DNA of 64,000 nucleotides, from NCBI RefSeq assembly GCF_964213995.1, contig NW_027590275.1, positions 310,001 to 374,000 on the forward strand, read 5' to 3'. Below the pieces are notes generated by a model. That model saw only the letters and a list, made by a program, of their open reading frames with translations, was not told the DNA's origin and ran no database searches. Source of the DNA: Mustelus asterias. Taxonomy: Eukaryota. Position numbers and translations under genes: made by a program. This document shows, piece by piece, positions 1 to 64,000 of the stretch. How positions within the stretch are numbered: the first letter of the stretch is position 1; each line of letters begins with the position of its first letter.

Positions 1-252
1 AAGGAAGACTAACCGGTCTATAATTACCAGGGTCATTTCTATTCCCTTTCTTAAACAGAGGAACAACATTCGCCATTCTCCAGTCCTCTGGCCCCATCCC
101 CGTGGACAGCGAGGACCCAAAGATCAAAGCCAAAGGCTCTGCAATCTCATCCCTTGCCTCCCAAAGAATCCTAGGATACATTTAATCAGGCCCAGGGGAC
201 TTAACGACCTTCAGTTTATTCAAAACTGCCAGGACATCCTCCCTCCGAACAT
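1..252 (-). mobile_element. CR1 LINE ORF2 (RT) fragment, runs off window start
   Basis: Nearly identical to 10234-10476 of the large CR1 copy (GNYRPVSL region). Confidence 0.85.
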
Positions 253-1205
253 CTCAGGGGAGAATATGCAAACTCCACAAAGACAGGCGTCCGAGGCCGG
301 AAACGAACCTGGGTCCATGGCATTGTGAGGCAGCTGTCTAACCATTGTGTTGCCTGTTCTTGCAGTGTACTTCACAAATGGTGCACACTGTGTGTGAATG
401 GTTGAGGGAGTAAATGCTGAAGCTGATGAATGGTTTGCAAGTGAAACCACAAACTAGATTTGTTTCTGAGATTCTTTGGTGTTGTTGGAGGTGCACTGAC
501 CCGTGAGTGGAGAGTATTCCATCCCTTACCTAAATGTGGAATTCAATTGTGGAATGCCTTTTGGAAAATAGGAGGTCAGTCACTAGCTATGGACATGCTC
601 TGTTCTATTTTTAAAGCCACAGTCATATTGTGACAGGGTACAAGAAATACCTTGTACCCATTTATCGTTAATGACAGTCACAGAATGATGACCATGCTAA
701 AGCATAATTAGAAGATAAGAAATTGGAGCAAGAGTAGGCCATTCAGCTCTTCGAGTCCACATTGCCATACAGTGAGATCATGACTGATTTTCCACTTCAA
801 CACCATTTTCCTGAACTATCCCCGTAACCCTTGGTGTTTTTGACATGTCGAAATCTATCAATCTCACTCTTGAACATATTTAATGATTAAATCTCCTCAT
901 ATCTCTGCGCATTGCATTCAATCTACAAAATTGTTGCCCATTCGCTCAGCCTCTTCAAATACACACAAAGAGTCTTTGCCTCCTTTTCACAACTCACACA
1001 TCCACCTTGTTTGTGACAGCTACCAATTTGGAAATATTACCTTTAATCCCAAATCATTGATACATAGATTGGAAATAGCAGTGGCCCAAACACTGATCCT
1101 TGTGGTAGCCCACTTGTCATAGCCTGCTAACTTGAAAATGACCCATTTGTTCCTACTCTCAGTTCTCTGTCCATCAGCTCGTTCTCAGTCTATTCCAGGA
1201 TATTC

Positions 1206-1322
1206 TCTCCCCCAGCCCCCTCCTCCCCAGCCCCCTCCAACCCCCCCCCCCCCCAGCCCCCTCCACCCCCCCAGCCCCCTCCTCCCCCAAGCCCCCAGCC
1301 ACCCCCCCCCCCCCCCCCCCCC
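1206..1322. repeat. C-rich low-complexity tract (G-quadruplex potential on minus strand)
   Basis: Runs of C broken by AG/T, including a homopolymer of about 20 C. Confidence 0.8.
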
Positions 1323-1740
1323 ATTCCACGTGCTCTCATTTTCTTTATTTGCCTCTGGTGTGGAACCGTATCAAGGCTTGTAGCCAGTAATATCCAATTC
1401 TAATTCCACTTCTTCTTGCAGTCAGCTTTTTGTTTTAGCAACAATGTCAATGTGGCTGTTGCTCATCAAACTTATTCCCCTTCCACACGCCCAGATATTG
1501 TACACTGCCAGCTCCCGGTGATGGACGGAAGTAAAGCAGAGGAAGGGGAAATGTATGAACAGTATCAGCAGTCTGATAGAGTGATGTGGGATTAGCAGCA
1601 GAGAGAATGCGCTGGTGCGGCAGAGGGAGTGAGAGAGTCAGGGGGTTGGGTGGATCGGGGCGGACAAGGGGAAAGGACGGATTGACAACAGACTGGTTAC
1701 TGCCCAAATCCACAAACTATGTGTTTGTGTCTCTGAACTA

Positions 1741-1850
1741 ACCAATCAGAGAGAGAGCGTTACGAATTGACATCACTGTGAATGGGCCAATGGGGAACGG
1801 GGCTTTCAGCCATCCTTCATTAGCATAGGCCTCTGCTTTGGTCTATAAAA
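1741..1850 (+). promoter_or_regulatory. H2B promoter: two CCAAT boxes, octamer-like ATTAGCAT, TATA
   Basis: CCAAT at 1742 and 1787, ATTAGCAT 1819-1826, TATAAAA 1844-1850, as in vertebrate H2B promoters. Confidence 0.75.
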
Positions 1851-1902
1851 GAGGAGTTCCGAGCGCGACTTAGTGATTCTGTGTCTGAAATTAACTGTGA
1901 GG

Positions 1903-2277
1903 ATGGTTGATGAGAAGAAAGCAGCTCCGAAGAAGGGGGCGAAGAAAGTGATTAAGAAACCGGTAGTAAAGGGCGGCAAGAAGCGGCGAAAGTCGAGGAA
2001 GGAGAGTTACTCCATCTACATCTACAAAGTGATGAAGCAGGTTCACCCCGACACCGGCATCTCCTCCAAGGCCATGAGCATCATGAACTCGTTCGTGAAC
2101 GATATTTTCGAGCGCATCGCGGGTGAGGCTTCCCGCCTGGCCCATTACAACAAGCGCAGCACCATCAGCTCCCGGGAGATCCAGACCGCCGTGCGCCTGC
2201 TGCTGCCCGGGGAACTGGCCAAGCACGCCGTGTCGGAAGGGACAAAGGCGGTGACCAAGTACACCAGCTCCAAGTAA
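1903..2277 (+). CDS. H2B: Histone H2B (replication-dependent), 124 aa
   Basis: MVDEKK...[27 protein letters not shown]...KYTSSK; real ATG at 1903; followed by stem-loop. Confidence 0.98.
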
Positions 2278-2313
2278 AACCCCCCATGGACTGAATAACA
2301 TCCCAAACACAAC

Positions 2314-2355
2314 GGCTCTTTTAAGAGCCACTCACAATCTCCCTGAAAAAGCTGT
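2314..2355 (+). promoter_or_regulatory. Histone 3' stem-loop and HDE
   Basis: GGCTCTTTTAAGAGCC at 2314-2329, then purine-rich GAAAAAGCTG. Confidence 0.95.
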
Positions 2356-3376
2356 ATCATCCATTTAGTTTCAATTAATCTTTCACTCTGACGCGTCTCG
2401 AACAATCTAATTGTTGTTTTTACTGTTGATCAATGATAGGTACTGAGTAATGCAAGTTGATCGCCCAGCGTCTGATTAATAATGTTTCATTAATTAATTA
2501 ATTGGTTTCCGACCGCCTCTGCACTTAGATCTCAGAGGCCCGTTTCCCCGACTTTAGAGAGGGAGAGAGAGAGAGAGAGCTAATGGAGCAAATGTGTCAG
2601 CTTCCAATTCTGTTCCAGTTTGGTCTTAATAATCGATCAGTTTATTCCCTATCAGCCCCGGTTGTGCAGGAACCTCAGTCTCGGCACTGGTCAATTTACA
2701 CCGAAAATGTTCACTCCCCTCTTGATTCTCACGAATATGGAGAACATCCCGTCCGTTTACAGAACGATGTCAATGAGACTTTCTGGCGGCGAGTTCGAGT
2801 TTTAAAAAGGGCCGAGATTAACGCCGAATGGATCCAGGATTCTAAAAGCAAATCTGCAACTTGGGATAAAATGTGAAATGGTGCAAACACAGACTGATGT
2901 TTTAAACACTTTGTTGTTCGACAGTTAATTATTGAGAGATTTTATTTGAAATGTATTTCTTGTTTTATAAATACATCTGCGAACTTTTCAAAAATGAATC
3001 GTGAAAATTTTGTTATTTTCGACTTATTTTCCGAAAAACCCAGGCTGAAAATCAGAAACTGCCAGATACAGGTTAACTATAGACTGGGGACGGAGAGAAA
3101 GGGAGATTCTTACATTACTCAAAATTAATTAACCATTACCTATTCGTATAATTTTCGAAACTCTTGTTCTTTCCGCTTTGGCGGCTTTTACAGTTTGAAA
3201 TGAAATCGGTTGGAATCTGAGATTTTGGCGCCGTTATTTTCCGCCCTCACTCCGTGGGCTCTCCGGATTGGTGAGTTAAGCAGATTTCTGATTGGTCATA
3301 TGAACAAGATGCTGAGAGGCAGCAACAAAGTGACCAATCAGCAATGTCCGCACCTCCATTCCTCCCGGAGCTATAA

Positions 3377-3826
<450 letters not shown>

Positions 3827-5516
3827 AGCGACCATTCTTTAATCTGATGAACCCAAAGGCTCTTTTCAGAGCCACTCACTTTTTCTGGAAAAGGGCGATC
3901 TATTGTTTGCCCCTCAGATGCTGCGCTGCTATTCACAGTCCAGCTGTTTCCCGCTTTGTTTTATCAATCCGGAGTTCCCCCTGTGTACGATAGTAAATAG
4001 ACCCCATCAGTCTCGCAGCAGATAGAGGAATTCATCAGGCGAATACACCATCCACATTACGATAGTATTGTCACAGGCAGTATTTTAATGCATGCAAGTT
4101 GCTGTTTTTTATTAGTAGTTGATATCTGGAACTCGGGTTCTGATTTCAGTTAATCAACAATTTCATCATTTGCGCCGTTTTTTGTGCAGCAAATAACCAT
4201 CTGTGCAAACTAAGACTTTATTCCATTCTTACACAGATTGTTACAGGTACAGAGAGGATTTGAAGTCTATCTTCCTCCACTTAGTGCGTTAGACTCGATC
4301 TCTGTCCCTTTTCTCTCAAGCCCATTCAGATTTAACACATAAACTCACAGGTTCGGTGAAAGGGCTGCTTCCTGGCAGCAGGGAGTCAGAGATGGAGTTA
4401 TTGTCACGGTGGATTGATCTGTTTCTGATGTGTTTACTGATGTTTTCAGTTCCCTCTCCATATTGAGCTCAAGTGAATAATTGAACGACATGGTGTCAGA
4501 ATCAAGGTTTTTATGAATCCTTCAGTTTGCTTCATACCGAGTCTATCCCGGTGCATTATCGACAACAAGGAAGAATTTCGCAGTTGGAGAATGATATATT
4601 TTCCTCTGTCGGATGATCTGGGCGTCGCTCCCGGAACAGAGTAAAGGCGGGAATGAAGAGGTTATTCTCGGGCTGATCTGTTTCTTCCGCAGTTTTCCCA
4701 GAGGACGGAATCAGCGAGATTTCTGCACACACAGGACCTAAGTCCATTGCAGCGCTTTAAGATCTGCCTCCCCCCGGCCCTCCCTATTCTCCAGACACAA
4801 AGCTGCCTGTTCCACCGGCGGGATCGGGCCGGGGATTCTCTCCGCACTTCCCATTGTAACATTCCCGGCCGCTTTCAGGGGATAGGATCAGAAATCAGCC
4901 GTTTCCCTCTGTCCCTGTGAAGCCTGTGTGAAGGGGTTGGTTGGTGATCTCTCTGTTTCTGCTTTTCCACTGAGCTGAGATTTGCTCCGTTTTAAATTGC
5001 GGAACGGGGTCTGATTACCGCGGGTTCTCGATAAGAGATTGAGAAATTTAAACTGTTCCTAAAATAGCGCCAGGATTCTGTGGCGGAAAATACAATAAAC
5101 AGATTATAAAGTGTGAGATTGAAATAGTTTCCTGAACATTAAGGCGTTCGGTTATTTTGTATTTTTCCTGCACTGAAATTGGCGGGCTTTTCCAATTTGA
5201 AAATGTGAACCAATCAAAACCTCCCATTTCTTCTCCCTGGCTCTCCGATTGGTTACGAATCTGATTGAAATGTGAGTGACCAATCAGAGCTCGAGTCTGG
5301 CTGCAGCCTCACAAACCGCTCACAATGATTATTAATAGAGATTAAACTGACGGAATCTGTATCTTCTCTCTCACCTGTACTTGAATTTTAAAATATACTT
5401 TGTTTCCACAGACAAATTATTGAAGGAACGTGAATAAATGTGATGTCTCCTCCACGCAAGTTACAGGGAAGTGAGTCGCCGGCTCCTTCTCACGTTGTCT
5501 CTGACGGAGCTCAGAC

Positions 5517-6752
5517 AGTAAGAAGTCTCACAACACCAGGTTAAAGTCCAACAGGTTTATTTGGCAGCACAAGCTTTTGGAGTCTCAGGCTCCTTCAGGT
5601 GAGTGAGAAGCTGTGTTCACAAACAGGGCACATACAGGCACAAACTCAATTTACAAGATAATGGTAAGAATGCGAGTCTTTACAGGTAATCAAGTCTTAA
5701 AATTACAGACAGTGTAAGTGGAGAGAGGGCCAAGCATTGGTTAAAGAGGTGTGTATTGTCTCCAGCCAGGACAGTTATTCATATTTTGCCCAGGCAAGTT
5801 GTGGGGGTTACAGATAGTGTGACATGATCCCAAGGTCCCGGTTGAGGCCGTCCTCATGTGTGCGGAACTTGGCTATCAGTTTCTGCTCAGTGATTCTGCG
5901 TTGTCATGTGTCATGAAGGCCACCTTGGAGAACGCTTACTCGAAGATCAGAGGTTGAATGCCCATGACTGCTGAAGTGTACCCCGACAGGAAGGAAGCAC
6001 TCCTGCCTGGCGATTGTTGAGCGGTGTTCATTCATCCGTTGTCATAGTGCCGGCATAGTCTCTCCAATGTGCCATGCCTTGGGACATCCTTTCCTGCAGC
6101 GTGTCAGGTAGACAACATTGGCCAACTCGCAAGAATATGTACCATGTACGTGGTGGATGGTGTTCTCATGTGAGATGATGGCATCAGTGTCAATGATCCG
6201 GCACATTTACCGAGGTTGCTGTGGCAGGGTTGTGTGGTGTCGTGGTCAATGTTCTCCTGAATGCTGGGTAATTTGCTGCAGACAATGGTCTGTTTGAGGT
6301 TATGCGATTGTTTGAAGGCGAGAAGTGAGGGTGTGGGGATGGCCTTGGCGAGACGTTCGTCTTCATACTTGACATGTTGAAGGCTCCGGAGAAGATGTCG
6401 TAGCTTCTCCGCTCTGGGGAAGGATTGGACAATGAAGGGTACTCTGTCTATCGTGTCCTGTGTTTGTCTTCTGTGGCACATCGGAACTGTCGATCAATGA
6501 GTCGAGCACCATATCCTGTTGTTATGAGGCATCTTTCAGCGTCTGTAGGTGTCTGTTGCAATACTCCTCATCTGAGCAGATCCTGTGTCTGCAGAGGGCT
6601 TGTCCACAGAGGACGGCTTCTTTAACATGTATAGGATGGAAGCTGGAGAAGTGGAGCATCATGAGGTTATCCATGTGCTTGCGGTACAGTGAAGTGCTGA
6701 GGTGACCGTCCTTGATGGAGATGCGTATGTCCAAGAATGCAACCAATTCCAG
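5517..6752 (-). mobile_element. Penelope-like element, 5'-truncated (RT C-terminus + GIY-YIG + pLTR)
   Basis: Degraded frames FLDIRISIKDGHLSTSLYRK...HFSSFHP and PLLAFKQSHNLKQTIV; 3' end shared with the 38216-39336 element; absent from the paralogous arm. Confidence 0.85.
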
Positions 6753-6878
6753 ACACACAGACATCTTATTAGTTCAACGGTCTCAGAGAGCAGAAATAGT
6801 TGCAGACACATTTTCAATCCATCAATCAAACAGAGCAGGAGAGACAGACATTTTTGTCCATGTGACTCTAAATATCCT

Positions 6879-6961
6879 ACCAGGATGGCCGAGTGGTTAA
6901 GCGGTTGGACTTAAGATCCAATGGACTTATGTCCATGTGCATTTGAACCGCACTCCAATTA
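6879..6961 (+). pseudogene. tRNA-Leu(TAA) pseudogene
   Basis: 5' half ACCAGGATGGCCGAGTGGTTAA...TTGGACTTAAGATCCAA intact; B box and acceptor 3' strand degenerate; paralog of 49322-49404. Confidence 0.8.
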
Positions 6962-6971
6962 AATGGACTTT

Positions 6972-7550
6972 TAACACTACATTCTGCACCCTCTCCTTTT
7001 CTTCTGCTCTATGTGCTGTATGAACTGTCTGCTTTGTCTGTATAGCACGCAAGTAAACAATACTTTTCACTGTAAACCAATACATGTGACAATAATAAAT
7101 CAAATCAAACCCAGTACCATTGATAGTGGGATCCATAAATCCAAGTCCAAATTGACTCCTGCCATCAGATCATCACAGTGTCAATCCCACAATAGAGCAG
7201 CCTTAGCTCCAAATTAAATATATGATAAAACTGACACATGGAATCTAATTAAAAGTTACACAATGAACATTAATAATGTACTCTGAGATTCGACTTAAAT
7301 ACATCACGCAAATCAGGGGTTTTGAATTGACTGTACTAATGGCCACAGTGAATATTCGCAAATACATTTGATACAAATCCAAATCTGAAACACATTCTCA
7401 GATTGAGGTATGATTTGATTTATTATCGTCACATGTATTAGTAAATAGTGAAAAGTATTGTTTCTTGCGTGCTATACAGACAAAACATACCATTCACAGA
7501 GAAGGATAGGAGAGAGTGCAGAATGCAGTGTTACAGTCATAGCTAGGGTG
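6972..7550. mobile_element. Two short Rex1/Babar 3'-end fragments (6972-7110 +, 7412-7550 -)
   Basis: Match the 3' UTR and AATAAATCAAATC tail of the Rex1 copies at 28.9 and 34.4 kb. Confidence 0.7.
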
Positions 7551-7826
7551 CTGAGGCCATCTTCACCGCCCCATATGGAACAGTGTGAGTGAGAGGAAAC
7601 AGAGAGTAGTGGTTAATGGTTGTGTTTCAGACTGGAGGAAGGTTTCTAGTGGAGTTCCCCAGGGCTCGGTTTTAGGAGCCCTGCTCTTCCTGATATATAT
7701 TAATGACACACACCTTGGTGTACAGGACTCAAGCTCAACATTTCCATACGCCACCAATCTTGGAGGCATTGGCAACTGTGAGGAGGAAAGTGGGAAACTT
7801 CAATAAGACACGGGCAGCTTGGTTGA

Positions 7827-8082
7827 ATGGGAGTGGTACAGTGGTTAGCACTGCTGCCTCACTGCGCCAGGGACCCGGGTTCGATTCCTGGCTTAGGTCA
7901 CTGTCGATGCGAAGTCTACACAATCTCCCCATGTCTGCATAGGTTTCCTCTGGTCATTGGTCATGCTAAATGCTCTCTGTGTACCCAAACAGGCGCCAGA
8001 GTGCAGTGACTAGAGAGTTTTCAGAGTAACTTCATGCAGTGTTAATGTAAGCCCTACTTGTGACACAAATAAATAAACTTTA
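7827..8082 (+). mobile_element. tRNA-derived V-SINE subfamily copy
   Basis: A box/B box head (GTGGTTAGCAC...GGGTTCGATTCC), tail ending TAAATAAACTTTA; absent from paralog at 43850. Confidence 0.75.
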
Positions 8083-8700
8083 CAAGTGGCACTGGGGAAT
8101 GTTCCAGCACAGATTGCCCTGTGGCTGTGCCTGGGCAAGTCAGTGTCCTGGATAGAGCACTTTCCGGGGCACAGAGCATTGTTTTTATTAATTCATGTGA
8201 TGTGGGCATCACTGGCTTGTTAGGCCATTTCAGAGGGCACTTAAGAGTCAACCACATTGCTGTGTGTCTGGAGTCGATAGAACCAATGCTCACTTTAACT
8301 CTTTTATTGTCTAAATACCTACGTCTGTAGTAGGGATTGTACTATTGTTTAAATACCTACAGAAACTCTGACTATCCACCTTCATGTTACTGGCTGCTTG
8401 TCATCTTCAGCTTGTTAATTTCCTGATAAACTCAGCATTAAAAATTGTTTGTGGACAATTCAACATTCCCACCATCCTCTATCAAGAAGCTTTTCCTGAA
8501 ATTAAATAAGGGGATCAGGGATTATGGGGAAAAGGCAGAACAGTGGGGATGAGAAAAATATCAGCTATGCTTCATTGGCAGAGCAGACTCAAGTGGCCGA
8601 GTGGCCTAATTCTTATGTCTTATATTCTTATATCTTATGGTCTAAATTATCCCTGAAATATCTCACTCTCATTTTACGGTGAGGTTCCCCCATTCAGAGC

Positions 8701-11700
8701 GAACATAGAACATAGAACAGTGCAGCACAGAACAGGCCCTTCAGCCCACGATGTTGTGCCGAGCTTTATCTGAAACCAAGATCAAGCTATCCCACTCCCT
8801 ATCATCCTGGTGTGCTCCATGTGCCTATCCAATAACCGCTTAAATGTTCCAAAAGTGTCTGACTCCACTATCACTGCAGGCAGTCCATTCCACACCCCAA
8901 CCACTCTCTGCGTAAAGAACCTACCTCTGATATCCTTCCTGTATCTCCCACCACGAACCCTATAGTTATGCCCCCTTGTAATAGCTCCATCCACCCGAGG
9001 AAATAGTCTTTGAACGTTCACTCTATCTATCCCCTTCATCATTTTGTAAACCTCTATTAAGTCTCCCCTCAGCCTCCTCCGCTCCAGAGAGAACAGCCCT
9101 AGCTCCCACAACCTTTCCTCATAAGACCTACCCTCCAAACCAGGCAGCATCCTGGTAAATCTCCTCTGCATTCTTTCCAGCGCTTCCACATCCTTCCTAG
9201 AGTGAGGTGACCAGAACTGCACACAATACTCCAAATGTGGTCTCACCAAGGTCCTGTACAGTTGCAGCATAACCCCACGGCTCTTAAACTCCAACCCCCT
9301 GTTAATAAAAGCTAACACACGATAGGCCTTCTTCACAGCTCTATCCACTTGAGTGGCAACATTTAGAGATCTGTGGATATGAACCCCAAGATCTCTCTGT
9401 TCCTCCACAGTCTTCAGAACCCTACCTTTGACTCTGTAATCCACATTTAAATTAGTCCTACCAAAATGAATCACCTCACATTTATCAGTCCAAAGATGTG
9501 CGGGTTAGGTTGATTGGCCAGGTTAAAAATTGCCCCTTAGAGTCCTGGGATGCGTAGGTTAGAGAGATTAGCGGGTAAATATGTGGGGGTAGGGCCTGGG
9601 TGGGATTGTGGTCGGTGCAGTCTCGATGGGCCGAATGGCCTCCTTCTGCACTGTAGGGTTTCTATGGTTTCAACTCCATTTGCCATTTTTCAGCCCAGCT
9701 TTGCATCCTATCTATGTCTCTTTGCAGCCTACAACAGCCCTCCACCTCAACCACTACTCCACCAATCTTGGTGTCATCAGCAAATTTACTGATCCACCCT
9801 TCAGCCCCCTCCTCTAAGTCATTTGTAAAAATTTACAAAGAGCAGTGGACCAAGCACTGATCCCTGCGGCACTCCGCTAGCAACCTGCCTCCAGTCCGAA
9901 AATTTTCCATCGACCACCACCCTCTGTCTTCGATCAGACAGCCAGTTACCTATCCAATCGGCCAACTTTCCCTCTATCCCACACCTCCTCACTTTCATCA
10001 TAAGCCGACCATGGGGGACCTTATCAAACGCCTTACTAAAATCCATGTATATGACATCAACTGCCCTACCTTCATCAACACACTTAGTTACCTCCTCAAA
10101 AAATTCTATCAAATTTGTGAGGCACGACTTGCCCTTCACGAATCCATGCTGACTATCCCGGATTAATCCGCATCTTTCTAAATGCTCATAAATCCCATCT
10201 CTAAGGACCTTTTCCATCAATTTACCAACCACCGAAGTAAGACTAACCGGTCTATAATTACCAGGGTCATTTCTATTCCCTTTCTTAAACAGAGGAACAA
10301 CATTCGCCATTCTCCAGTCCTCTGGCCCCATCCCCGTGGACAGCGAGGACCCAAAGATCAAAGACAAAGGCTCTGCAATCTCATCCCTTGCCTCCCAAAG
10401 AATCCTCGGATACATTTCATCAGGCCCAGGGGACTTATCGACCTTCAGTTTATTCAAAACTGCCAGGACATCCTCCCATCAAACATCTATTTCCTCCAGC
10501 CTATTCGCCTGTAACACCTTCTCTTCCTCAAAAACATGGCCCCTCTCCTTGGTCAACACTGAAGAAAAGTATTCATTCATCACCTCGCCTATCTCTACTG
10601 ACTCCATACACAAGTTCCTACTACTGTCCTTGACCGGCCCTAACCTCACCCTGGCCATTCTTTTATTCCTCACATCAGAGTAAAAAGCCTTGGGGTTTTC
10701 CTTGATCCGACCCGCCAAGGACTTCTTGTGTCCCCTCCTAGCTCTCCTCAGCCCCTTTTTCAGCTCATTCCTTGCTAACTTGTAACCCTTAATCGAGCCA
10801 TCTGAACCTTGTTTCCTCATCCCTACATAAGCTTCCCTCTTCCTTTTCACAAGACATTCCACCTCTTTCGTGAACCATGGTTCCCTCACTCGGCCATTTC
10901 CTCCCTGCCTGACAGGGACATACCTATCAAGGACATCCAGTATTTGTTCCTTGAAAAAGTTCCACTTTTCATTAGTTCCTTTCCCTGACAGTTTCTGTTC
11001 CCATCTTATGCCCCCTAATTCTTGCCTAATCGCATCATAATTACCTCTCCCCCAATTGTAAACTTTGCCCTGCCGTACGGCCCTATCCCTCGCCATTGCA
11101 ATAACAAAAGACACCGAATTGTGGTCACTATCTCCAAAGTGCTCTCCCACAACCAAATCTAACACTTTGCCCGGTTCATTTCCCAGTACCAAATCCAATG
11201 TGGCCTCACCTCTTGTCGGCCTATCCACATATTGTGTCAGGAAACCCTCCTGTACACACTGCACAAAAACTGCCCCATCCGAACTATTTGACCTACAAAG
11301 GTTCCAATCAATATTTGGAAAGTTAAAGTCCCCCATGACAACTACCCTGTGACCCCCACACATATCCATAATCTGCTTAGCAATTTCTTCCTCCACATCT
11401 CTATTACTATTTGGGGGCCTATAGTAAACTCCTAACAACGTGACCGCTCCTTTCCTATTTCTACCCTCAGCCCATATTACCTCAGTGAGCAGATCCCCCT
11501 CGAAGTGCCTTTCCGCAGCCGTTAAACTATCCTTGATTAACAATGCCACTCCTCCACCTCTTTTACCAGCTTCCCTACACTTAGTGAAACATCTATACCC
11601 CGGAACATCCAGCAACCATTCCTGTCCTTGTTCTACCCACGTCTCCATAATGGCCACAACATCGTAGTCCCAAGTACCAATCCACGCCCCAAGTTCATCT

Positions 11701-12560
11701 ACCTTGTTCCGGATGCTCCTTGCATTGAAGTAGACACACTTCAACCCACCTTCCTGTCTACCGGTACCCACCCTTGACCCTGATACCTTCCCCAATACCT
11801 CACCACCCTCACTGACTTTTGGACTACAACTCCTTTTCCCACTCCCCTGACAAATTAGTTTAAACCCCCCTGAAGAGCCGTAACAAATTTCCCTCCCAGG
11901 ACCTTGGTGCCCCTCTGGTTCAGGTGCACCCTGTCCTGTTTGTACAGGTCCCACCTTCCCCAGAATGTGTTCCAATTATCCACGTATCTGAAACCCTCCC
12001 TCCTACACCATCCCTGCAACCACATGTTTAACTGCACTCTCTCCCTGTTCCTCAACTCGCTATCACGTGGCAACGTACCAGAGATGACCACATGTTTTGT
12101 CTTGGTTCTCAGCTTCCAGCCCAGCTCCAGAAATTCCTGCTTTAAATCCCCGTCCCTTCTCTTACCTATGTCATTGGTACCAATGTGTACCACGACTTGT
12201 GACTGTTTCCCCTCCCCCTTCAGAATCCGGAAAACACGGTCTGAGACGTCACGGACCTTGGCATCCGGTAGGCAACATACCATCCGTGAGTCTCTTTTGC
12301 TGCCACAGAACCTCCTATCTATCCCTCTAACTAACGAGTCCCCAATTACTATTGCCCTCCCGCTCTGCCCCTTACCCTCCCGAGCCACAGAGACGGACAC
12401 AGTGCTGGAGATCCTCTCACTGCGGCTCACCACTGGTATGTCATCCCCCTCAACCGTATCCAAAGCGGAATACTTGTTGCTAAGGGGAACGACCACCGGG
12501 GATCCCTGCACGGACTGCTTTCTCCCAGCCCCTCTCACCGTCACCCATCTGTCTTCATTC
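8701..12560 (-). mobile_element. Near full-length CR1 (HER1-like) LINE: ORF1 esterase, frameshifted ORF2 APE-RT
   Basis: ORF1 IVIGDSLVR (SGNH-type) 11855-12544; APE YFNARSIRNK/GDFN/SDH 10479-11975; RT GVPQGSVLGP 9819-10457; C-terminus 8782-9474; (TTCTATG)n tail. Confidence 0.95.
9486..9670 (+). mobile_element. 5'-truncated HE1-type SINE inserted in CR1 ORF2
   Basis: Matches the 3' half of the SINE at 53366-53703. Confidence 0.85.
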
Positions 12561-12869
12561 TAACAGTTTATCTCTCTGCACCCTATCAAATCATTCACTG
12601 TAAACATCTCACTCACATCACCACTTAATCTTCCATGTTCAGGTTATTACAGGACTAGTCTTTGCAATCTGTCCTCATCATTTGAGTCTGGCATCACTGG
12701 TGAAATTCTGCTGCTCCCACTCCAAGGCCAATCTAATCTTCCTGGGATGAACACAGTGATCTAAATGGGGTCTGAACAGAGTTTTCTGCAACTGTAACAC
12801 AAATTCCAATCCTTCATAGACTATTAGCTTTATTACTTCACCTACCAGTTAATGATGTCTGGACACTGG

Positions 12870-13234
12870 GAGAGGTGATGGCCGAGTGGTATTATCACTG
12901 TGCTATTAATTCAGAAACTCAGCTCATGTTCTGGGGACCCGGGTTCGAATCCTGCCACGGCAGTTGATGGAATTTAAATTTGATCAAAAAATATCTGGAA
13001 TTAAGAATCTACTGCTAACCGTGAAGCTATTGTCGATTGTCAGAAAATCCTATCTGGTTCACTTCCTTTCGGGAGAAAATCTGCCGTCCTTACCCGGTAT
13101 GGCCGTCATGTGACTCCAGAGCCACAGCACTGTGGTTGACTCTCAACTGTCCTCTGAACAAGGGCAACTCAGGATGTGCATTAAATGCTGGCCAGTCAGC
13201 GATGCCCATGTCCCACAAATGAATTTTAAAAAAA
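12870..13234 (+). mobile_element. tRNA-derived SINE, second family (also 43378-43730)
   Basis: TGGCCGAGTGG A box, GGTTCGAATCC B box; tail AAATGCTGGCC...CCCA...TGAAT-A shared with the LINE 3' fragment at 46790-47370. Confidence 0.75.
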
Positions 13235-14246
13235 CACGGCCCTCTGTTCGTCTGCAGTTTCCTGCATCTCGCCACAAACATAACCACTCTGCTCTACGAC
13301 ATCACAAGGACGTTTCAAACTAAATGTGTTCCCAAGGATAATCTGTTTCTGTCACTATGAACTTTTCTCGTTGTTCTTTCAGCCGGTGTAAATCCAGAGA
13401 ATGGAAGGGATGGAGGGAAAAATCTTTCCCGAATCCTATTTGATCATCATTCCAATAACATTTGGGTGAGGAAATCTAATCGTCAGTCTCTGTGAAAAGC
13501 TGTATCCGGCACCTTCCTATTCGATGGTTAGAATGTAAAATGGAATAACTTCGACTGCTGTTTGTGTCTCCTGTCCTGTAAACCAAACACTGACCCAGAA
13601 TTCACTCACTGCCTTCGCTTTGTGCTGAAAACTGTTATTATTCTGTTATTTTCACAGCTCCTAAATGACCTCATTAGCGGCTATTTTTCGCGGTAACGGT
13701 CCCTTCCCTCAATTCCTGAAATGTTCATTGATTCATCATTTTATTCACAGTAATTCTCCGCAGGGTAACATTCCGGAGTGGGATTATTACAGAGCGGAAT
13801 AAGGACAGTGTGCGGACTCGATCCGGCTCCCTGTTTTCTGTGAAGGAGAGTGGGTTCTGATTGAAGACGAAACGGAGTGTTTTCCTTCTGGGAATGCTGT
13901 GAACAGGGATTGATTCCCGCCCGGGACAGTTAGAAAGCGATAGGAGAATGAAGCACATTGAAAGAAAATGTTAAAGCCGCGCCTGCGATTGGTGACGGGA
14001 AGAGCTGAATAAAAGCAAATCAATAGAAGGGATTTGAAATCTCTGACTGAGGGCGACATTGATTTGAATTCGCTCCTTTCCCACAATGAAATTGGCGGGC
14101 TTTTGGAAATGGACAAATTCTCTGCTTCTGCCGGTTGTTGTGGGGAAATCCCGCCCTCTTCTGTTTCCAGTGAGCTGATTGGTGAAGAATATAGGCAAAT
14201 GAGGTGAATAGAGCAGCGGCCAATCAGAGGAGCTGTCAGTTTATAA

Positions 14247-14696
<450 letters not shown>

Positions 14697-15470
14697 AGCG
14701 ACCATTCTTTAATCTGATAACCCAAAGGCTCTTTTCAGAGCCACTCACTTTATCTGAAAAAGGGCGACCTGGTGTCTATCGGTCAGTTTCTGCACTGCTA
14801 TTCATAGCACAGCTGTTTCCCGCTTTGTTCTATCAATCCGTACTATTGACACATACAGTATTTTAATGCAAGTCGCTGCTGTTTATTGGGGAAACTATCC
14901 CAGTGAACATAAATGATCCTATTTCAAATATAATTGCTTTAAAATGTGATAATCTGCGAGGACATTCATCTGCAGCCCATCGGTTTTCAAAGTCAGTCAC
15001 TATCTGGAAAAGTGTTAATGTCTATGCGAATGTGCAAGCGTTTCTGCAATGGCTATATCGGTGTGAGTGGGTTACTGTTTGAGATATGCTTCATATTCTG
15101 AACCTAATTGACGCAATTTTCAACACTCGCTGCGACTCGAAACATGTGCGAAGAAAGTGGATTTGCGGAATTATTGCTCGGAAACTGAAATGATCGCAGG
15201 TTTAATAAAACCACTTTAAAATTGAATTGCGGTAGAACTGTTAACGGCATCGCTTTTACTCTAACCATCAAAGGATTGGAGATATGAGTGACCTCAATGC
15301 AACGGAGAGTTAATTGTTAGCATGGAGAGGTTTCGGTACTGGAGTCCTGGGAATATTCTGTCCTGGGAATTCAAACACTAGAATCGTTAACAGGAGATCG
15401 CAGCTCTTTCATTTGCCGATTTGGTGGCTCTTAAAAGAGCCGTTGTTGGACTTGATGCTGAAGTCGGGGT

Positions 15471-16004
<534 letters not shown>

Positions 16005-17232
16005 TCAAACTCTGACCGGGGAATTAATGTCTGTACCTCAGGTTCTGATTAGTTCAGTTGTTTTGTGAACCGCGCCTTTCAGAAATTGGGCCGTTTTCGA
16101 TGCAGGAAATAGCCGTCTGTATAAAAGACTTTATCCCGTCCTTATTAAAACAAACATTACTCGAAATATTGAAGATTTGAAGTCTATCTCCCTGCACTTA
16201 GTGCTTTAGACCCTTTTCCCGCTCTCTGGGCTGTTCATTCCCAGAATCTCCCGCTGTTCCACTCGATCCCTGTCCCTTTCCTCACCAGCCCATTCAGATT
16301 TCCCCTCTCCTGCCGCTTGTAACATTCGCCGCCGTTTCCGGGGGACAGGATCAGAAATCCTTCTCTGTGTCTCCCTGACGCCGGTGTGAAAGGGGTTGAG
16401 TCTGTTGTTTGTTACAGAGAGTGACTTCATATTTGTCCCGTTTGACATTACTGAATAGAGCCGTTTGCCGCCCGTGGCGGACAAATGTTCAGAAATGAAA
16501 CCTCTTTGTAAAATAATCTTACAGCAGAATATTAATTGAGAATCTATTTTTAATAAGTTAAGAATTTGTCTCAATTCCCTTTCCCGCGCTGAAATTGGCG
16601 GCATTTCCCCAATTCAAAATTTCTGCTGGTTGACAGTTGAAGCCAATGATTGGCTCAATGTTCACATTCGATGCTCTGCGATTGGTTCAGAGCTGCGAAT
16701 GCGGAGAGGATGGCCAATCAGAAGCAGGCTGGGGTTGGAGCGGCTCAAACTGCGGGAATTGCGGTTTTGTGAATGACTGAGCGGAAACTGATCAGTTTCA
16801 CAAAGCCTGTCAGTTTCAGTGCAGGAAACAACCGTCTGGGGTCAAATAGCATCACAACTGGGACTGGTCCCAGTGAACGATTCACCGGCTGCTGCTACTA
16901 AACTCCGCTATTCCAGAGAAAGCTTTTATAAACTCGATCCAAACACTGAGTGATTAAACAGGAGTGATGTGGCGTTTCACTGAGGGCACATGTCAACTGG
17001 GGACTGCTCAGACAATCCACTTAAAAATTTCAAAAACAATTCCCATCGCCGCTCCAAATGAAATGTTAAATTCGGTGATTCCCGCACTGTAACCTAAACA
17101 AAACAAACATGCATCTCAAACACTGAACAGCCTGTCCCAGCTGCCGTTCCCAGGTCACTGCTCTCTCTGTGAAGCGGTGAGTGGCTCTTAAAAGAGCCTT
17201 TGTTGTGTGTTCGGGAGGAAGGTTGCAGTTGT

Positions 17233-17553
<321 letters not shown>

Positions 17554-18427
17554 TCACTCAGATCACTGCACAATATGAGAGAGGAACTCTTTCAGGCTCC
17601 TTTCATACAGCCCGCACCGACCTGACTGAGAAAGGCGGAGTGAGAGCAGAGAGGGGAGGAGACAGAGTGAAGATTAAACACAGAGCGGGAGGGAGGAGAG
17701 AGCCGGACTGACACACACACACAGAACGGCCCCTGATCTTTCAGCTCCACCTCCAGTTTCTGCAACCGCCAATTTCAACCCGTTTAATAACAATGGAAGC
17801 GAAACACAGCTCCCCACACAAACCCTTCCAGAGCCGCCCTTCACAGTCAAGAGTTTCCACAAACCTGGAGCTTTGAAATATGGAATCAAAACAGAAAATG
17901 CTGCAAATAATCAGCAGCTCCCGCAGCTTTTGTGAAGAGGGAGTTAATGAGTCGGTTCGTGACTTTTTGCTTTTGTGTTTAAAACCTGGCCCCGTTATGA
18001 TTCCCAGTCAGTAATATTCCGACTTAAACACAGCAAGAATCGAGGAAGAATCTCCCTCAGGAACATCCTCACCCACATCCGCTTCCAGCTGTTTACAAAT
18101 ACCTTATTGCAGCTGTTTGGGGAAATCTCCTGTGTTAAAATTGAAGTTGGAAAGCGGTATTTAGCCGCCAGTGTTACTGTCTCACACTGAATCTACCAGA
18201 CATCTTTATTATGAGAGAAAGTGGCGATTGAACAAATGTGAAATTCAAATGAAATTCAGCCTCTGCTGTGTTTTGCTTTAGTCTGAATTTGAAATGATCT
18301 CTATTGAGAATGAGCCGAGCCGCGGGACAGGAATCATTTTCTTGCGGGATCAGCTCTTTCCTGAGAGATGTGGGTGGCTCTGAGAAGAGCCTTTGGGTTC
18401 AGAGGTTTACAATTTGCTCGGGTTGTT

Positions 18428-19078
18428 TCACTTCTTTCCTGGCGCTTTCTTCGCTTTTGCTGCTTTCACTTTGGGTTTGGCCTTGGATTTAGTCACTTTT
18501 TTGACAGACTTTCCGCCCGTCACCTTCTTCACAGGAGACTTTTTCTTCAGGGCTGCTTTCTTCACCGCCTTTTTTGGAGTTGCCGCCTTCTTGCTGCTTG
18601 TTTTCTTCACTGTTGATTTCTTCACTGGAGTTTTCTTTGCTGCGGGTTTCTTGGCTGCTGCCTTCTTTGTTGTCAGCTTCTTGGCCGCTGTTTTCTTTAC
18701 TAAAGATTTCTTGGCTGTTGGTGTCTTCACCTTCTTTCCCATTTTCCCCGGGCTTTCCTTCTTAGCGAGTTTGAAGGAGCCGGAGGCGCCCTGTCCCTTT
18801 ATCTGCACCAGAGACCCTGTCTCCACCTTCCTCTTGATCGTTAACCTGATCTGGGAGACGCGCTTCCCCACATCCACTCCGCTGCCAGCCAAAGCTTTCT
18901 TTATCGCGGCCAGGGACATCCCCTTGCGATCGCTGCATCCCGCCACAACATTGAGGATCTGCTCGCCTAACTTGGGACCGGCTGCCGCAGGTCGGGGAGC
19001 CGCCTTCTTCTTCCTGGGAGACTTCACTTGAGCGGGAGCGGCTGGAGGAGCCGTTTCGGCGGCTGCAGTTTCAGTCAT
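18428..19078 (-). CDS. H1: Linker histone H1, 216 aa
   Basis: MTETAAAE N-terminus, globular domain ending GQGASGSFKL, Lys/Ala/Pro tail with S/TPxK motifs; stem-loop GGCTCTTCTCAGAGCC 18376-18391. Confidence 0.97.
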   Translation of the reverse strand: MTETAAAETAPPAAPAQVKSPRKKKAAPRPAAAGPKLGEQILNVVAGCSDRKGMSLAAIKKALAGSGVDVGKRVSQIRLTIKRKVETGSLVQIKGQGASGSFKLAKKESPGKMGKKVKTPTAKKSLVKKTAAKKLTTKKAAAKKPAAKKTPVKKSTVKKTSSKKAATPKKAVKKAALKKKSPVKKVTGGKSVKKVTKSKAKPKVKAAKAKKAPGKK

Positions 19079-20682
19079 ATCCGAGAGTGTGTGGAAAATC
19101 TGTGTGAGAGTCAGAACTGGATCCGAAATGAACCCAGTGGTGGCGGCACAGAGCAACTTAAAGGCAGAGAGCGGACGGAGCAGAGACAAGCTGCTGTCAG
19201 CTCCCGGCTCCTCCAGCCTCTCTGTGTTTCTCTCTCCTCACAAACTCTCCCATTGCAATGAAATTCCGCCTCTCCAGAGATCCAGCTCACATCCTTCATG
19301 TCTCTGACACACGAATGTTTGCTGTTGAAAAGGTTTCACTCGAACTGAGGACTCCATTTTCCACTGAAACCCGTTTTACTGCTGCACTGATCGCGCTCTC
19401 ACACGCGATAGCTGACATGTTCTCTACTTTTCCACTGAATTCTTCAATTTAGCGAAACAATTGCCTTGAAATCTAACTTTGGGGCTCAGCAGGGGGATTG
19501 GGGGGAATCTTTGATTGAAAATCGTTTTATTTTACACAAGAGAGACTCGGAGATCTCATGATCAGAACAGACACACAAACACAGTTGGATTAGTCTGACC
19601 CGCCCGCTCCTTTCATACACTCTCTCTTACACAATATTCACATCTACACATTCACAGGACAAAACTTTCACCAACTGTAAGGTCCCAGGACGGAATTTCT
19701 CCTCCTTCCGGCCTTTGCTCCGGATTCCAGGGGGTTAGTTATAGTTTTTCATCTCAGTAACTGTTAAACACTCTGAAGCCCGCTCCCTGCAGATTGCCTT
19801 TGAATTCATTCATGGAATGTGAGTGTCGCTGTCTGGGTCAGCATTTATTGCCCATCCCTAATTGCCCTTGGGAAGGTGGTGATGAGCTGCCTTCTGGAAC
19901 CGCTGCAGTTCATGTGGTGTGGGACCACATCTGTTTACCAGATTCCGTGGCCAGAGCTAATAATATCTGGGGGGGGTTTCAGTTATTATAGTGATTGCAG
20001 ACATCATTGTGTCTTTCGGGTGAAAATACAAATTATTTGCTCTCGGAGTCTCTAGATTTCCTGTTTTATTTGTTTCTTCTGCACTGACAGGTAACAGTAA
20101 ATCACAACCTCAACAACCAGTGACAGCCAGTTAAATAATCATCCCCCACTCGCTGAAAGTGAAGTTTCTGATAGTGATGGACAGTTTCCGACCATCCTCC
20201 GATTGGGCCTGAGGAAACCAGATTCACTGTCAAAGCTGAACTTTGTTACAGAAGGGGTGGAAGTGCCAGGTGAGCGATGGTGGTGGAGTAGTGACTGTGC
20301 GAGCATTTGACCAAGAGTCAGTTCCTGACCATCACAGTGGTGATTTATTTAATTAACTATCGCAGGTCACAACAGCAGGTGGGCATTCCTAAAATAAAAT
20401 TCACTAAAGATTCTCACCATCACTGTGGTTCTAATGGAAAATCCAGCTTCAATTTACTTTGTGGAAACTTTGTTAAAATGAAAGAACAGGCCTCAAAACT
20501 AATCAATGAGTTCTCAGTCAGAAACAATAGTAAAAAGGTGGCTGAAACTGTCCAGAAAAACGAGAAAAGCCAAGTTCAGTTTACAAACTGTGCCATGGAC
20601 ACACCAAATGTCTGATGAAATCAGCAGCGAAGGTAGTTCCTAATTATAACTATTGAAAAGAAGGGCTGTTTGAGCAGATTGA

Positions 20683-20754
20683 GTGATGGTGGTATAGTGG
20701 TGAGCACAGCTACCTTCCAAACAATTGACCCGAGTTCGATTCCCGGCTATCACA
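20683..20754 (+). pseudogene. tRNA-Gly(TCC)-derived pseudogene
   Basis: GGTGGTATAGTGGTGAGCA...CTTCCAA...GTTCGATTCCCGG; anticodon stem mispaired. Confidence 0.75.
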
Positions 20755-22640
20755 TTGATAGTTTATGTAGAACCTTGTCCACGGTTTCTTGTGTTTTAAA
20801 CCGAGTGGACAAAAACAGTACGAACGCAACATTTGACAGGAATGAAATAAAATAATAAAAAGTTTCATTTTTTTCTTCGGACGTAATTCGTTTCAAATGA
20901 AAAATTATTGAAATAGAAAACCAAATCTCTGACCTAATAAATGAGTTCTCCATCAGAGACAAAGATAAAATTACAGCTCACACACTGTGCTCTGCACAAT
21001 CCTGGTACCTGATGAAGTTAATATGAACGTTATTGGGGTGGTTCAATCATTCTGACACATGTGCAGCTGCAATGACTGAGTGGTTAAGGCTTTGGACATC
21101 GGCAATGCTGTCCAGAGCACACATTCAAACTGTGGTAATTATACAATACATGGCAGCATTGTGAACAGTGAGGGGGTACTGCTGAAGCTCAAAGTTCCTG
21201 ATACAGCTTGTGGATTGGTCAAACAAGACCAATTTAAAGCAGAGAAGTGTGAAATGATTTATTTCATTGGGAAGAAAAGGTTGAGACAATATAAAAGTAA
21301 TGATACAATTGTAAAAGCATGCAGGAACAAGGGGCCTGCAGTTAAATGTGACACTAATAATTGCTGTTTGAGTGGCAGGTTGAGAGCATGGTTAATAAAG
21401 TATTTGGTTTTGTGAGCTTTATACGTAGGGACATAGAGTACAAGAGCAAGCAGGTTATGGGAAACCTGTATAAAACACTGGTTTGGCCTCAGTTGGAGTA
21501 TTTGACTCTGATCTGGACAGCAGTCGTTGGAAAGGATGTGAAGGCATTGGAGAGGGTGCAATAAATCTCTGGGCATGGGTCCAGGGATGAGGAAGTTCAG
21601 TTACATCGGTAGATTGAGAATTTGGGTCTGTTCTCTTTGACGAAGAGAAGGTTGAGAGGAGATTTGATAGAAGTGTTCAGAATTGTGAAAGGAGTAAAAC
21701 ATTCTGTGCTGGGACCTTACAGTTGGTAAAAGTTTTGTCCTGTGAATGTGTAGGTGTGAATATTGTGGAAAAGAGAGTGTATGAAAGGAGCGGGCGGGTC
21801 AGACTAATCCAACTGTGTTTGTGTGTCTGTTCTGATCATGTGGAGGGAATTGGAAGGAGCTGATAGGGAGAAGCTGTCATGTCCCAATCTTCCTCTGTCA
21901 GGAAGTGTTCCCCAAACTGAATGGACAGGGCACTTTCCCGGTTACACTTCTCCGGCAATGCTAAATATTCTGAGTATTTGTTTTAATGTGAAACATTTAA
22001 GATAATTATACAAACACAATAAATTGTTGAGAGTAAAGAAGAAACATTTAAAATGAAAATTCATGTTGACGTCTCTCTGCTGAACTTTTAGTCTTTCCAG
22101 TCTGGGCCAGTGGTCTGATTAATCCGATGGTGCTTTTCCCAGTCGCCTGTGTAACGTGGCTTGAATCCCGGCCTTCCAGGTTTTGAACTGCATAGCGGAG
22201 CATTTGAGAAAGTATTGGGGCTGAATGGCCTCATCTAGCTCTAGTCTTCCTTCCGTCTGGTGAGCTAATCTGACATCCAACCCAGAGTGGAAATGCTGCA
22301 TAGATTGTCTTAAAAATGGTCTCTAAGCTGAGGGAGTGACTGTAAATCTCGTCACCACTTCCATCCTGACTAATTTCCTCCACTTCAAACCGTCCATCAA
22401 TGTCAGAAGGAGTCAGAACTGGAGTAGGAGACTCCACCAATGATTGAGGTCCCATCTTTGACCACTCGAGCATCCTGCCTTGCCTCACACCTTCTCTGTT
22501 CTCCAGCAGCGGTGATGTACCAGGGTCTTGGCTGCTCTGAATGGCCTGTTTGAGGGTCTCCTTGCTCCAAAGCAGATGACTTTTGATGTCTGCCAGCAAG
22601 TTGTTGAGATTTGGCTCCTCCTCATCTCCATCTCCAACTA

Positions 22641-22963
22641 GGACAGCACGGTAGCACAGTGGTTAGCACTGCTGCTTCACAGCTCCAGGGTCCCAGGTTC
22701 GATTCCCGGCTCGGGTCACTGTCTGTGTGGAGTTTGCACATTCTCTGCGTGGATTTTCTCCGGGTGCTCCGCTTTCCTCCCACAGTCCAAAGATGTGCAG
22801 GTTAGGTTGATTGGCCAGGTTAAAAATTGCCCCTTAGTGTCCTGAGATGCGTAGGTTAGAGGGATTAGCGGGTAAATATGTGGGGGTAGGGCCTGGGTGG
22901 GATTGTGGTCGGTGCAGACTCGATGGGCCGAATAGCCTCCTTCTGCACTGTAGGGTTTCTATG
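22641..22963 (+). mobile_element. HE1-type V-SINE, near full length
   Basis: tRNA head, V-domain GGTGCTCCG.TTTCCTCCCACAGTCCAAAGA, CR1-like tail. Confidence 0.9.
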
Positions 22964-23159
22964 AACTTCAGACCAGTCGGGAACTTCCATCTTCCAAGCT
23001 TCTCGGGGCTGGTTGAACAGAAACAACAATAATTAAGGATTTTGCGGAGTTGTTACATTCGAGCAGATTTCCCCCTGGGGCATTTCATTAAACACCGGCT
23101 TTTTCACTTCATTATTAACTGCAGGAATGGCAATGGAATGTATTGGTCCATTTATCCTC

Positions 23160-24850
23160 ACATAGGAGTTGGGACGTCATGTTGAAGTTGTACAAGACAT
23201 TGGTAAGGCCCCGCTAGGAATACTGTGTACAGTTCTGGTCACACTGTTATAGAAAGGATATTATTAAATGAGAAAGACTGCAGAAAAGATTTACTATGAT
23301 GCTACCGGGACTTGACGGTTTGAGTTATAAGGAGAGGATGAATAGTCTGGGACTTTTTGTCTGGAGCGTAGGAGTCTTAGGGATGATCTTATAGAGGTTA
23401 TAAAATAATGAGGACCACAGATGAGGAAGATAGTCAACATCTTTTCCCAAAGTTAGGGGAGTCTAAAAGTGGGGGACACAGGTTTAAGGTGAGAGGGGAG
23501 AAACACAAAAGGGTCCAGAGGGGCAATTTTTTCACACAGAGGGTGGTGAGTGTCTGTAACGAGCTGCCAGAGGTAGTAGTAGAAGCGGTTACAATTTTGT
23601 CTTTTAAAAAGCATTTCGATAGTTGCATGGGTAAGATTGGTATAGAGGGATATGGGCCAAACGCAGGCAATTGGGAATAGCTTATTGGTAAAAACTGGAC
23701 GACACGGATTAGTTGGGCTGAAGGGCCTGTTTCCAGCTGTGAATGTCTGTGACTGTACGACTATGACTCTAGCCCTAACTGGAAATGATGCAGATTGTCA
23801 CTGTCATTGCTGTAAGTGGGATGGGGACAATGCTCACTCACAGCATCTGTATTCCATCTGAACAGCTGGCAGGTAGAACACAAAATCAATGGTAAACATT
23901 CTGTCAGCATCCAGTGAAACTGGGTAACTGTGGTAACGGGTCGGTACATTGACAACACAGGACTCTGTGACAATACCTTCATCCCCAACAGGGTGATGTC
24001 ACCAGGATCCACAATTCCCCCAGTTTGGAGATTCCACTCAGGAAGCAAGGAGCAAAGTGTAAGACACCAGAGAAAAGACAAAAGATTTTCATTTCTATCG
24101 AACCAATCATCATCTCTGGAGTTCCCAAAGGACAGTCAATGAATGACTTCTTTAAGAAGTCATAGAGTCAGAGAATTTTACAGCACAGAAAGAGGCCATT
24201 CGGCCCCTCGTGTATGCACCGGCCATCAGCACCTATCTATTCTAATCCCATCCCGATCTGGATGAGGGAACCAAACGTAACATTTCCACGTTTGCTGACA
24301 ACACAAAACTGGGCGGAATTGTGAGTTGTGAGGAGGATGTAAGGAGGCTTCAAGGTGATTTAGACAAGTTGAGTGAGTGAACAAGCACATGGTAGATGCA
24401 GCACAATGCGGCTAAATATGAAGTTATACACTTTGGTGTGAAAAACAGAAAGGACAGGATGAGAGGAGATCTGATTGAAAAATATACAATTCTAACAGGG
24501 CTGGACAGACTAGCTGCAGGAAGGATGTTTTCCTTGGTTGGGGAATGTAGAACAAGGGGACACAGTCTTAGGATATGGAGTACACCATTTAGAAATGAGA
24601 TGAGGAGAGATTTCTTCACTTAGAGGGTGGTGAACCTGTGGAATTCTCTACCTCAGAAGCTGTGGCGACCAAGTCACTGCATATATTCAAGAAGGAGAGA
24701 GAGAAATTTTTAGATTTTAATGGCATCAAGGGGTATTGGGAAAAGCTGAGAATATGGAATTGCGATATAGGATCAGACATGATCACATTGAATGATGGAA
24801 CAGGCTCAAAGGGCTGAATGGCCGACTCCTGTTCCGAGTTTCAATGTTTC
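23160..24850 (+). mobile_element. Degraded CR1 3' fragments (23160-23760, 24250-24850)
   Basis: Remnant motifs GHRFKVRG, FFTQRVV, RGDLIE and CR1 3' UTR. Confidence 0.75.
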
Positions 24851-24854
24851 CAAG

Positions 24855-24966
24855 TTCTGATGAAAGGTCACATACCTGAAAAACTAACTCTGTTTCTCTC
24901 TGTAGACAGATGCTGCACAATCTGCTGAGCTTTCTTTTCTGTTTCATTTCAGATTTCCAGCGTCTG
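24855..24966 (+). mobile_element. Penelope-derived pLTR remnant with hammerhead-like core
   Basis: CTGATGA-AAGGT...ACCT-GAAA, then ACAGATGCTG...CTGCTGAG; related to 43235-43310 and 47533-47729. Confidence 0.55.
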
Positions 24967-25725
24967 AACTGAACCCAGCCAGAGTCAGCACCTTCAGGAG
25001 AGAGAGAGAGAGGAATCAGTGAGTGTAGAACTGAACACAGCCAGAGTCAGCACCTTCAGGAGAGAGAGAGAGGAACCAGTGAGTGTAGAACTGAACCCAG
25101 CCAGAGTCAGCACCTTCAATAGAAAGAGAGGAACCAGTGAGTGTGGAACTGAACACAGCCAGAGTCAGCACCTTCAGGAGAGAGAGAGCAACCAGTGAGT
25201 GTGGAACTGAACCCAGCCAGAGTCAGCACCTTCAGGGGATAGAGAGAGGAACCAGTGAGTGTGGAACTGAACACAGCCAGAGTCAGCACCTTCAATAGAG
25301 AGAGAGAGAGGAACCAGTGAGTGTAGAACTGAACCAGCTAGAGTCAGCACCTTCAATAGAGAGAGAGAGAGGAATCAGTGAGTGTAGAATTGAACCCAGC
25401 CAGAGTCAGCACCTTCAGGAGAAAGAGAGAGAGGAACCAGTGAGTGTAGAATTGAACCCAGCCAGAGTCAGCACCTTCAGGAGAGAGAGAGGAACCAGTG
25501 AGTGTAGAACTGAACCCAGCCAGAGTCAGCACCTTTAGGAGAGAGTGAGAGGAATCAGTGAGTGTAGAACTGAACCCAGCCAGAGTCAGCACCTTCAGGA
25601 GAGAGCGAGGAACGAGTGAGTGTAGAATTGAACCCAGCCAGAGTCAGCAGCTTCAGCGGAGAGAGAGGAACCAGTGAGTGTAGAACTGAACCCAGCCAGA
25701 GTCAGCACCTTCAGGGGATAGAGAG
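24966..25725. repeat. Minisatellite, 13 copies of a ~58-62 bp unit
   Basis: Unit GAACTGAACCCAGCCAGAGTCAGCACCTTCAGG(AG)nGAACCAGTGAGTGTA; length varies mainly in the (AG)n run. Confidence 0.95.
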
Positions 25726-26142
25726 GTAATTAATTTAAGCCCTGTATTCAAAATCAGAAGAAGAGAGGATTTGATTTGATTTGATTTATTATTGTCACAT
25801 GTATTAACATATTGTTTCTTGCGCGCTATCCAGACAAAACATACCGTTCATAGAGAAGGAAATGAGAGAGTTCAGAATGTAGTGTTACAGGAAAGAGGGA
25901 ACCAATGACCAGTGAGCTGAACGTCGGTCGTAGGGCAGTTGCTGGAGTCCATTATCAAGCGTTTGAAAAGCAGTGTTCTAATCAGATAAAGTCAGCATGG
26001 ATTTACAAAAGGGAAATCATGCTTGACAAAACTACTAGAATTCTTTGAGGATGTAACTAGTAGAGTTGACCAGGGAGAACCGGTGGATGTGATTTATTTC
26101 GACTTTCAGAAGGCTTTGGACAAGGTCTTACGTAACGGTTTT

Positions 26143-26451
26143 AAGTTATAAAGTTTAAAGTTTGTTTATTAGTGTCACAAGTAGGTTTACATTAACACTG
26201 CAATGAAGTTATTGTGAAAATCCCCCAGTCGCCATACTCTGCCGCCTGTTTGGGTAGATTGAGAGAATTTAGCATGGCCAATGCAACTAACCAGCATGCC
26301 TTTCAGACTGTGGGAGGAAACCAGAGCATCCAGAGGAAACGCACGCAGACACAGAGGGAACATGCAAACTCCACAAGTGACCCAAGCCAGGAATCGAACC
26401 CGGCTCCCTGGCGCTGTGAGACAGCAGTGCCAACCACTGTGCCGCCGTGCC
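26143..26451 (-). mobile_element. V-SINE subfamily copy
   Basis: Reverse-complement tRNA head at 26390-26451; tail as in 7827-8082. Confidence 0.8.
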
Positions 26452-26475
26452 ACTCTGCTACTATGTAAAGTTAAA

Positions 26476-27417
26476 GTGGAGGCTTTGGAGAGAGTACAGA
26501 GGAGGTTTACCAGGATGTTGCCTGGTATGGAGGGGCTTGGTTATGAGGAGAGATTGGGGAAACTGGGGTTGTTCTCCTTGGAAAGATGGAGGATGAGGGG
26601 AGACTTAATAGCGGTGTATAAAATTATGAAAGGCATAGATAGGGTGAACGGTGGGAAGCTTTTCCCTGGGTCGGTGGTGACGTTCACGAGGGGTCATAGG
26701 TTCAAGGTGAAGGGGGGGAGGTTTAACACAGATATCAGAAGGACATATTTTACACAGAGGGTCGTGGGGGCCTGCAATGTGTTGCCGGGCAAGGTGGTGG
26801 AGGCGGACACACTGGGAACGTTTAAGACTTATCTAGACAGCTATATGAACGGAGTGGGAATGGAGGGATACAAAAGAGTGGTCTAGTTTGGACCAGGGAG
26901 CGGCGCGGGCTAATTGTTCTTTGTTTCTCGTTTCAAGTCTTCATTCTATGATCATCTTGCTGTTGCCAGTACAGAGCGAGACTGCGGATAGTTGGGAACC
27001 TGTCTCGGGGGCAGGGAATTCAGATGGTGTTCGTAAAGCAGAAGTGGAAATTAATAGGGTTGGGAAGCATTTTCTGATCAGGGCCAGTGTGATCTCCTGG
27101 ACTTGTTTCGATCGCCTCAGGGGGTCGGAGAGGAAATTCCCAGATTTTTTTTTCCCCATATTGGCCCTGGGGTTTTTACTCTGGGTTTTCGCCTCTCCCT
27201 GGAGATCACATGGTCTGGAATGGGGGGGTGGGGGTGAGTTAATAGGTTGTGATGAACAAAGCATCGTAGCTGTGAGGGACAGCTCGGTGGATAGGATATT
27301 AGGATGTAGATAGGCTGGAAAATTGGGCGGGGATCCTGGATTCAGGATTCAATCCTGGACCGGGGAGCGGCGCGGGCTTGGAGGGCCGAAGGGCCTGTTC
27401 CTGTGCTGTATTGTTCT
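26476..27417 (+). mobile_element. 5'-truncated CR1 with extended 3' UTR
   Basis: Intact ORF2 C-terminus VEALERVQRRFTRMLPG...GMEGY to 26886; CR1 terminal motif at 27380-27417. Confidence 0.85.
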
Positions 27418-28874
27418 ACATGGGATTGTGGGTAGCGTCTTGAGATGGATAGAAAGCTGGTTAGCAGACAGGAAGCAAAGAGATGGCATAAATGGGTCTT
27501 TTTCCAATTGGAAGGCAGTGATTAGTGGGGTACCGCAGGGATCTGTGCTTGGACCCCAACTGTTCATACTATATATTAATGATTTGGACACAGGAACTAA
27601 ATGTATTATCTCCAAACATGTAGATGATACAATATTGGGTTGGAGGGTGAGCTGTGAGGAGCATGCAGAGATCCTCCAGCGTGATTTGGACAGGCTGAGT
27701 GTGTGGGCATCTGCATGGCAGATATGGTATAATGTGGATAAATATGCAGCGACCACTATGGGAATGTGGAAAATATGTAAGAAAATGTGGGTCCGTAACT
27801 CCCTTTCTTTAATATGGGGTGTGTCGTCTGGCACATTCATCAGTCTGTGTGGGTTTGTGATGATTTCTGGACTCTATTAGTACTACCATATCTGTGTGTC
27901 AGACTGATTAGTGTCATTCAGGATCAGGCTCAGGTGTTGTCAGTGAGTTCAGTAACAGTCTGTATCTGTCAGTGTCTGGTAATGGACATGTGCTGGAGAA
28001 TGTTTCTGAATCTGTCAGTCACTGTTACTCTGACAGTGTGGGATTCATTACATAACCGAAGGCTCTGGGACAGTTTAACAGTCTGGATTCATTCCACATT
28101 GAAATTTCAGTGCAGAAACAGGCCATTGATGCTGTAGGTATTTTCAAAAAAAATTCTAATTTTTGCCTTGTATTAAATCACTTTGTGTGAGCACAATTGT
28201 GGAGGATCATGCATCTTTTCATCTAACACGCCATTGTTAAGTAAAGGTAAGTGTAATTCACATTTTAATAATCAAATTGATTCCTTTATCATTCACTGTG
28301 TTTGGGAGAACTTTATACTTGAATGTTGAGCTCAGTTTGACTGTGAGAATTATTACAATTTCTGCCCTACACGTCTGAGGCTTTAAGTCAGGTATGTGAT
28401 CTGTATCTCAGTTTGTACCAATTTATATGTATCCTTATTACAATAATCAGTGTGTGTCTCAGATTATACAATCATTCAGTTCTATCTGGTATTTAATTGA
28501 ATTGCAACTAATGCGACAATATTGCAGGCATGACACACTGACAATCTGATAGCGGGTGAGAATTTGGACTGGGATTTATGTATCTACCTGTCAGTGGTAC
28601 TGACTTGGGATGACATGGAAACAATGTCTGTCTCTCCTGCTCTGATTGATTGTTGGATTGAAAATGTGTCTCTGCAACCGGTTCTGCTGCCTGAGACTGT
28701 GGAACTGATGCACTCTGAGAGAGAACAGACATACTGTGTGTGAGGAGCTCGCTGCACTGTTCACTGCAACTCAGGTGAGGAAACTTCAAACTCACATTGA
28801 TTGGTTCAATGATTTGCCTGTCAGGAATAATTTACTCACTTACAGGTGAGGGAATAATACACAGCCCTTGTTCA

Positions 28875-31720
28875 ATTTGATTTATTGTTGTCACATGTAT
28901 TGGCAGACTGTGAAAAGTATTTTTTCTTGTGCGCTATACAAGCAAAGCATACCATTCATAGAGTACATGGGGAGAAAGAAATGACAGAGTGCAGAATGTA
29001 GTGTTACATTCAGAACTAGTCTGCAGCAAAAGATCAATATAAGATAGGTCCATTCAAAAGTCTGATGGCAGCAGGGAAGATGCGGTTCTTGAGTTGGTTG
29101 GTACATGATCTCAGATGTTTGTATCTTTTTCCTGTTGAAAGAAGATGGAAGAGAGAATGTCCGGGGTGCATGGGGGTCTTTGATTATGCTGGCTGCTTTT
29201 CTGACGTGATGGGAAGTGCAGACGGAGTCAATGGATGGGAGGCTGATTTGTGTGATGGACTGCGCTACTATAAGAACTGTTCGTAGTTTAAGGCGGTCTT
29301 GGTAAGAGCAGGAGCCATACCAAGCTGTGATACATCTGGAAAGGGTATTTTCTTTGGTGCATCTGAAAAACTTGGTGAGAGTCATAGCGGAAATCATAGA
29401 AATTATAGAAACCCGACAGTGCAGAAAGAGGCCATCTGGCCCATCGAGTCTGCACCGACCACAATCCCACCCAGGCCCTACCCATATCCCTACACATTTA
29501 CCCACAATTCCCTCTAACCTACACATCTCAGGACACTAAGGGGCAATTTTAGCATGGCCAATCAACCTAACCCGCACATCTTTGGACTGTGGGAGGAAAC
29601 CGGAGCACCCGGAGGAAACCCACGCAGACACGAGGAGAATGTGCAAACTCCACACAGGCAATGCTGAATTTCCTTAGCCTCCTGAGAAATTAGAGGTCTT
29701 ACTTAACTATAGTGTCAGCGTGGTAGGACCAAGACAAGTTATTGATGATCTCGACACCCAGAAATCTGAAGCTCTCGACAATTTCCATTTCACCCCCATT
29801 GATGTAGACAGGGGCATGTCCTCCACGATGCTTCCTGAAGTTAATGACAATCCCCTTTGTTTGGTTGACATTGAGGGAGAGATTATTGTCGTTGCACTAA
29901 TTTACCAGATTCTCTATCTCATTCCTATAGTCCGTCTCATCATTGTTTGAGATCCGACCCGCTATGGTGGTATCATCAGCAAACTTGAAAATAGATTTGA
30001 AGCGGAATTTGGCCACACGGTCATAAGTGTATAAGGAGCATCGTGAGGGGTTGAGGATACAGCCTTGTGGGGCACTGGTGTTGAGAATAATCATGGAGGA
30101 GGTGTCGTTGCTTATCTTTACTAATTGCGGTCTGTGGGTTAAGAAGTCGAGGATGCAGTCGCAGAGGGAGGAACCAAGCCCTAGCCATGGTGTTTGAAGA
30201 TGGGTTTTGTAGGAATAATGGTGTTGAAGGCTGAGCTGTAATCAATAAATGGAAATCTGACATGTGTCTTTGTTATCCAGGTGTTCCAGGGTTGAGTGTA
30301 CGGTCAGGGAGATGGCATCTACTGTGGACCTGTTGCAGCAGTAGGTAAACTGTCGTGGATCCAGGCAATCTGGGAGACTGGAGCTGATCCGTGCCATGAC
30401 TAACCTTTCGAAGCAGTTCATAATGATGGATGTCAGAGCTACCAGGCAATAGTCATGAAGGCACGATGCCTGGCTTTTCTTTGGTACAGGGATGATGTCA
30501 TCTTCTTGAAGCAGATAGGGACCTCAGATTGGTGAAAGGAGAGGTTAAAGATGTCAGCGAATACCCCTGCCAGCTGGTCCTCGCTGGATCTAAGTGCCTG
30601 TCCCCATACCCCATCCAGGCCAGTCGCTTTCCGCGGGTTAACTTTCAAGGCGGCTGATCTGAAGTCTGTGATGGTGACCTCGGATACAGGTTCGGCCAAG
30701 GCTTTCAGAGTGGAGGGCATCCTCTCTCTTCCTCAAAACAGACATAGAATGCATTGAGCCCATCAGGGAGAGGGGCATTGTCGCTGGCAATTCGACATGC
30801 CTTCATCTGGTAGCCTGTTATGCCTTTCAGACCTTACCATAAACGGTGGGAGTCCATGTGGCGAGCCTCGGACTCTAGCCTGGTCCGGTACTGGCACTTG
30901 GCATCTTTGATGGTTCCCTGTAGGTCACATCTGGATTTCTTTACAGTTCAGGGTCCCCTGACTGGAACCCCTCGGACCTGGACTTCAGGAAGCAGTGGAT
31001 ATCCCTGTTCATCCATGCTTTCCGGTTGGGAAAAACATGGATTTGCTTCTTTGGTCAGTCTTCTATGCAATGACTAAGGAAGTCAGTTACTGTAGTGACG
31101 TACTCATTCAGGGTGCTTATCTGAGGCCGCTGTACGGTCCATTCGGTGGATGGAGAAGCCCTGAGGTTGTAGGGCACTGTCCGGTGAAGCAGGTGTGGTC
31201 TGTGTCTCCGTGAAACAGAGCACACAGCAGTCTCTCAGTTCCCTTTGAAAAGTGAGTCTGGTTTTAAGTTCATCTAGATTGTGTTCCAGAGATGGAACAT
31301 TTGCCAGGAGTAAGCTGGGGAGGGGGGCCTTGGAACCACATTGTTTCAGTCTCACCTGCAAGCCTGCGCGTTTCCCACGCTTCCTGGGGTGGCTGCTTCC
31401 TGTCGTGCCTGTGAGACGGTGTTTAGTCTGTGGGATCAAGGGTGTAGCTGTATCCTGTTTCCGCTTTGGTTGGTGTGTGGGTGGAGGATTTGTTGCCATG
31501 GTCACGGTTCCTGTGTCGGCAGTCGGGTCTGAGCGGTCGGGAGTTCCGGGTCGCTGTCGGGCTGCGGTTTGAGTTTGGAGGGTGTTCACACCACACTCCG
31601 GCATGGACGGGTTGAAGGCCGGTTAGTGGATGGGGTCACGGCTGGGTCCACGTGTTCGGGTTCTCCGGGTCACTGCCAGGTCGGGGTCTCCCTTCCGAGG
31701 TCAGAGGATCTCTTGTCTTG
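28875..31720 (-). mobile_element. Rex1/Babar-type LINE, degraded, with HE1 SINE insert (29395-29657)
   Basis: SLLLANVPSLEHNLDELKTRLTFQRELRDCCVLCFTET (APE); [16 protein letters not shown] (RT). Confidence 0.85.
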
Positions 31721-32764
31721 CAAATAAATTTAAAAGAGCAGTTTTAGTAATTTATAAATCTCAGTACATAATCATAATGAACATCCACAAAGGAACCCCA
31801 GTGATACAAACATTGTCAATGTGTGACTGCAGGCCTCAGTGTCTGTGTAAGAGATGCATGATCAGTGGCGGTAGGTGCTATGACAATTCAATGACATTCA
31901 GATAGAACTGAAACCCTGCACTGCTCCATGAATGGGATAACCGGATGGAGCAGGGACATTTGTAATGTTCATATTTCCATTCATTGCTCCCGTGTGATTA
32001 ACCAGATCGTAATCAAAACCAAACAGTCTCTGTTTAAAATGTGTCCATCCTCGTTCTCACCTGGTGCCTGCAAGAGCTGCTCTTTGTCTAACTCCCCACA
32101 TCCTGACTGTCTGCCTCTGCTTCCAATCTTCACTGTCCAATCACAGCAAACCAGGGGAGACTGGAATTAGAGTCATTACCGTATGGAAGGAGGCCATTCG
32201 CCACATCCAGTCCATGCTGGTTCTCCATGGAGCAATCCAGTCAGTCCCATTCTCCTGCTCTATCCCCATAGCCCGACAAGTTTATTTCCCTCAAATGTCC
32301 CTCCAAATTCCTCTTTGAAATAATTCATCATCTCGGCTTCCAACCTCAGAGACAGCAACTTCCAGGTTGTCACTCACTGCATGAGAAGTTCTTCCACACA
32401 TCCCCCCAGTATGTCTTCCAAAACCTTCAACTTGTGCCCCCTCGTCCTTAAACTATCAGTGATTGGGATTAGCTTTTCTTTGTCTACCTGAACCACACCA
32501 GCCATAATCCTGTCCACCTCTATCAGATCTCTCTCTCAATCTGCTTTGCTCCAAAAAGATCAACCCCAGCTTCTGCAACCTAACTTTGTGGCTAAAACCC
32601 CTCATTGCTGAAACCATTCTGGTCAATCTCCTCTGCACCCGCTGAACCACCGTCACATGTTTCCTCAAGTGTGCTGAGCAGAACTGGACTCAATGCTTCA
32701 GCTGTGATCCAATCAGAGTTTTCTAAAGGCTCAGCATAACTTGCATGATTCTGTACTCAATGCC

Positions 32765-34512
32765 TGTGTCCTCATGGAGAGGGTCACTCATGTGGACGAG
32801 GAGGGTTTGAACTAAACTGGCAGGGGGATGGGCACCATTATATAGAAGTGGAAAAGAGGAATATCTAGAGGAAGAACAAAAATCACCGGCTCCAACGCAC
32901 GCCTCCCTGATGAGCTCAATGCATTCTGTGCCCGCTCTGAGCAAGAGGTCAGCGAGAGCACGCGCTCCACCCTGGAAGCCTGAGATGAATCTGTATCTGA
33001 GGTCACCATTGCAAATGTCAGAGCAGCTTTCTCAGAGGTCAACCCAAGGAAAGTGACTGCCTCGGATGGGGTACCCGGACAAGCACTCAGATCCTGCATG
33101 GATCAGCTGGCGGGCGCATTCGCAGACATCTTCAACCTCTTGTTACAACAATCTGAGGTCCCTACCTGTTTCAAGACGACGACCATCATCCCAGTACCAA
33201 AGAAAAGCTAAGCAGCGTGCCTCAATGACCATTATCCAGTGGCTCAGACATCCATCATTAAGAAGTGCATTGAAAGATCATGGCACAAATCAATTCCAGC
33301 CTCCCAGACTATCTGGATGCACGACAGTTCGCCTACCAGCGCAACAGGACACAGCAGACGCCATCTCCCTGCCCCTGCACTCAGCCCTGGAACACCTCGA
33401 TAACAAAGACACTTACAGCAGACTTCTATTTATTGACTACAGCTCAGCCTTCAACACCAATATTCCTACAAAACTCATCTCCAAACTCCGTGGCCTGGAC
33501 CTCGGCTCCTCTCTCTGCGACTGGATACTGAACTTCCTAACCCACAGGCCACAATCAGAAAGGAGAAGCAACAACACCTCCTCCACGATCATCCCCAACA
33601 CTGGTGCCCCACAAGGCTATGTTCTCAGCCCCCTACTATACTCCTGTGACTGTGTGGCCAAATTCCCCTCCAATTCGATTTTCAAGTTTGCTGACGACAC
33701 CACCGCAGTGGGCCGGATCGCAAACAATGATGAGAGAGTTCAGGAACGAGATAGAGAATCTGGTGAACTGGTGCAGTGACAATAATCTGTCCCCCAATGT
33801 CAACAAAATGAAGGAGATTGTCATCTACTTCAGGAAGCATAAGAGAGAACATGCCCCTGTCTACATTAACGGGGACGAAGTAGAAATGGTCGATAGCTTC
33901 ATGTTTTTAGGTGTCCAGATCACCAACAACCTGTCCTGGTCCGGCTCATGCCGACACTATAGTTAAGAAAGCACCACCAACGTCTATACTTTCTCAGCAG
34001 ACTAAAGAAATTTAGCACATCAGCTACGACTCTCACCAACTGTTAGAGATGCACCATAGAAAGCATTATTTCTGGTTGTATCACAACTTGGTTTGGCTCC
34101 TGCTCTGCCCAAGACTGCAAGAAACTACAAAATGTTGTGAATGTAGCCCAATCCATCACGCAAACCAGCCTCCCATCCATTGACTCTGTATACACTTCCT
34201 GCTGCCAGCCAGCAGAATTCAGGACCCCACTCACCCCGGACATCATCTCTTCCACCTTCTTCCGTTGGGAAAAAGATAGAAAAGTCTGAGGTCACGTACC
34301 AACCGACTCAAGAACAGTTTCTTCCCTGCTGCTGCCAGACTTTTGAATGGACCTACCTTGCATTAAGTTGATCTTTCTCTACACCCTAGCTATGACTACA
34401 TTCTGCACTCTCTCCTTTACTTCTCTATGAAAGGTATGCTTTGTCTATATAGCGCGCAAGAAACAGTAATTTTCACTGCATACTCATACACGTGAAAATA
34501 ATAAATCAAATC
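32765..34512 (+). mobile_element. Rex1/Babar-type LINE, 5'-truncated
   Basis: [31 protein letters not shown]; AATAAATCAAATC tail. Confidence 0.85.
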
Positions 34513-34964
34513 ATATAAGGTAGGAGTAGATGAAGAAGGAATCGCAGTGGAATACAAGGATAGGTTTGGAAAGCATGTGTGTAATCACACAAAGTGTCAT
34601 CGAGTCAGAGGTTTACAGCATGGAAACAGGCCCTTTGGCCCAACTGGTCCATACCACCCCGTTTTTTAACCCCCTAATCTAGTCCCAATTGCCTGCATTT
34701 GGCCCATATCCCTCTGTACCTATCTTACCCATGTAACTGTCTCAACGCTTCTTAACAGACAAAATTGTACCCACCTCTACTACAACTGTGGCAGCTTGTT
34801 CCAGACACTTATCACCTTCTGGGTGAAAAAATTGCACCTCTGGACTCTTTTATATCTCTCCCCTCTCACCTTAAACCTATGCCCTCTCGTTTTAGACTCC
34901 CCTACCTTTGGGAAAAGATATCGACTATCTAGCTGCCCGATGCTCCTCATTATTTTATATTAAT

Positions 34965-37632
34965 TAGGAACAAAATGTGGAATCATTATGGGTAGAGATG
35001 AGGAATAGTAGAGGGAGAAAGACACTAGTAGGTGTGGTATATAGGCCCCCAAATAATAATGTTGAGGTAGGGAGGGCTATAAACAAGCAGATAAGGGATG
35101 CGTGTAAAAACGGAACGGCAATAATCATGGGGGACTTCAACATGCACATTGACTGGCAGACTTAAGTCAGTAAGGGTGGAATGGAGGAAGAGTTCTTAGA
35201 ATACTGTCGGGATAGTTTCCTTGAACAGCATGTTACGGAACCGACGAGGGAACGAGCTATTTTGGATCTGGTATTGTGTAACGAGGTAGGTAGAATTAAG
35301 GATCTTATTGTGAAGGACCCTCTTGGGTCTAGTGACCACAATATGGTCGAGGTCGAATTTCTGATTCAGATGGAAGAGGAGAAAGTTTGGTCCCAAACCA
35401 GTGTCCTCTGTTTGAACAGAGGGAAATATGATAGGAAGAGGGATGAATTGGCTAAGGTAGACTGGGAGAGCAGGCTGGCAGGTAGGATAGCTGAGGAACA
35501 GTGGAGGATTTTTAAGGAGATCCTTTTCAGTTCTCAGCAAAAATATATTCCAGCAAAAAACAAGGATTGTAAGAAAAGGGAGAACCAGCCGTGGATAACG
35601 AAGGAAATAAAGGAGAGTATTAAAATAAAAACAGCTGCGTACAGAGTGGCCAAAAAAAGTGGAGAAACAAGTGATTGGGAAAAATTTAAGAAACAACAAA
35701 GAGAGACTAAGAAAGCGATAAAGAAAGGAAGGATAGACTATGAAGCTAGGCTAGCAATTAATATAAAAAATGATAGTAAAAGTTTTTATAAATATATAAA
35801 AAGGAATAGAGTGGCTAGAGTGAATGTTGGACCCTTGGAGGACGAGAGGGGGGAGTTAATAGTGGGAAATGAGGATATGGCTGAGTCTTTAAATAAGTTT
35901 TTTGTGTCGGTCTTCACGGTGGAGGACACAAATAGTTTGCCAAACATTAACGATAGAGGGTTAGCAGCAGGAGAAATACTTAATACAATTAATGTTACCA
36001 GAGAGGCAGTGCTGGGTAGACTAATGGGACTGAAGGTGGACAAGTCCCCGGGTCCGGATGGAATGCATCCCAGGGTATTGAAAGAAATATCAGAGGTAAT
36101 AGTGGATGCGTTAGTGATTATTTATCAAAACTCGTTGCATTCTGGGGTAGTGCCGGTTGATTGGAAAACGGCTAATGTTACGCCGCTGTTTAAAAAAGGA
36201 AGGAGACAAAAGGCGGGTAACTATAGGCCGGTCAGCTTAACGTCTGTAGTAGGGGAAATGCTGGAATCCATTATTAAAGAGGAGATAGCAGGGCATCTGG
36301 ATAGAAATGGCTCGATCAATCAGACGCAGCATGGATTCATGAGGGGAAAGTCGTGCTTGACGAACATGTTGGATTTTTATGAAGATGTGACTAGGGCGGT
36401 TGATGGAGGAGAACCGGTGGATGTGGTGTTTTTGAATTTCCAAAAGGCGTTTGATAAGGTGCCCCATAAAAGGCTGCTGAAGAGGATTAGGGCACACGGA
36501 GTTGGGGGTAGCGTGTTAAAGTGGATTGGGGACTGGCTATCCGACAGGAAGCAAAGAGTCGGAATAAATGGGTGTTTTTCCGGTTGGAGGAAGGTAACTA
36601 GTGGCGTGCCGCAGGGATCGGTACTCGGGCCGCAACTGTTTACCATTTATATAGATGATCTGGAGGAGGGGACGGAGTGTAGGGTAACGAAGTTTGCAGA
36701 CGACACAAAGATAAGTGGAAAAGTGAATCGTGTGGAGGACGGAGAAGATCTGCAGAGAGATTTGGACAGGCTGAGTGAGTGGGCGAGGATATGGCAAATG
36801 GAGTATAACGTTGATAAATGCGAGGTTATACACTTTGGAGGAAATAATAACAAATGGGATTACTATCTCAATGGAAACAAATTAAAACATGCTACCGTGC
36901 AAAGGGACCTGGGGGTCCTTGTGCATGAGACGCAAAAGCCCAGTCTGCAGGTACAACAGGTGATCAAGAAGGCAAATGGGATGTTGGCCTATATCGCGAG
37001 GGGGATAGAATATAAAAGCAGGGATGTCTTGATGCACCTGTACAAGGCATTGGTGAGGCCGCAGCTGGAATACTGTGTGCAGTATTGGTCCCCTTATATG
37101 AGGAAGGATATATTGGCATTGGAGGGAGTGCAGAGAAGGTTCACCAGGTTGATACCGGAGATGAGGGGTTTGGATTATGAGGAGAGGCTGAGGAGATTGG
37201 GTTTGTACTCGTTGGAGTTTAGAAGGATGAGGGGGGATCTTATGGAGACTTATAAGATAATGCGGGGGCTGGATAGGGTGGAGGCGGAGAGATTCTTTCC
37301 ACTTAGTAAGGAAGTTAAAACTAGAGGACACAGCCTCAAAATAAAGGGGGGTCGGTTTAAGACAGAGTTGAGGAGGAACTTCTTCTCCCAGAGGGTGGTG
37401 AATCTCTGGAATTCTTTGCCCACTGAGGTGGTGGAGGCTACCTCGCTGAATATGTTTAAAGCACGGATGGATGGATTCCTGATCGGTAAGGGAATTAAGG
37501 GTTATGGGGATCAGGCGGGTAGGTGGTACTGATCCACGTCAGATCAGCCATGATCTTATTGAATGGCGGGGCAGGCTCGAGGGGCTAGATGGCCTACTCC
37601 TGCTCCTATTTCTTATGTTCTTATGTTCTTAT
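34965..37632 (+). mobile_element. Young 5'-truncated CR1 LINE nested in an older minus-strand CR1
   Basis: 783-aa open frame, (TTCTTATG)n tail; flanks 34600-34960 and 37635-39645 are one older antisense CR1. Confidence 0.95.
35181..37532 (+). CDS. CR1 ORF2 (partial APE + complete RT)
   Basis: SDHN, GNYRPVSLTS, GVPQGSVLGP and KFADDTK motifs in one uninterrupted frame. Confidence 0.85.
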   Translation: MEEEFLEYCRDSFLEQHVTEPTRERAILDLVLCNEVGRIKDLIVKDPLGSSDHNMVEVEFLIQMEEEKVWSQTSVLCLNRGKYDRKRDELAKVDWESRLAGRIAEEQWRIFKEILFSSQQKYIPAKNKDCKKRENQPWITKEIKESIKIKTAAYRVAKKSGETSDWEKFKKQQRETKKAIKKGRIDYEARLAINIKNDSKSFYKYIKRNRVARVNVGPLEDERGELIVGNEDMAESLNKFFVSVFTVEDTNSLPNINDRGLAAGEILNTINVTREAVLGRLMGLKVDKSPGPDGMHPRVLKEISEVIVDALVIIYQNSLHSGVVPVDWKTANVTPLFKKGRRQKAGNYRPVSLTSVVGEMLESIIKEEIAGHLDRNGSINQTQHGFMRGKSCLTNMLDFYEDVTRAVDGGEPVDVVFLNFQKAFDKVPHKRLLKRIRAHGVGGSVLKWIGDWLSDRKQRVGINGCFSGWRKVTSGVPQGSVLGPQLFTIYIDDLEEGTECRVTKFADDTKISGKVNRVEDGEDLQRDLDRLSEWARIWQMEYNVDKCEVIHFGGNNNKWDYYLNGNKLKHATVQRDLGVLVHETQKPSLQVQQVIKKANGMLAYIARGIEYKSRDVLMHLYKALVRPQLEYCVQYWSPYMRKDILALEGVQRRFTRLIPEMRGLDYEERLRRLGLYSLEFRRMRGDLMETYKIMRGLDRVEAERFFPLSKEVKTRGHSLKIKGGRFKTELRRNFFSQRVVNLWNSLPTEVVEATSLNMFKARMDGFLIGKGIKGYGDQAGRWY

Positions 37633-38215
37633 AACACTCTATAACATCACCCCTCAGCCTTGTATGCTTCAGAGAAAAACGTCCCAGTCTATCCAGCCTC
37701 TCCTTATAATTCAAACCATCAAGTCTCGGTAGCATCCTATAAATCTTTTCTGCACTCTTTCTTATTTAATAATATCCTTTCTATAATGTGACCAGAACTG
37801 TACACAGTATTCCAAGTGTGGCCTGATCAATAGAACCATAGAAAATTACAGCTCAGAAACAGGCCTTTTGGCCCTTCTTGTCTGTGCCGAACCATTTTTT
37901 GCCTCGTCCCATTGACCTGCACTTGGACCATATCCCTACACACCCCTCTCATCCATGAACCCGTCCAAGTTTTTCTTAAATGTTAAAAGTGACCCCGCAT
38001 TTACCACTTTATCCGGCAGCTCATTCCACACTCCCACCACTCTCTGCGTGAAGAATCCCCCCCTAATATTCCCTTTAAACTTTTCTCCTTTCACCCTTAA
38101 CCCATGCCCTCTTGTACAACTTCGACAAGACGTCCCAATGTCTTGTACAATTTCAAATACCCAATGTCTTGTACAACTTCAACAAGACGTCCCAACTCCT
38201 GTATTCAATATTCTG

Positions 38216-39336
38216 TAAGAAGTTTAACAACACCAGGTTAAAGTCCAACAGGTTTATTTGGTAGCAAAAGCCACACAAGCTTTCGGAGCTCTTAGCCCCT
38301 TCTTCAGGTGAGTGGGAATTCTGTTCACAAACAGAGTTTATAAAGACACAGACTCAATTTACATGAATAATGGTTGGAATGCGAATACTTACAACTAATC
38401 AAGTCTTTAAGAAACAAAACAATGTGAGTGGAGAGAGCATCAAGACAGGCTAAAAAGATGTGTATTGTTTCCAGACAAGACAGCCAGTGAAACTCTGCAG
38501 GTCCACGCAACTGTGGGAGTTACAAATAGTGTGACATGAACCCAGTATCCCGGTTGAGGCCGTCCTCGTGTGTGCGGAACTTGGCTATCAGTTTCTGCTC
38601 AGCGACTCTGCGCTGTCGTGTGTCGCGAAGGCCGCCTTGGAGAACGCTTACCCGAATATCAGAGGCCGAAAGCCCGTGACCGCTGAAGTGCTCCCCAACA
38701 GGAAGAGAACAGTCTTGCCTGGTGATTGTCGAGCGGTGTTCATTCATCCGTTGTCGCAGCATCAACGGATGAATGAACACCGCTCGACAATCACCAGGCA
38801 AGACTGTTCTCTTCCTGTTGGGGAGCACTTCAGCGGTCACGGGCATTCGGCCTCTGATATTCGGGTAAGCGTCCTCCAAGGCGGCCTTCGCGACACACGA
38901 CAGCGCAGTCGCTGAGCAGAAACTGATAGCCAAGTTCCGCACACACGCGGACGGCCTCAACCGGGATATTGGGTTCATGTCGCACTATTTGTAACTCCGA
39001 CAGTTGCGTGGACCTGCAGAGTTTCACTGGTTGTCTTGTCTGGAGACAATACACATCTTTTTAGCCTGTCTTGATGCTCTCTCCACTCACATTGTTTCGT
39101 TTCTTAAAGACTTGATTAGTTGTAAGTATTCGCATTCCAACCATTATTCATGTAAATTGAGTCTGTGTCTTTATAAGCTCTGTTTGTGAACAGAATTCCC
39201 ACTCACCTGAAGAAGGGGCTAAGAGCTCCGAAAGCTTGTGTGGCTTTTGCTACCAAATAAACCTGTTGGACTTTAACCTGGTGTTGTTAAACTTCTTACT
39301 GTGTTTACCCCAGTCCAACGCCGGCATCTCCACATC
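38216..39336. mobile_element. Fold-back Penelope-like insertion (inverted pLTR/GIY-YIG end) with 12-bp TSD
   Basis: Arms 38216-38753 and 38763-39299 are near-perfect reverse complements; TSD TTCAATATTCTG at 38204-38215 and 39337-39348; encodes QRMNEHR...HEDGLN. Confidence 0.92.
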
Positions 39337-40231
39337 TTCAATATTCTGACCAGTGAAACGAAGCATGCTGAATGTCTTCTTCACCATTCTGTCCACCTGT
39401 GTCTTCACTTTCAAGGAGCTATGAACCTGTACCCCGAGATCTCTTTGTTCTATAACGCTCCCCAACTCCCTGCTATTAACTGACTAAGTCCTGCCCTGGT
39501 TCGATCTACCAAAATGCATCACCTTGCATTTGTCGAAATTAAACTACATCTGCCATTCGTCAGCCCACTGGCCCAATTGATCACAATACTGTTGCAATCC
39601 TAGATAACCTTCTTCACTGTCCACTATGCCAGCAATCTTGGTAACATAGTGGACAGTGTGGTGAATAAGGTTGGTGAGTTAGAAGCACAAATAGCCACAT
39701 AGGAACACAAGAGAGTGTCAATGTTGAAAATGCGGTCTGGAAATGGAGAGAACCGGGCGATTACTATTCAATACAATGTGAACAGAAAAGAGAGAAGGGT
39801 AAAAGGTAGGTGTGGTGAGAAGGAAATAGAGCAGCAAATCTACAGGCAGATCATGCATTGTAGATACAGAATTAATTCCATTCTCACACAGACTGACAGG
39901 AAGGTTGACCACATGATCCAAGTGTCTGGAGGTGGTCACTTGAGTAACAGTGATCATTGTGTCACAAGCTTGATATTAGCGAGGAACAATCTAAAGTAGC
40001 ACTTCTGAACGGGAAGAGGACTAACCTCAATGGGAGGAGCTGGAATTGAGCCAGAGTAAACTGGAGCCAAAATCTGACAGGAAAAGCTGTCACAGAACAA
40101 TGGGTGATCTTTCAGGAGATGTTTCAGGTACAGACTCGGTACATTCTAATCAGGGTGAAAGGGAGGGGAACCAAAGCCAGGGCTCCTTGGAGGATGAAGA
40201 AGATAGAAAGTATAATGAAACAATGAAGAGG

Positions 40232-41447
40232 CCATTTGATTGAGTTTTTTGAAGGGGTAACCAAGAAGGTAGATGAGGGCAGTGCAGTTGATGTTGTCTA
40301 CATGGACTTTAGCAAGGCCTTTGACAAGGTACCGCATGGTAGGTTGTTGCATAAGGTTAAATCTCACGGGATCCAGGGTGAGGTATCTAATTGGATACAA
40401 AATTGACTTCTTGACAGAAGCCAGATGGTGGTTGTAGAGAGTTGTTTTTCAAACTGGAGGCCTGTGACCAGGGATGTGCCTCAGGGATCTGTGCTAGGTC
40501 CACTGTTATTTGTCATTTATATTCATAATTTGATGAGAATATATGAGGAATGGTTAGTAAGTTTGCAGATGACACTACGATTGGTGGCAGAGTGGACAGT
40601 GAAGAAAGTGATCTCCAATTGCAAGGGGATCTTGATCAATTGGGCCAGTGGGCTGACGAATGGCAGATGGAGTTTAAATGCGAGGTGATGCATTTTGGTA
40701 GATTGAACCAGGGCAGGACTGACTCAGTTAATAGTAGGGCATTGGGGAAAGTTACAGAACAAAGAGATCTAGGGGTACATGTTCATAGCTCCTTGAAAGT
40801 GGAGTCACAGGTGGACAGAGTGGTGAAGAAGGCATTCGGCATGCTTGGTTTCATTGGTCAGAACACTGAATACAGGACTTGGAATGTCTTGTTGAAGTTG
40901 TACAAAACATTGGTAAAGCCACACTTGGAATACTGTGTGCAATTCTGGTCACCCTATTTTAGAAAGGATATTATTAAACTAGAAAGAGTGTAGAAAATAT
41001 TTACTAGGATGCTACCGGGACTTGATGGATTGAGTTATAAGGAGATGCTGGATAAACTGGGACTTTTTCTTCTGGAGCGTAGGTGGTGATCTTATAGAGG
41101 TCTATAAAATAATGAGGTGCCCAGATCAGCTGGATAGTCTATATCTTTTCCCAAAGGTAGGGGAGTCCAAAACTAGAGGGGAGAGATACAAAAGTGTCCA
41201 GAGGGGCAATTTTTTCACAGAGGATGGTGAGTGTCTGGAACAAGCTGCCAGAGGTAGTAGTAGAGGCGGGTACAATTTTGTCTTTTAAAAAGCATTTGGA
41301 TAGTTACATGGGTACAATGGGTATAGAGGGATATGGGCCAAATGCGGGCAATTGGGATTACCTTGACTTTGTTTTTTAAAAAAAGGGCGGCATGGACAAG
41401 TTTGGCCGAAGGGCCTGTTTCCATGTTGTAAACATCTATGACTCTAT
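40232..41447 (+). mobile_element. Degraded CR1 RT/3' fragment
   Basis: DVPQGSVLGP, KFADDT and PHLEYCVQFWSP motifs with frameshifts. Confidence 0.85.
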
Positions 41448-41484
41448 GCATATCAGAAGAATTCTTCAAGTGAGAACCATTAGA

Positions 41485-42950
41485 GTGTGGAATTCACACT
41501 CTATCTGTCCATCTCTGTTACTGTATGAGAATGTGGAGTTAACTCATTCCCGCTATCTGTCAATCTGTACATGAGAGCACGATTCACTCTGTCAGTCTCT
41601 GTTACTGTATCTCAGGGTGGAACGACAGTGAATTTCTTCCTGTCAGTTTATTTGAGGATGGATTAATTCTCTGATGTGTCAGCCTGTATTCGTGCAAGTG
41701 AGTGTGGAATTAAATTGATTCGCCAGTCTCAGTTCCTGTGTTTCAGTTTGCAATTACCTCTCTTGGGGCATCTTGACAAGTACATGAATGAGATGGGAAT
41801 AGAGGGATATGGTCCCCAGAAGCGTTGGGGGTTTTAGTTAAATCAGGCAGCATGGTTGGTGCAGGCTTGGAGGGCCGAAGGGCCTGTTCCTGTGCTATAA
41901 TTTTCTTTGTTCTCTGTCCTACCCTGGGGGTTGATTTGCTCAGTTGGCTGGACAGCGGGACCGTGATGCAGAGTAACCCCAACAGCGTGAGTTCATATTC
42001 CTGTACCAGCTGAGGATATTCATGAAAGGAGAGAGCAGCCTATGATCATCTGGGACTGTGCTGAATTTAGCCATTACCTTTCTGTCCATCTTTGTTAGCG
42101 TATGTGAATATAGAATTAATTCTGTATCTGTTATTCTGCATTACTGTATGTGAATGGGGCATTAACACTGTTCATCTCTGATTTGCACATGAAGCTGGAA
42201 TTAACTCTTCTCTATTCTTTATCCTTTACTGCAGTGTGGCATTAACACTCTGTCAATCTCTATTACTGTGTGTAGATGTGGAATTGACTCAATCAATTGA
42301 TAATAATGTCTGTGTCAGTGTCTGATAGTGTATGGAAGTGGGTCACTGTCAGCTTAGCAAACTGCAGCGAGTGGAGGCTGATTCCTGAGATGAAGGAGCT
42401 CTCTTATGAGGAAAAATTAAACAAGTCTGGCCAATTTTCAGTGGAGAAGAATGAGTGAGGATCGTACTAAAACATATAAGATTCTCAAGGGCTTGACAGT
42501 GTAGATGCTGACTGGGATGTTGCAATGTGTAGGGGGAAACTGGAACTAGAGGCACAGTTTAAAGATAAAGCATCTCCAATTTAAGATGGAGATTAGGAGG
42601 AATTACTTATTTTAAGGGAACCTTAATTTTTGTCATTGAATAGATTCAATCTTGAGTTAGACAGATTTTTGAGCTACAAGAGAATCAAGGGTTATGGGGA
42701 CAGGTACTGAAGTGGGGTGGAGGCCACAATCAGATCAGCCATGATCTTACTGAATGGCAGAACAGGCCTGATGGGCTGAATGGCCTTCTCCTGCTCCTTT
42801 TTCTTATGTTCTGGTAGTGTGTGTGTGGGACTAACTCTTTTTCTCAGTCTCTGTTACAGTTTTCAGTGTGGAATTAACTCAGTCTGATACTGCATATCAA
42901 TGTGGAATTGATTCTCTGTCCAACACTTATTGTATGTGAGTGTGCAATGT
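41485..42950. repeat. Ancient degenerate ~40-50 bp tandem repeat interrupted by TEs
   Basis: Recurring GTGTGGAATTAAC.CT...TCTCTGTTACTG in 41485-41740, 42080-42330 and 42815-42950. Confidence 0.55.
41922..42075 (+). mobile_element. tRNA-derived SINE fragment, third family
   Basis: GCTCAGTTGG A box, degenerate B box, GGAGAGAGCAGCCTATG tail. Confidence 0.5.
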
Positions 42951-44149
42951 TTCTTTAACTGTACAAGACACAGTTAATGATCTTTGATCAGAAGTGTTTT
43001 GACCCTACTGCTCTCAAATTTACTCAGAATTAAACCCATCACTTTCTCCTGCTTCTACAGACCAAAGTCACCCAAAGAAAAACATACCTTCACAGAAACT
43101 GAGGGGTCAAATTCCAAAACCAACATCCAGCTTGATTCAAAATCGCTCTTAATTTGTCTATTTCAGGCCTCAGTTTTCTGAGCAACAGCTGCAATAATTC
43201 ACAGGTGAAATCATGTGGACGCTGGACATCTGAAACAAGGTGAAAATTCTGGAATACACAACAGGTCAGGCAGCATCTGTGGAGAGAGAAACAGAGTTCA
43301 TGTTTCAGCTCACTGACAATCAGCCTACATAAACTACTTGCTGATATCTGCTCATGGCGGCCGCAGTTCCCACATGAGGAGGTAATGGTGTAGTGGTATT
43401 GTCACTGGACTTGTGACCCAGAGGTCCAGTGCAATTCAATGGGACCTGATTATCACCTCAGCACAGTGTGCAATTTGAGCTCAATTAAAATCTGGAATTA
43501 AAGGTCTAATGATGGCCATGTTGTAAAAACCCATTTGGTTCACTGATACCCCTTTAGGAAAGGAAACCCACCCACATTACCTGTTCTGGCCGACCTGTGA
43601 CTCCAGACCCACAGTATGTTTTTGACTCTTTAATGCCCTCTGAAATGGCCTAACAAGCCACTCAGTTCAAGGGAAATTAGTGCAATAAATGCTGGCCAAG
43701 CCAGTTATGAACACATCACATGAATGAAAACAATTATCTGCGCCCCAGAAAGCGCTCTATCCAACACACTGACTTGCCCAGGCACTGAGAATGGGCACGC
43801 TCCCCAGGGGCAGCTGCAGGACAATCGGTGCAGGAACTTTCCTCACTGCCACTTGTCTCCCATTCCACCAAGCTGCCTGTGTCCTTTTGAAGTTTCCCAC
43901 TTTCCTCCTCACAGTTGCCAATGCCTCCAAGTTTGGTGGCGTGTGGAAATGTTGAGCTTGTGTCCTGTACACCAAGGTGTTTGTTTGTTTGTTTGTTCTT
44001 TGTGTGTGTCATTAATATATATCAGGAAGAGCAGGGCTCCTAACACCGAGCCCTGGGGAACTCCACTGGAAACCTTCCTCCAGTCTGAGAAACAACCATT
44101 AACCACTGCTCTCTGTTTCCTCTCACTCACACTGTTCCATATGGGGCGG

Positions 44150-44400
44150 TGAGGGTGGCCTCGCTGCACCATCCGCTTCATGGTGCCGCTCCCTCGCCGC
44201 ACATCCGCCGGACCCGGGCGCCTCGGCTCCGACCTCTGACTCGGTATTACTGCCGCTGCGCGCGACCCCGCTGAACTTCCGGGAACAGCACCGCGCATGC
44301 TCCGCGCAGACATTCGGTTTCCGAGGACGCGGCCGAACGGCAGCTGCGCCGTGCGGACCATTCTGAATGAGATCGACCATATTCACCCGCGCGCTGCATC
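44150..44400 (-). promoter_or_regulatory. Small CpG island / candidate Pol II promoter and first exon
   Basis: Dense CpG; ETS-like ACTTCCGGG; NRF1-like GCGCATGC; Kozak-like GCACCATG at 44181; donor GTGAGT at 44130. Confidence 0.5.
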
Positions 44401-44412
44401 CTGGGTTAGTTA

Positions 44413-44592
44413 TGGTGTTGAAATGCCGGCGTTGGACTGGGGTAAATACAGTAAGAGTTTTAGCAACACCAGGTTAAAGTCCAACAGGTTTATTTGGTAG
44501 CAAATGCCATTAGCTTTCGGAGCGCTGAAAGCTAATGGCATTTGCTGCCAAATAAACCTGTTGAACTCTAACCTGGTTTTAATTAAACTCTT
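44413..44592. mobile_element. Miniature fold-back Penelope derivative with 13-bp TSD
   Basis: Inverted arms centred near 44522; TSD CCTGGGTTAGTTA at 44400-44412 and 44593-44605. Confidence 0.85.
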
Positions 44593-46285
44593 CCTGGGTT
44601 AGTTACACAGGCCACCATTACATTGAATAAAACAGCACAAGGAATTAAATTTAAACCCATCAGCATTCCGAAAGAGATTTCCTCTCCCTTTAGTGTAATA
44701 CTTCCTCTTATCTAAAGTACAGCCTCAAAATGTATTCCTATCCTTATTTGTCCAATGACATTTTGAATTTACTTTTCATTCTAATTGGCTTCGATTACAG
44801 GCATCATATTCAAGATCACAGCAATTTGCTGCCCAATAGAACGACAAATGTGTTCCCTGACGGTTTTCTTTGTTCTTTTATATCATTCACAACGAACCCG
44901 TGCCATTGTTTCACAGAAACATTTTCTTTCAATTTACTCCATTGAAACTGATCACGATTTTACTCACCTCTCTGAAAACTCCTCTCAACCTTAGTACTGA
45001 CTTCAAACGGTATGAATGCAGGCAGTATGAATTTAGTTTCGAAGTTCTGTAATTACATAACAAGTGAGCTGCTGCAGAGACAAACAGTTAATAGCAAATA
45101 TTTCAGATCAACATCTGCCCATCAGAACTGGTTGAAGTTAGAAATGTAATACATTACAGGCAAATGGAGAGGAGAGGGGCTCATGTGAAAAAGAACGAAA
45201 TGGAATATCTGTGACATGCACACATGCATTAAATAATAAGAATTAGTTACACAATGAAAGGGATAATCACCAGATACATAAAGTAAGAAAAATCTGAATG
45301 GAGGAGAGGTGCTCTGAACACCAGGAAAGACCCAGGACAGAATGATCCACGTGAGAGTGAGATGCAGAATGAAAATGGCAGGTGACTAGAAACTGTTATC
45401 AGAAATTCAATCATCATTGTGAACTAATTGGAAATGTTCCAAGTGTGGGACATGGGAGCGACACACTTGAGAACCCTGCCAGCCACAGAGCAGTGAGAGG
45501 ATTGGTTGAGGAAAGGGAAGAAATATCAGAAGTTCCCGAATGGAAGGCCGCATTACCTTTCCTCACAGTTCAGTGTCTATATGCAGGAGAATTAGCTTTT
45601 GCAACATTATATTTTTTCTAAAATTTCACTGCTAATGATGTGCTCTGCATTGGTAGATTGAATGACTGCTTTGTGGAACATCTCCCATCAGTCCAGAAGC
45701 ATGACTCAGATCCAATCCTGAACGAGAATCCCAAACCTAAATAAAGTAAACTAGGAAGTTATGAGAGGTGAGTTTGCTAAAATAGATTACAGATCAATAG
45801 ATTCATAAAATGGCATAACGGTCGATAGGCAATGGCTAATATTTAATGTTTAATATTTAAGGCATAGTTGTATGTAATGAAAGAGTTATACATTCCTTTC
45901 CGGCACGTAAACATAACTGGAAAGTGCCCCAATCATGGCTAACAAAATAAATTAAGTAGTATTGGATCCAAAGAAGAATATGAGATTATAAAAGCGTGGA
46001 GCATCAGTAGGCCATTTGTCAGCTCGAGCCTGCACCGCCATTCAATAAGATCATGGCTGATCTTTTCATGAACACTACACAAATGATCAGTCGGTCCATT
46101 CTCCTTTGCCTGTGCCTCCTGTCAGTCTCTTGCTGCTTTTATGTGTGTTCCATTCTTGGTGTATTAAACATGGAATTGTGCCGCCAGGCGGAGCTGCCTC
46201 ATTTTCTGACATTAAACAGCAATGCAACAGTGACATTTTGTCCTACTACAGCTCAACAATAATAAGCAGGAAGCTGTTAGGTAAT

Positions 46286-46357
46286 AGCAGAGTGGCGCAG
46301 CGGAAGCGTGCTGCGCCCATAACCCAGAGGTCGATGGATCAAAACCATTTTCTGCTA
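46286..46357 (+). tRNA. Initiator tRNA-Met(CAT), probably non-functional copy
   Basis: Four substitutions from the vertebrate iMet sequence as recalled; TTTT terminator at 46364. Confidence 0.8.
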
Positions 46358-47532
46358 TTCACCTTTTCAGGAGCAGTTTGAAAGAAAAACATTTTGCAGT
46401 TCCCCACAAGTGTCTCTTCTATTTCTTTGCAGGAAACAGTTATTTTCATCAATTCTCGCTTGCAATAAACAATTTGATCTGCAACAAGCTCACTGCTGTA
46501 AATGCTACAAACAGCTTTCCCACTTTCCTCAGGGCAGTTCTGACAGTCAAATGACCTTTAAATCACAGAATCCCTACAGTGCTGAAGGAGACTATTTGGC
46601 CCATTGAAACTGCACTGACTCTCCGACAGAGCATCCCATCCATGTCCTATTGCCAGAATCCCACGCACCCACCCCGCTAATCTACCTGACCTTCACTTTT
46701 TGCCACACAAAGGGCAATCTAGAATGACCAATCCACCCAACCTGCACATCTTTGGACTGTGGAAGGAAGCCGGAGTACCCGGTTTCCAGATGTAACTTGC
46801 CTGGGTGAATGCAGCTCCAACAACACTAGAAGTTTGACACTATCCAGTACAAAGCATCTGACTTAATTCGTTTCCCATCCACAAAGAGTCACTCCCTGCA
46901 CCAAAAGTTAAAGTTAAAGTGTATTTATTAGTCACAATAAGGCTTATGTTACCATTGACAGACAGGGTCAGCAGTGCACACCATCTACAAGATGCATTGC
47001 CAGAATTCACAAAGGTTTATTTGACAGAACCTTCCAAACCCACCATGACTATAGCCGAGAAGGAAAAGGAAAAGCAGATGCATCAGAACAACATCACCTG
47101 GAAATCTCCCTCCAAGCCACTCATCATCAGGGCTTGGAAATATATCGCCGTTCCTTCAGTGTCAGTAGGTCAGAGTCCAGGAACTTCCCACTCCCCAACA
47201 TCCCCCCCCCAAAAAAAAACGCACTATGGGTGTACCTCTATGGCATTGTCAGCAGCAGTTGAAGATTGCAGCTCAGCACCGCCTACCCCAGGGCAATTAT
47301 GAGTGGCAATAAATCCTGGCCGAGCCAGTGATGCCCTCATCCCATGAATGGATAAAGTAAAAAAAAAACAACTGATCAAAAAGGTTCCTCCTCACCTCTG
47401 CCTTAAAGGGCAGGTCACATCTTTCAAAAAAAATTCTGCTCTTCTGGTCACATTTTCAGTGTAATTCTGAGCACAATCAGGATTATTTAGTATGTGTTGC
47501 CCCATTGCAGAATCACATTGTGCAGCAGCGAC

Positions 47533-47729
47533 CAAAAGAGAAAATGCTGGAGAATCTCAGTAGGTCTGGCAGCATCTGTAAGGAGAGAAAAGAGCTGACG
47601 TTTCGAGTCCAGACGACCCTTTGTCGAAGACCTTTGTCATCTTACAGATGCTGCCAGACCTGCTGAGATTTTCCAGAATTTTCTCTTTTGATTGCAGATT
47701 CCAGCATCCACAGTAATTTGCTTTTATTT
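47533..47729. mobile_element. Short fold-back Penelope-derived element (second family)
   Basis: Inverted arms CAAAAGAGAAAAT...GCATCTGTAAG / CTTACAGATGC...TTCTCTTTTG plus 3' tail. Confidence 0.65.
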
Positions 47730-49321
47730 GTGCAATAGAGACCTGCCTGGTGATGTGTATGGTCGGAATTGTCATCATGATCCACCATATCCCCGTAGGT
47801 ATGGGCTGCCCAAGACACACAATCAGTGTTGGAATCAATTCACATGTTTCAGTATCTGGTTCCATTCTGTATCTGAATTTGTCTGGTGTTATTTCTGAAG
47901 GTGCCAGTTATATATATCTGGCAGACACTTATAAAGTGTGTGAGTGTTGGATCATTCTAGACCTGTCAATGGCCTCTATATCTGTGAGCATTTTATATAA
48001 GTGTGGCAAACATCAGTAATTTTAAATCCCCTGCTGCTGCTTATGGAATATATGCTTTAATTCCCTGGTGCTGTTTGCAGAACATCAGCTTCATGCTGTT
48101 CCTGTCAGTGGAATTAATCATGTATGTAAATCTATGGTGCTGTTTAAAATTGTGTGTCTCATTTGGGATTTTTCACTCACGTCTCTCTCTGTCTAATCTT
48201 CCATTTGTTTCCGTTACTCTGTGTGAGCCTTTGGTTGTTTCCAAATCCCTCAGTGATACAATTGGTGTGTGTGTGATTTATTTCATATCACTCAGACTCA
48301 GCTCCTGTGAGTGAGTGCAGTAAACAGCCTGTACTTTTCAGCTGTTGATGCTGAACATGCGATTCAGAACTATTCTCGTATTTATCAGTCTTTGGTATTT
48401 TGTGTGAATATGGGATTAATTAAATAACCTTCAATCTCTGGGACAAGTTCTCTATTTGGATTAATTCCAAATAAATTTCCAACACAGAAATAGGCCACTG
48501 ATGCAGTAGGTTTGAAGCAAATAATGTGTGAGTTTATGCCCAGCAATAAATCTGTTACTGTAAACACAATTGTGAAAGATAATGTATCCTTCAATCTGAT
48601 ACTAGATTGCTATGCAAGTTTCACTCAGGTTGTTCACATTGATTTGATCTGTGACAGTCTGATTCTGAGTAAGAATTTTGACATGTGTAAAATGGAGCTC
48701 AGTCTGGAATTGGTACAGTGTCTTCCATCTGGCTCAGTCTGAGTGAGGATTAGTTTATAATTTATGGTTCAGTTCATAGTCATCAAACTGATATTGTAAC
48801 TTTTAGTTTCATAATCTGGGTGAGTTTTCAACTGGAACCTGAGTTTGTATCTCAGGTTATACTCGCTTTCAGAATATCTCAATCTGAGATTGTCTTTCAG
48901 ATTTGTATCTAATGTATTTGTGAGAACTCGCCATGGCGATTAGTACTGCCAGTTCCAAACCCCTGATGTGGGTGATGTGACTGGTATTTAACTAGAATCT
49001 CAAAGTACATTATTAAGGTTAATTGTGTAACATTTAACCAAAAAAGCATTTTACGGTTTTATCAGATACTGAATTTGGAGCTAAGGCTGCTCTATTGTGG
49101 GATTGACACAGTGATGATCTGATAATGGTTTGGACTGGGATTTATGGATCACCCTGTCAGCGGTATTGAGATTGATTTGATTTCTTATTGTGACAAGAAA
49201 TAATTACTATGCTGTGAAAACTCTGGTTTCTTGCGCATTTTACAGACCGAGCATACCGTTCGCAGAGTATATAGGGGAGAAGGAAAGGAGAGGGTGCAGA
49301 ATGTAGTGTTAAAAATCCTTC

Positions 49322-49404
49322 TACCAGGAGTGGGGTTCGAACCCACGCGGACATATGTCCGTTGGATCTTAAGTCCAACGCCTTTAGCACTCGGCCATCC
49401 TGGT
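49322..49404 (-). tRNA. tRNA-Leu(TAA)
   Basis: ACCAGGATGGCCGAGTGCTAAAGGCGTTGGACTTAAGATCCAACGG...GGTTCGAACCCCACTCCTGGTA followed by TTTTT; D-loop GG changed to GC. Confidence 0.85.
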
Positions 49405-50658
49405 ACGAAAACTAGACGTGATAGGGACACAGCGTCTGCCATTCCTGCTGTTTGATTGCTGGATTAAAAACGTGCCTCTGGAATCATTTCTGTTCTCGGA
49501 GACTGTGGAATTGTGAGAAGAAGCTGGGACATTCTTCCCTGTAACTCCTGTGGAGGAAATATCTGGTTTCTTCAAATATTTATCTGTGGAAACAAAGTAC
49601 ATCTAATATCTCAAATACAGATTCCGTCAGTTTAATCTCTATTAATAATCATTGTGAGCGGTTTGCGAGGCTGCAGCCAGACTCGAGCTCTGATTGGACA
49701 CTCCCATGTCAATCCAATTCTTCACCAATCGGAGAGCAAGGGAGAAGAAATGGGAGGTTTTGTTTGGTTCACATTTTCAAATTGGAATAACCCGCCAATT
49801 TCAGTGCAGGAAAAATACAAAATAACGGAACGCCTGAATGTTCAGGAAACTATTTCAATCTCACGCTTTATAATTTGTTTATTGTATTTTCCCTCACAGA
49901 ATCTTGGCGTTATTTTAGGAACAGTTTGAACTTTTCAATCTCTTATCTGTAACCGGCGGTAATCAGACCCCGTTCAGCAATTTAAAACGGAGCAAATCTC
50001 AGCTCAGTGGAAAAGCAGAAACATAGAGATCACCAACCAACCCCTTCACACAGGCTTCACAGGGACAGAGGGAAACGGCTGATTTCTGATCCTCTCCCCT
50101 GAAAGCTGTCGGGAATGTTCCAATGGAAGGTGTGGAGAGAATTCCTGACTCAATCCCGCCGGTGGAACAGGCAGCTTTGTGCCCGGAGAATAGGGAGCGC
50201 CGGGGGGAGGCAGATCTTAAAGCGCTGCAATGAACTCAGGTCCTGTGTGTGCACAGATCTCGCTGATTCCGTCCTCTGGGAAAACTGCGGAATAAACAGA
50301 TCAGCCCGAGAATAACCTCTTCATTCCCGCCTTTATTCTGTTCCGGGAGCGGTGCCCAGATAACTCGAGTGAAAAAAAAACCTTATTCTGAAACTGAATA
50401 TAGTTATCATTAAATGTAAATAATTACATCCTGATATTGTGCTGGGCCTCATTGTCCGTCACAAATCCCAGACTGGGGTTTAAAATCTGCTCTCAGTTCA
50501 GTTTGATTGTTCCTTCAATCTGAGTGTGCGTGTGAGGGGCGGATATGACGTCCCATTCACAGCATTCCGGAACGGGACAAATCTCTATCCTTCAGAAAGA
50601 GATTTCTCATTAACTCAATAAGGGAAAAGATGGCGCAGATTTTTCAGAGATTGTGGCT

Positions 50659-50674
50659 GGCTCTTAAAAGAGCC
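50659..50674 (-). pseudogene. Orphan histone stem-loop (H2B-type 3' end) without CDS
   Basis: Perfect GGCTCTTTTAAGAGCC with flanks resembling the H2B 3' end at 2301-2355. Confidence 0.75.
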
Positions 50675-50861
50675 GTTGAGTTTGAGGTGTTTTTCAGCCA
50701 TCAATCTTTGATGCTGTTTCTCACTCTGGGGCAATTGTGTACCTGTATTTAAATAATTACCTCAGACATGGTGCTGGAAATGATATTTCTAACATATGTA
50801 AAATGTTCTCCAATAAATAGCATAAATTTACATGCATTAAAACACCTGGGTCAATAATGTG

Positions 50862-50941
50862 GTAAGAAGTCTCACAACACCAGGTTAAAGTGAGACTTCT
50901 TACTGTGTTCACCCCAGTCCAACGCCGGCATCTCCACATCA
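50862..50941. mobile_element. 80-bp fold-back Penelope terminal remnant with 11-bp TSD
   Basis: GTAAGAAGTCTCAC...GTGAGACTTCTTAC plus tail; TSD TCAATAATGTG at 50851-50861 and 50942-50952. Confidence 0.85.
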
Positions 50942-51109
50942 TCAATAATGTGCACAGGGCGAACTACGGATTGATAAAGCAAAGCGAGAAACAGCTCTAC
51001 TGTGAATAGCAGTGCAGTGTCTCTGACGGTTAAACAGATCACCCTTTTACAGATAAAATGAGTGGCTCTGAAAAGAGCCTTTGGGTTATCAGATTAAAGA
51101 ATGGCCGCT

Positions 51110-51559
<450 letters not shown>

Positions 51560-52824
51560 TTATAGCTCCGGGAGGAATGGAGGTGTGGACATTGCTGATT
51601 GGTCACTTTGTTGCTGCCTCTCAGCATCTTGTTCATATGACCAATCAGAAATCTGCTTAACTCACCAATCCGGAGAGCCCACGGAGTGAGGGCGGAAAAT
51701 AACGGCGCCAAAATCTCAGATTCCAACCGATTTCATTTCAAACTGTAAAAGCCGCCAAAGCGGAAAGAACAAGAGTTTCGGAAATTATTCTAATCGGTAA
51801 TGGTGAATTCATTTTGAGTAATGTAAGAATCTCCCTTTCTCTCTTCCCCAGTCTATAGTTAACCTGTATCTGGCAGTCTCTGATTTTCAGTCTGGGTTTA
51901 TCTGAAAACAAGCCGAAAATAAATTATTCAAATTTGGAAACTTCGCAGATATATTTCTCAAACAAGAAATACGGTTAATAACAAATCCCATCAATAATTA
52001 ACTATCTATCAACAACGTTTTTAAAACATCAGTCTATGTTTGCACAATTTCACGTTTTATCCCAAGTTGCAGATTTGCTTTTCGAATGCGGGATACATTC
52101 GGGGTTAATCTCTTTCTTTTTCAAACTCTCGAACCAGCCGCCAGAAAGTTTCATTGACATCGTTCTGCAAACGGACGGGCTGTTCTCCATCTTCGTCGAG
52201 ACTGAGGGTTCCTGCACAACCGGGGCTTATCGGGAATAAACTGATCGGTCATTGAGACCAAACTGGAAACTGAGGAGTTTGCACTTTTTCCCCCCGATTC
52301 CGCGTGGTTTTCCTGCGGGCACTCCGCTTTCTTCCCACAGCCCAAAGGTATGCGGGTTGGGTGGATTGGCTATGCTAAATTGCCCCAGTATGAGGGGGAT
52401 TAACAGGGTAAATATTTAGGGTTACGAGGATGGGTGAGGGATTGTTGTCGGTGCAAACTCGATGGGCCAAATGGCCCCCTGTACTGCAGGGATTCGATGA
52501 TTCTGACACATTTGCTCCATTACCTCGCTCTCTCTCTAAAGCCTGGAAAAGGGACCGAATATCAACGCGTCTGAGATCTAAACCCAGAGAGGGTGAGGAA
52601 CCAGTTAATTAATTTTAAATATTACTCAGACCCAATGATCCACGGGGCGATTGACTCCGTGTCTATCATTGATAACCAGAAAAACAACAATTATCATTGT
52701 TCGAGACGCTGCGTCGTAAAATAATAATTGAAACTAAATGGATGATACAGCCTTTTCCCAGGGATTGTGGGTGGCTCTTAAAACAGCCGTTGTGTTTGGG
52801 TGCTTTTCAGTCCATTGGGGAGTT

Positions 52825-53202
52825 TTACTTGGAGCTGGTGTACTTGGTCACCGCCTTTGTCCCTTCCGACACGGCGTGCTTGGCCAGTTCCCCGGGCAGC
52901 AGCAGGCGCACGGCGGTCTGGATCTCCCGGGAGCTGATGGTGCTGCGCTTGTTGTAATGGGCCAGGCGGGAAGCCTCACGCGCGATGCGCTCGAAAATAT
53001 CGTTCACGAACGAGTTCATGATGCTCATGGCCTTGGAGGAGATGCCGGTGTCAGGGTGAACCTGCTTCATCACTTTGTAGACGTAGATGGAGTAACTCTC
53101 CTTCCTGGATCTTTTCCTCTTCTTGCCGCCCTTTGCTGGCAGCTTTTTCTGCGTTTTTTTAGCGCCCTTCTTGGCAACCGGCGCTTTCTTCTCATCCACC
53201 AT
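52825..53202 (-). CDS. H2B: Histone H2B, 125 aa, intact ORF but probably impaired
   Basis: H2B fold with G75R; stem-loop mismatch GGCTGTTTTAAGAGCC at 52773-52788; promoter interrupted. Confidence 0.9.
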
Positions 53203-53365
53203 TGTCACAGTTAATTTCAGACACAGAATCACTGAGTCGCGCTCGGAACTCCTCTTTTAAAGCCTGGAAAAGGGACCGAATATCAACGCTTCTGAGATCT
53301 AAACCCAGAGAGGGTGAGGAACCAGTTAATTAATTTTAAATATTACTCAGACCCAATGATCCACG

Positions 53366-53703
53366 GGGCGGCACGGTAGCACAGTGGTTAGCACTGCTGC
53401 TTCACAGCTCCAGGGTCCCGGGTTCGATTCCCGGCTCGGGTCACTGTCTGTGTGGAGTTTGCACATTCTCCTCGTGTCTGCGTGGGTTTCCTCCGGGTGC
53501 TCCGGTTTCCTCCCACAGTCCAAAGATGTGCGGGTTAGGTTGATTGGCCAGGTTAAAAATTGCCCCTTAGAGTCCTGGGATGCATAGGTTAGAGGGATTA
53601 GCGGGTAAATATGTGGGGGTAGGGCCTGGGTGGGATTGTGGTCGGTGCAGACTCGATGGGCCGAATGGCCTCCTTCTGCACTGTAGGGTTTCTATGTTTC
53701 TAT
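53366..53703 (+). mobile_element. Full-length young HE1-type V-SINE
   Basis: GGGCGGCACGGTAGCACAGTGG head to (TTTCTATG)n tail; almost identical to 58137-58474. Confidence 0.95.
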
Positions 53704-54294
53704 AGACCAAAGCAGAGGCCTATGCTAATGAAGCATGGCTGAAAGCCCTGTTCCTCATTGGCTCATTCACAGTGATGTCAATTCGTGATGCTGTCTCTGA
53801 TTGGTTAGTTTAGACACCCAAACACATTGGTTGCTGCACAAATCCACAAACTGTCTGTTGTCAATCCGTCCTTTCCCCTTGTCCGCCCCGATCCACCCAA
53901 CCCCCTGACCCTCTCACTCCCTCTCCCGCACCAGCGCATTCTCTCTGCTGCTAATCCCACATCACTCTATCAGACTGCTGATACTGTTCATACATTTCCC
54001 CTTCCTCACCAGCACCAACTGCTCTGCTTTACTTCCGCCCATCACCGGGAGCTGGCAGTGCAGAATATCTGGGCTCAGACAGGGGTTAATGCGAGCTCTG
54101 CTGTGCGTGTTAAAAGGGAATATGTTTGATAAGCAGCAGCCACAAGTCCCACATGTGACACTAACATTGTGGCTAAAACAGAAAAGTGACTGAAAGAAGG
54201 ACTGGAATGAGAGTTGGACATTACTGGCTGCAAGGTGTTCAGGGACGATTAGTCAAACAATCCCGGAGGGTGATTTACTGTTCAAAGCAACTAT

Positions 54295-54628
54295 TCGGCC
54301 TTTTGGCTAAGATCAAGTGTAGTATGGTCGGCAGCCCATGGTCGGCCGCACTTGGTCGAGGTCATTAGGTTACACTGAAGCTTCATATGTTTCATATGAA
54401 GCAATTTTTAAAAGCGGCATCTCGGCCTTTTGGCTAAGATGCAAATGAGCTCAAGTCTTGGCGGAGGAACCTCCCCCTCCTCCAATCAGCTTGGCTCATG
54501 TAGATCAGGCCCAGGACAGGGTGGTTTGGTCGCTCGCCCTGTCTTGTCAGCCTGGATCTGAAATGTCTCAACTTGTTGAGACTCTGAATTGGATTTGATT
54601 TGATTGAATTGGAAAAGTATAAAAAAAA
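54295..54628 (+). mobile_element. U2 snRNA-headed short retroposon
   Basis: U2 nt 9-39 at 54295-54325, second U2 motif 54420-54440, A8 tail, TSD AACTATT at 54289-54295 and 54627-54633. Confidence 0.8.
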
Positions 54629-56792
54629 CTATTAGAGTGCTGGGGGGATGACATTGAGGGATCAAACAGAATCTATTTGGTACCAGTTATGGAACAATGC
54701 GAGAGCGATTCCACAACAGGATACACACATTCTATTTCAAACTGCTTGTCTGTCAGCCATGTCTGAGTGGGTTTCATGCTGTGTCGATTTGTATCTGATA
54801 TTTCTATGTTGCTTCGATCTCTGTCAGTGGTCGGTGATGTTAAGATTTAATTCAGAAAATGCAATCTCTGATATATGTCCGTGTGTTTTATTTTCTCTAT
54901 AACATTCAGTATTTAAGAGAGTGTGGGCTTTACAGTATGTTGGATCTGGGATGTTATTCTCTATTTCATTTGGCACCTGTTGGTTTCTGAAATGGAAAAT
55001 CTTGCGATTTTTTTCTAGCTGCGCTTCTCAGTTTTGGATTTGTTTGTGTTATTTCACTGCACACTTTAATTTCTGCCATGTGAGTAAGTTTTTAATCTAT
55101 GCATAACAGTCTTTGGTATAAGTGTGTTGGTATTTTCCCAAACATGCTGTTCTATTATTTGGAGTGTGTCTCTACCACTAATTCTCAAGGTCGCAGTTAT
55201 GTGTGATGTTACAGTTCCCATTGAGGTTGATATTGCCCAGTGACCATCTGAAAGGGTCACATGACAAAGGTTCACAACTTGTACTGTAACAAATTAAAGT
55301 CAACACTAACCAACGAATCAACATTTGCCCCTTAGCGTCATGGGATTGAAGGATAAATACATAGGGTTCCGGGGAAAGGGCCTGGGTGGGACTGTGGTCA
55401 GTGCAGGCTCGATGGGCCGAATGGCCTCCTTCTGTACTGTATGGATTCTATGAAACGTCACTTAGTCGCTAATGCACTAAATAGAGATGAGACACCATCC
55501 TGCCTACCGTGACTATTAACTTATGCATGTTCTTTATTCAACATCTAGTACACTCTGCTAGCGATGTGTGGATTGTTTATAAGTTCCTGAAACATAAATA
55601 TGGATTTCAGTCTGTGCCAGTCATTTTCTGCTTTATTACAACGGGCTTTATTCTGTCCCTCTCTGTTTCTGGCCTGGAAGGATTTCAAGTAGGTCCTGCT
55701 GTCGGTGTGTGGTAGGTCTGCGTGTCTTTACGCAGAATCTGTTAATTGTTGCAATGTGAGTATTATTTTTCCTGTCAGTGTGAGGAAGATGTGGGTTGTA
55801 CTCTGTAGCTGCTGTATTTTATGAGTAGCAGTGTTTTATGCTGTTCTTGTCAATTTGCTGATTGCAAATACAGTATTCTGTTTCCTACCTCTAGTTTCTT
55901 TGCTTCTATGTTAGGTGACAACAAATCCAGGAAACATGACCTGAGGTGAGGAGAAAGGGGAGGAGAAATTTCTTCACCCAGATCTTGGTCAATCTGTGGA
56001 GTAAATTTGAGATAGCTCTTTGGACTCAAGGGATCAAGGGATATGGGGGGAAGGCGGGAACAGGATATTGATCTTGATGATCAGCCACAATCAAAACGAA
56101 TGTTGGAGCAGGCTCCAAGGGCCAAATGACCTATTCTTGCTTGTATCTTCTATGTTTCTATTTTTAACAGTTCCTGATGGTCTGATGAAAGTGAAATCAG
56201 GTTCAGCAAACCTGTTGGAGATCTGAGGATGCAACTAACTGAATAGATCAGGAGTAACCAGCTGTTGTGGTATATTTACATTTTCAGAAATCCTTTGATA
56301 AGTTTCCACACAAGAGGTTAATAAACACAATCAGAACACATGGTGAATACTGCCCTGGATTGAGAACTGGTTAAAGGACAGAAAACAGAGGATAGATATA
56401 AATAGGTCATATCAAGTTAGCAGACAATGACAAGTAGGGTACAACAAGGATCAGTGCTTGGGCCCCAACATTCACAATCTATATCAATCTTTGGAGAATG
56501 CACAAAATAAGCTGGAAGTGTGAGTTGTGAAGAGGAGGCAAAAACTCCTCAAGGGGATTTGAAGTGGCTAAGAGAGTGGGCAACAATTTTGCAGATGGAA
56601 TGCAATGTGCAGAGTATTCCTGAAATGATGAGGGGCTTGAAAGTGTTGAAATTCAAAAGCACTTGACTGTTCCTGTTCATGAGTCACAGAAAACTAATCT
56701 GCAGCTAGAACAAGCAATTAAGAAGGAAAATGGAATGTAAGCCTTTATTGCAAGATGTTTTGAATACGGGGTAAAGATGTTTTACTGCACTA

Positions 56793-57808
56793 AGAACAAA
56801 GAACAAAGAAAATTACAGCACAGGAACAGGCCCTTCGGCCCTCCAAGCCTGCACCAGCCATGCTGCCCGACTTAACTAAAACCCCCTACGCTTCCGGGGA
56901 CCATATCCCTCGATTCCCATCTCATTCATGTACTTGTCAAAACGCCCTTCAAAAGTCACTACCGTATCTGCTTCCACTATCTCCCCCGGCAACGAGTTCC
57001 AGGCACCCACCACTCTCTGTGTATAAAATATGCCTCGTATATCTCTTAAAACTTGCCCCTCGCACCATAAACCTATGCCCCCTAGTAATTGACTCTTCCA
57101 CCCTTGGAAAAAGCTTCTGACTATCCACTCTGTCCATGCCTCTCATAATCTTGTAGACTTCTATCAGGTCTACCCTCAACCTTCGTCGCTCCAGTGAGAA
57201 CAAACCAAGTTTCTCCAACCTCTCCTCATAGCTAATGCCCTCCATTCCGGGCAACATCCGGGTAAATCTTTTCTGTGCCCTCTCCAAAGCCTCCACATCC
57301 TTCTGGTAGTGTGGCGACCAGAATTGAACACTATATTCCAAGTGTGGCCTCACTAAGGTTCTATAAAGCGTCAGCATGACTTGTCAATTTTTAAACTCAA
57401 TACCCCGGCCGATGAAGGCAGGCATGCCGTATGCCTTCTTGACTACTTTCTCCACCTACATTGCCACTTTCAGTGACCTGTTTACCTGTACACCCAGATC
57501 CCTTTGCCTATCAATACTCCTAAGGGTTCTGCCATTTACAGTATATTTCCTATCTGTATTAGACCTTCCAAAATGCATTACCTCACATTTGTCCGGATTA
57601 AACACCATCTGCCATCTCTCTGCCCAAGTCTCCATCTGATGGTCCTCATCGCTATCCGCAAATCCACCAACCTTTGTGGCATCCGCAAACTTACTAATCA
57701 ATCCAGTTACATTTTCCTCCAACTCATTTATATATATTACAAGCAGCAAAGGTCCCAGCACTGATCCCTAAGGAACACCACTTGTCACAGCCCTCCATTC
57801 AGAAATGC
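56793..57808 (-). mobile_element. 5'-truncated CR1 inserted in an older plus-strand CR1
   Basis: ISKFAD, RPHLEYSVQFWSPH; (TTCTTTG)n tail at 56793. Confidence 0.9.
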
Positions 57809-58136
57809 AGAGTATTCCATAATTATATAGTCTTGCTGAGACAGCAGCTAGACTATTGTGTGCAGTATTGTTCTCCTTACCAAAAGAAAGATATGATTGC
57901 CATAAAGGGAGTGGAATGAAGGTTTACGAAATGAATTTCTTGGTTGGAGGGATTGTTGGATGAGTAAAAACGAGAAACACCAGGTGTTTATTTTCTGGCA
58001 TTTAAAAGAATGAGAGTTGCTGACATTCAAGCATACAACAATCTTACAGGGCTCAATAGGGTAGAAGCAGGAAGTATGCTTTCCCTGGCTGGTGTGTTTG
58101 GAACCAAAGGATACAGCTCATTTAGGACTGAGATGT

Positions 58137-58474
58137 AGAAATCATAGAAACCCTACAGTGCAGAAGGAGGCCATTTGGCCCATCGAGTCTGCACCGACCA
58201 CAATCCCACCCAGGCCCTACCCCCACATATTTACCCGCTAATCCCTCTAACCTATGCATCCCAAGACTCTAAGGGGCAATTTTTAACCTGGCCAATCAAC
58301 CTAACCCGCACATCTTTGGACTGTGGGAGGAAACCGGAGCACCCGGAGGAAACCCACGCAGACACGAGGAGAATGTGCAAACTCCACACAGACAGTGACC
58401 CGAGCCGGGAATCGAACCCGGGACCCTGGAGCTGTGAAGCAGCAGTGCTAACCACTGTGCTACCGTGCCGCCCC
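58137..58474 (-). mobile_element. Full-length young HE1-type V-SINE
   Basis: Reverse complement of 53366-53703. Confidence 0.95.
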
Positions 58475-58846
58475 TAATGTGGTGGAATTATTTCCCTGAG
58501 TGGGTGATTCTTTGGAATTATCAGTCCAATGGGCTGTGGAGTCTTACTTGTTGATTAAGTTCATGAGTGAGATGGATAAATTTCTACGTATTAGTAACAT
58601 CAAGGGATATGGCGATACAGCAGGGAAATGGTGTTGAAGTGGAAAATCAGCCATGACCTCATTGTGTGACAATATGGGCTCAAAGAGCTGAATGGCCTAC
58701 TCTTCCTCACAATTTACATCTTTAATTATGTTTCAGCATGGTCATCATTTTGTGACTGTAATTAATGAGAAATGACTCCAAGGTTCTTTTCGTATCCTGT
58801 CACAATGTGACTGTGGCTTTAAATATAGAGCTCGCAGCGCCAAATT

Positions 58847-59479
58847 TGCCGTGGTTCCCCGTGGACGGCAAGAAGAATTCATCAATCAGAATAGAGAGTC
58901 TGAGTCTTGATCTTCCAGGCAGCAAGGCTTTATTAGCTAGTACATTTCAATAAAGCCGGGATTCCCAGATGAAATCCAAAAAACCAGTGCTCTCACAGTC
59001 CTTTTTATCCACATTTAGCTTCATATTTCATCATTCTTATCTTACAGTCAAGGTTTTTTTGTTGCAGACCCCAAGGCCACTTTTCGTTAGCCACCATGAT
59101 TTACTAGACCTACGTTATCTGCCTTCTTTCTGTTTTTTCACGAATGAATGTGCTATGATATCACTGTGGTTACATCCTGCCTTCTTATCTGAAGTTTATT
59201 GTCTAATCAGCCAAGGTTGTTGCTTGTTCAACCATTGTAGGGCATCCTGCTATGCCAAGTCTTTTTTCCCGTTGTCTGACTTTCTCACGTTTATTTAAGA
59301 AATTACTTTCAGCTTCTATGTTCATTTATGCGAGTATCCATGTGTATGCTTAATAAGATATGTGATATATATGAGAACTTCTTAAGTAGTGATTATCTCT
59401 TCTATGTTAATTATTATCTCCTACTTGTCCTAATAATTATTCCTTCCAATATATGTTGTCTTAATGATTATTCCTTACA
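58847..59479 (-). mobile_element. ERV 3' LTR (~633 bp)
   Basis: PPT AAAGAGGGGATA then TGTAAGG...CA; TATA-like GATAAAAAG near 59005; AATAAA near 58930. Partner LTR is outside the window. Confidence 0.65.
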
Positions 59480-59805
59480 TATCCCCTCTTTGAGACATCA
59501 TTGTCTCACTAAACTATTTCTTGATATATTTTCCCAATATATGTCTTAGTTATGTTTGGTTTCACGAAATGTGGAGGAGCTTAAGTGTAGGATCAATATC
59601 CCTTTTTGTTTATTAATAGCCTAATTGCGAACTGCTCCTCCAGATTTCCTTTACCTGATAGTTCATTAAAATACATTTTTGCATTAATACATTTCATACA
59701 CTTTGTACTAACACATCTCTCCCTCCTTGATTTTGCTTGATCATTTAAGTATTTCCCTCTATGCGTATGGTATCTAGGGTCATATTATCTCCTCTTATTT
59801 TCAAA

Positions 59806-61092
59806 CTATTGATAATGGTACATGCTGTCCATTGCCCTGTTAATTACACATCGACATAAGCATCCTGCTTACGCTATCTCTACTATTATAAGCAGCAGTA
59901 ACATAAATGATTTAAAAATCCAATCAAACATCCCATTTCCCACCCATCCTAACCATCCAGGTGGGTTATAATCATGGAATTCGTGACCTATCTTTTGGAG
60001 TTGGTCTGCTTGTGCCTTGATATGCTTTGCAAGGTTAGTTATATTCTCAGATTTATCTGGTATGTAAGTACAGCATTCTTGTTAAATTATGGCACATGTT
60101 CCTCCCTGCGAGGCCAATAGATAGTCCAAAGCCAGTCTATTTTGCAGGGCTACTGTGCGGACTGCCATCAGTTCTGCTGATACTTCTGTCAAGGCTTGCC
60201 CTGTTTATCGAGCTTCAGCTGCAGTGATATTAGCCAGTTGTTCCAGGGCTGTGGCCATCAGAATTAACTCGTTTGCCGTTCTTCCTGTCCCATGTAATGG
60301 AAAGGCCATCATAAAGAACCAGTCAATCTTACTGATTGTTCGTTTTGCTCGCGAAGGGTAGCTTCGTAGGGAAGGCATGTGGTGCATATAGGGCACTACA
60401 TATCCCAGATAACAGGAGCCTGTCCAGTTCGCAGGAAGCCAGGGATATGCCTTTGTACCGCATATAAAGTAAGTTCCATTGTAGGCCGTAAAGTTATCAG
60501 CCAACGTCATCTAAGGTTGTACAGCTTTTCCTTCCCACACGTTGCTTGATGTGATGTTGCATATTTCAGTCCAGTCTATTTTGAACATACCAGCTGTACT
60601 TAAATCTTTCACAGGTGGTTGCCATTCTACAGTTTGCTGACATTTACTTTCTCCAACTCTTGCTCCATCCACATTTTTCTTTAAACAGAAGGATCCTGGT
60701 CCATTTGATTTTAGGACCGTCGGTACAGGTGGGAACTGGGAATGGTTGTAAGTTGGTTGGTACCATGTAGCAAACCTGGTCATTCTATACCCAGCTGACT
60801 CCCACATTGTCATGTTTCCTCCTTCCCCTGTCTTATTTTGTCTCAATATCCATTCTATAGTTTCTGAAATCTGAAAGGGGAGAGACTGGAGTGGTAGGCC
60901 TTCTTGGGAATGGCTTGGGACATGAGTGCAGACCCAACATTTGCTTATGTTCAATCTTTCTGCATACATATATGACATATATAGGTAAGTATTTATATGC
61001 GATCTGTCTTCTTCCTGTTCATTTTTACTCTTGCCACCCCCCATACTAAGTACTAGTATTATCCCCATCCATCCTACCCCTACTTTTCCCAT
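59806..61092 (-). pseudogene. env: ERV env (gamma-type), single frame with four premature stops
   Basis: Signal peptide, CWVC, furin RAKR, ISD LQNRLALDYLLASQGGTCAII*QECC, TM region. Confidence 0.9.
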
Positions 61093-61405
61093 GCTATCAC
61101 AAGGAGGGAGAGTACAATTTATCACAGTTTACACAATTCTTTTCCCGCGCTTAGTCGCCGCTACTACTATTTAGTTTATACAGTCTTTCAGCTTCAATTT
61201 CAGTGATTTCTCTTGTTTTGTCAGTTCAGTTGATAGCTCAGTTTCCTGGGTCGAATTCGATGAACCATGAACTTGAGCGGTAGAGTTTGTGTCAACAGTC
61301 CTTGTTCCTGAGGAAGGAACATACTGATCACTGGTATACAAATCAAATTTCCATCTTCTTTTAACGCATTGAAACAGATCTTCCCCTCTTTTGCAGTCTT
61401 TAGTG

Positions 61406-61698
61406 CTACATTGCAAAACAAGGAGCGTCAGTCTCAATCAAAGTTATCATGAGTCTATTCGGTGGGGGTAATTCAACTTGACCCCATTCCTGGACTTCTT
61501 GTTCGGGGATTTGTTCATTCTCCATTCGCACTACCATTTGTCGCATCATTAGTCTGGTAATAAAAGATCTCAAAGCAGGCAGTAAACAACAAAAGATTAG
61601 TCCAATTATGATTATTACTACTACCATTATAACCCCGCCTTTGCAAACCATGCTCCCCATTGTCCGAATACATTATCAAGCCAATTCCAAATATTATG
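61406..61698 (-). pseudogene. env: C-terminal remnant of another env (MPER, TM, cytoplasmic tail)
   Basis: NIWNWLDNVFGQWGAWFAKAG, frameshift, then VIMVVVIIIIGLIFCCLLPALRSFITRLM. Confidence 0.75.
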
Positions 61699-64000
61699 GC
61701 CAATTCTTTTGGGCCCATCATAGCTTGTATTAAGGCTTTTATTTGACTTTCATGCTGTATTGGTCCCCCACTACTTTTCATAAAGCCTCTCTGTTTCCAG
61801 ATTGATCCAAACAGATGACACACTCCATGTGCATAAGCCGAATCTGTATACACTTCTACTGCCTCCCCTTTTGCTAATTCACATGCTCTGGTTAGTGCCT
61901 TAAGTTCTGCTAGTTGGGCCGAACAGGGCTGTTCACATTTTTCTGCTTCTATAACTTCAAGTCCTCCTGGTCTTTGTTCAACTATGGCATAGCCTGCGTG
62001 GTTTCCCAAGTGATCCCTGTAGCATGAGCCATCTACATACAGTGTCCTCTTCTCTTCTGTCACTAGTCCCTCTGCTCTTAAGTCTTCTCTCAGTTTCATA
62101 AATGTTTTTGCTTCTCTTAAGCATTCATGTTCTTTTCCTTCATGAGGTAATGGCATGTAATCAGCTGGATTTACTCTGTTGCACTTTATTATCGTGATAT
62201 CTGGGAATGTGGTTAGCATTCGATAATGATGGATCCTAGCAGGTGTCAGCACAAATTTTCCTTGCTCAATCAATTCAGCTACTTTGTGGTGTACATGTAT
62301 GTTTATTAAATATCCCATTGTGATGGTAGCTGCTTTTTCGTAAGCCCACCAAGCAGCTGCCAAATCCTGATAACATGGAGGGTACCCCAGGGCCACATCA
62401 TCTAACTTGGTGCTATAATAAGCTATTGCTTGTTTCTTTCTTCCTTTACAGCTGTCCTGCATTAACACAGCAGTTGCGAATCCTGTTTCCCTGTTGCTAA
62501 CAAAAAGGTCAAAGGGTTTATCATACGAAGGCAGCATCAGTGCTGGTGCTTGCACCATCTCTTGTTTCACGTTATCAAATGCTTCTGAGGCCTCCCTGTC
62601 CCATATCAAGATCGCTTTTAACTCCTCACATCCGGCCTCTTTCATTATTTTCCTTAACGCTTGTGTTTTTTCTGCATAGTTTTCTATCCATTCTGAACTA
62701 AATCCTGTCATTCCTAAGAATGTCATCATCTGTCTCACTGTCTGTGGTTTTGGGATTTTCAATACTGCTTCTATCTGCTGGTGAGCTATTCTTTTTTGTC
62801 CAACAGTTATTTCCCTTCCAAGGTATTCTACTTTTCTTTGACAGAACTGTAATTTATTTCTTGACACTTTATGTCCTCCTTTCGCCAGCTTTCCCAGCAG
62901 TTTTAAACTTTCTTCCCGACACTGTTCCTTTGTTTCTGTACACAACAACAAGTCATCCACATATTGTATCAGTGTTCCTTCTAGTTGTATCCCTGCCAAA
63001 TCTGCTCTCAACACTTGGTTGAATACATGTGGGGAGTGTTTGAATCCTTGTGGCATTCTATTGTACTTTCCCTTGTACTTGAAAGCAAATAAGTACTGAC
63101 TCGCTTGTGCCAAGGGCACACTGAAAAATGCTGAGCATAAGTCTATTACTGTAAGCCATCTGCTTTCAGACGGTATGTTAGTCAATAAGGTGTAGGGGTT
63201 AGGGACTTCTACTGGCATATTTTCAACTACTTCATTAACTGCTCTCAGGTCGTGTACTAACCTCCACTTTTCCCCATCTGCCTTTTTAACTGGTAATAAG
63301 GGTGTGTTACATTTACTTCGGGTTTCTTTTAACACCCCTGCGTCTACTAATCCTCTGATTGTTTCTCTTATGCCTTTTACTGCTTCTGCCTTGATTGGAT
63401 ATTGTGGTTTATAAGGTCCTTGACATCCTGGCTTCAATTTTACTTCGACTGGGGTAGCTGTTTTAACTTTGCCTACATCTGTGTCGTTCATTGACCACAA
63501 TTCCTCAGGGAGAGAATCTAAATCTTTTTCTAACTTTGCTCTCCATTCTTGCTCTACTTCTTTATCTTTTAACTCTATTTTTACCTCTTTTGGTCTTCCA
63601 GTCATCCTTGCATTAACAGATATTTTCATCATTTGTCCGTCAGTCGACATCCAAATATTCTCATTGTTTGCTTTAATAAATTCCAGTTCCTGTGCCCTAA
63701 ACGTCATAAGTCCCAAATCCTTTGGTCTGTAATCAGGATTCACCTTTAGCGTAACATGTGGTTCTGTCTCAGGCACTGAGAACCATTTTCTGACCCATTC
63801 ATTCTTTCTAATTGTGAAGGCTGTTCCCTCTGGTCCGATTAAAATGCTGTCTGAATTTATTTCCTGTTCTTGTCCTGCCTCTTTATTCCACTTCTCCTGT
63901 ATCTCTGACTGTTGTATTTTATCAAAAATCATTGTGCTATGTAGTTCAGTTTTTGGCCATTCGGCGTCTGGAATCTGTGCCTCTACAAATGTCCCCCAAA
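61690..64000 (-). CDS. pol: ERV pol (2H-like domain, RT, RNase H); integrase deleted; epsilon-like
   Basis: WRLVHDLRAVN, IDLCSAFF, MPQGF, YVDDLL, YVDGS...AQLAEL...YTDSAY; frame open to window end. Confidence 0.93.

Follow-up and report, generated by a model that had tools for sequence, protein, structure and literature searches.

Positions 54295-54628 of the 64,000-nucleotide stretch analysed here (the window) hold a member of a ~334-nt family of retroposons headed by the 5' end of U2 snRNA; this copy is slightly clipped at its own 5' end. From its sequence, the family is likely a SINEU-type parasite of a Keno-type LINE and is likely transcribed from the U2 promoter. An initial annotation of the window had offered a non-autonomous U2-targeting element and an independent SINEU family as alternatives. 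Copies lie within U2 genes at the Keno site, and the family is multi-copy, U2-headed and of SINEU type; both descriptions hold, and the evidence supports regarding them as one and the same thing. The features of the window copy are given in the table.

Features of the window copy (positions in the window)
Feature	Position	Strand	Basis
5' target site duplication (TSD), 7 bp, final base also U2 nt 9	54289..54295	+	sequence; empty paralogous sites
U2 snRNA head, nt 9-39 (family head nt 1-39; clipped here)	54295..54325	+	100% match to the genome's own U2 genes; starts of other copies
Subfamily-specific loop with small hairpin; marker of the window's young subfamily	54326..54347	+	fold; subfamily comparison; 534 exact junction matches
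Anti-head strand, 20 pairs (7 G-U) with U2 nt 11-34, extending to nt 36 in older subfamilies	54348..54375	+	fold, alignment
Hairpin 2, 10 bp in the window copy, shorter in older subfamilies	54380..54402	+	fold; subfamily comparison
C-A-A-T5 tract, mostly single-stranded, identical in 39/39 aligned copies	54402..54409	+	alignment
Second U2 piece, nt 7-27 at 54420-54440; U2 stem-loop I fold plus 3-bp extension	54417..54442	+	U2 comparison, fold
Hairpin 3, C/UCA 1x3 internal loop and variable apical loop	54445..54499	+	fold; subfamily comparison
Hairpin 4, C/UCA internal loop and base stem as in hairpin 3 (repeated module)	54500..54560	+	fold; subfamily comparison
Hairpin 5, 7 bp	54565..54582	+	fold
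Conserved 3' end, last bases AAAGTAT like the Keno 3' end; no AATAAA	54583..54620	+	subfamily and Keno comparison
A8 tail	54621..54628	+	sequence
3' TSD, overlaps last two A's of the tail	54627..54633	+	sequence; empty sites

The exact U2 nt 9-39 head, the A8 tail and the 7-bp TSD had all been read correctly in the initial annotation. The 7-mer of the TSD is present once at each of three paralogous empty sites, which confirms its length. The head start at nt 9 is correct for this copy, but the family head comprises nt 1-39. Likewise, a body beyond the head is real, but it is not entirely foreign to U2, as had been supposed, because a second U2 piece lies within it. A search for this piece gave two matches against 0.02 expected, and it is likely an older head. 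The C-A-A-T5 tract resembles an Sm site, except that no G follows the U run, and it is also a Pol III stop. The C/UCA loop and base stem common to hairpins 3 and 4 form a candidate protein-binding module; the module was looked for in Keno and not found there. An Rfam scan over the element returned a sub-threshold U2 match, a chance SNORD94 match and nothing else, with no ribozyme family at E up to 1, which leaves room for an undescribed ribozyme. Identity as a U2 snRNA gene or variant was rejected on a U2 covariance-model score of 29.1 bits against a cut-off of 46.

The family is large, and the body is not single-copy: a 22-mer from the 3' part has 4,898 exact matches genome-wide, which sets a count of at least that many copies. 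The exact head/body junction of the window copy is matched 534 times genome-wide, and reversed controls gave 0 for both queries. A body-only query gave 40 full-length matches at 98-100% identity (40 of the 2,059 candidates were scored), and the U2 head was present in 30 of 30 fetched loci found by the body alone. For the analysis of ends, 111 distinct copies were taken from 96 loci, and 105 were used after two duplicates of the window site (L004, L024) and four copies without a 3' end had been dropped; one false promoter flag (L022) was discarded before counting. Of these 105 copies, all with a complete 3' end, the 5' end falls at U2 nt 1 in 27 and within nt 1-2 in 37. Copies chosen by a 3' motif alone (n=33) begin at U2 nt 1-15 in 24 cases and are truncated further in in nine. 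An automatic scan found a TSD of at least 6 bp in 59 of the 105 copies, and 39 of those 59 are 13-19 bp long. The window's subfamily is young, with a median distance of 1.2% from column majorities over 53 copies, a figure that selection biases low. Other subfamilies are 79-95% identical to it, and apical loops have been exchanged between subfamilies with the stems retained.

Dispersed target sites display only a weak base preference and a weak consensus. The element is seen to favour U2 genes and existing copies of itself as targets: 26 of the 105 insertions, and 9 of 33 in a less biased set, lie in or just before another copy or U2 sequence. Tandem runs of two or three copies with a TSD between them were observed at L013, L019, L022, L091, L101 and L114, the 5' copy often being nearest to the young subfamily, and copies inserted in either orientation in another copy's head or loop were observed at L057, L058, L072, L086 and L112. 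Sixteen of the 23 sequencing runs matched contain at least 0.27 of the element's words (eight coded organisms, eight studies), which is a lead only to the element in other species. None of the runs listed as containing it is an RNA run, which carries no weight as to expression.

In copies residing in U2 genes, the upstream flank is followed by U2 nt 1-39, the body, an A tail and U2 from nt 39 onward. An A tail stands directly before U2 nt 38-58 at 29 exact sites, of which 21 belong to Keno, six to the element and two to other sequences; one amplified unit accounts for 15 of the 21 tailed Keno sites. A second U2 gene type (175 bits, ~90% identical to the main type, 448-bp period) lies at G000:C21:28.045-28.082 Mb (L171-L175), where heavy invasion by both Keno and the element was observed. 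Its upstream flank was followed at 15 loci and leads into the element at nine (two of them duplicates), into Keno at two and into intact U2 at four. In the main array, an exact search for the element right behind the upstream flank gave 0 matches; reading the array revealed one such copy, degraded in its middle, which a variant base had hidden from the search. Both U2 gene types carry a motif similar to the 3' box consensus. The octamer is absent from the upstream flank of the second type and, for the main type, absent within 400 bp, and a comparison of the second-type flank with U1 and main-type U2 gave a PSE-like similarity of marginal strength (15, 68 and 11 of 500 shuffles). At G000:C24:43.04-43.06 Mb (L176, L177, L082), 4 of the 12 U2 units in the array exceed the others by ~16 bp. 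In the single longer unit that was read, a tandem repeat of U2 nt ~19-37 eliminates the Keno site. The longer units are possibly insertion scars or target-resistant U2 alleles.

U2-gene material was also found inside the TSDs of dispersed copies. L157 and L169 carry U2 pieces and the U2 upstream flank within their own TSDs, L168 has the same layout with no TSD seen, and L047 and L186 carry downstream U2 within theirs, the tail of L186 being a variant. These insertions point to RNA templates made from U2 arrays. The U2-resident copies are likely the sources of dispersed copies, and the arrangement with source copies under the U2 promoter and Keno as partner is one that we hold to be probable. 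At L186 ~1450-1560 (G000:C17:61.75 Mb, minus strand) the insertion is 5'-truncated, consists of a diverged element tail and downstream U2, has a 13-bp TSD, and may belong to an older sister family.

The main rival accepts the same family and the Keno partner but derives most copies from dispersed source loci that are read through from unrelated Pol II promoters. Their U2 5' ends would be supplied or refreshed when the template jumps to U2 snRNA, a process put forward for SINEU in crocodilians. The window's own subfamily has no member among the U2-resident copies found, so that its source would be unassembled, lost or outside U2 genes, which suits this reading. So do a head nearly identical to U2 beside diverging loops, the additional U2 pieces 5' of some copies, and the repeated 5' additions documented in the accessible text of Kojima 2015 (PMC4494074). 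However, non-U2 head variants are common to several subfamilies, which indicates that head and body are inherited together. The junction is also fixed, and no shared 5' extension was seen other than U2-gene flanks. We consider read-through from dispersed sources unlikely.

The partner LINE is 5.6 kb long in a U2 array (L043 1086-6733), where U2 sequence resumes at nt 38/39 after its A tail. It encodes an APE-type endonuclease and a reverse transcriptase (PF03372, PF00078, PF13966) and an ORF1 with a zinc knuckle. Keno is described in the accessible parts of PMC4640811 and PMC4494074 as a U2-targeting member of the Tx1 clade with an APE endonuclease, and the first of these gives U2 nt 39 as the insertion site of Utopia and Keno. 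The domains and the nt 39 flank of the LINE match these features, and on that sequence evidence we assign it to the Keno type. Keno is relaxed in this genome: it has 316 exact 3' motifs, and 0 of the first 30 sampled lie at the U2 site. The element lies within 1.5 kb of 8 of 30 Keno 3' ends, often directly adjacent, against an expectation of 0.4-1.6% that assumes 5,000-20,000 copies. At L021, a piece of Keno ORF2 is fused to the 3' part of the element inside one TSD, which fits a template switch between Keno and element RNAs. The common site, the co-location and this chimera give strong circumstantial support to mobilisation of the element by a Tx1-clade LINE.

A match of the body to Keno UTRs, raised in the initial annotation, was not borne out. 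Beyond the last ~7-10 nt, which the two share, there is no match longer than 11 nt (best E 0.31). A body derived from a Keno UTR, or from Keno by a SIDE-like deletion, was ruled out because the common sequence is confined to these terminal bases. The first ~20 nt of Keno (5' UTR) also pair back on the U2 head in a clear local helix, within a 115-nt fold-back region that is unexceptional overall (z -1.31). An 8,035-bp unit of intact U2 and broken Keno is repeated at least 15 times at G000:C24:44.82-44.93 Mb (L043, L193-L207), so that a dead LINE has been amplified together with the U2 array; its Keno is broken by a SINE in ORF2, a stop and a deletion.

It is quite improbable that a different LINE (Utopia, another Tx1 family or L1) mobilises the element and that the link to Keno reflects a common liking for U2-like sites. 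The lack of 3' UTR homology between element and Keno would be explained, and Utopia has the same U2 site according to the accessible text of PMC4640811. However, no LINE but Keno was found at the 29 tailed U2 sites, a pattern that requires an A tail, and Utopia in particular was absent from them; the Keno-element chimera, the tandem neighbours and the common terminal motif also speak for Keno.

The predicted fold of the 345-nt stretch has an energy of -146.6 kcal/mol (z -9.21), with 0 of 100 shuffles as good, and every hairpin named in the initial annotation is within this minimum free energy structure. The pairing proposed there between 54348-54357 and the head is also present, with U2 nt 25-34 as partner (10 bp, 2 G-U), and is part of a longer helix of 20 pairs that reaches 54375. 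Conservation was assessed in 39 copies, namely the window copy and 38 others under 95.5% identity. Nine local helices have 95.6% of cells paired versus 31-42% in slid controls, a comparison that is inflated because the tested structure was derived from the window copy itself. Variants common to at least three copies occupy 38 of 148 paired versus 53 of 112 unpaired columns. Pairing is retained by 19 of 26 shared pair variants and broken by seven, and in the head helix it is retained by all six. Columns of hairpin 5 were excluded from the conservation count, as many copies had been selected on them, and the counts are not independent because the copies are related. Long-range pairs proposed by RNAalifold between the U-tract region and the 3' end were not adopted, as their columns hardly vary.

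The suggested co-evolution of head and body holds in a one-sided form. In the head helix, none of the 20 pairs varies on both sides and 16 vary on just one; the U2 strand is nearly invariant, and it is the body strand that changes, by way of G-U wobbles. Two-sided covariation, to which the initial annotation had looked for support, comprised three pairs across the structure and was equalled by 153 of 500 shuffles, so strict covariation is not significant. G-U pairs make up 7 of the 20 pairs in the head helix versus 6 of 71 elsewhere (p 0.007). The predicted energy of this helix is -37.7 kcal/mol in sense RNA, -17.9 in antisense RNA and -9.1 in cDNA, and in a full-length copy it is ~11 kcal/mol better than a fold forced to retain U2 stem-loop I. 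This pattern of variation supports the modelled fold-back of the body over the U2 head.

Clustered sense-strand A>G changes were seen in 3 of 53 young copies (L112:952-1283, L079, L062), at 14:1, 7:0 and 6:0 versus T>C. Private A>G and T>C changes stand at 25:17 with the strongest copy omitted (p 0.03). These changes are consistent with, and likely reflect, ADAR editing of a double-stranded RNA template, fixed by reverse transcription. No Pol III A or B box was found in the element with the consensus patterns, and T4, T5 and T4 runs are present; Pol III transcription was rejected on these grounds.

Conserved structure, the invariant U-rich tract, a second U2 stem-loop I and residence in U2 genes could also describe a host-useful snRNA-like RNA, either a U2 decoy or a variant snRNP, with the dispersed copies as its retropseudogenes. 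We regard this as very improbable. Its Rfam U2 score falls short of the cut-off, there are many successive subfamilies, and the resident copies, which arose by insertion at the Keno site and disrupt U2 genes, vary among themselves and have not been amplified as an array. A chimera formed once, by a template switch between U2 and an unrelated repeat, of the kind suggested by the U2-fragment retrocopies discussed in the accessible text of PMC4494074, is excluded for practical purposes by the number of identical junctions, the head at every locus found by the body alone and the head-body pairing retained across subfamilies.

With source copies under the U2 promoter and Keno as partner, the following cycle may be proposed. 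The U2 promoter (Pol II) would start the element RNA at U2 nt 1, so that full-length dispersed copies would begin there and an internal promoter would be unnecessary. The body is predicted to fold back on U2 nt 11-36 in place of U2 stem-loop I and to hide some of the branch-point-recognition sequence, so that the chimeric RNA would not behave as a faulty U2. Keno ORF2 would prime reverse transcription at the A tail of the element. The G-U-rich helix would open in the cDNA, whose end would be free to anneal to U2 target DNA. Given the relaxed specificity of Keno, most copies would be dispersed, with TSDs mostly of 13-19 bp, and the few that return to U2 genes would renew the sources.

A further model, which we offer tentatively and consider rather doubtful, treats the element as a counterfeit snRNA. 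Its sources would hijack both the U2 promoter and the 3' box, and its RNA would enter the snRNP pathway with the head masked by the anti-U2 strand. The RNA would be capped and exported, would acquire an Sm ring, either at its own U-tract or at the U2 half that lies downstream, and would be re-imported; this route would bring it to Keno proteins and then back to the nucleus. The anti-U2 strand, which Keno would also have evolved, would prevent poisoning of splicing, and the G-U pairs would free the cDNA end for homologous joining to U2 genes. If true, this model would explain the transcription of all snRNA-headed SINEs, and the class would not be confined to crocodilians.

The element has the features of the SINEU class: a U2-derived head (nt 1-39), a length under 500 bp, no coding capacity, poly(A), TSDs, a true family, and internal oligo-T without Pol III boxes. 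SINEU-1, -2 and -3 are, in the accessible text of Kojima 2015 (PMC4494074), known only in crocodilians, target Mariner-N4 through Tx1-Mar and have their transcription left open. By that text they resemble the element in the U2 head, the length under 500 bp, the A tail, oligo-T without Pol III boxes, the presence of several U2-derived pieces and the occurrence of tandem insertions around the TSD. Their partner is a Tx1-clade LINE with no common 3' UTR, as the element's probable partner is too. The element differs from them in having copies inside U2 genes at the Keno site, a 5' end at U2 nt 1 and a body that folds on its head; the likeness concerns class features. The same text of PMC4494074 describes no RNA structure for SINEU-1, -2 or -3, and the accessible parts of the later PMC5381603 and PMC5786205 add no further SINEU lineage.

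With Keno the element shares the 3' junction at U2 nt 39, a U2 5' piece as head, the last ~7-10 nt and a 5' part that pairs back on the U2 head. Unlike Keno, it encodes nothing, and it is not a deletion derivative of it. R2 and the SIDEs of R2 and R1 offer a further parallel. Like the element, SIDEs are short and non-autonomous and live in a multicopy RNA gene; they are co-transcribed with the host gene and use the machinery of a site-specific LINE (accessible text of PMC3414825). SIDEs are described there as fusions of LINE 5' and 3' ends with a self-cleaving ribozyme, in rRNA genes. The element, in contrast, has neither a LINE-derived body nor a detectable ribozyme, retains a host RNA 5' end as its head and has spread genome-wide. 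Membership among SIDEs was rejected on both the Keno comparison and the ribozyme search. Utopia uses the same U2 site, but is autonomous and has a restriction-like endonuclease (PMC4640811, accessible text).

No description of a U2-headed SINE outside crocodilians was found in the open literature, the repeat databases (Repbase, Dfam) and subscription journals being beyond reach; the element may already be named in such a database. Its novelty is real, in a class (SINEU) already known from crocodilians. With it, the range of snRNA-headed SINEs would include a second vertebrate lineage, and Keno would gain a non-autonomous passenger, none being described in the accessible text of the literature examined. 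It would also suggest that an element targeting U2 has to refold the 5' end of U2 that it captures. Relative to the accessible text of PMC4494074, the new observations are the U2-gene copies behind the upstream flank, the sharp boundary at nt 1, the transduced flanks and a U2-targeting partner. Together these offer an answer to a question left open in print, how SINEUs come to be transcribed, and make that question directly testable.

The window itself is a histone cluster, with an H2A ORF at 51110-51544 and an H2B ORF at 52825-53232, both on the minus strand, within a region spanning 51040-53232 and beyond. Six histone 3' stem-loops above the cut-off and three tRNA-like matches were also observed. 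The element lies ~1.1 kb upstream of H2B and is polymorphic for presence or absence among paralogous units. The insertion has been duplicated along with the histone cluster: counting the window itself, its flanks recur at 5 of 30 loci. Young copies that have empty paralogous sites can also serve as insertion markers. Copies of an abundant tRNA-type SINE, presumably HE1-like, which agrees with the label 'shark' in the initial annotation, flank the element at 53366-53717, 55300-55453 and 58136-58473, and another interrupts Keno in L043.

Follow-up and report, generated by a model that had tools for sequence, protein, structure and literature searches.

The window analysed here, 64,000 nucleotides of Mustelus asterias DNA (assembly GCF_964213995.1, contig NW_027590275.1), contains on its minus strand, from the edge to 58830, the 3' half of an endogenous retrovirus (ERV) in which the remnant of one env gene is followed by a second env gene. 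Many copies, and a second species too, have their parts in the order pol-env1-spacer-env2-PPT-PPT-LTR, and the element belongs to a young multi-copy family that occurs under at least two organism labels. On balance, it seems probable that template switching placed a heterologous env cassette behind the native env, and that this cassette is now a broken passenger.

Layout of the element and lineage of its pol gene

An earlier note, made from the sequence alone, had described pol, the tail of one env gene, a second env gene and two PPT-like tracts in this part of the window, and all of these parts were found in place (Table 1). They follow one another on the minus strand as pol, env1 tail, spacer, env2, two PPT-like tracts, LTR and PBS-like stretch. 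This is the 3' half of the LTR-gag-pol-env-LTR order, with a PPT ahead of the 3' LTR; gag and the 5' end lie outside the window. The element lies in a cluster of histone genes that includes a large inverted duplication.

Table 1. Features of the element in the window
Feature	Positions	Strand	Description
pol	61693..64000	-	open at window edge; RNase H truncated at 61693; integrase absent
pol/env1 overlap	61693..61703	-	11 nt readable as RNase H and as env1
env1 remnant	61406..61703	-	Trp-rich membrane-proximal region, TM helix, CC motif, cytoplasmic tail
spacer, non-coding	61093..61405	-	313 nt; pyrimidine tract and AG at its end
env2	59806..61092	-	gamma-type env, PABLB/syncytin-like group; four internal stops
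upstream PPT-like tract	59716..59728	-	TG follows
inter-tract segment	59492..59715	-	224 nt
working PPT	59480..59491 (PPT-like tract 59491-59482)	-	abuts LTR start
3' LTR	58847..59479	-	TG...CA, 633 nt, AATAAA at 58934
PBS-like stretch	58830..58842	-	13 nt after LTR, joined directly to host DNA

Beginning at the window edge, the pol gene stays open in a single frame for 827 codons and has Pfam matches to RVT_1, RT_RNaseH and RNase_H. Its domains are a CNPase-like (2H) domain at about 63998-63600, the RT core at 63290-62811, the connection and the truncated RNase H. The best solved relatives of the RT were those of MLV and XMRV (291-301 bits), compared to 120 bits for foamy virus RT and 75 bits for HIV-2 RT, and pol is therefore of class I. 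The region before the RT was predicted to have a confident fold (model pLDDT 91.7), whose top Foldseek matches were CNPase catalytic domains (E 3e-5, TM 0.6). A CNPase-like domain in pol is described as an occasional marker of some epsilon-like fish ERVs (Naville and Volff, PMC4977317). The best pol matches were teleost and ray ERVs with 45-60 % identity; the named epsilon references WDSV, SSSV, ZFERV and Xen1 were not among the pol search matches, and a viral contig scan with pol as the query gave no matches. The RT scores and the predicted domain before the RT support a class I, epsilon-like fish lineage, the earlier note having proposed an epsilon-like lineage of sharks. Membership of the genus Epsilonretrovirus, which has accessory genes and a non-gamma-type Env (Chen et al., bioRxiv 10.1101/2021.11.23.469661), does not follow from this: both env genes of the element are of gamma type and there is no accessory ORF between env and LTR.

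The AG at 61095-61094, one base before the env2 ATG and after a pyrimidine tract, resembles a splice acceptor and ties for second among 392 AG dinucleotides in a crude pyrimidine ranking. A Pfam search of the spacer in two frames gave no match. Both PPT-like tracts described earlier are present, with the bounds given in Table 1. The PPT motif occurs twice in the 326-nt 3' region, where 0.07 occurrences are expected, and once also inside pol; since one of the two is the working PPT, an extra tract of this kind has a chance probability of about 7 %. The PBS-like stretch, which may resemble the 3' end of tRNA-Ser, is absent from a paralogous empty site at 604-899 of the window.

The two env genes

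Over 79 aa, the unbroken piece of the env1 tail shares 61 % identity with the TLV_coat protein P0002, so that the env homology proposed for the peptide at 61406-61698 holds. The 572-aa env P0050, from a Mustelus asterias record, aligns from position 61701 onward with its matches split over two frames (combined E 2e-19), which points to one frameshift in the tail near 61630. This frameshift is missing from the contigs of all four sequencing runs described below. The ISD and CX6CC of env1 are deleted in the window and present in its closest relatives, P0002 and P0050. It is possible, from indirect evidence, that env1 is the native env of this pol lineage: the loci of the pol relative P0222 and the env1-type gene P0056 are numbered next to each other on a single Brienomyrus chromosome, and the pol protein P0228 and the env1-type protein P0217 are both on Logan contigs of 8659 nt. 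In Esox both pol relatives and env2-type genes are present, which leaves the native status of env1 tentative. A metagenome scan with P0002 gave a single contig of 2.1 kb, which carries a distant env1-type gene (47 %) and little flanking sequence.

The env2 gene forms a single frame without a frameshift in the window and matches TLV_coat with an E of 2.8e-18 when its stops are read as X. It encodes a signal-like N-terminus, a short SU, a furin site, an ISD, CX6CC and a TM helix, i.e. the features of a gamma-type Env. The second env had earlier been called complete; it is indeed of full length and of gamma type with its own TM, but it has four internal stops, at 60513, 60207, 60084 and 59871. 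Among its 47 relatives the best is P0003 (63 %), followed by shark PABLB/syncytin-like proteins at 35-42 % identity, such as P0005 of Heptranchias and P0006 and P0007 of Scyliorhinus. P0003, whose ORF is open over 425 aa, has the compact build of env2: both lack about 85 N-terminal residues before the CWxC motif which are present in four of the five other close relatives checked. A viral contig scan with P0003 as the query gave no matches.

The phylogeny of the TM region was based on 62 rows, namely the first 30 of the 151 env1-type proteins that passed the motif cut, 31 of the 47 env2 relatives, and env2. The env1-type proteins formed one clade (100/99), and env2 and P0003 paired (100/99) outside it. 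The env1 tail of the window, which has no ectodomain, was kept outside the tree and placed by similarity. It matched none of the 47 env2 relatives at E 0.01, and it scored 71 bits on a profile of the env1 family (77 env1-type tails without the closest relatives) compared to 31 bits on a profile of the env2 family (28 env2-type tails). The tail of env2 itself scores 19 bits on the env2-family profile, below the 31 bits of the env1 tail, and therefore only the difference between 71 and 31 bits counts; part of the env2-profile score of the env1 tail is generic TM sequence. An origin of env2 as a duplicate of env1 was ruled out by the best DNA match between them (E 0.6) and by the separate clades. 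The sequence comparisons thus support separate origins for the two env genes, in agreement with the dissimilarity noted earlier.

A family of copies sharing the pol/env1 deletion

Part of the stretch is contained in 19 of the 23 public runs listed, in 10 studies. Contigs of four runs were aligned to the window: X1 and X5 (organism A), which may be the window's own species or source, X10 (organism E, from another study) and X13. Of the 259 differences, 29 indels, 222 loose ends and 729 pieces in the alignment, 40, 12, 24 and 32 respectively were listed. Long contigs over env1, spacer, env2 and LTR were present in three of the four runs. In the small assembly X5, one contig extends over 60116-61722, from env2 to the pol junction, with 8 differences, and another over 59384-60085 with the end of env2, both PPT-like tracts and the LTR start; a contig of the LTR (58846-59346) has about twice the internal depth. 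The deep run X1 has near-identical contigs over tail and spacer, env2, and PPT-PPT-LTR at a word depth of 1032-1138, and diverged contigs at 16-29. This corresponds roughly to tens of copies in X1, contig depth not being copy number. In X10, under a second species label, one contig covers 59460-61570, from env1 tail to LTR, with 70 differences in 2063 (96.6 %), and loose ends lie at the LTR boundary, 59479, among the 24 listed. The depth in X10 changes at 61570 (68 below, 36 above), on an acceptor-like AG; the TM-coding DNA is T-rich and X10 may be DNA, and there are 12 ATGs between 61570 and env2. The 17 records of X13, of which those listed are read-sized at depth 2-4, were left out of the count. 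With the layout in three of four runs, including one with a second species label, the capture suggested by the earlier note belongs to the family and is not a single nesting at this locus.

The amplification was dispersed and did not arise by duplication of the locus, because in X5 the depth of the host flank beside the LTR is about 1.3 compared to 17 on the LTR, and because the high-depth contigs lack the frameshift, a 9-nt RT deletion and one env2 stop of the window copy. The sequences indicate that the window locus has also been duplicated locally. The pol read-through proteins P0218, P0338 and P0339, on two contigs, have 0, 1 and 2 differences in 827 aa; they were rejected as independent copies since they share the lesions of the window copy, and are local duplicates.

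The homology of pol to its relatives ends at 61692 and the homology to env P0050 begins at 61701, which agrees with the earlier description of a pol gene broken within RNase H and joined to an env1 tail. Among the 24 of 222 loose ends listed, those of X5 and X10 lie exactly at 61693 and continue RNase H, and the X10 piece with the env1 tail ends at 61703-61704, the point from which the closest relatives no longer match the window in their env1 reading. A short overlap at a junction is the usual trace of a template-switch deletion, and the 11-nt overlap is likely the microhomology of a deletion that removed the end of RNase H, integrase and the env1 ectodomain. This junction is spanned by the X5 contig, whose depth there is that of the family, and in X1 a contig with a depth of 1066 extends to 61713 or beyond. 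As the deletion is common to the dominant, high-depth copies of organism A, it would have preceded the amplification, and the deleted master would therefore have needed integrase in trans. The earlier proposal that this one copy had later lost integrase and the env1 ectodomain finds no support, the junction being present on high-depth contigs of both organism A runs. With an essential gene missing from many copies that share the lesion, the family has the character of a non-autonomous ERV, depth serving only as a proxy for the number of copies. The contig ends in X10, from which alone this is read, suggest that organism E keeps undeleted pol and env1 ahead of env2. In the contigs of the runs examined neither an intact provirus with integrase, full env1 and env2 nor a whole helper provirus was seen; the loose ends at 61693 are what continues RNase H in X5 and X10.

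The decay of env2 probably began in the master before the spread, judging from the excess of stops over drift and from the frameshifted env2 of X10. There are four stops in 428 env2 codons and none in 768 pol codons. The window copy differs from the X5 contigs at 18 of 4203 bases (0.43 %), excluding 61975-62400, where the high depth comes from a related, more abundant element. At this drift 0.27 env2 stops are expected, and the probability of four is 1.7e-4 (1e-3 at 0.7 %), hypermutation being ignored in this argument. One stop, among the 40 of 259 differences listed, is private to the window copy and absent from three runs; one falls on a site with the same residue in 83 % of 46 relatives. 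In X10, frameshifting indels near the CX6CC region of env2 are among the 12 of 29 indels listed.

Origin of the second env gene

In the explanation we favour, RT acting on co-packaged RNAs would have switched from the 3' end of the parent to the RNA of another ERV, copied a segment of this donor with part of U3, the PPT, env and the acceptor, and returned to the parent directly behind env1; env2 would thus have been gained and env1 retained. The end of RNase H, integrase and the env1 ectodomain would have been lost when RT switched templates between direct repeats of 11 nt. The deleted master, with its RT frame open, may then have spread to tens of dispersed sites with helper integrase in trans, and env2, which would not have been needed, may already have begun to decay. 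The 224-nt inter-tract segment contains no copy of the element's own LTR (best match 31 nt at 77 %, E 0.017), and this, together with the upstream PPT-like tract, fits a donor cassette copied by template switching. The segment is perhaps donor U3, and the tract might, on slight evidence, be the PPT of the env2 donor. A donor of env2 with its own pol, PPT or LTR was not found.

A more doubtful explanation is that the undeleted parent was a replicating shark retrovirus which expressed two complete, unrelated gamma-type Envs from two spliced RNAs, one acceptor lying ahead of env1 and the other ahead of env2, giving it two entry routes or one Env for receptor interference, and of which the present copies are decayed, deleted offspring. 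Such a parent, whose open-frame relatives P0002 and P0003 would persist in another host, could have been a captured intermediate of env exchange, in which a gene is added first and lost later, or a stable two-receptor design; we regard this as rather unlikely. The acceptor-like tract before the env2 ATG would suit this explanation, but a captured cassette would bring its acceptor along anyway, and the X10 contig is unbroken at 61094, so that if X10 is RNA there is no abundant spliced form there. The frame of env2 is whole and without a frameshift in the window, and P0003 shows that the compact design can be open; against this stand the four stops of env2, one of them at the conserved residue, and the frameshifts in X10. 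Two open env frames in one provirus were thus not observed, env1 being deleted, env2 interrupted by stops and the X10 env2 frameshifted. The closest relatives of env1 and env2, at 61 % and 63 %, come from the same source collection, although P0002 and P0003 are on different contigs. The ends of the X10 contigs fit undeleted pol and env1 continuing upstream, and X10 has no break between env1 tail and env2.

Less probable again is an old nesting at the DNA level: a second provirus would have integrated in the same orientation behind env1 of a single ancestral copy, deletions would have taken away its 5' LTR, gag, pol and the greater part of its 3' LTR, and the chimera would then have been amplified. 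The order acceptor, env2, PPT, TG and unique 224 nt would also be expected from the 3' half of a nested provirus; however, two extra deletions are needed, and the spacer is without donor LTR, gag or a convincing integrase remnant (best E 0.015 over 15 aa, against 77 pol C-termini). That the locus is a one-off chimera which owes its high depth to the surrounding histone cluster having been duplicated in tandem or segmentally is very improbable and largely refuted. The inverted duplication of the cluster and the three near-identical pol read-through proteins with the window copy's lesions would fit it, but the high-depth contigs lack its frameshift, its 9-nt RT deletion and one of its env2 stops, the X5 flank is far shallower than the LTR, and a second organism has the same layout.

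Two env frames have reportedly been described by Sinzelle et al. in 2011 for XTERV1, where they may be either two unrelated envs or one split gene. XTERV1 of Xenopus tropicalis is an epsilon-related ERV of an anamniote (PMC8278194, PMC12690878). Exchange of env is known in fish and amphibian ERVs, in the reports covered with one env per element (Chen et al., bioRxiv 10.1101/2021.11.23.469661; PMC10536682). The shark family resembles the epsilon-related fish class I ERVs described there and in PMC4977317 in its class I RT, CNPase-like domain and gamma-type Env with ISD and CX6CC, and also in having env of mixed origin relative to pol; in those ERVs, however, env has been replaced and is single, whereas here two env clades stand in tandem. 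The main text of the Chen preprint makes no mention of two envs or of a second env. In recKoRV, the D-type of bovine ERVK[2-1-LTR], ETn/MusD and IAP I-delta-1 a deleted or recombinant morph outnumbers the competent form (PMC10924933). The shark family is like these in lacking essential genes and in presumably moving by trans complementation, but in the recKoRV-type ERVs a foreign segment replaces the middle of the genome (PMC10924933), whereas here a whole second env cassette was added 3' and the deletion was an event separate from the gain of env2. An ERV with two unrelated env genes did not appear in the literature covered, which lay mostly outside subscription papers and outside preprint supplements, and which included PMC8278194, PMC4131045, PMC13511025, bioRxiv 10.1101/2024.07.05.601823, PMC12690878, PMC9967133, PMC4977317, PMC10924933, PMC8672886, PMC11334065, PMC13568524 and PMC10536682. 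Capture of env is itself known; here it would be a capture by addition, in a trans-complemented deleted ERV.

The exchange of env between retroviral lineages is well documented, and has been deduced from trees that disagree, each genome having a single env. A family in which a native and an incoming env occur together is a possible intermediate, in which the cassette is inserted first and one gene is lost afterwards. This add-first route can be tested, because natural copies in the genomes of several sharks record the two junctions, the succession of lesions and the selection to which each env was subject. If there was a time when both env genes were open, then a retrovirus is able to have two entry proteins; should env2 have been a passenger and no more, the family would clearly exemplify 3' transduction from one ERV to another under trans complementation.

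Host locus and the LTR edge

The provirus, the minus-strand 3' half of an endogenous retrovirus, is located within one arm of an old inverted duplication (77-89% identity) in a histone gene cluster. Three near-identical copies of the pol read-through of this locus were found: P0218, P0338 and P0339. A 5.69-Mb contig carries two of them and a 539-kb contig the third; they reflect either recent local duplication or haplotype copies.

Beyond the outer edge of the 3' LTR, 4 nt are followed by a 13-nt PBS-like stretch, which abuts host DNA directly and is missing at the paralogous empty site. An LTR preceded by a PPT and followed by a PBS suggests either an aberrant DNA end or a one-LTR circle, or else proviruses that once stood in tandem, any of which would be compatible with an element lacking integrase.

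Features of the locus and the provirus (window positions)
Feature	Position	Strand	Source
Histone gene cluster (H2A, H2B, H3, H1 frames)	1377-7411 and 48874-54234; 13790-19237		
tRNA-Met	46285-46358		ARAGORN
tRNA-Leu(TAA)	49321-49405		ARAGORN
Paralogous empty site	604-899		
4 nt and PBS-like stretch	58830-58846	-	
env2, N-terminal part	60940-61092		
pol part with excess depth	61975-62400		
CNPase-like 2H domain	63600-63998	-	

Pol and env proteins

Upstream of RT, pol contains a CNPase-like 2H domain carrying two HxT motifs. Pfam gives no match for this domain; its predicted model is confident, and the best matches are to mouse CNPase.

In env2 and its closest relative, P0003, the conserved CWxC motif is at residue 51-52; in other relatives its position is 134-146 (four proteins) or 80 (one). 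The SU of env2 and P0003 is thereby a compact one that lacks the N-terminal variable domain. The env1-type relatives P0217 and P0065 have long N-terminal extensions, Ig-like in appearance by eye. In P0039, a Scyliorhinus torazame gene model, residues 1-70 are an env2-like piece (64%) fused to a host FCH-type protein, and this fusion is probably a modelling artefact.

A related element and apparent deleted derivatives

Contig depth over one part of pol was approximately six-fold higher in the public runs X1 and X5 (both from organism A), and the excess comes from a related element of about 97% identity that has only that part of pol in common with the provirus. Further joints within pol were found in X10, a run from organism E in another study. 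Several derivatives with deletions appear to exist in this lineage. Among the X10 contig points where likeness to the window stops, those at 59479 show the same LTR start preceded also by different sequence with a G-rich PPT. Another internal region employs the same LTR type in X10, and it is a candidate single-env parent or helper.
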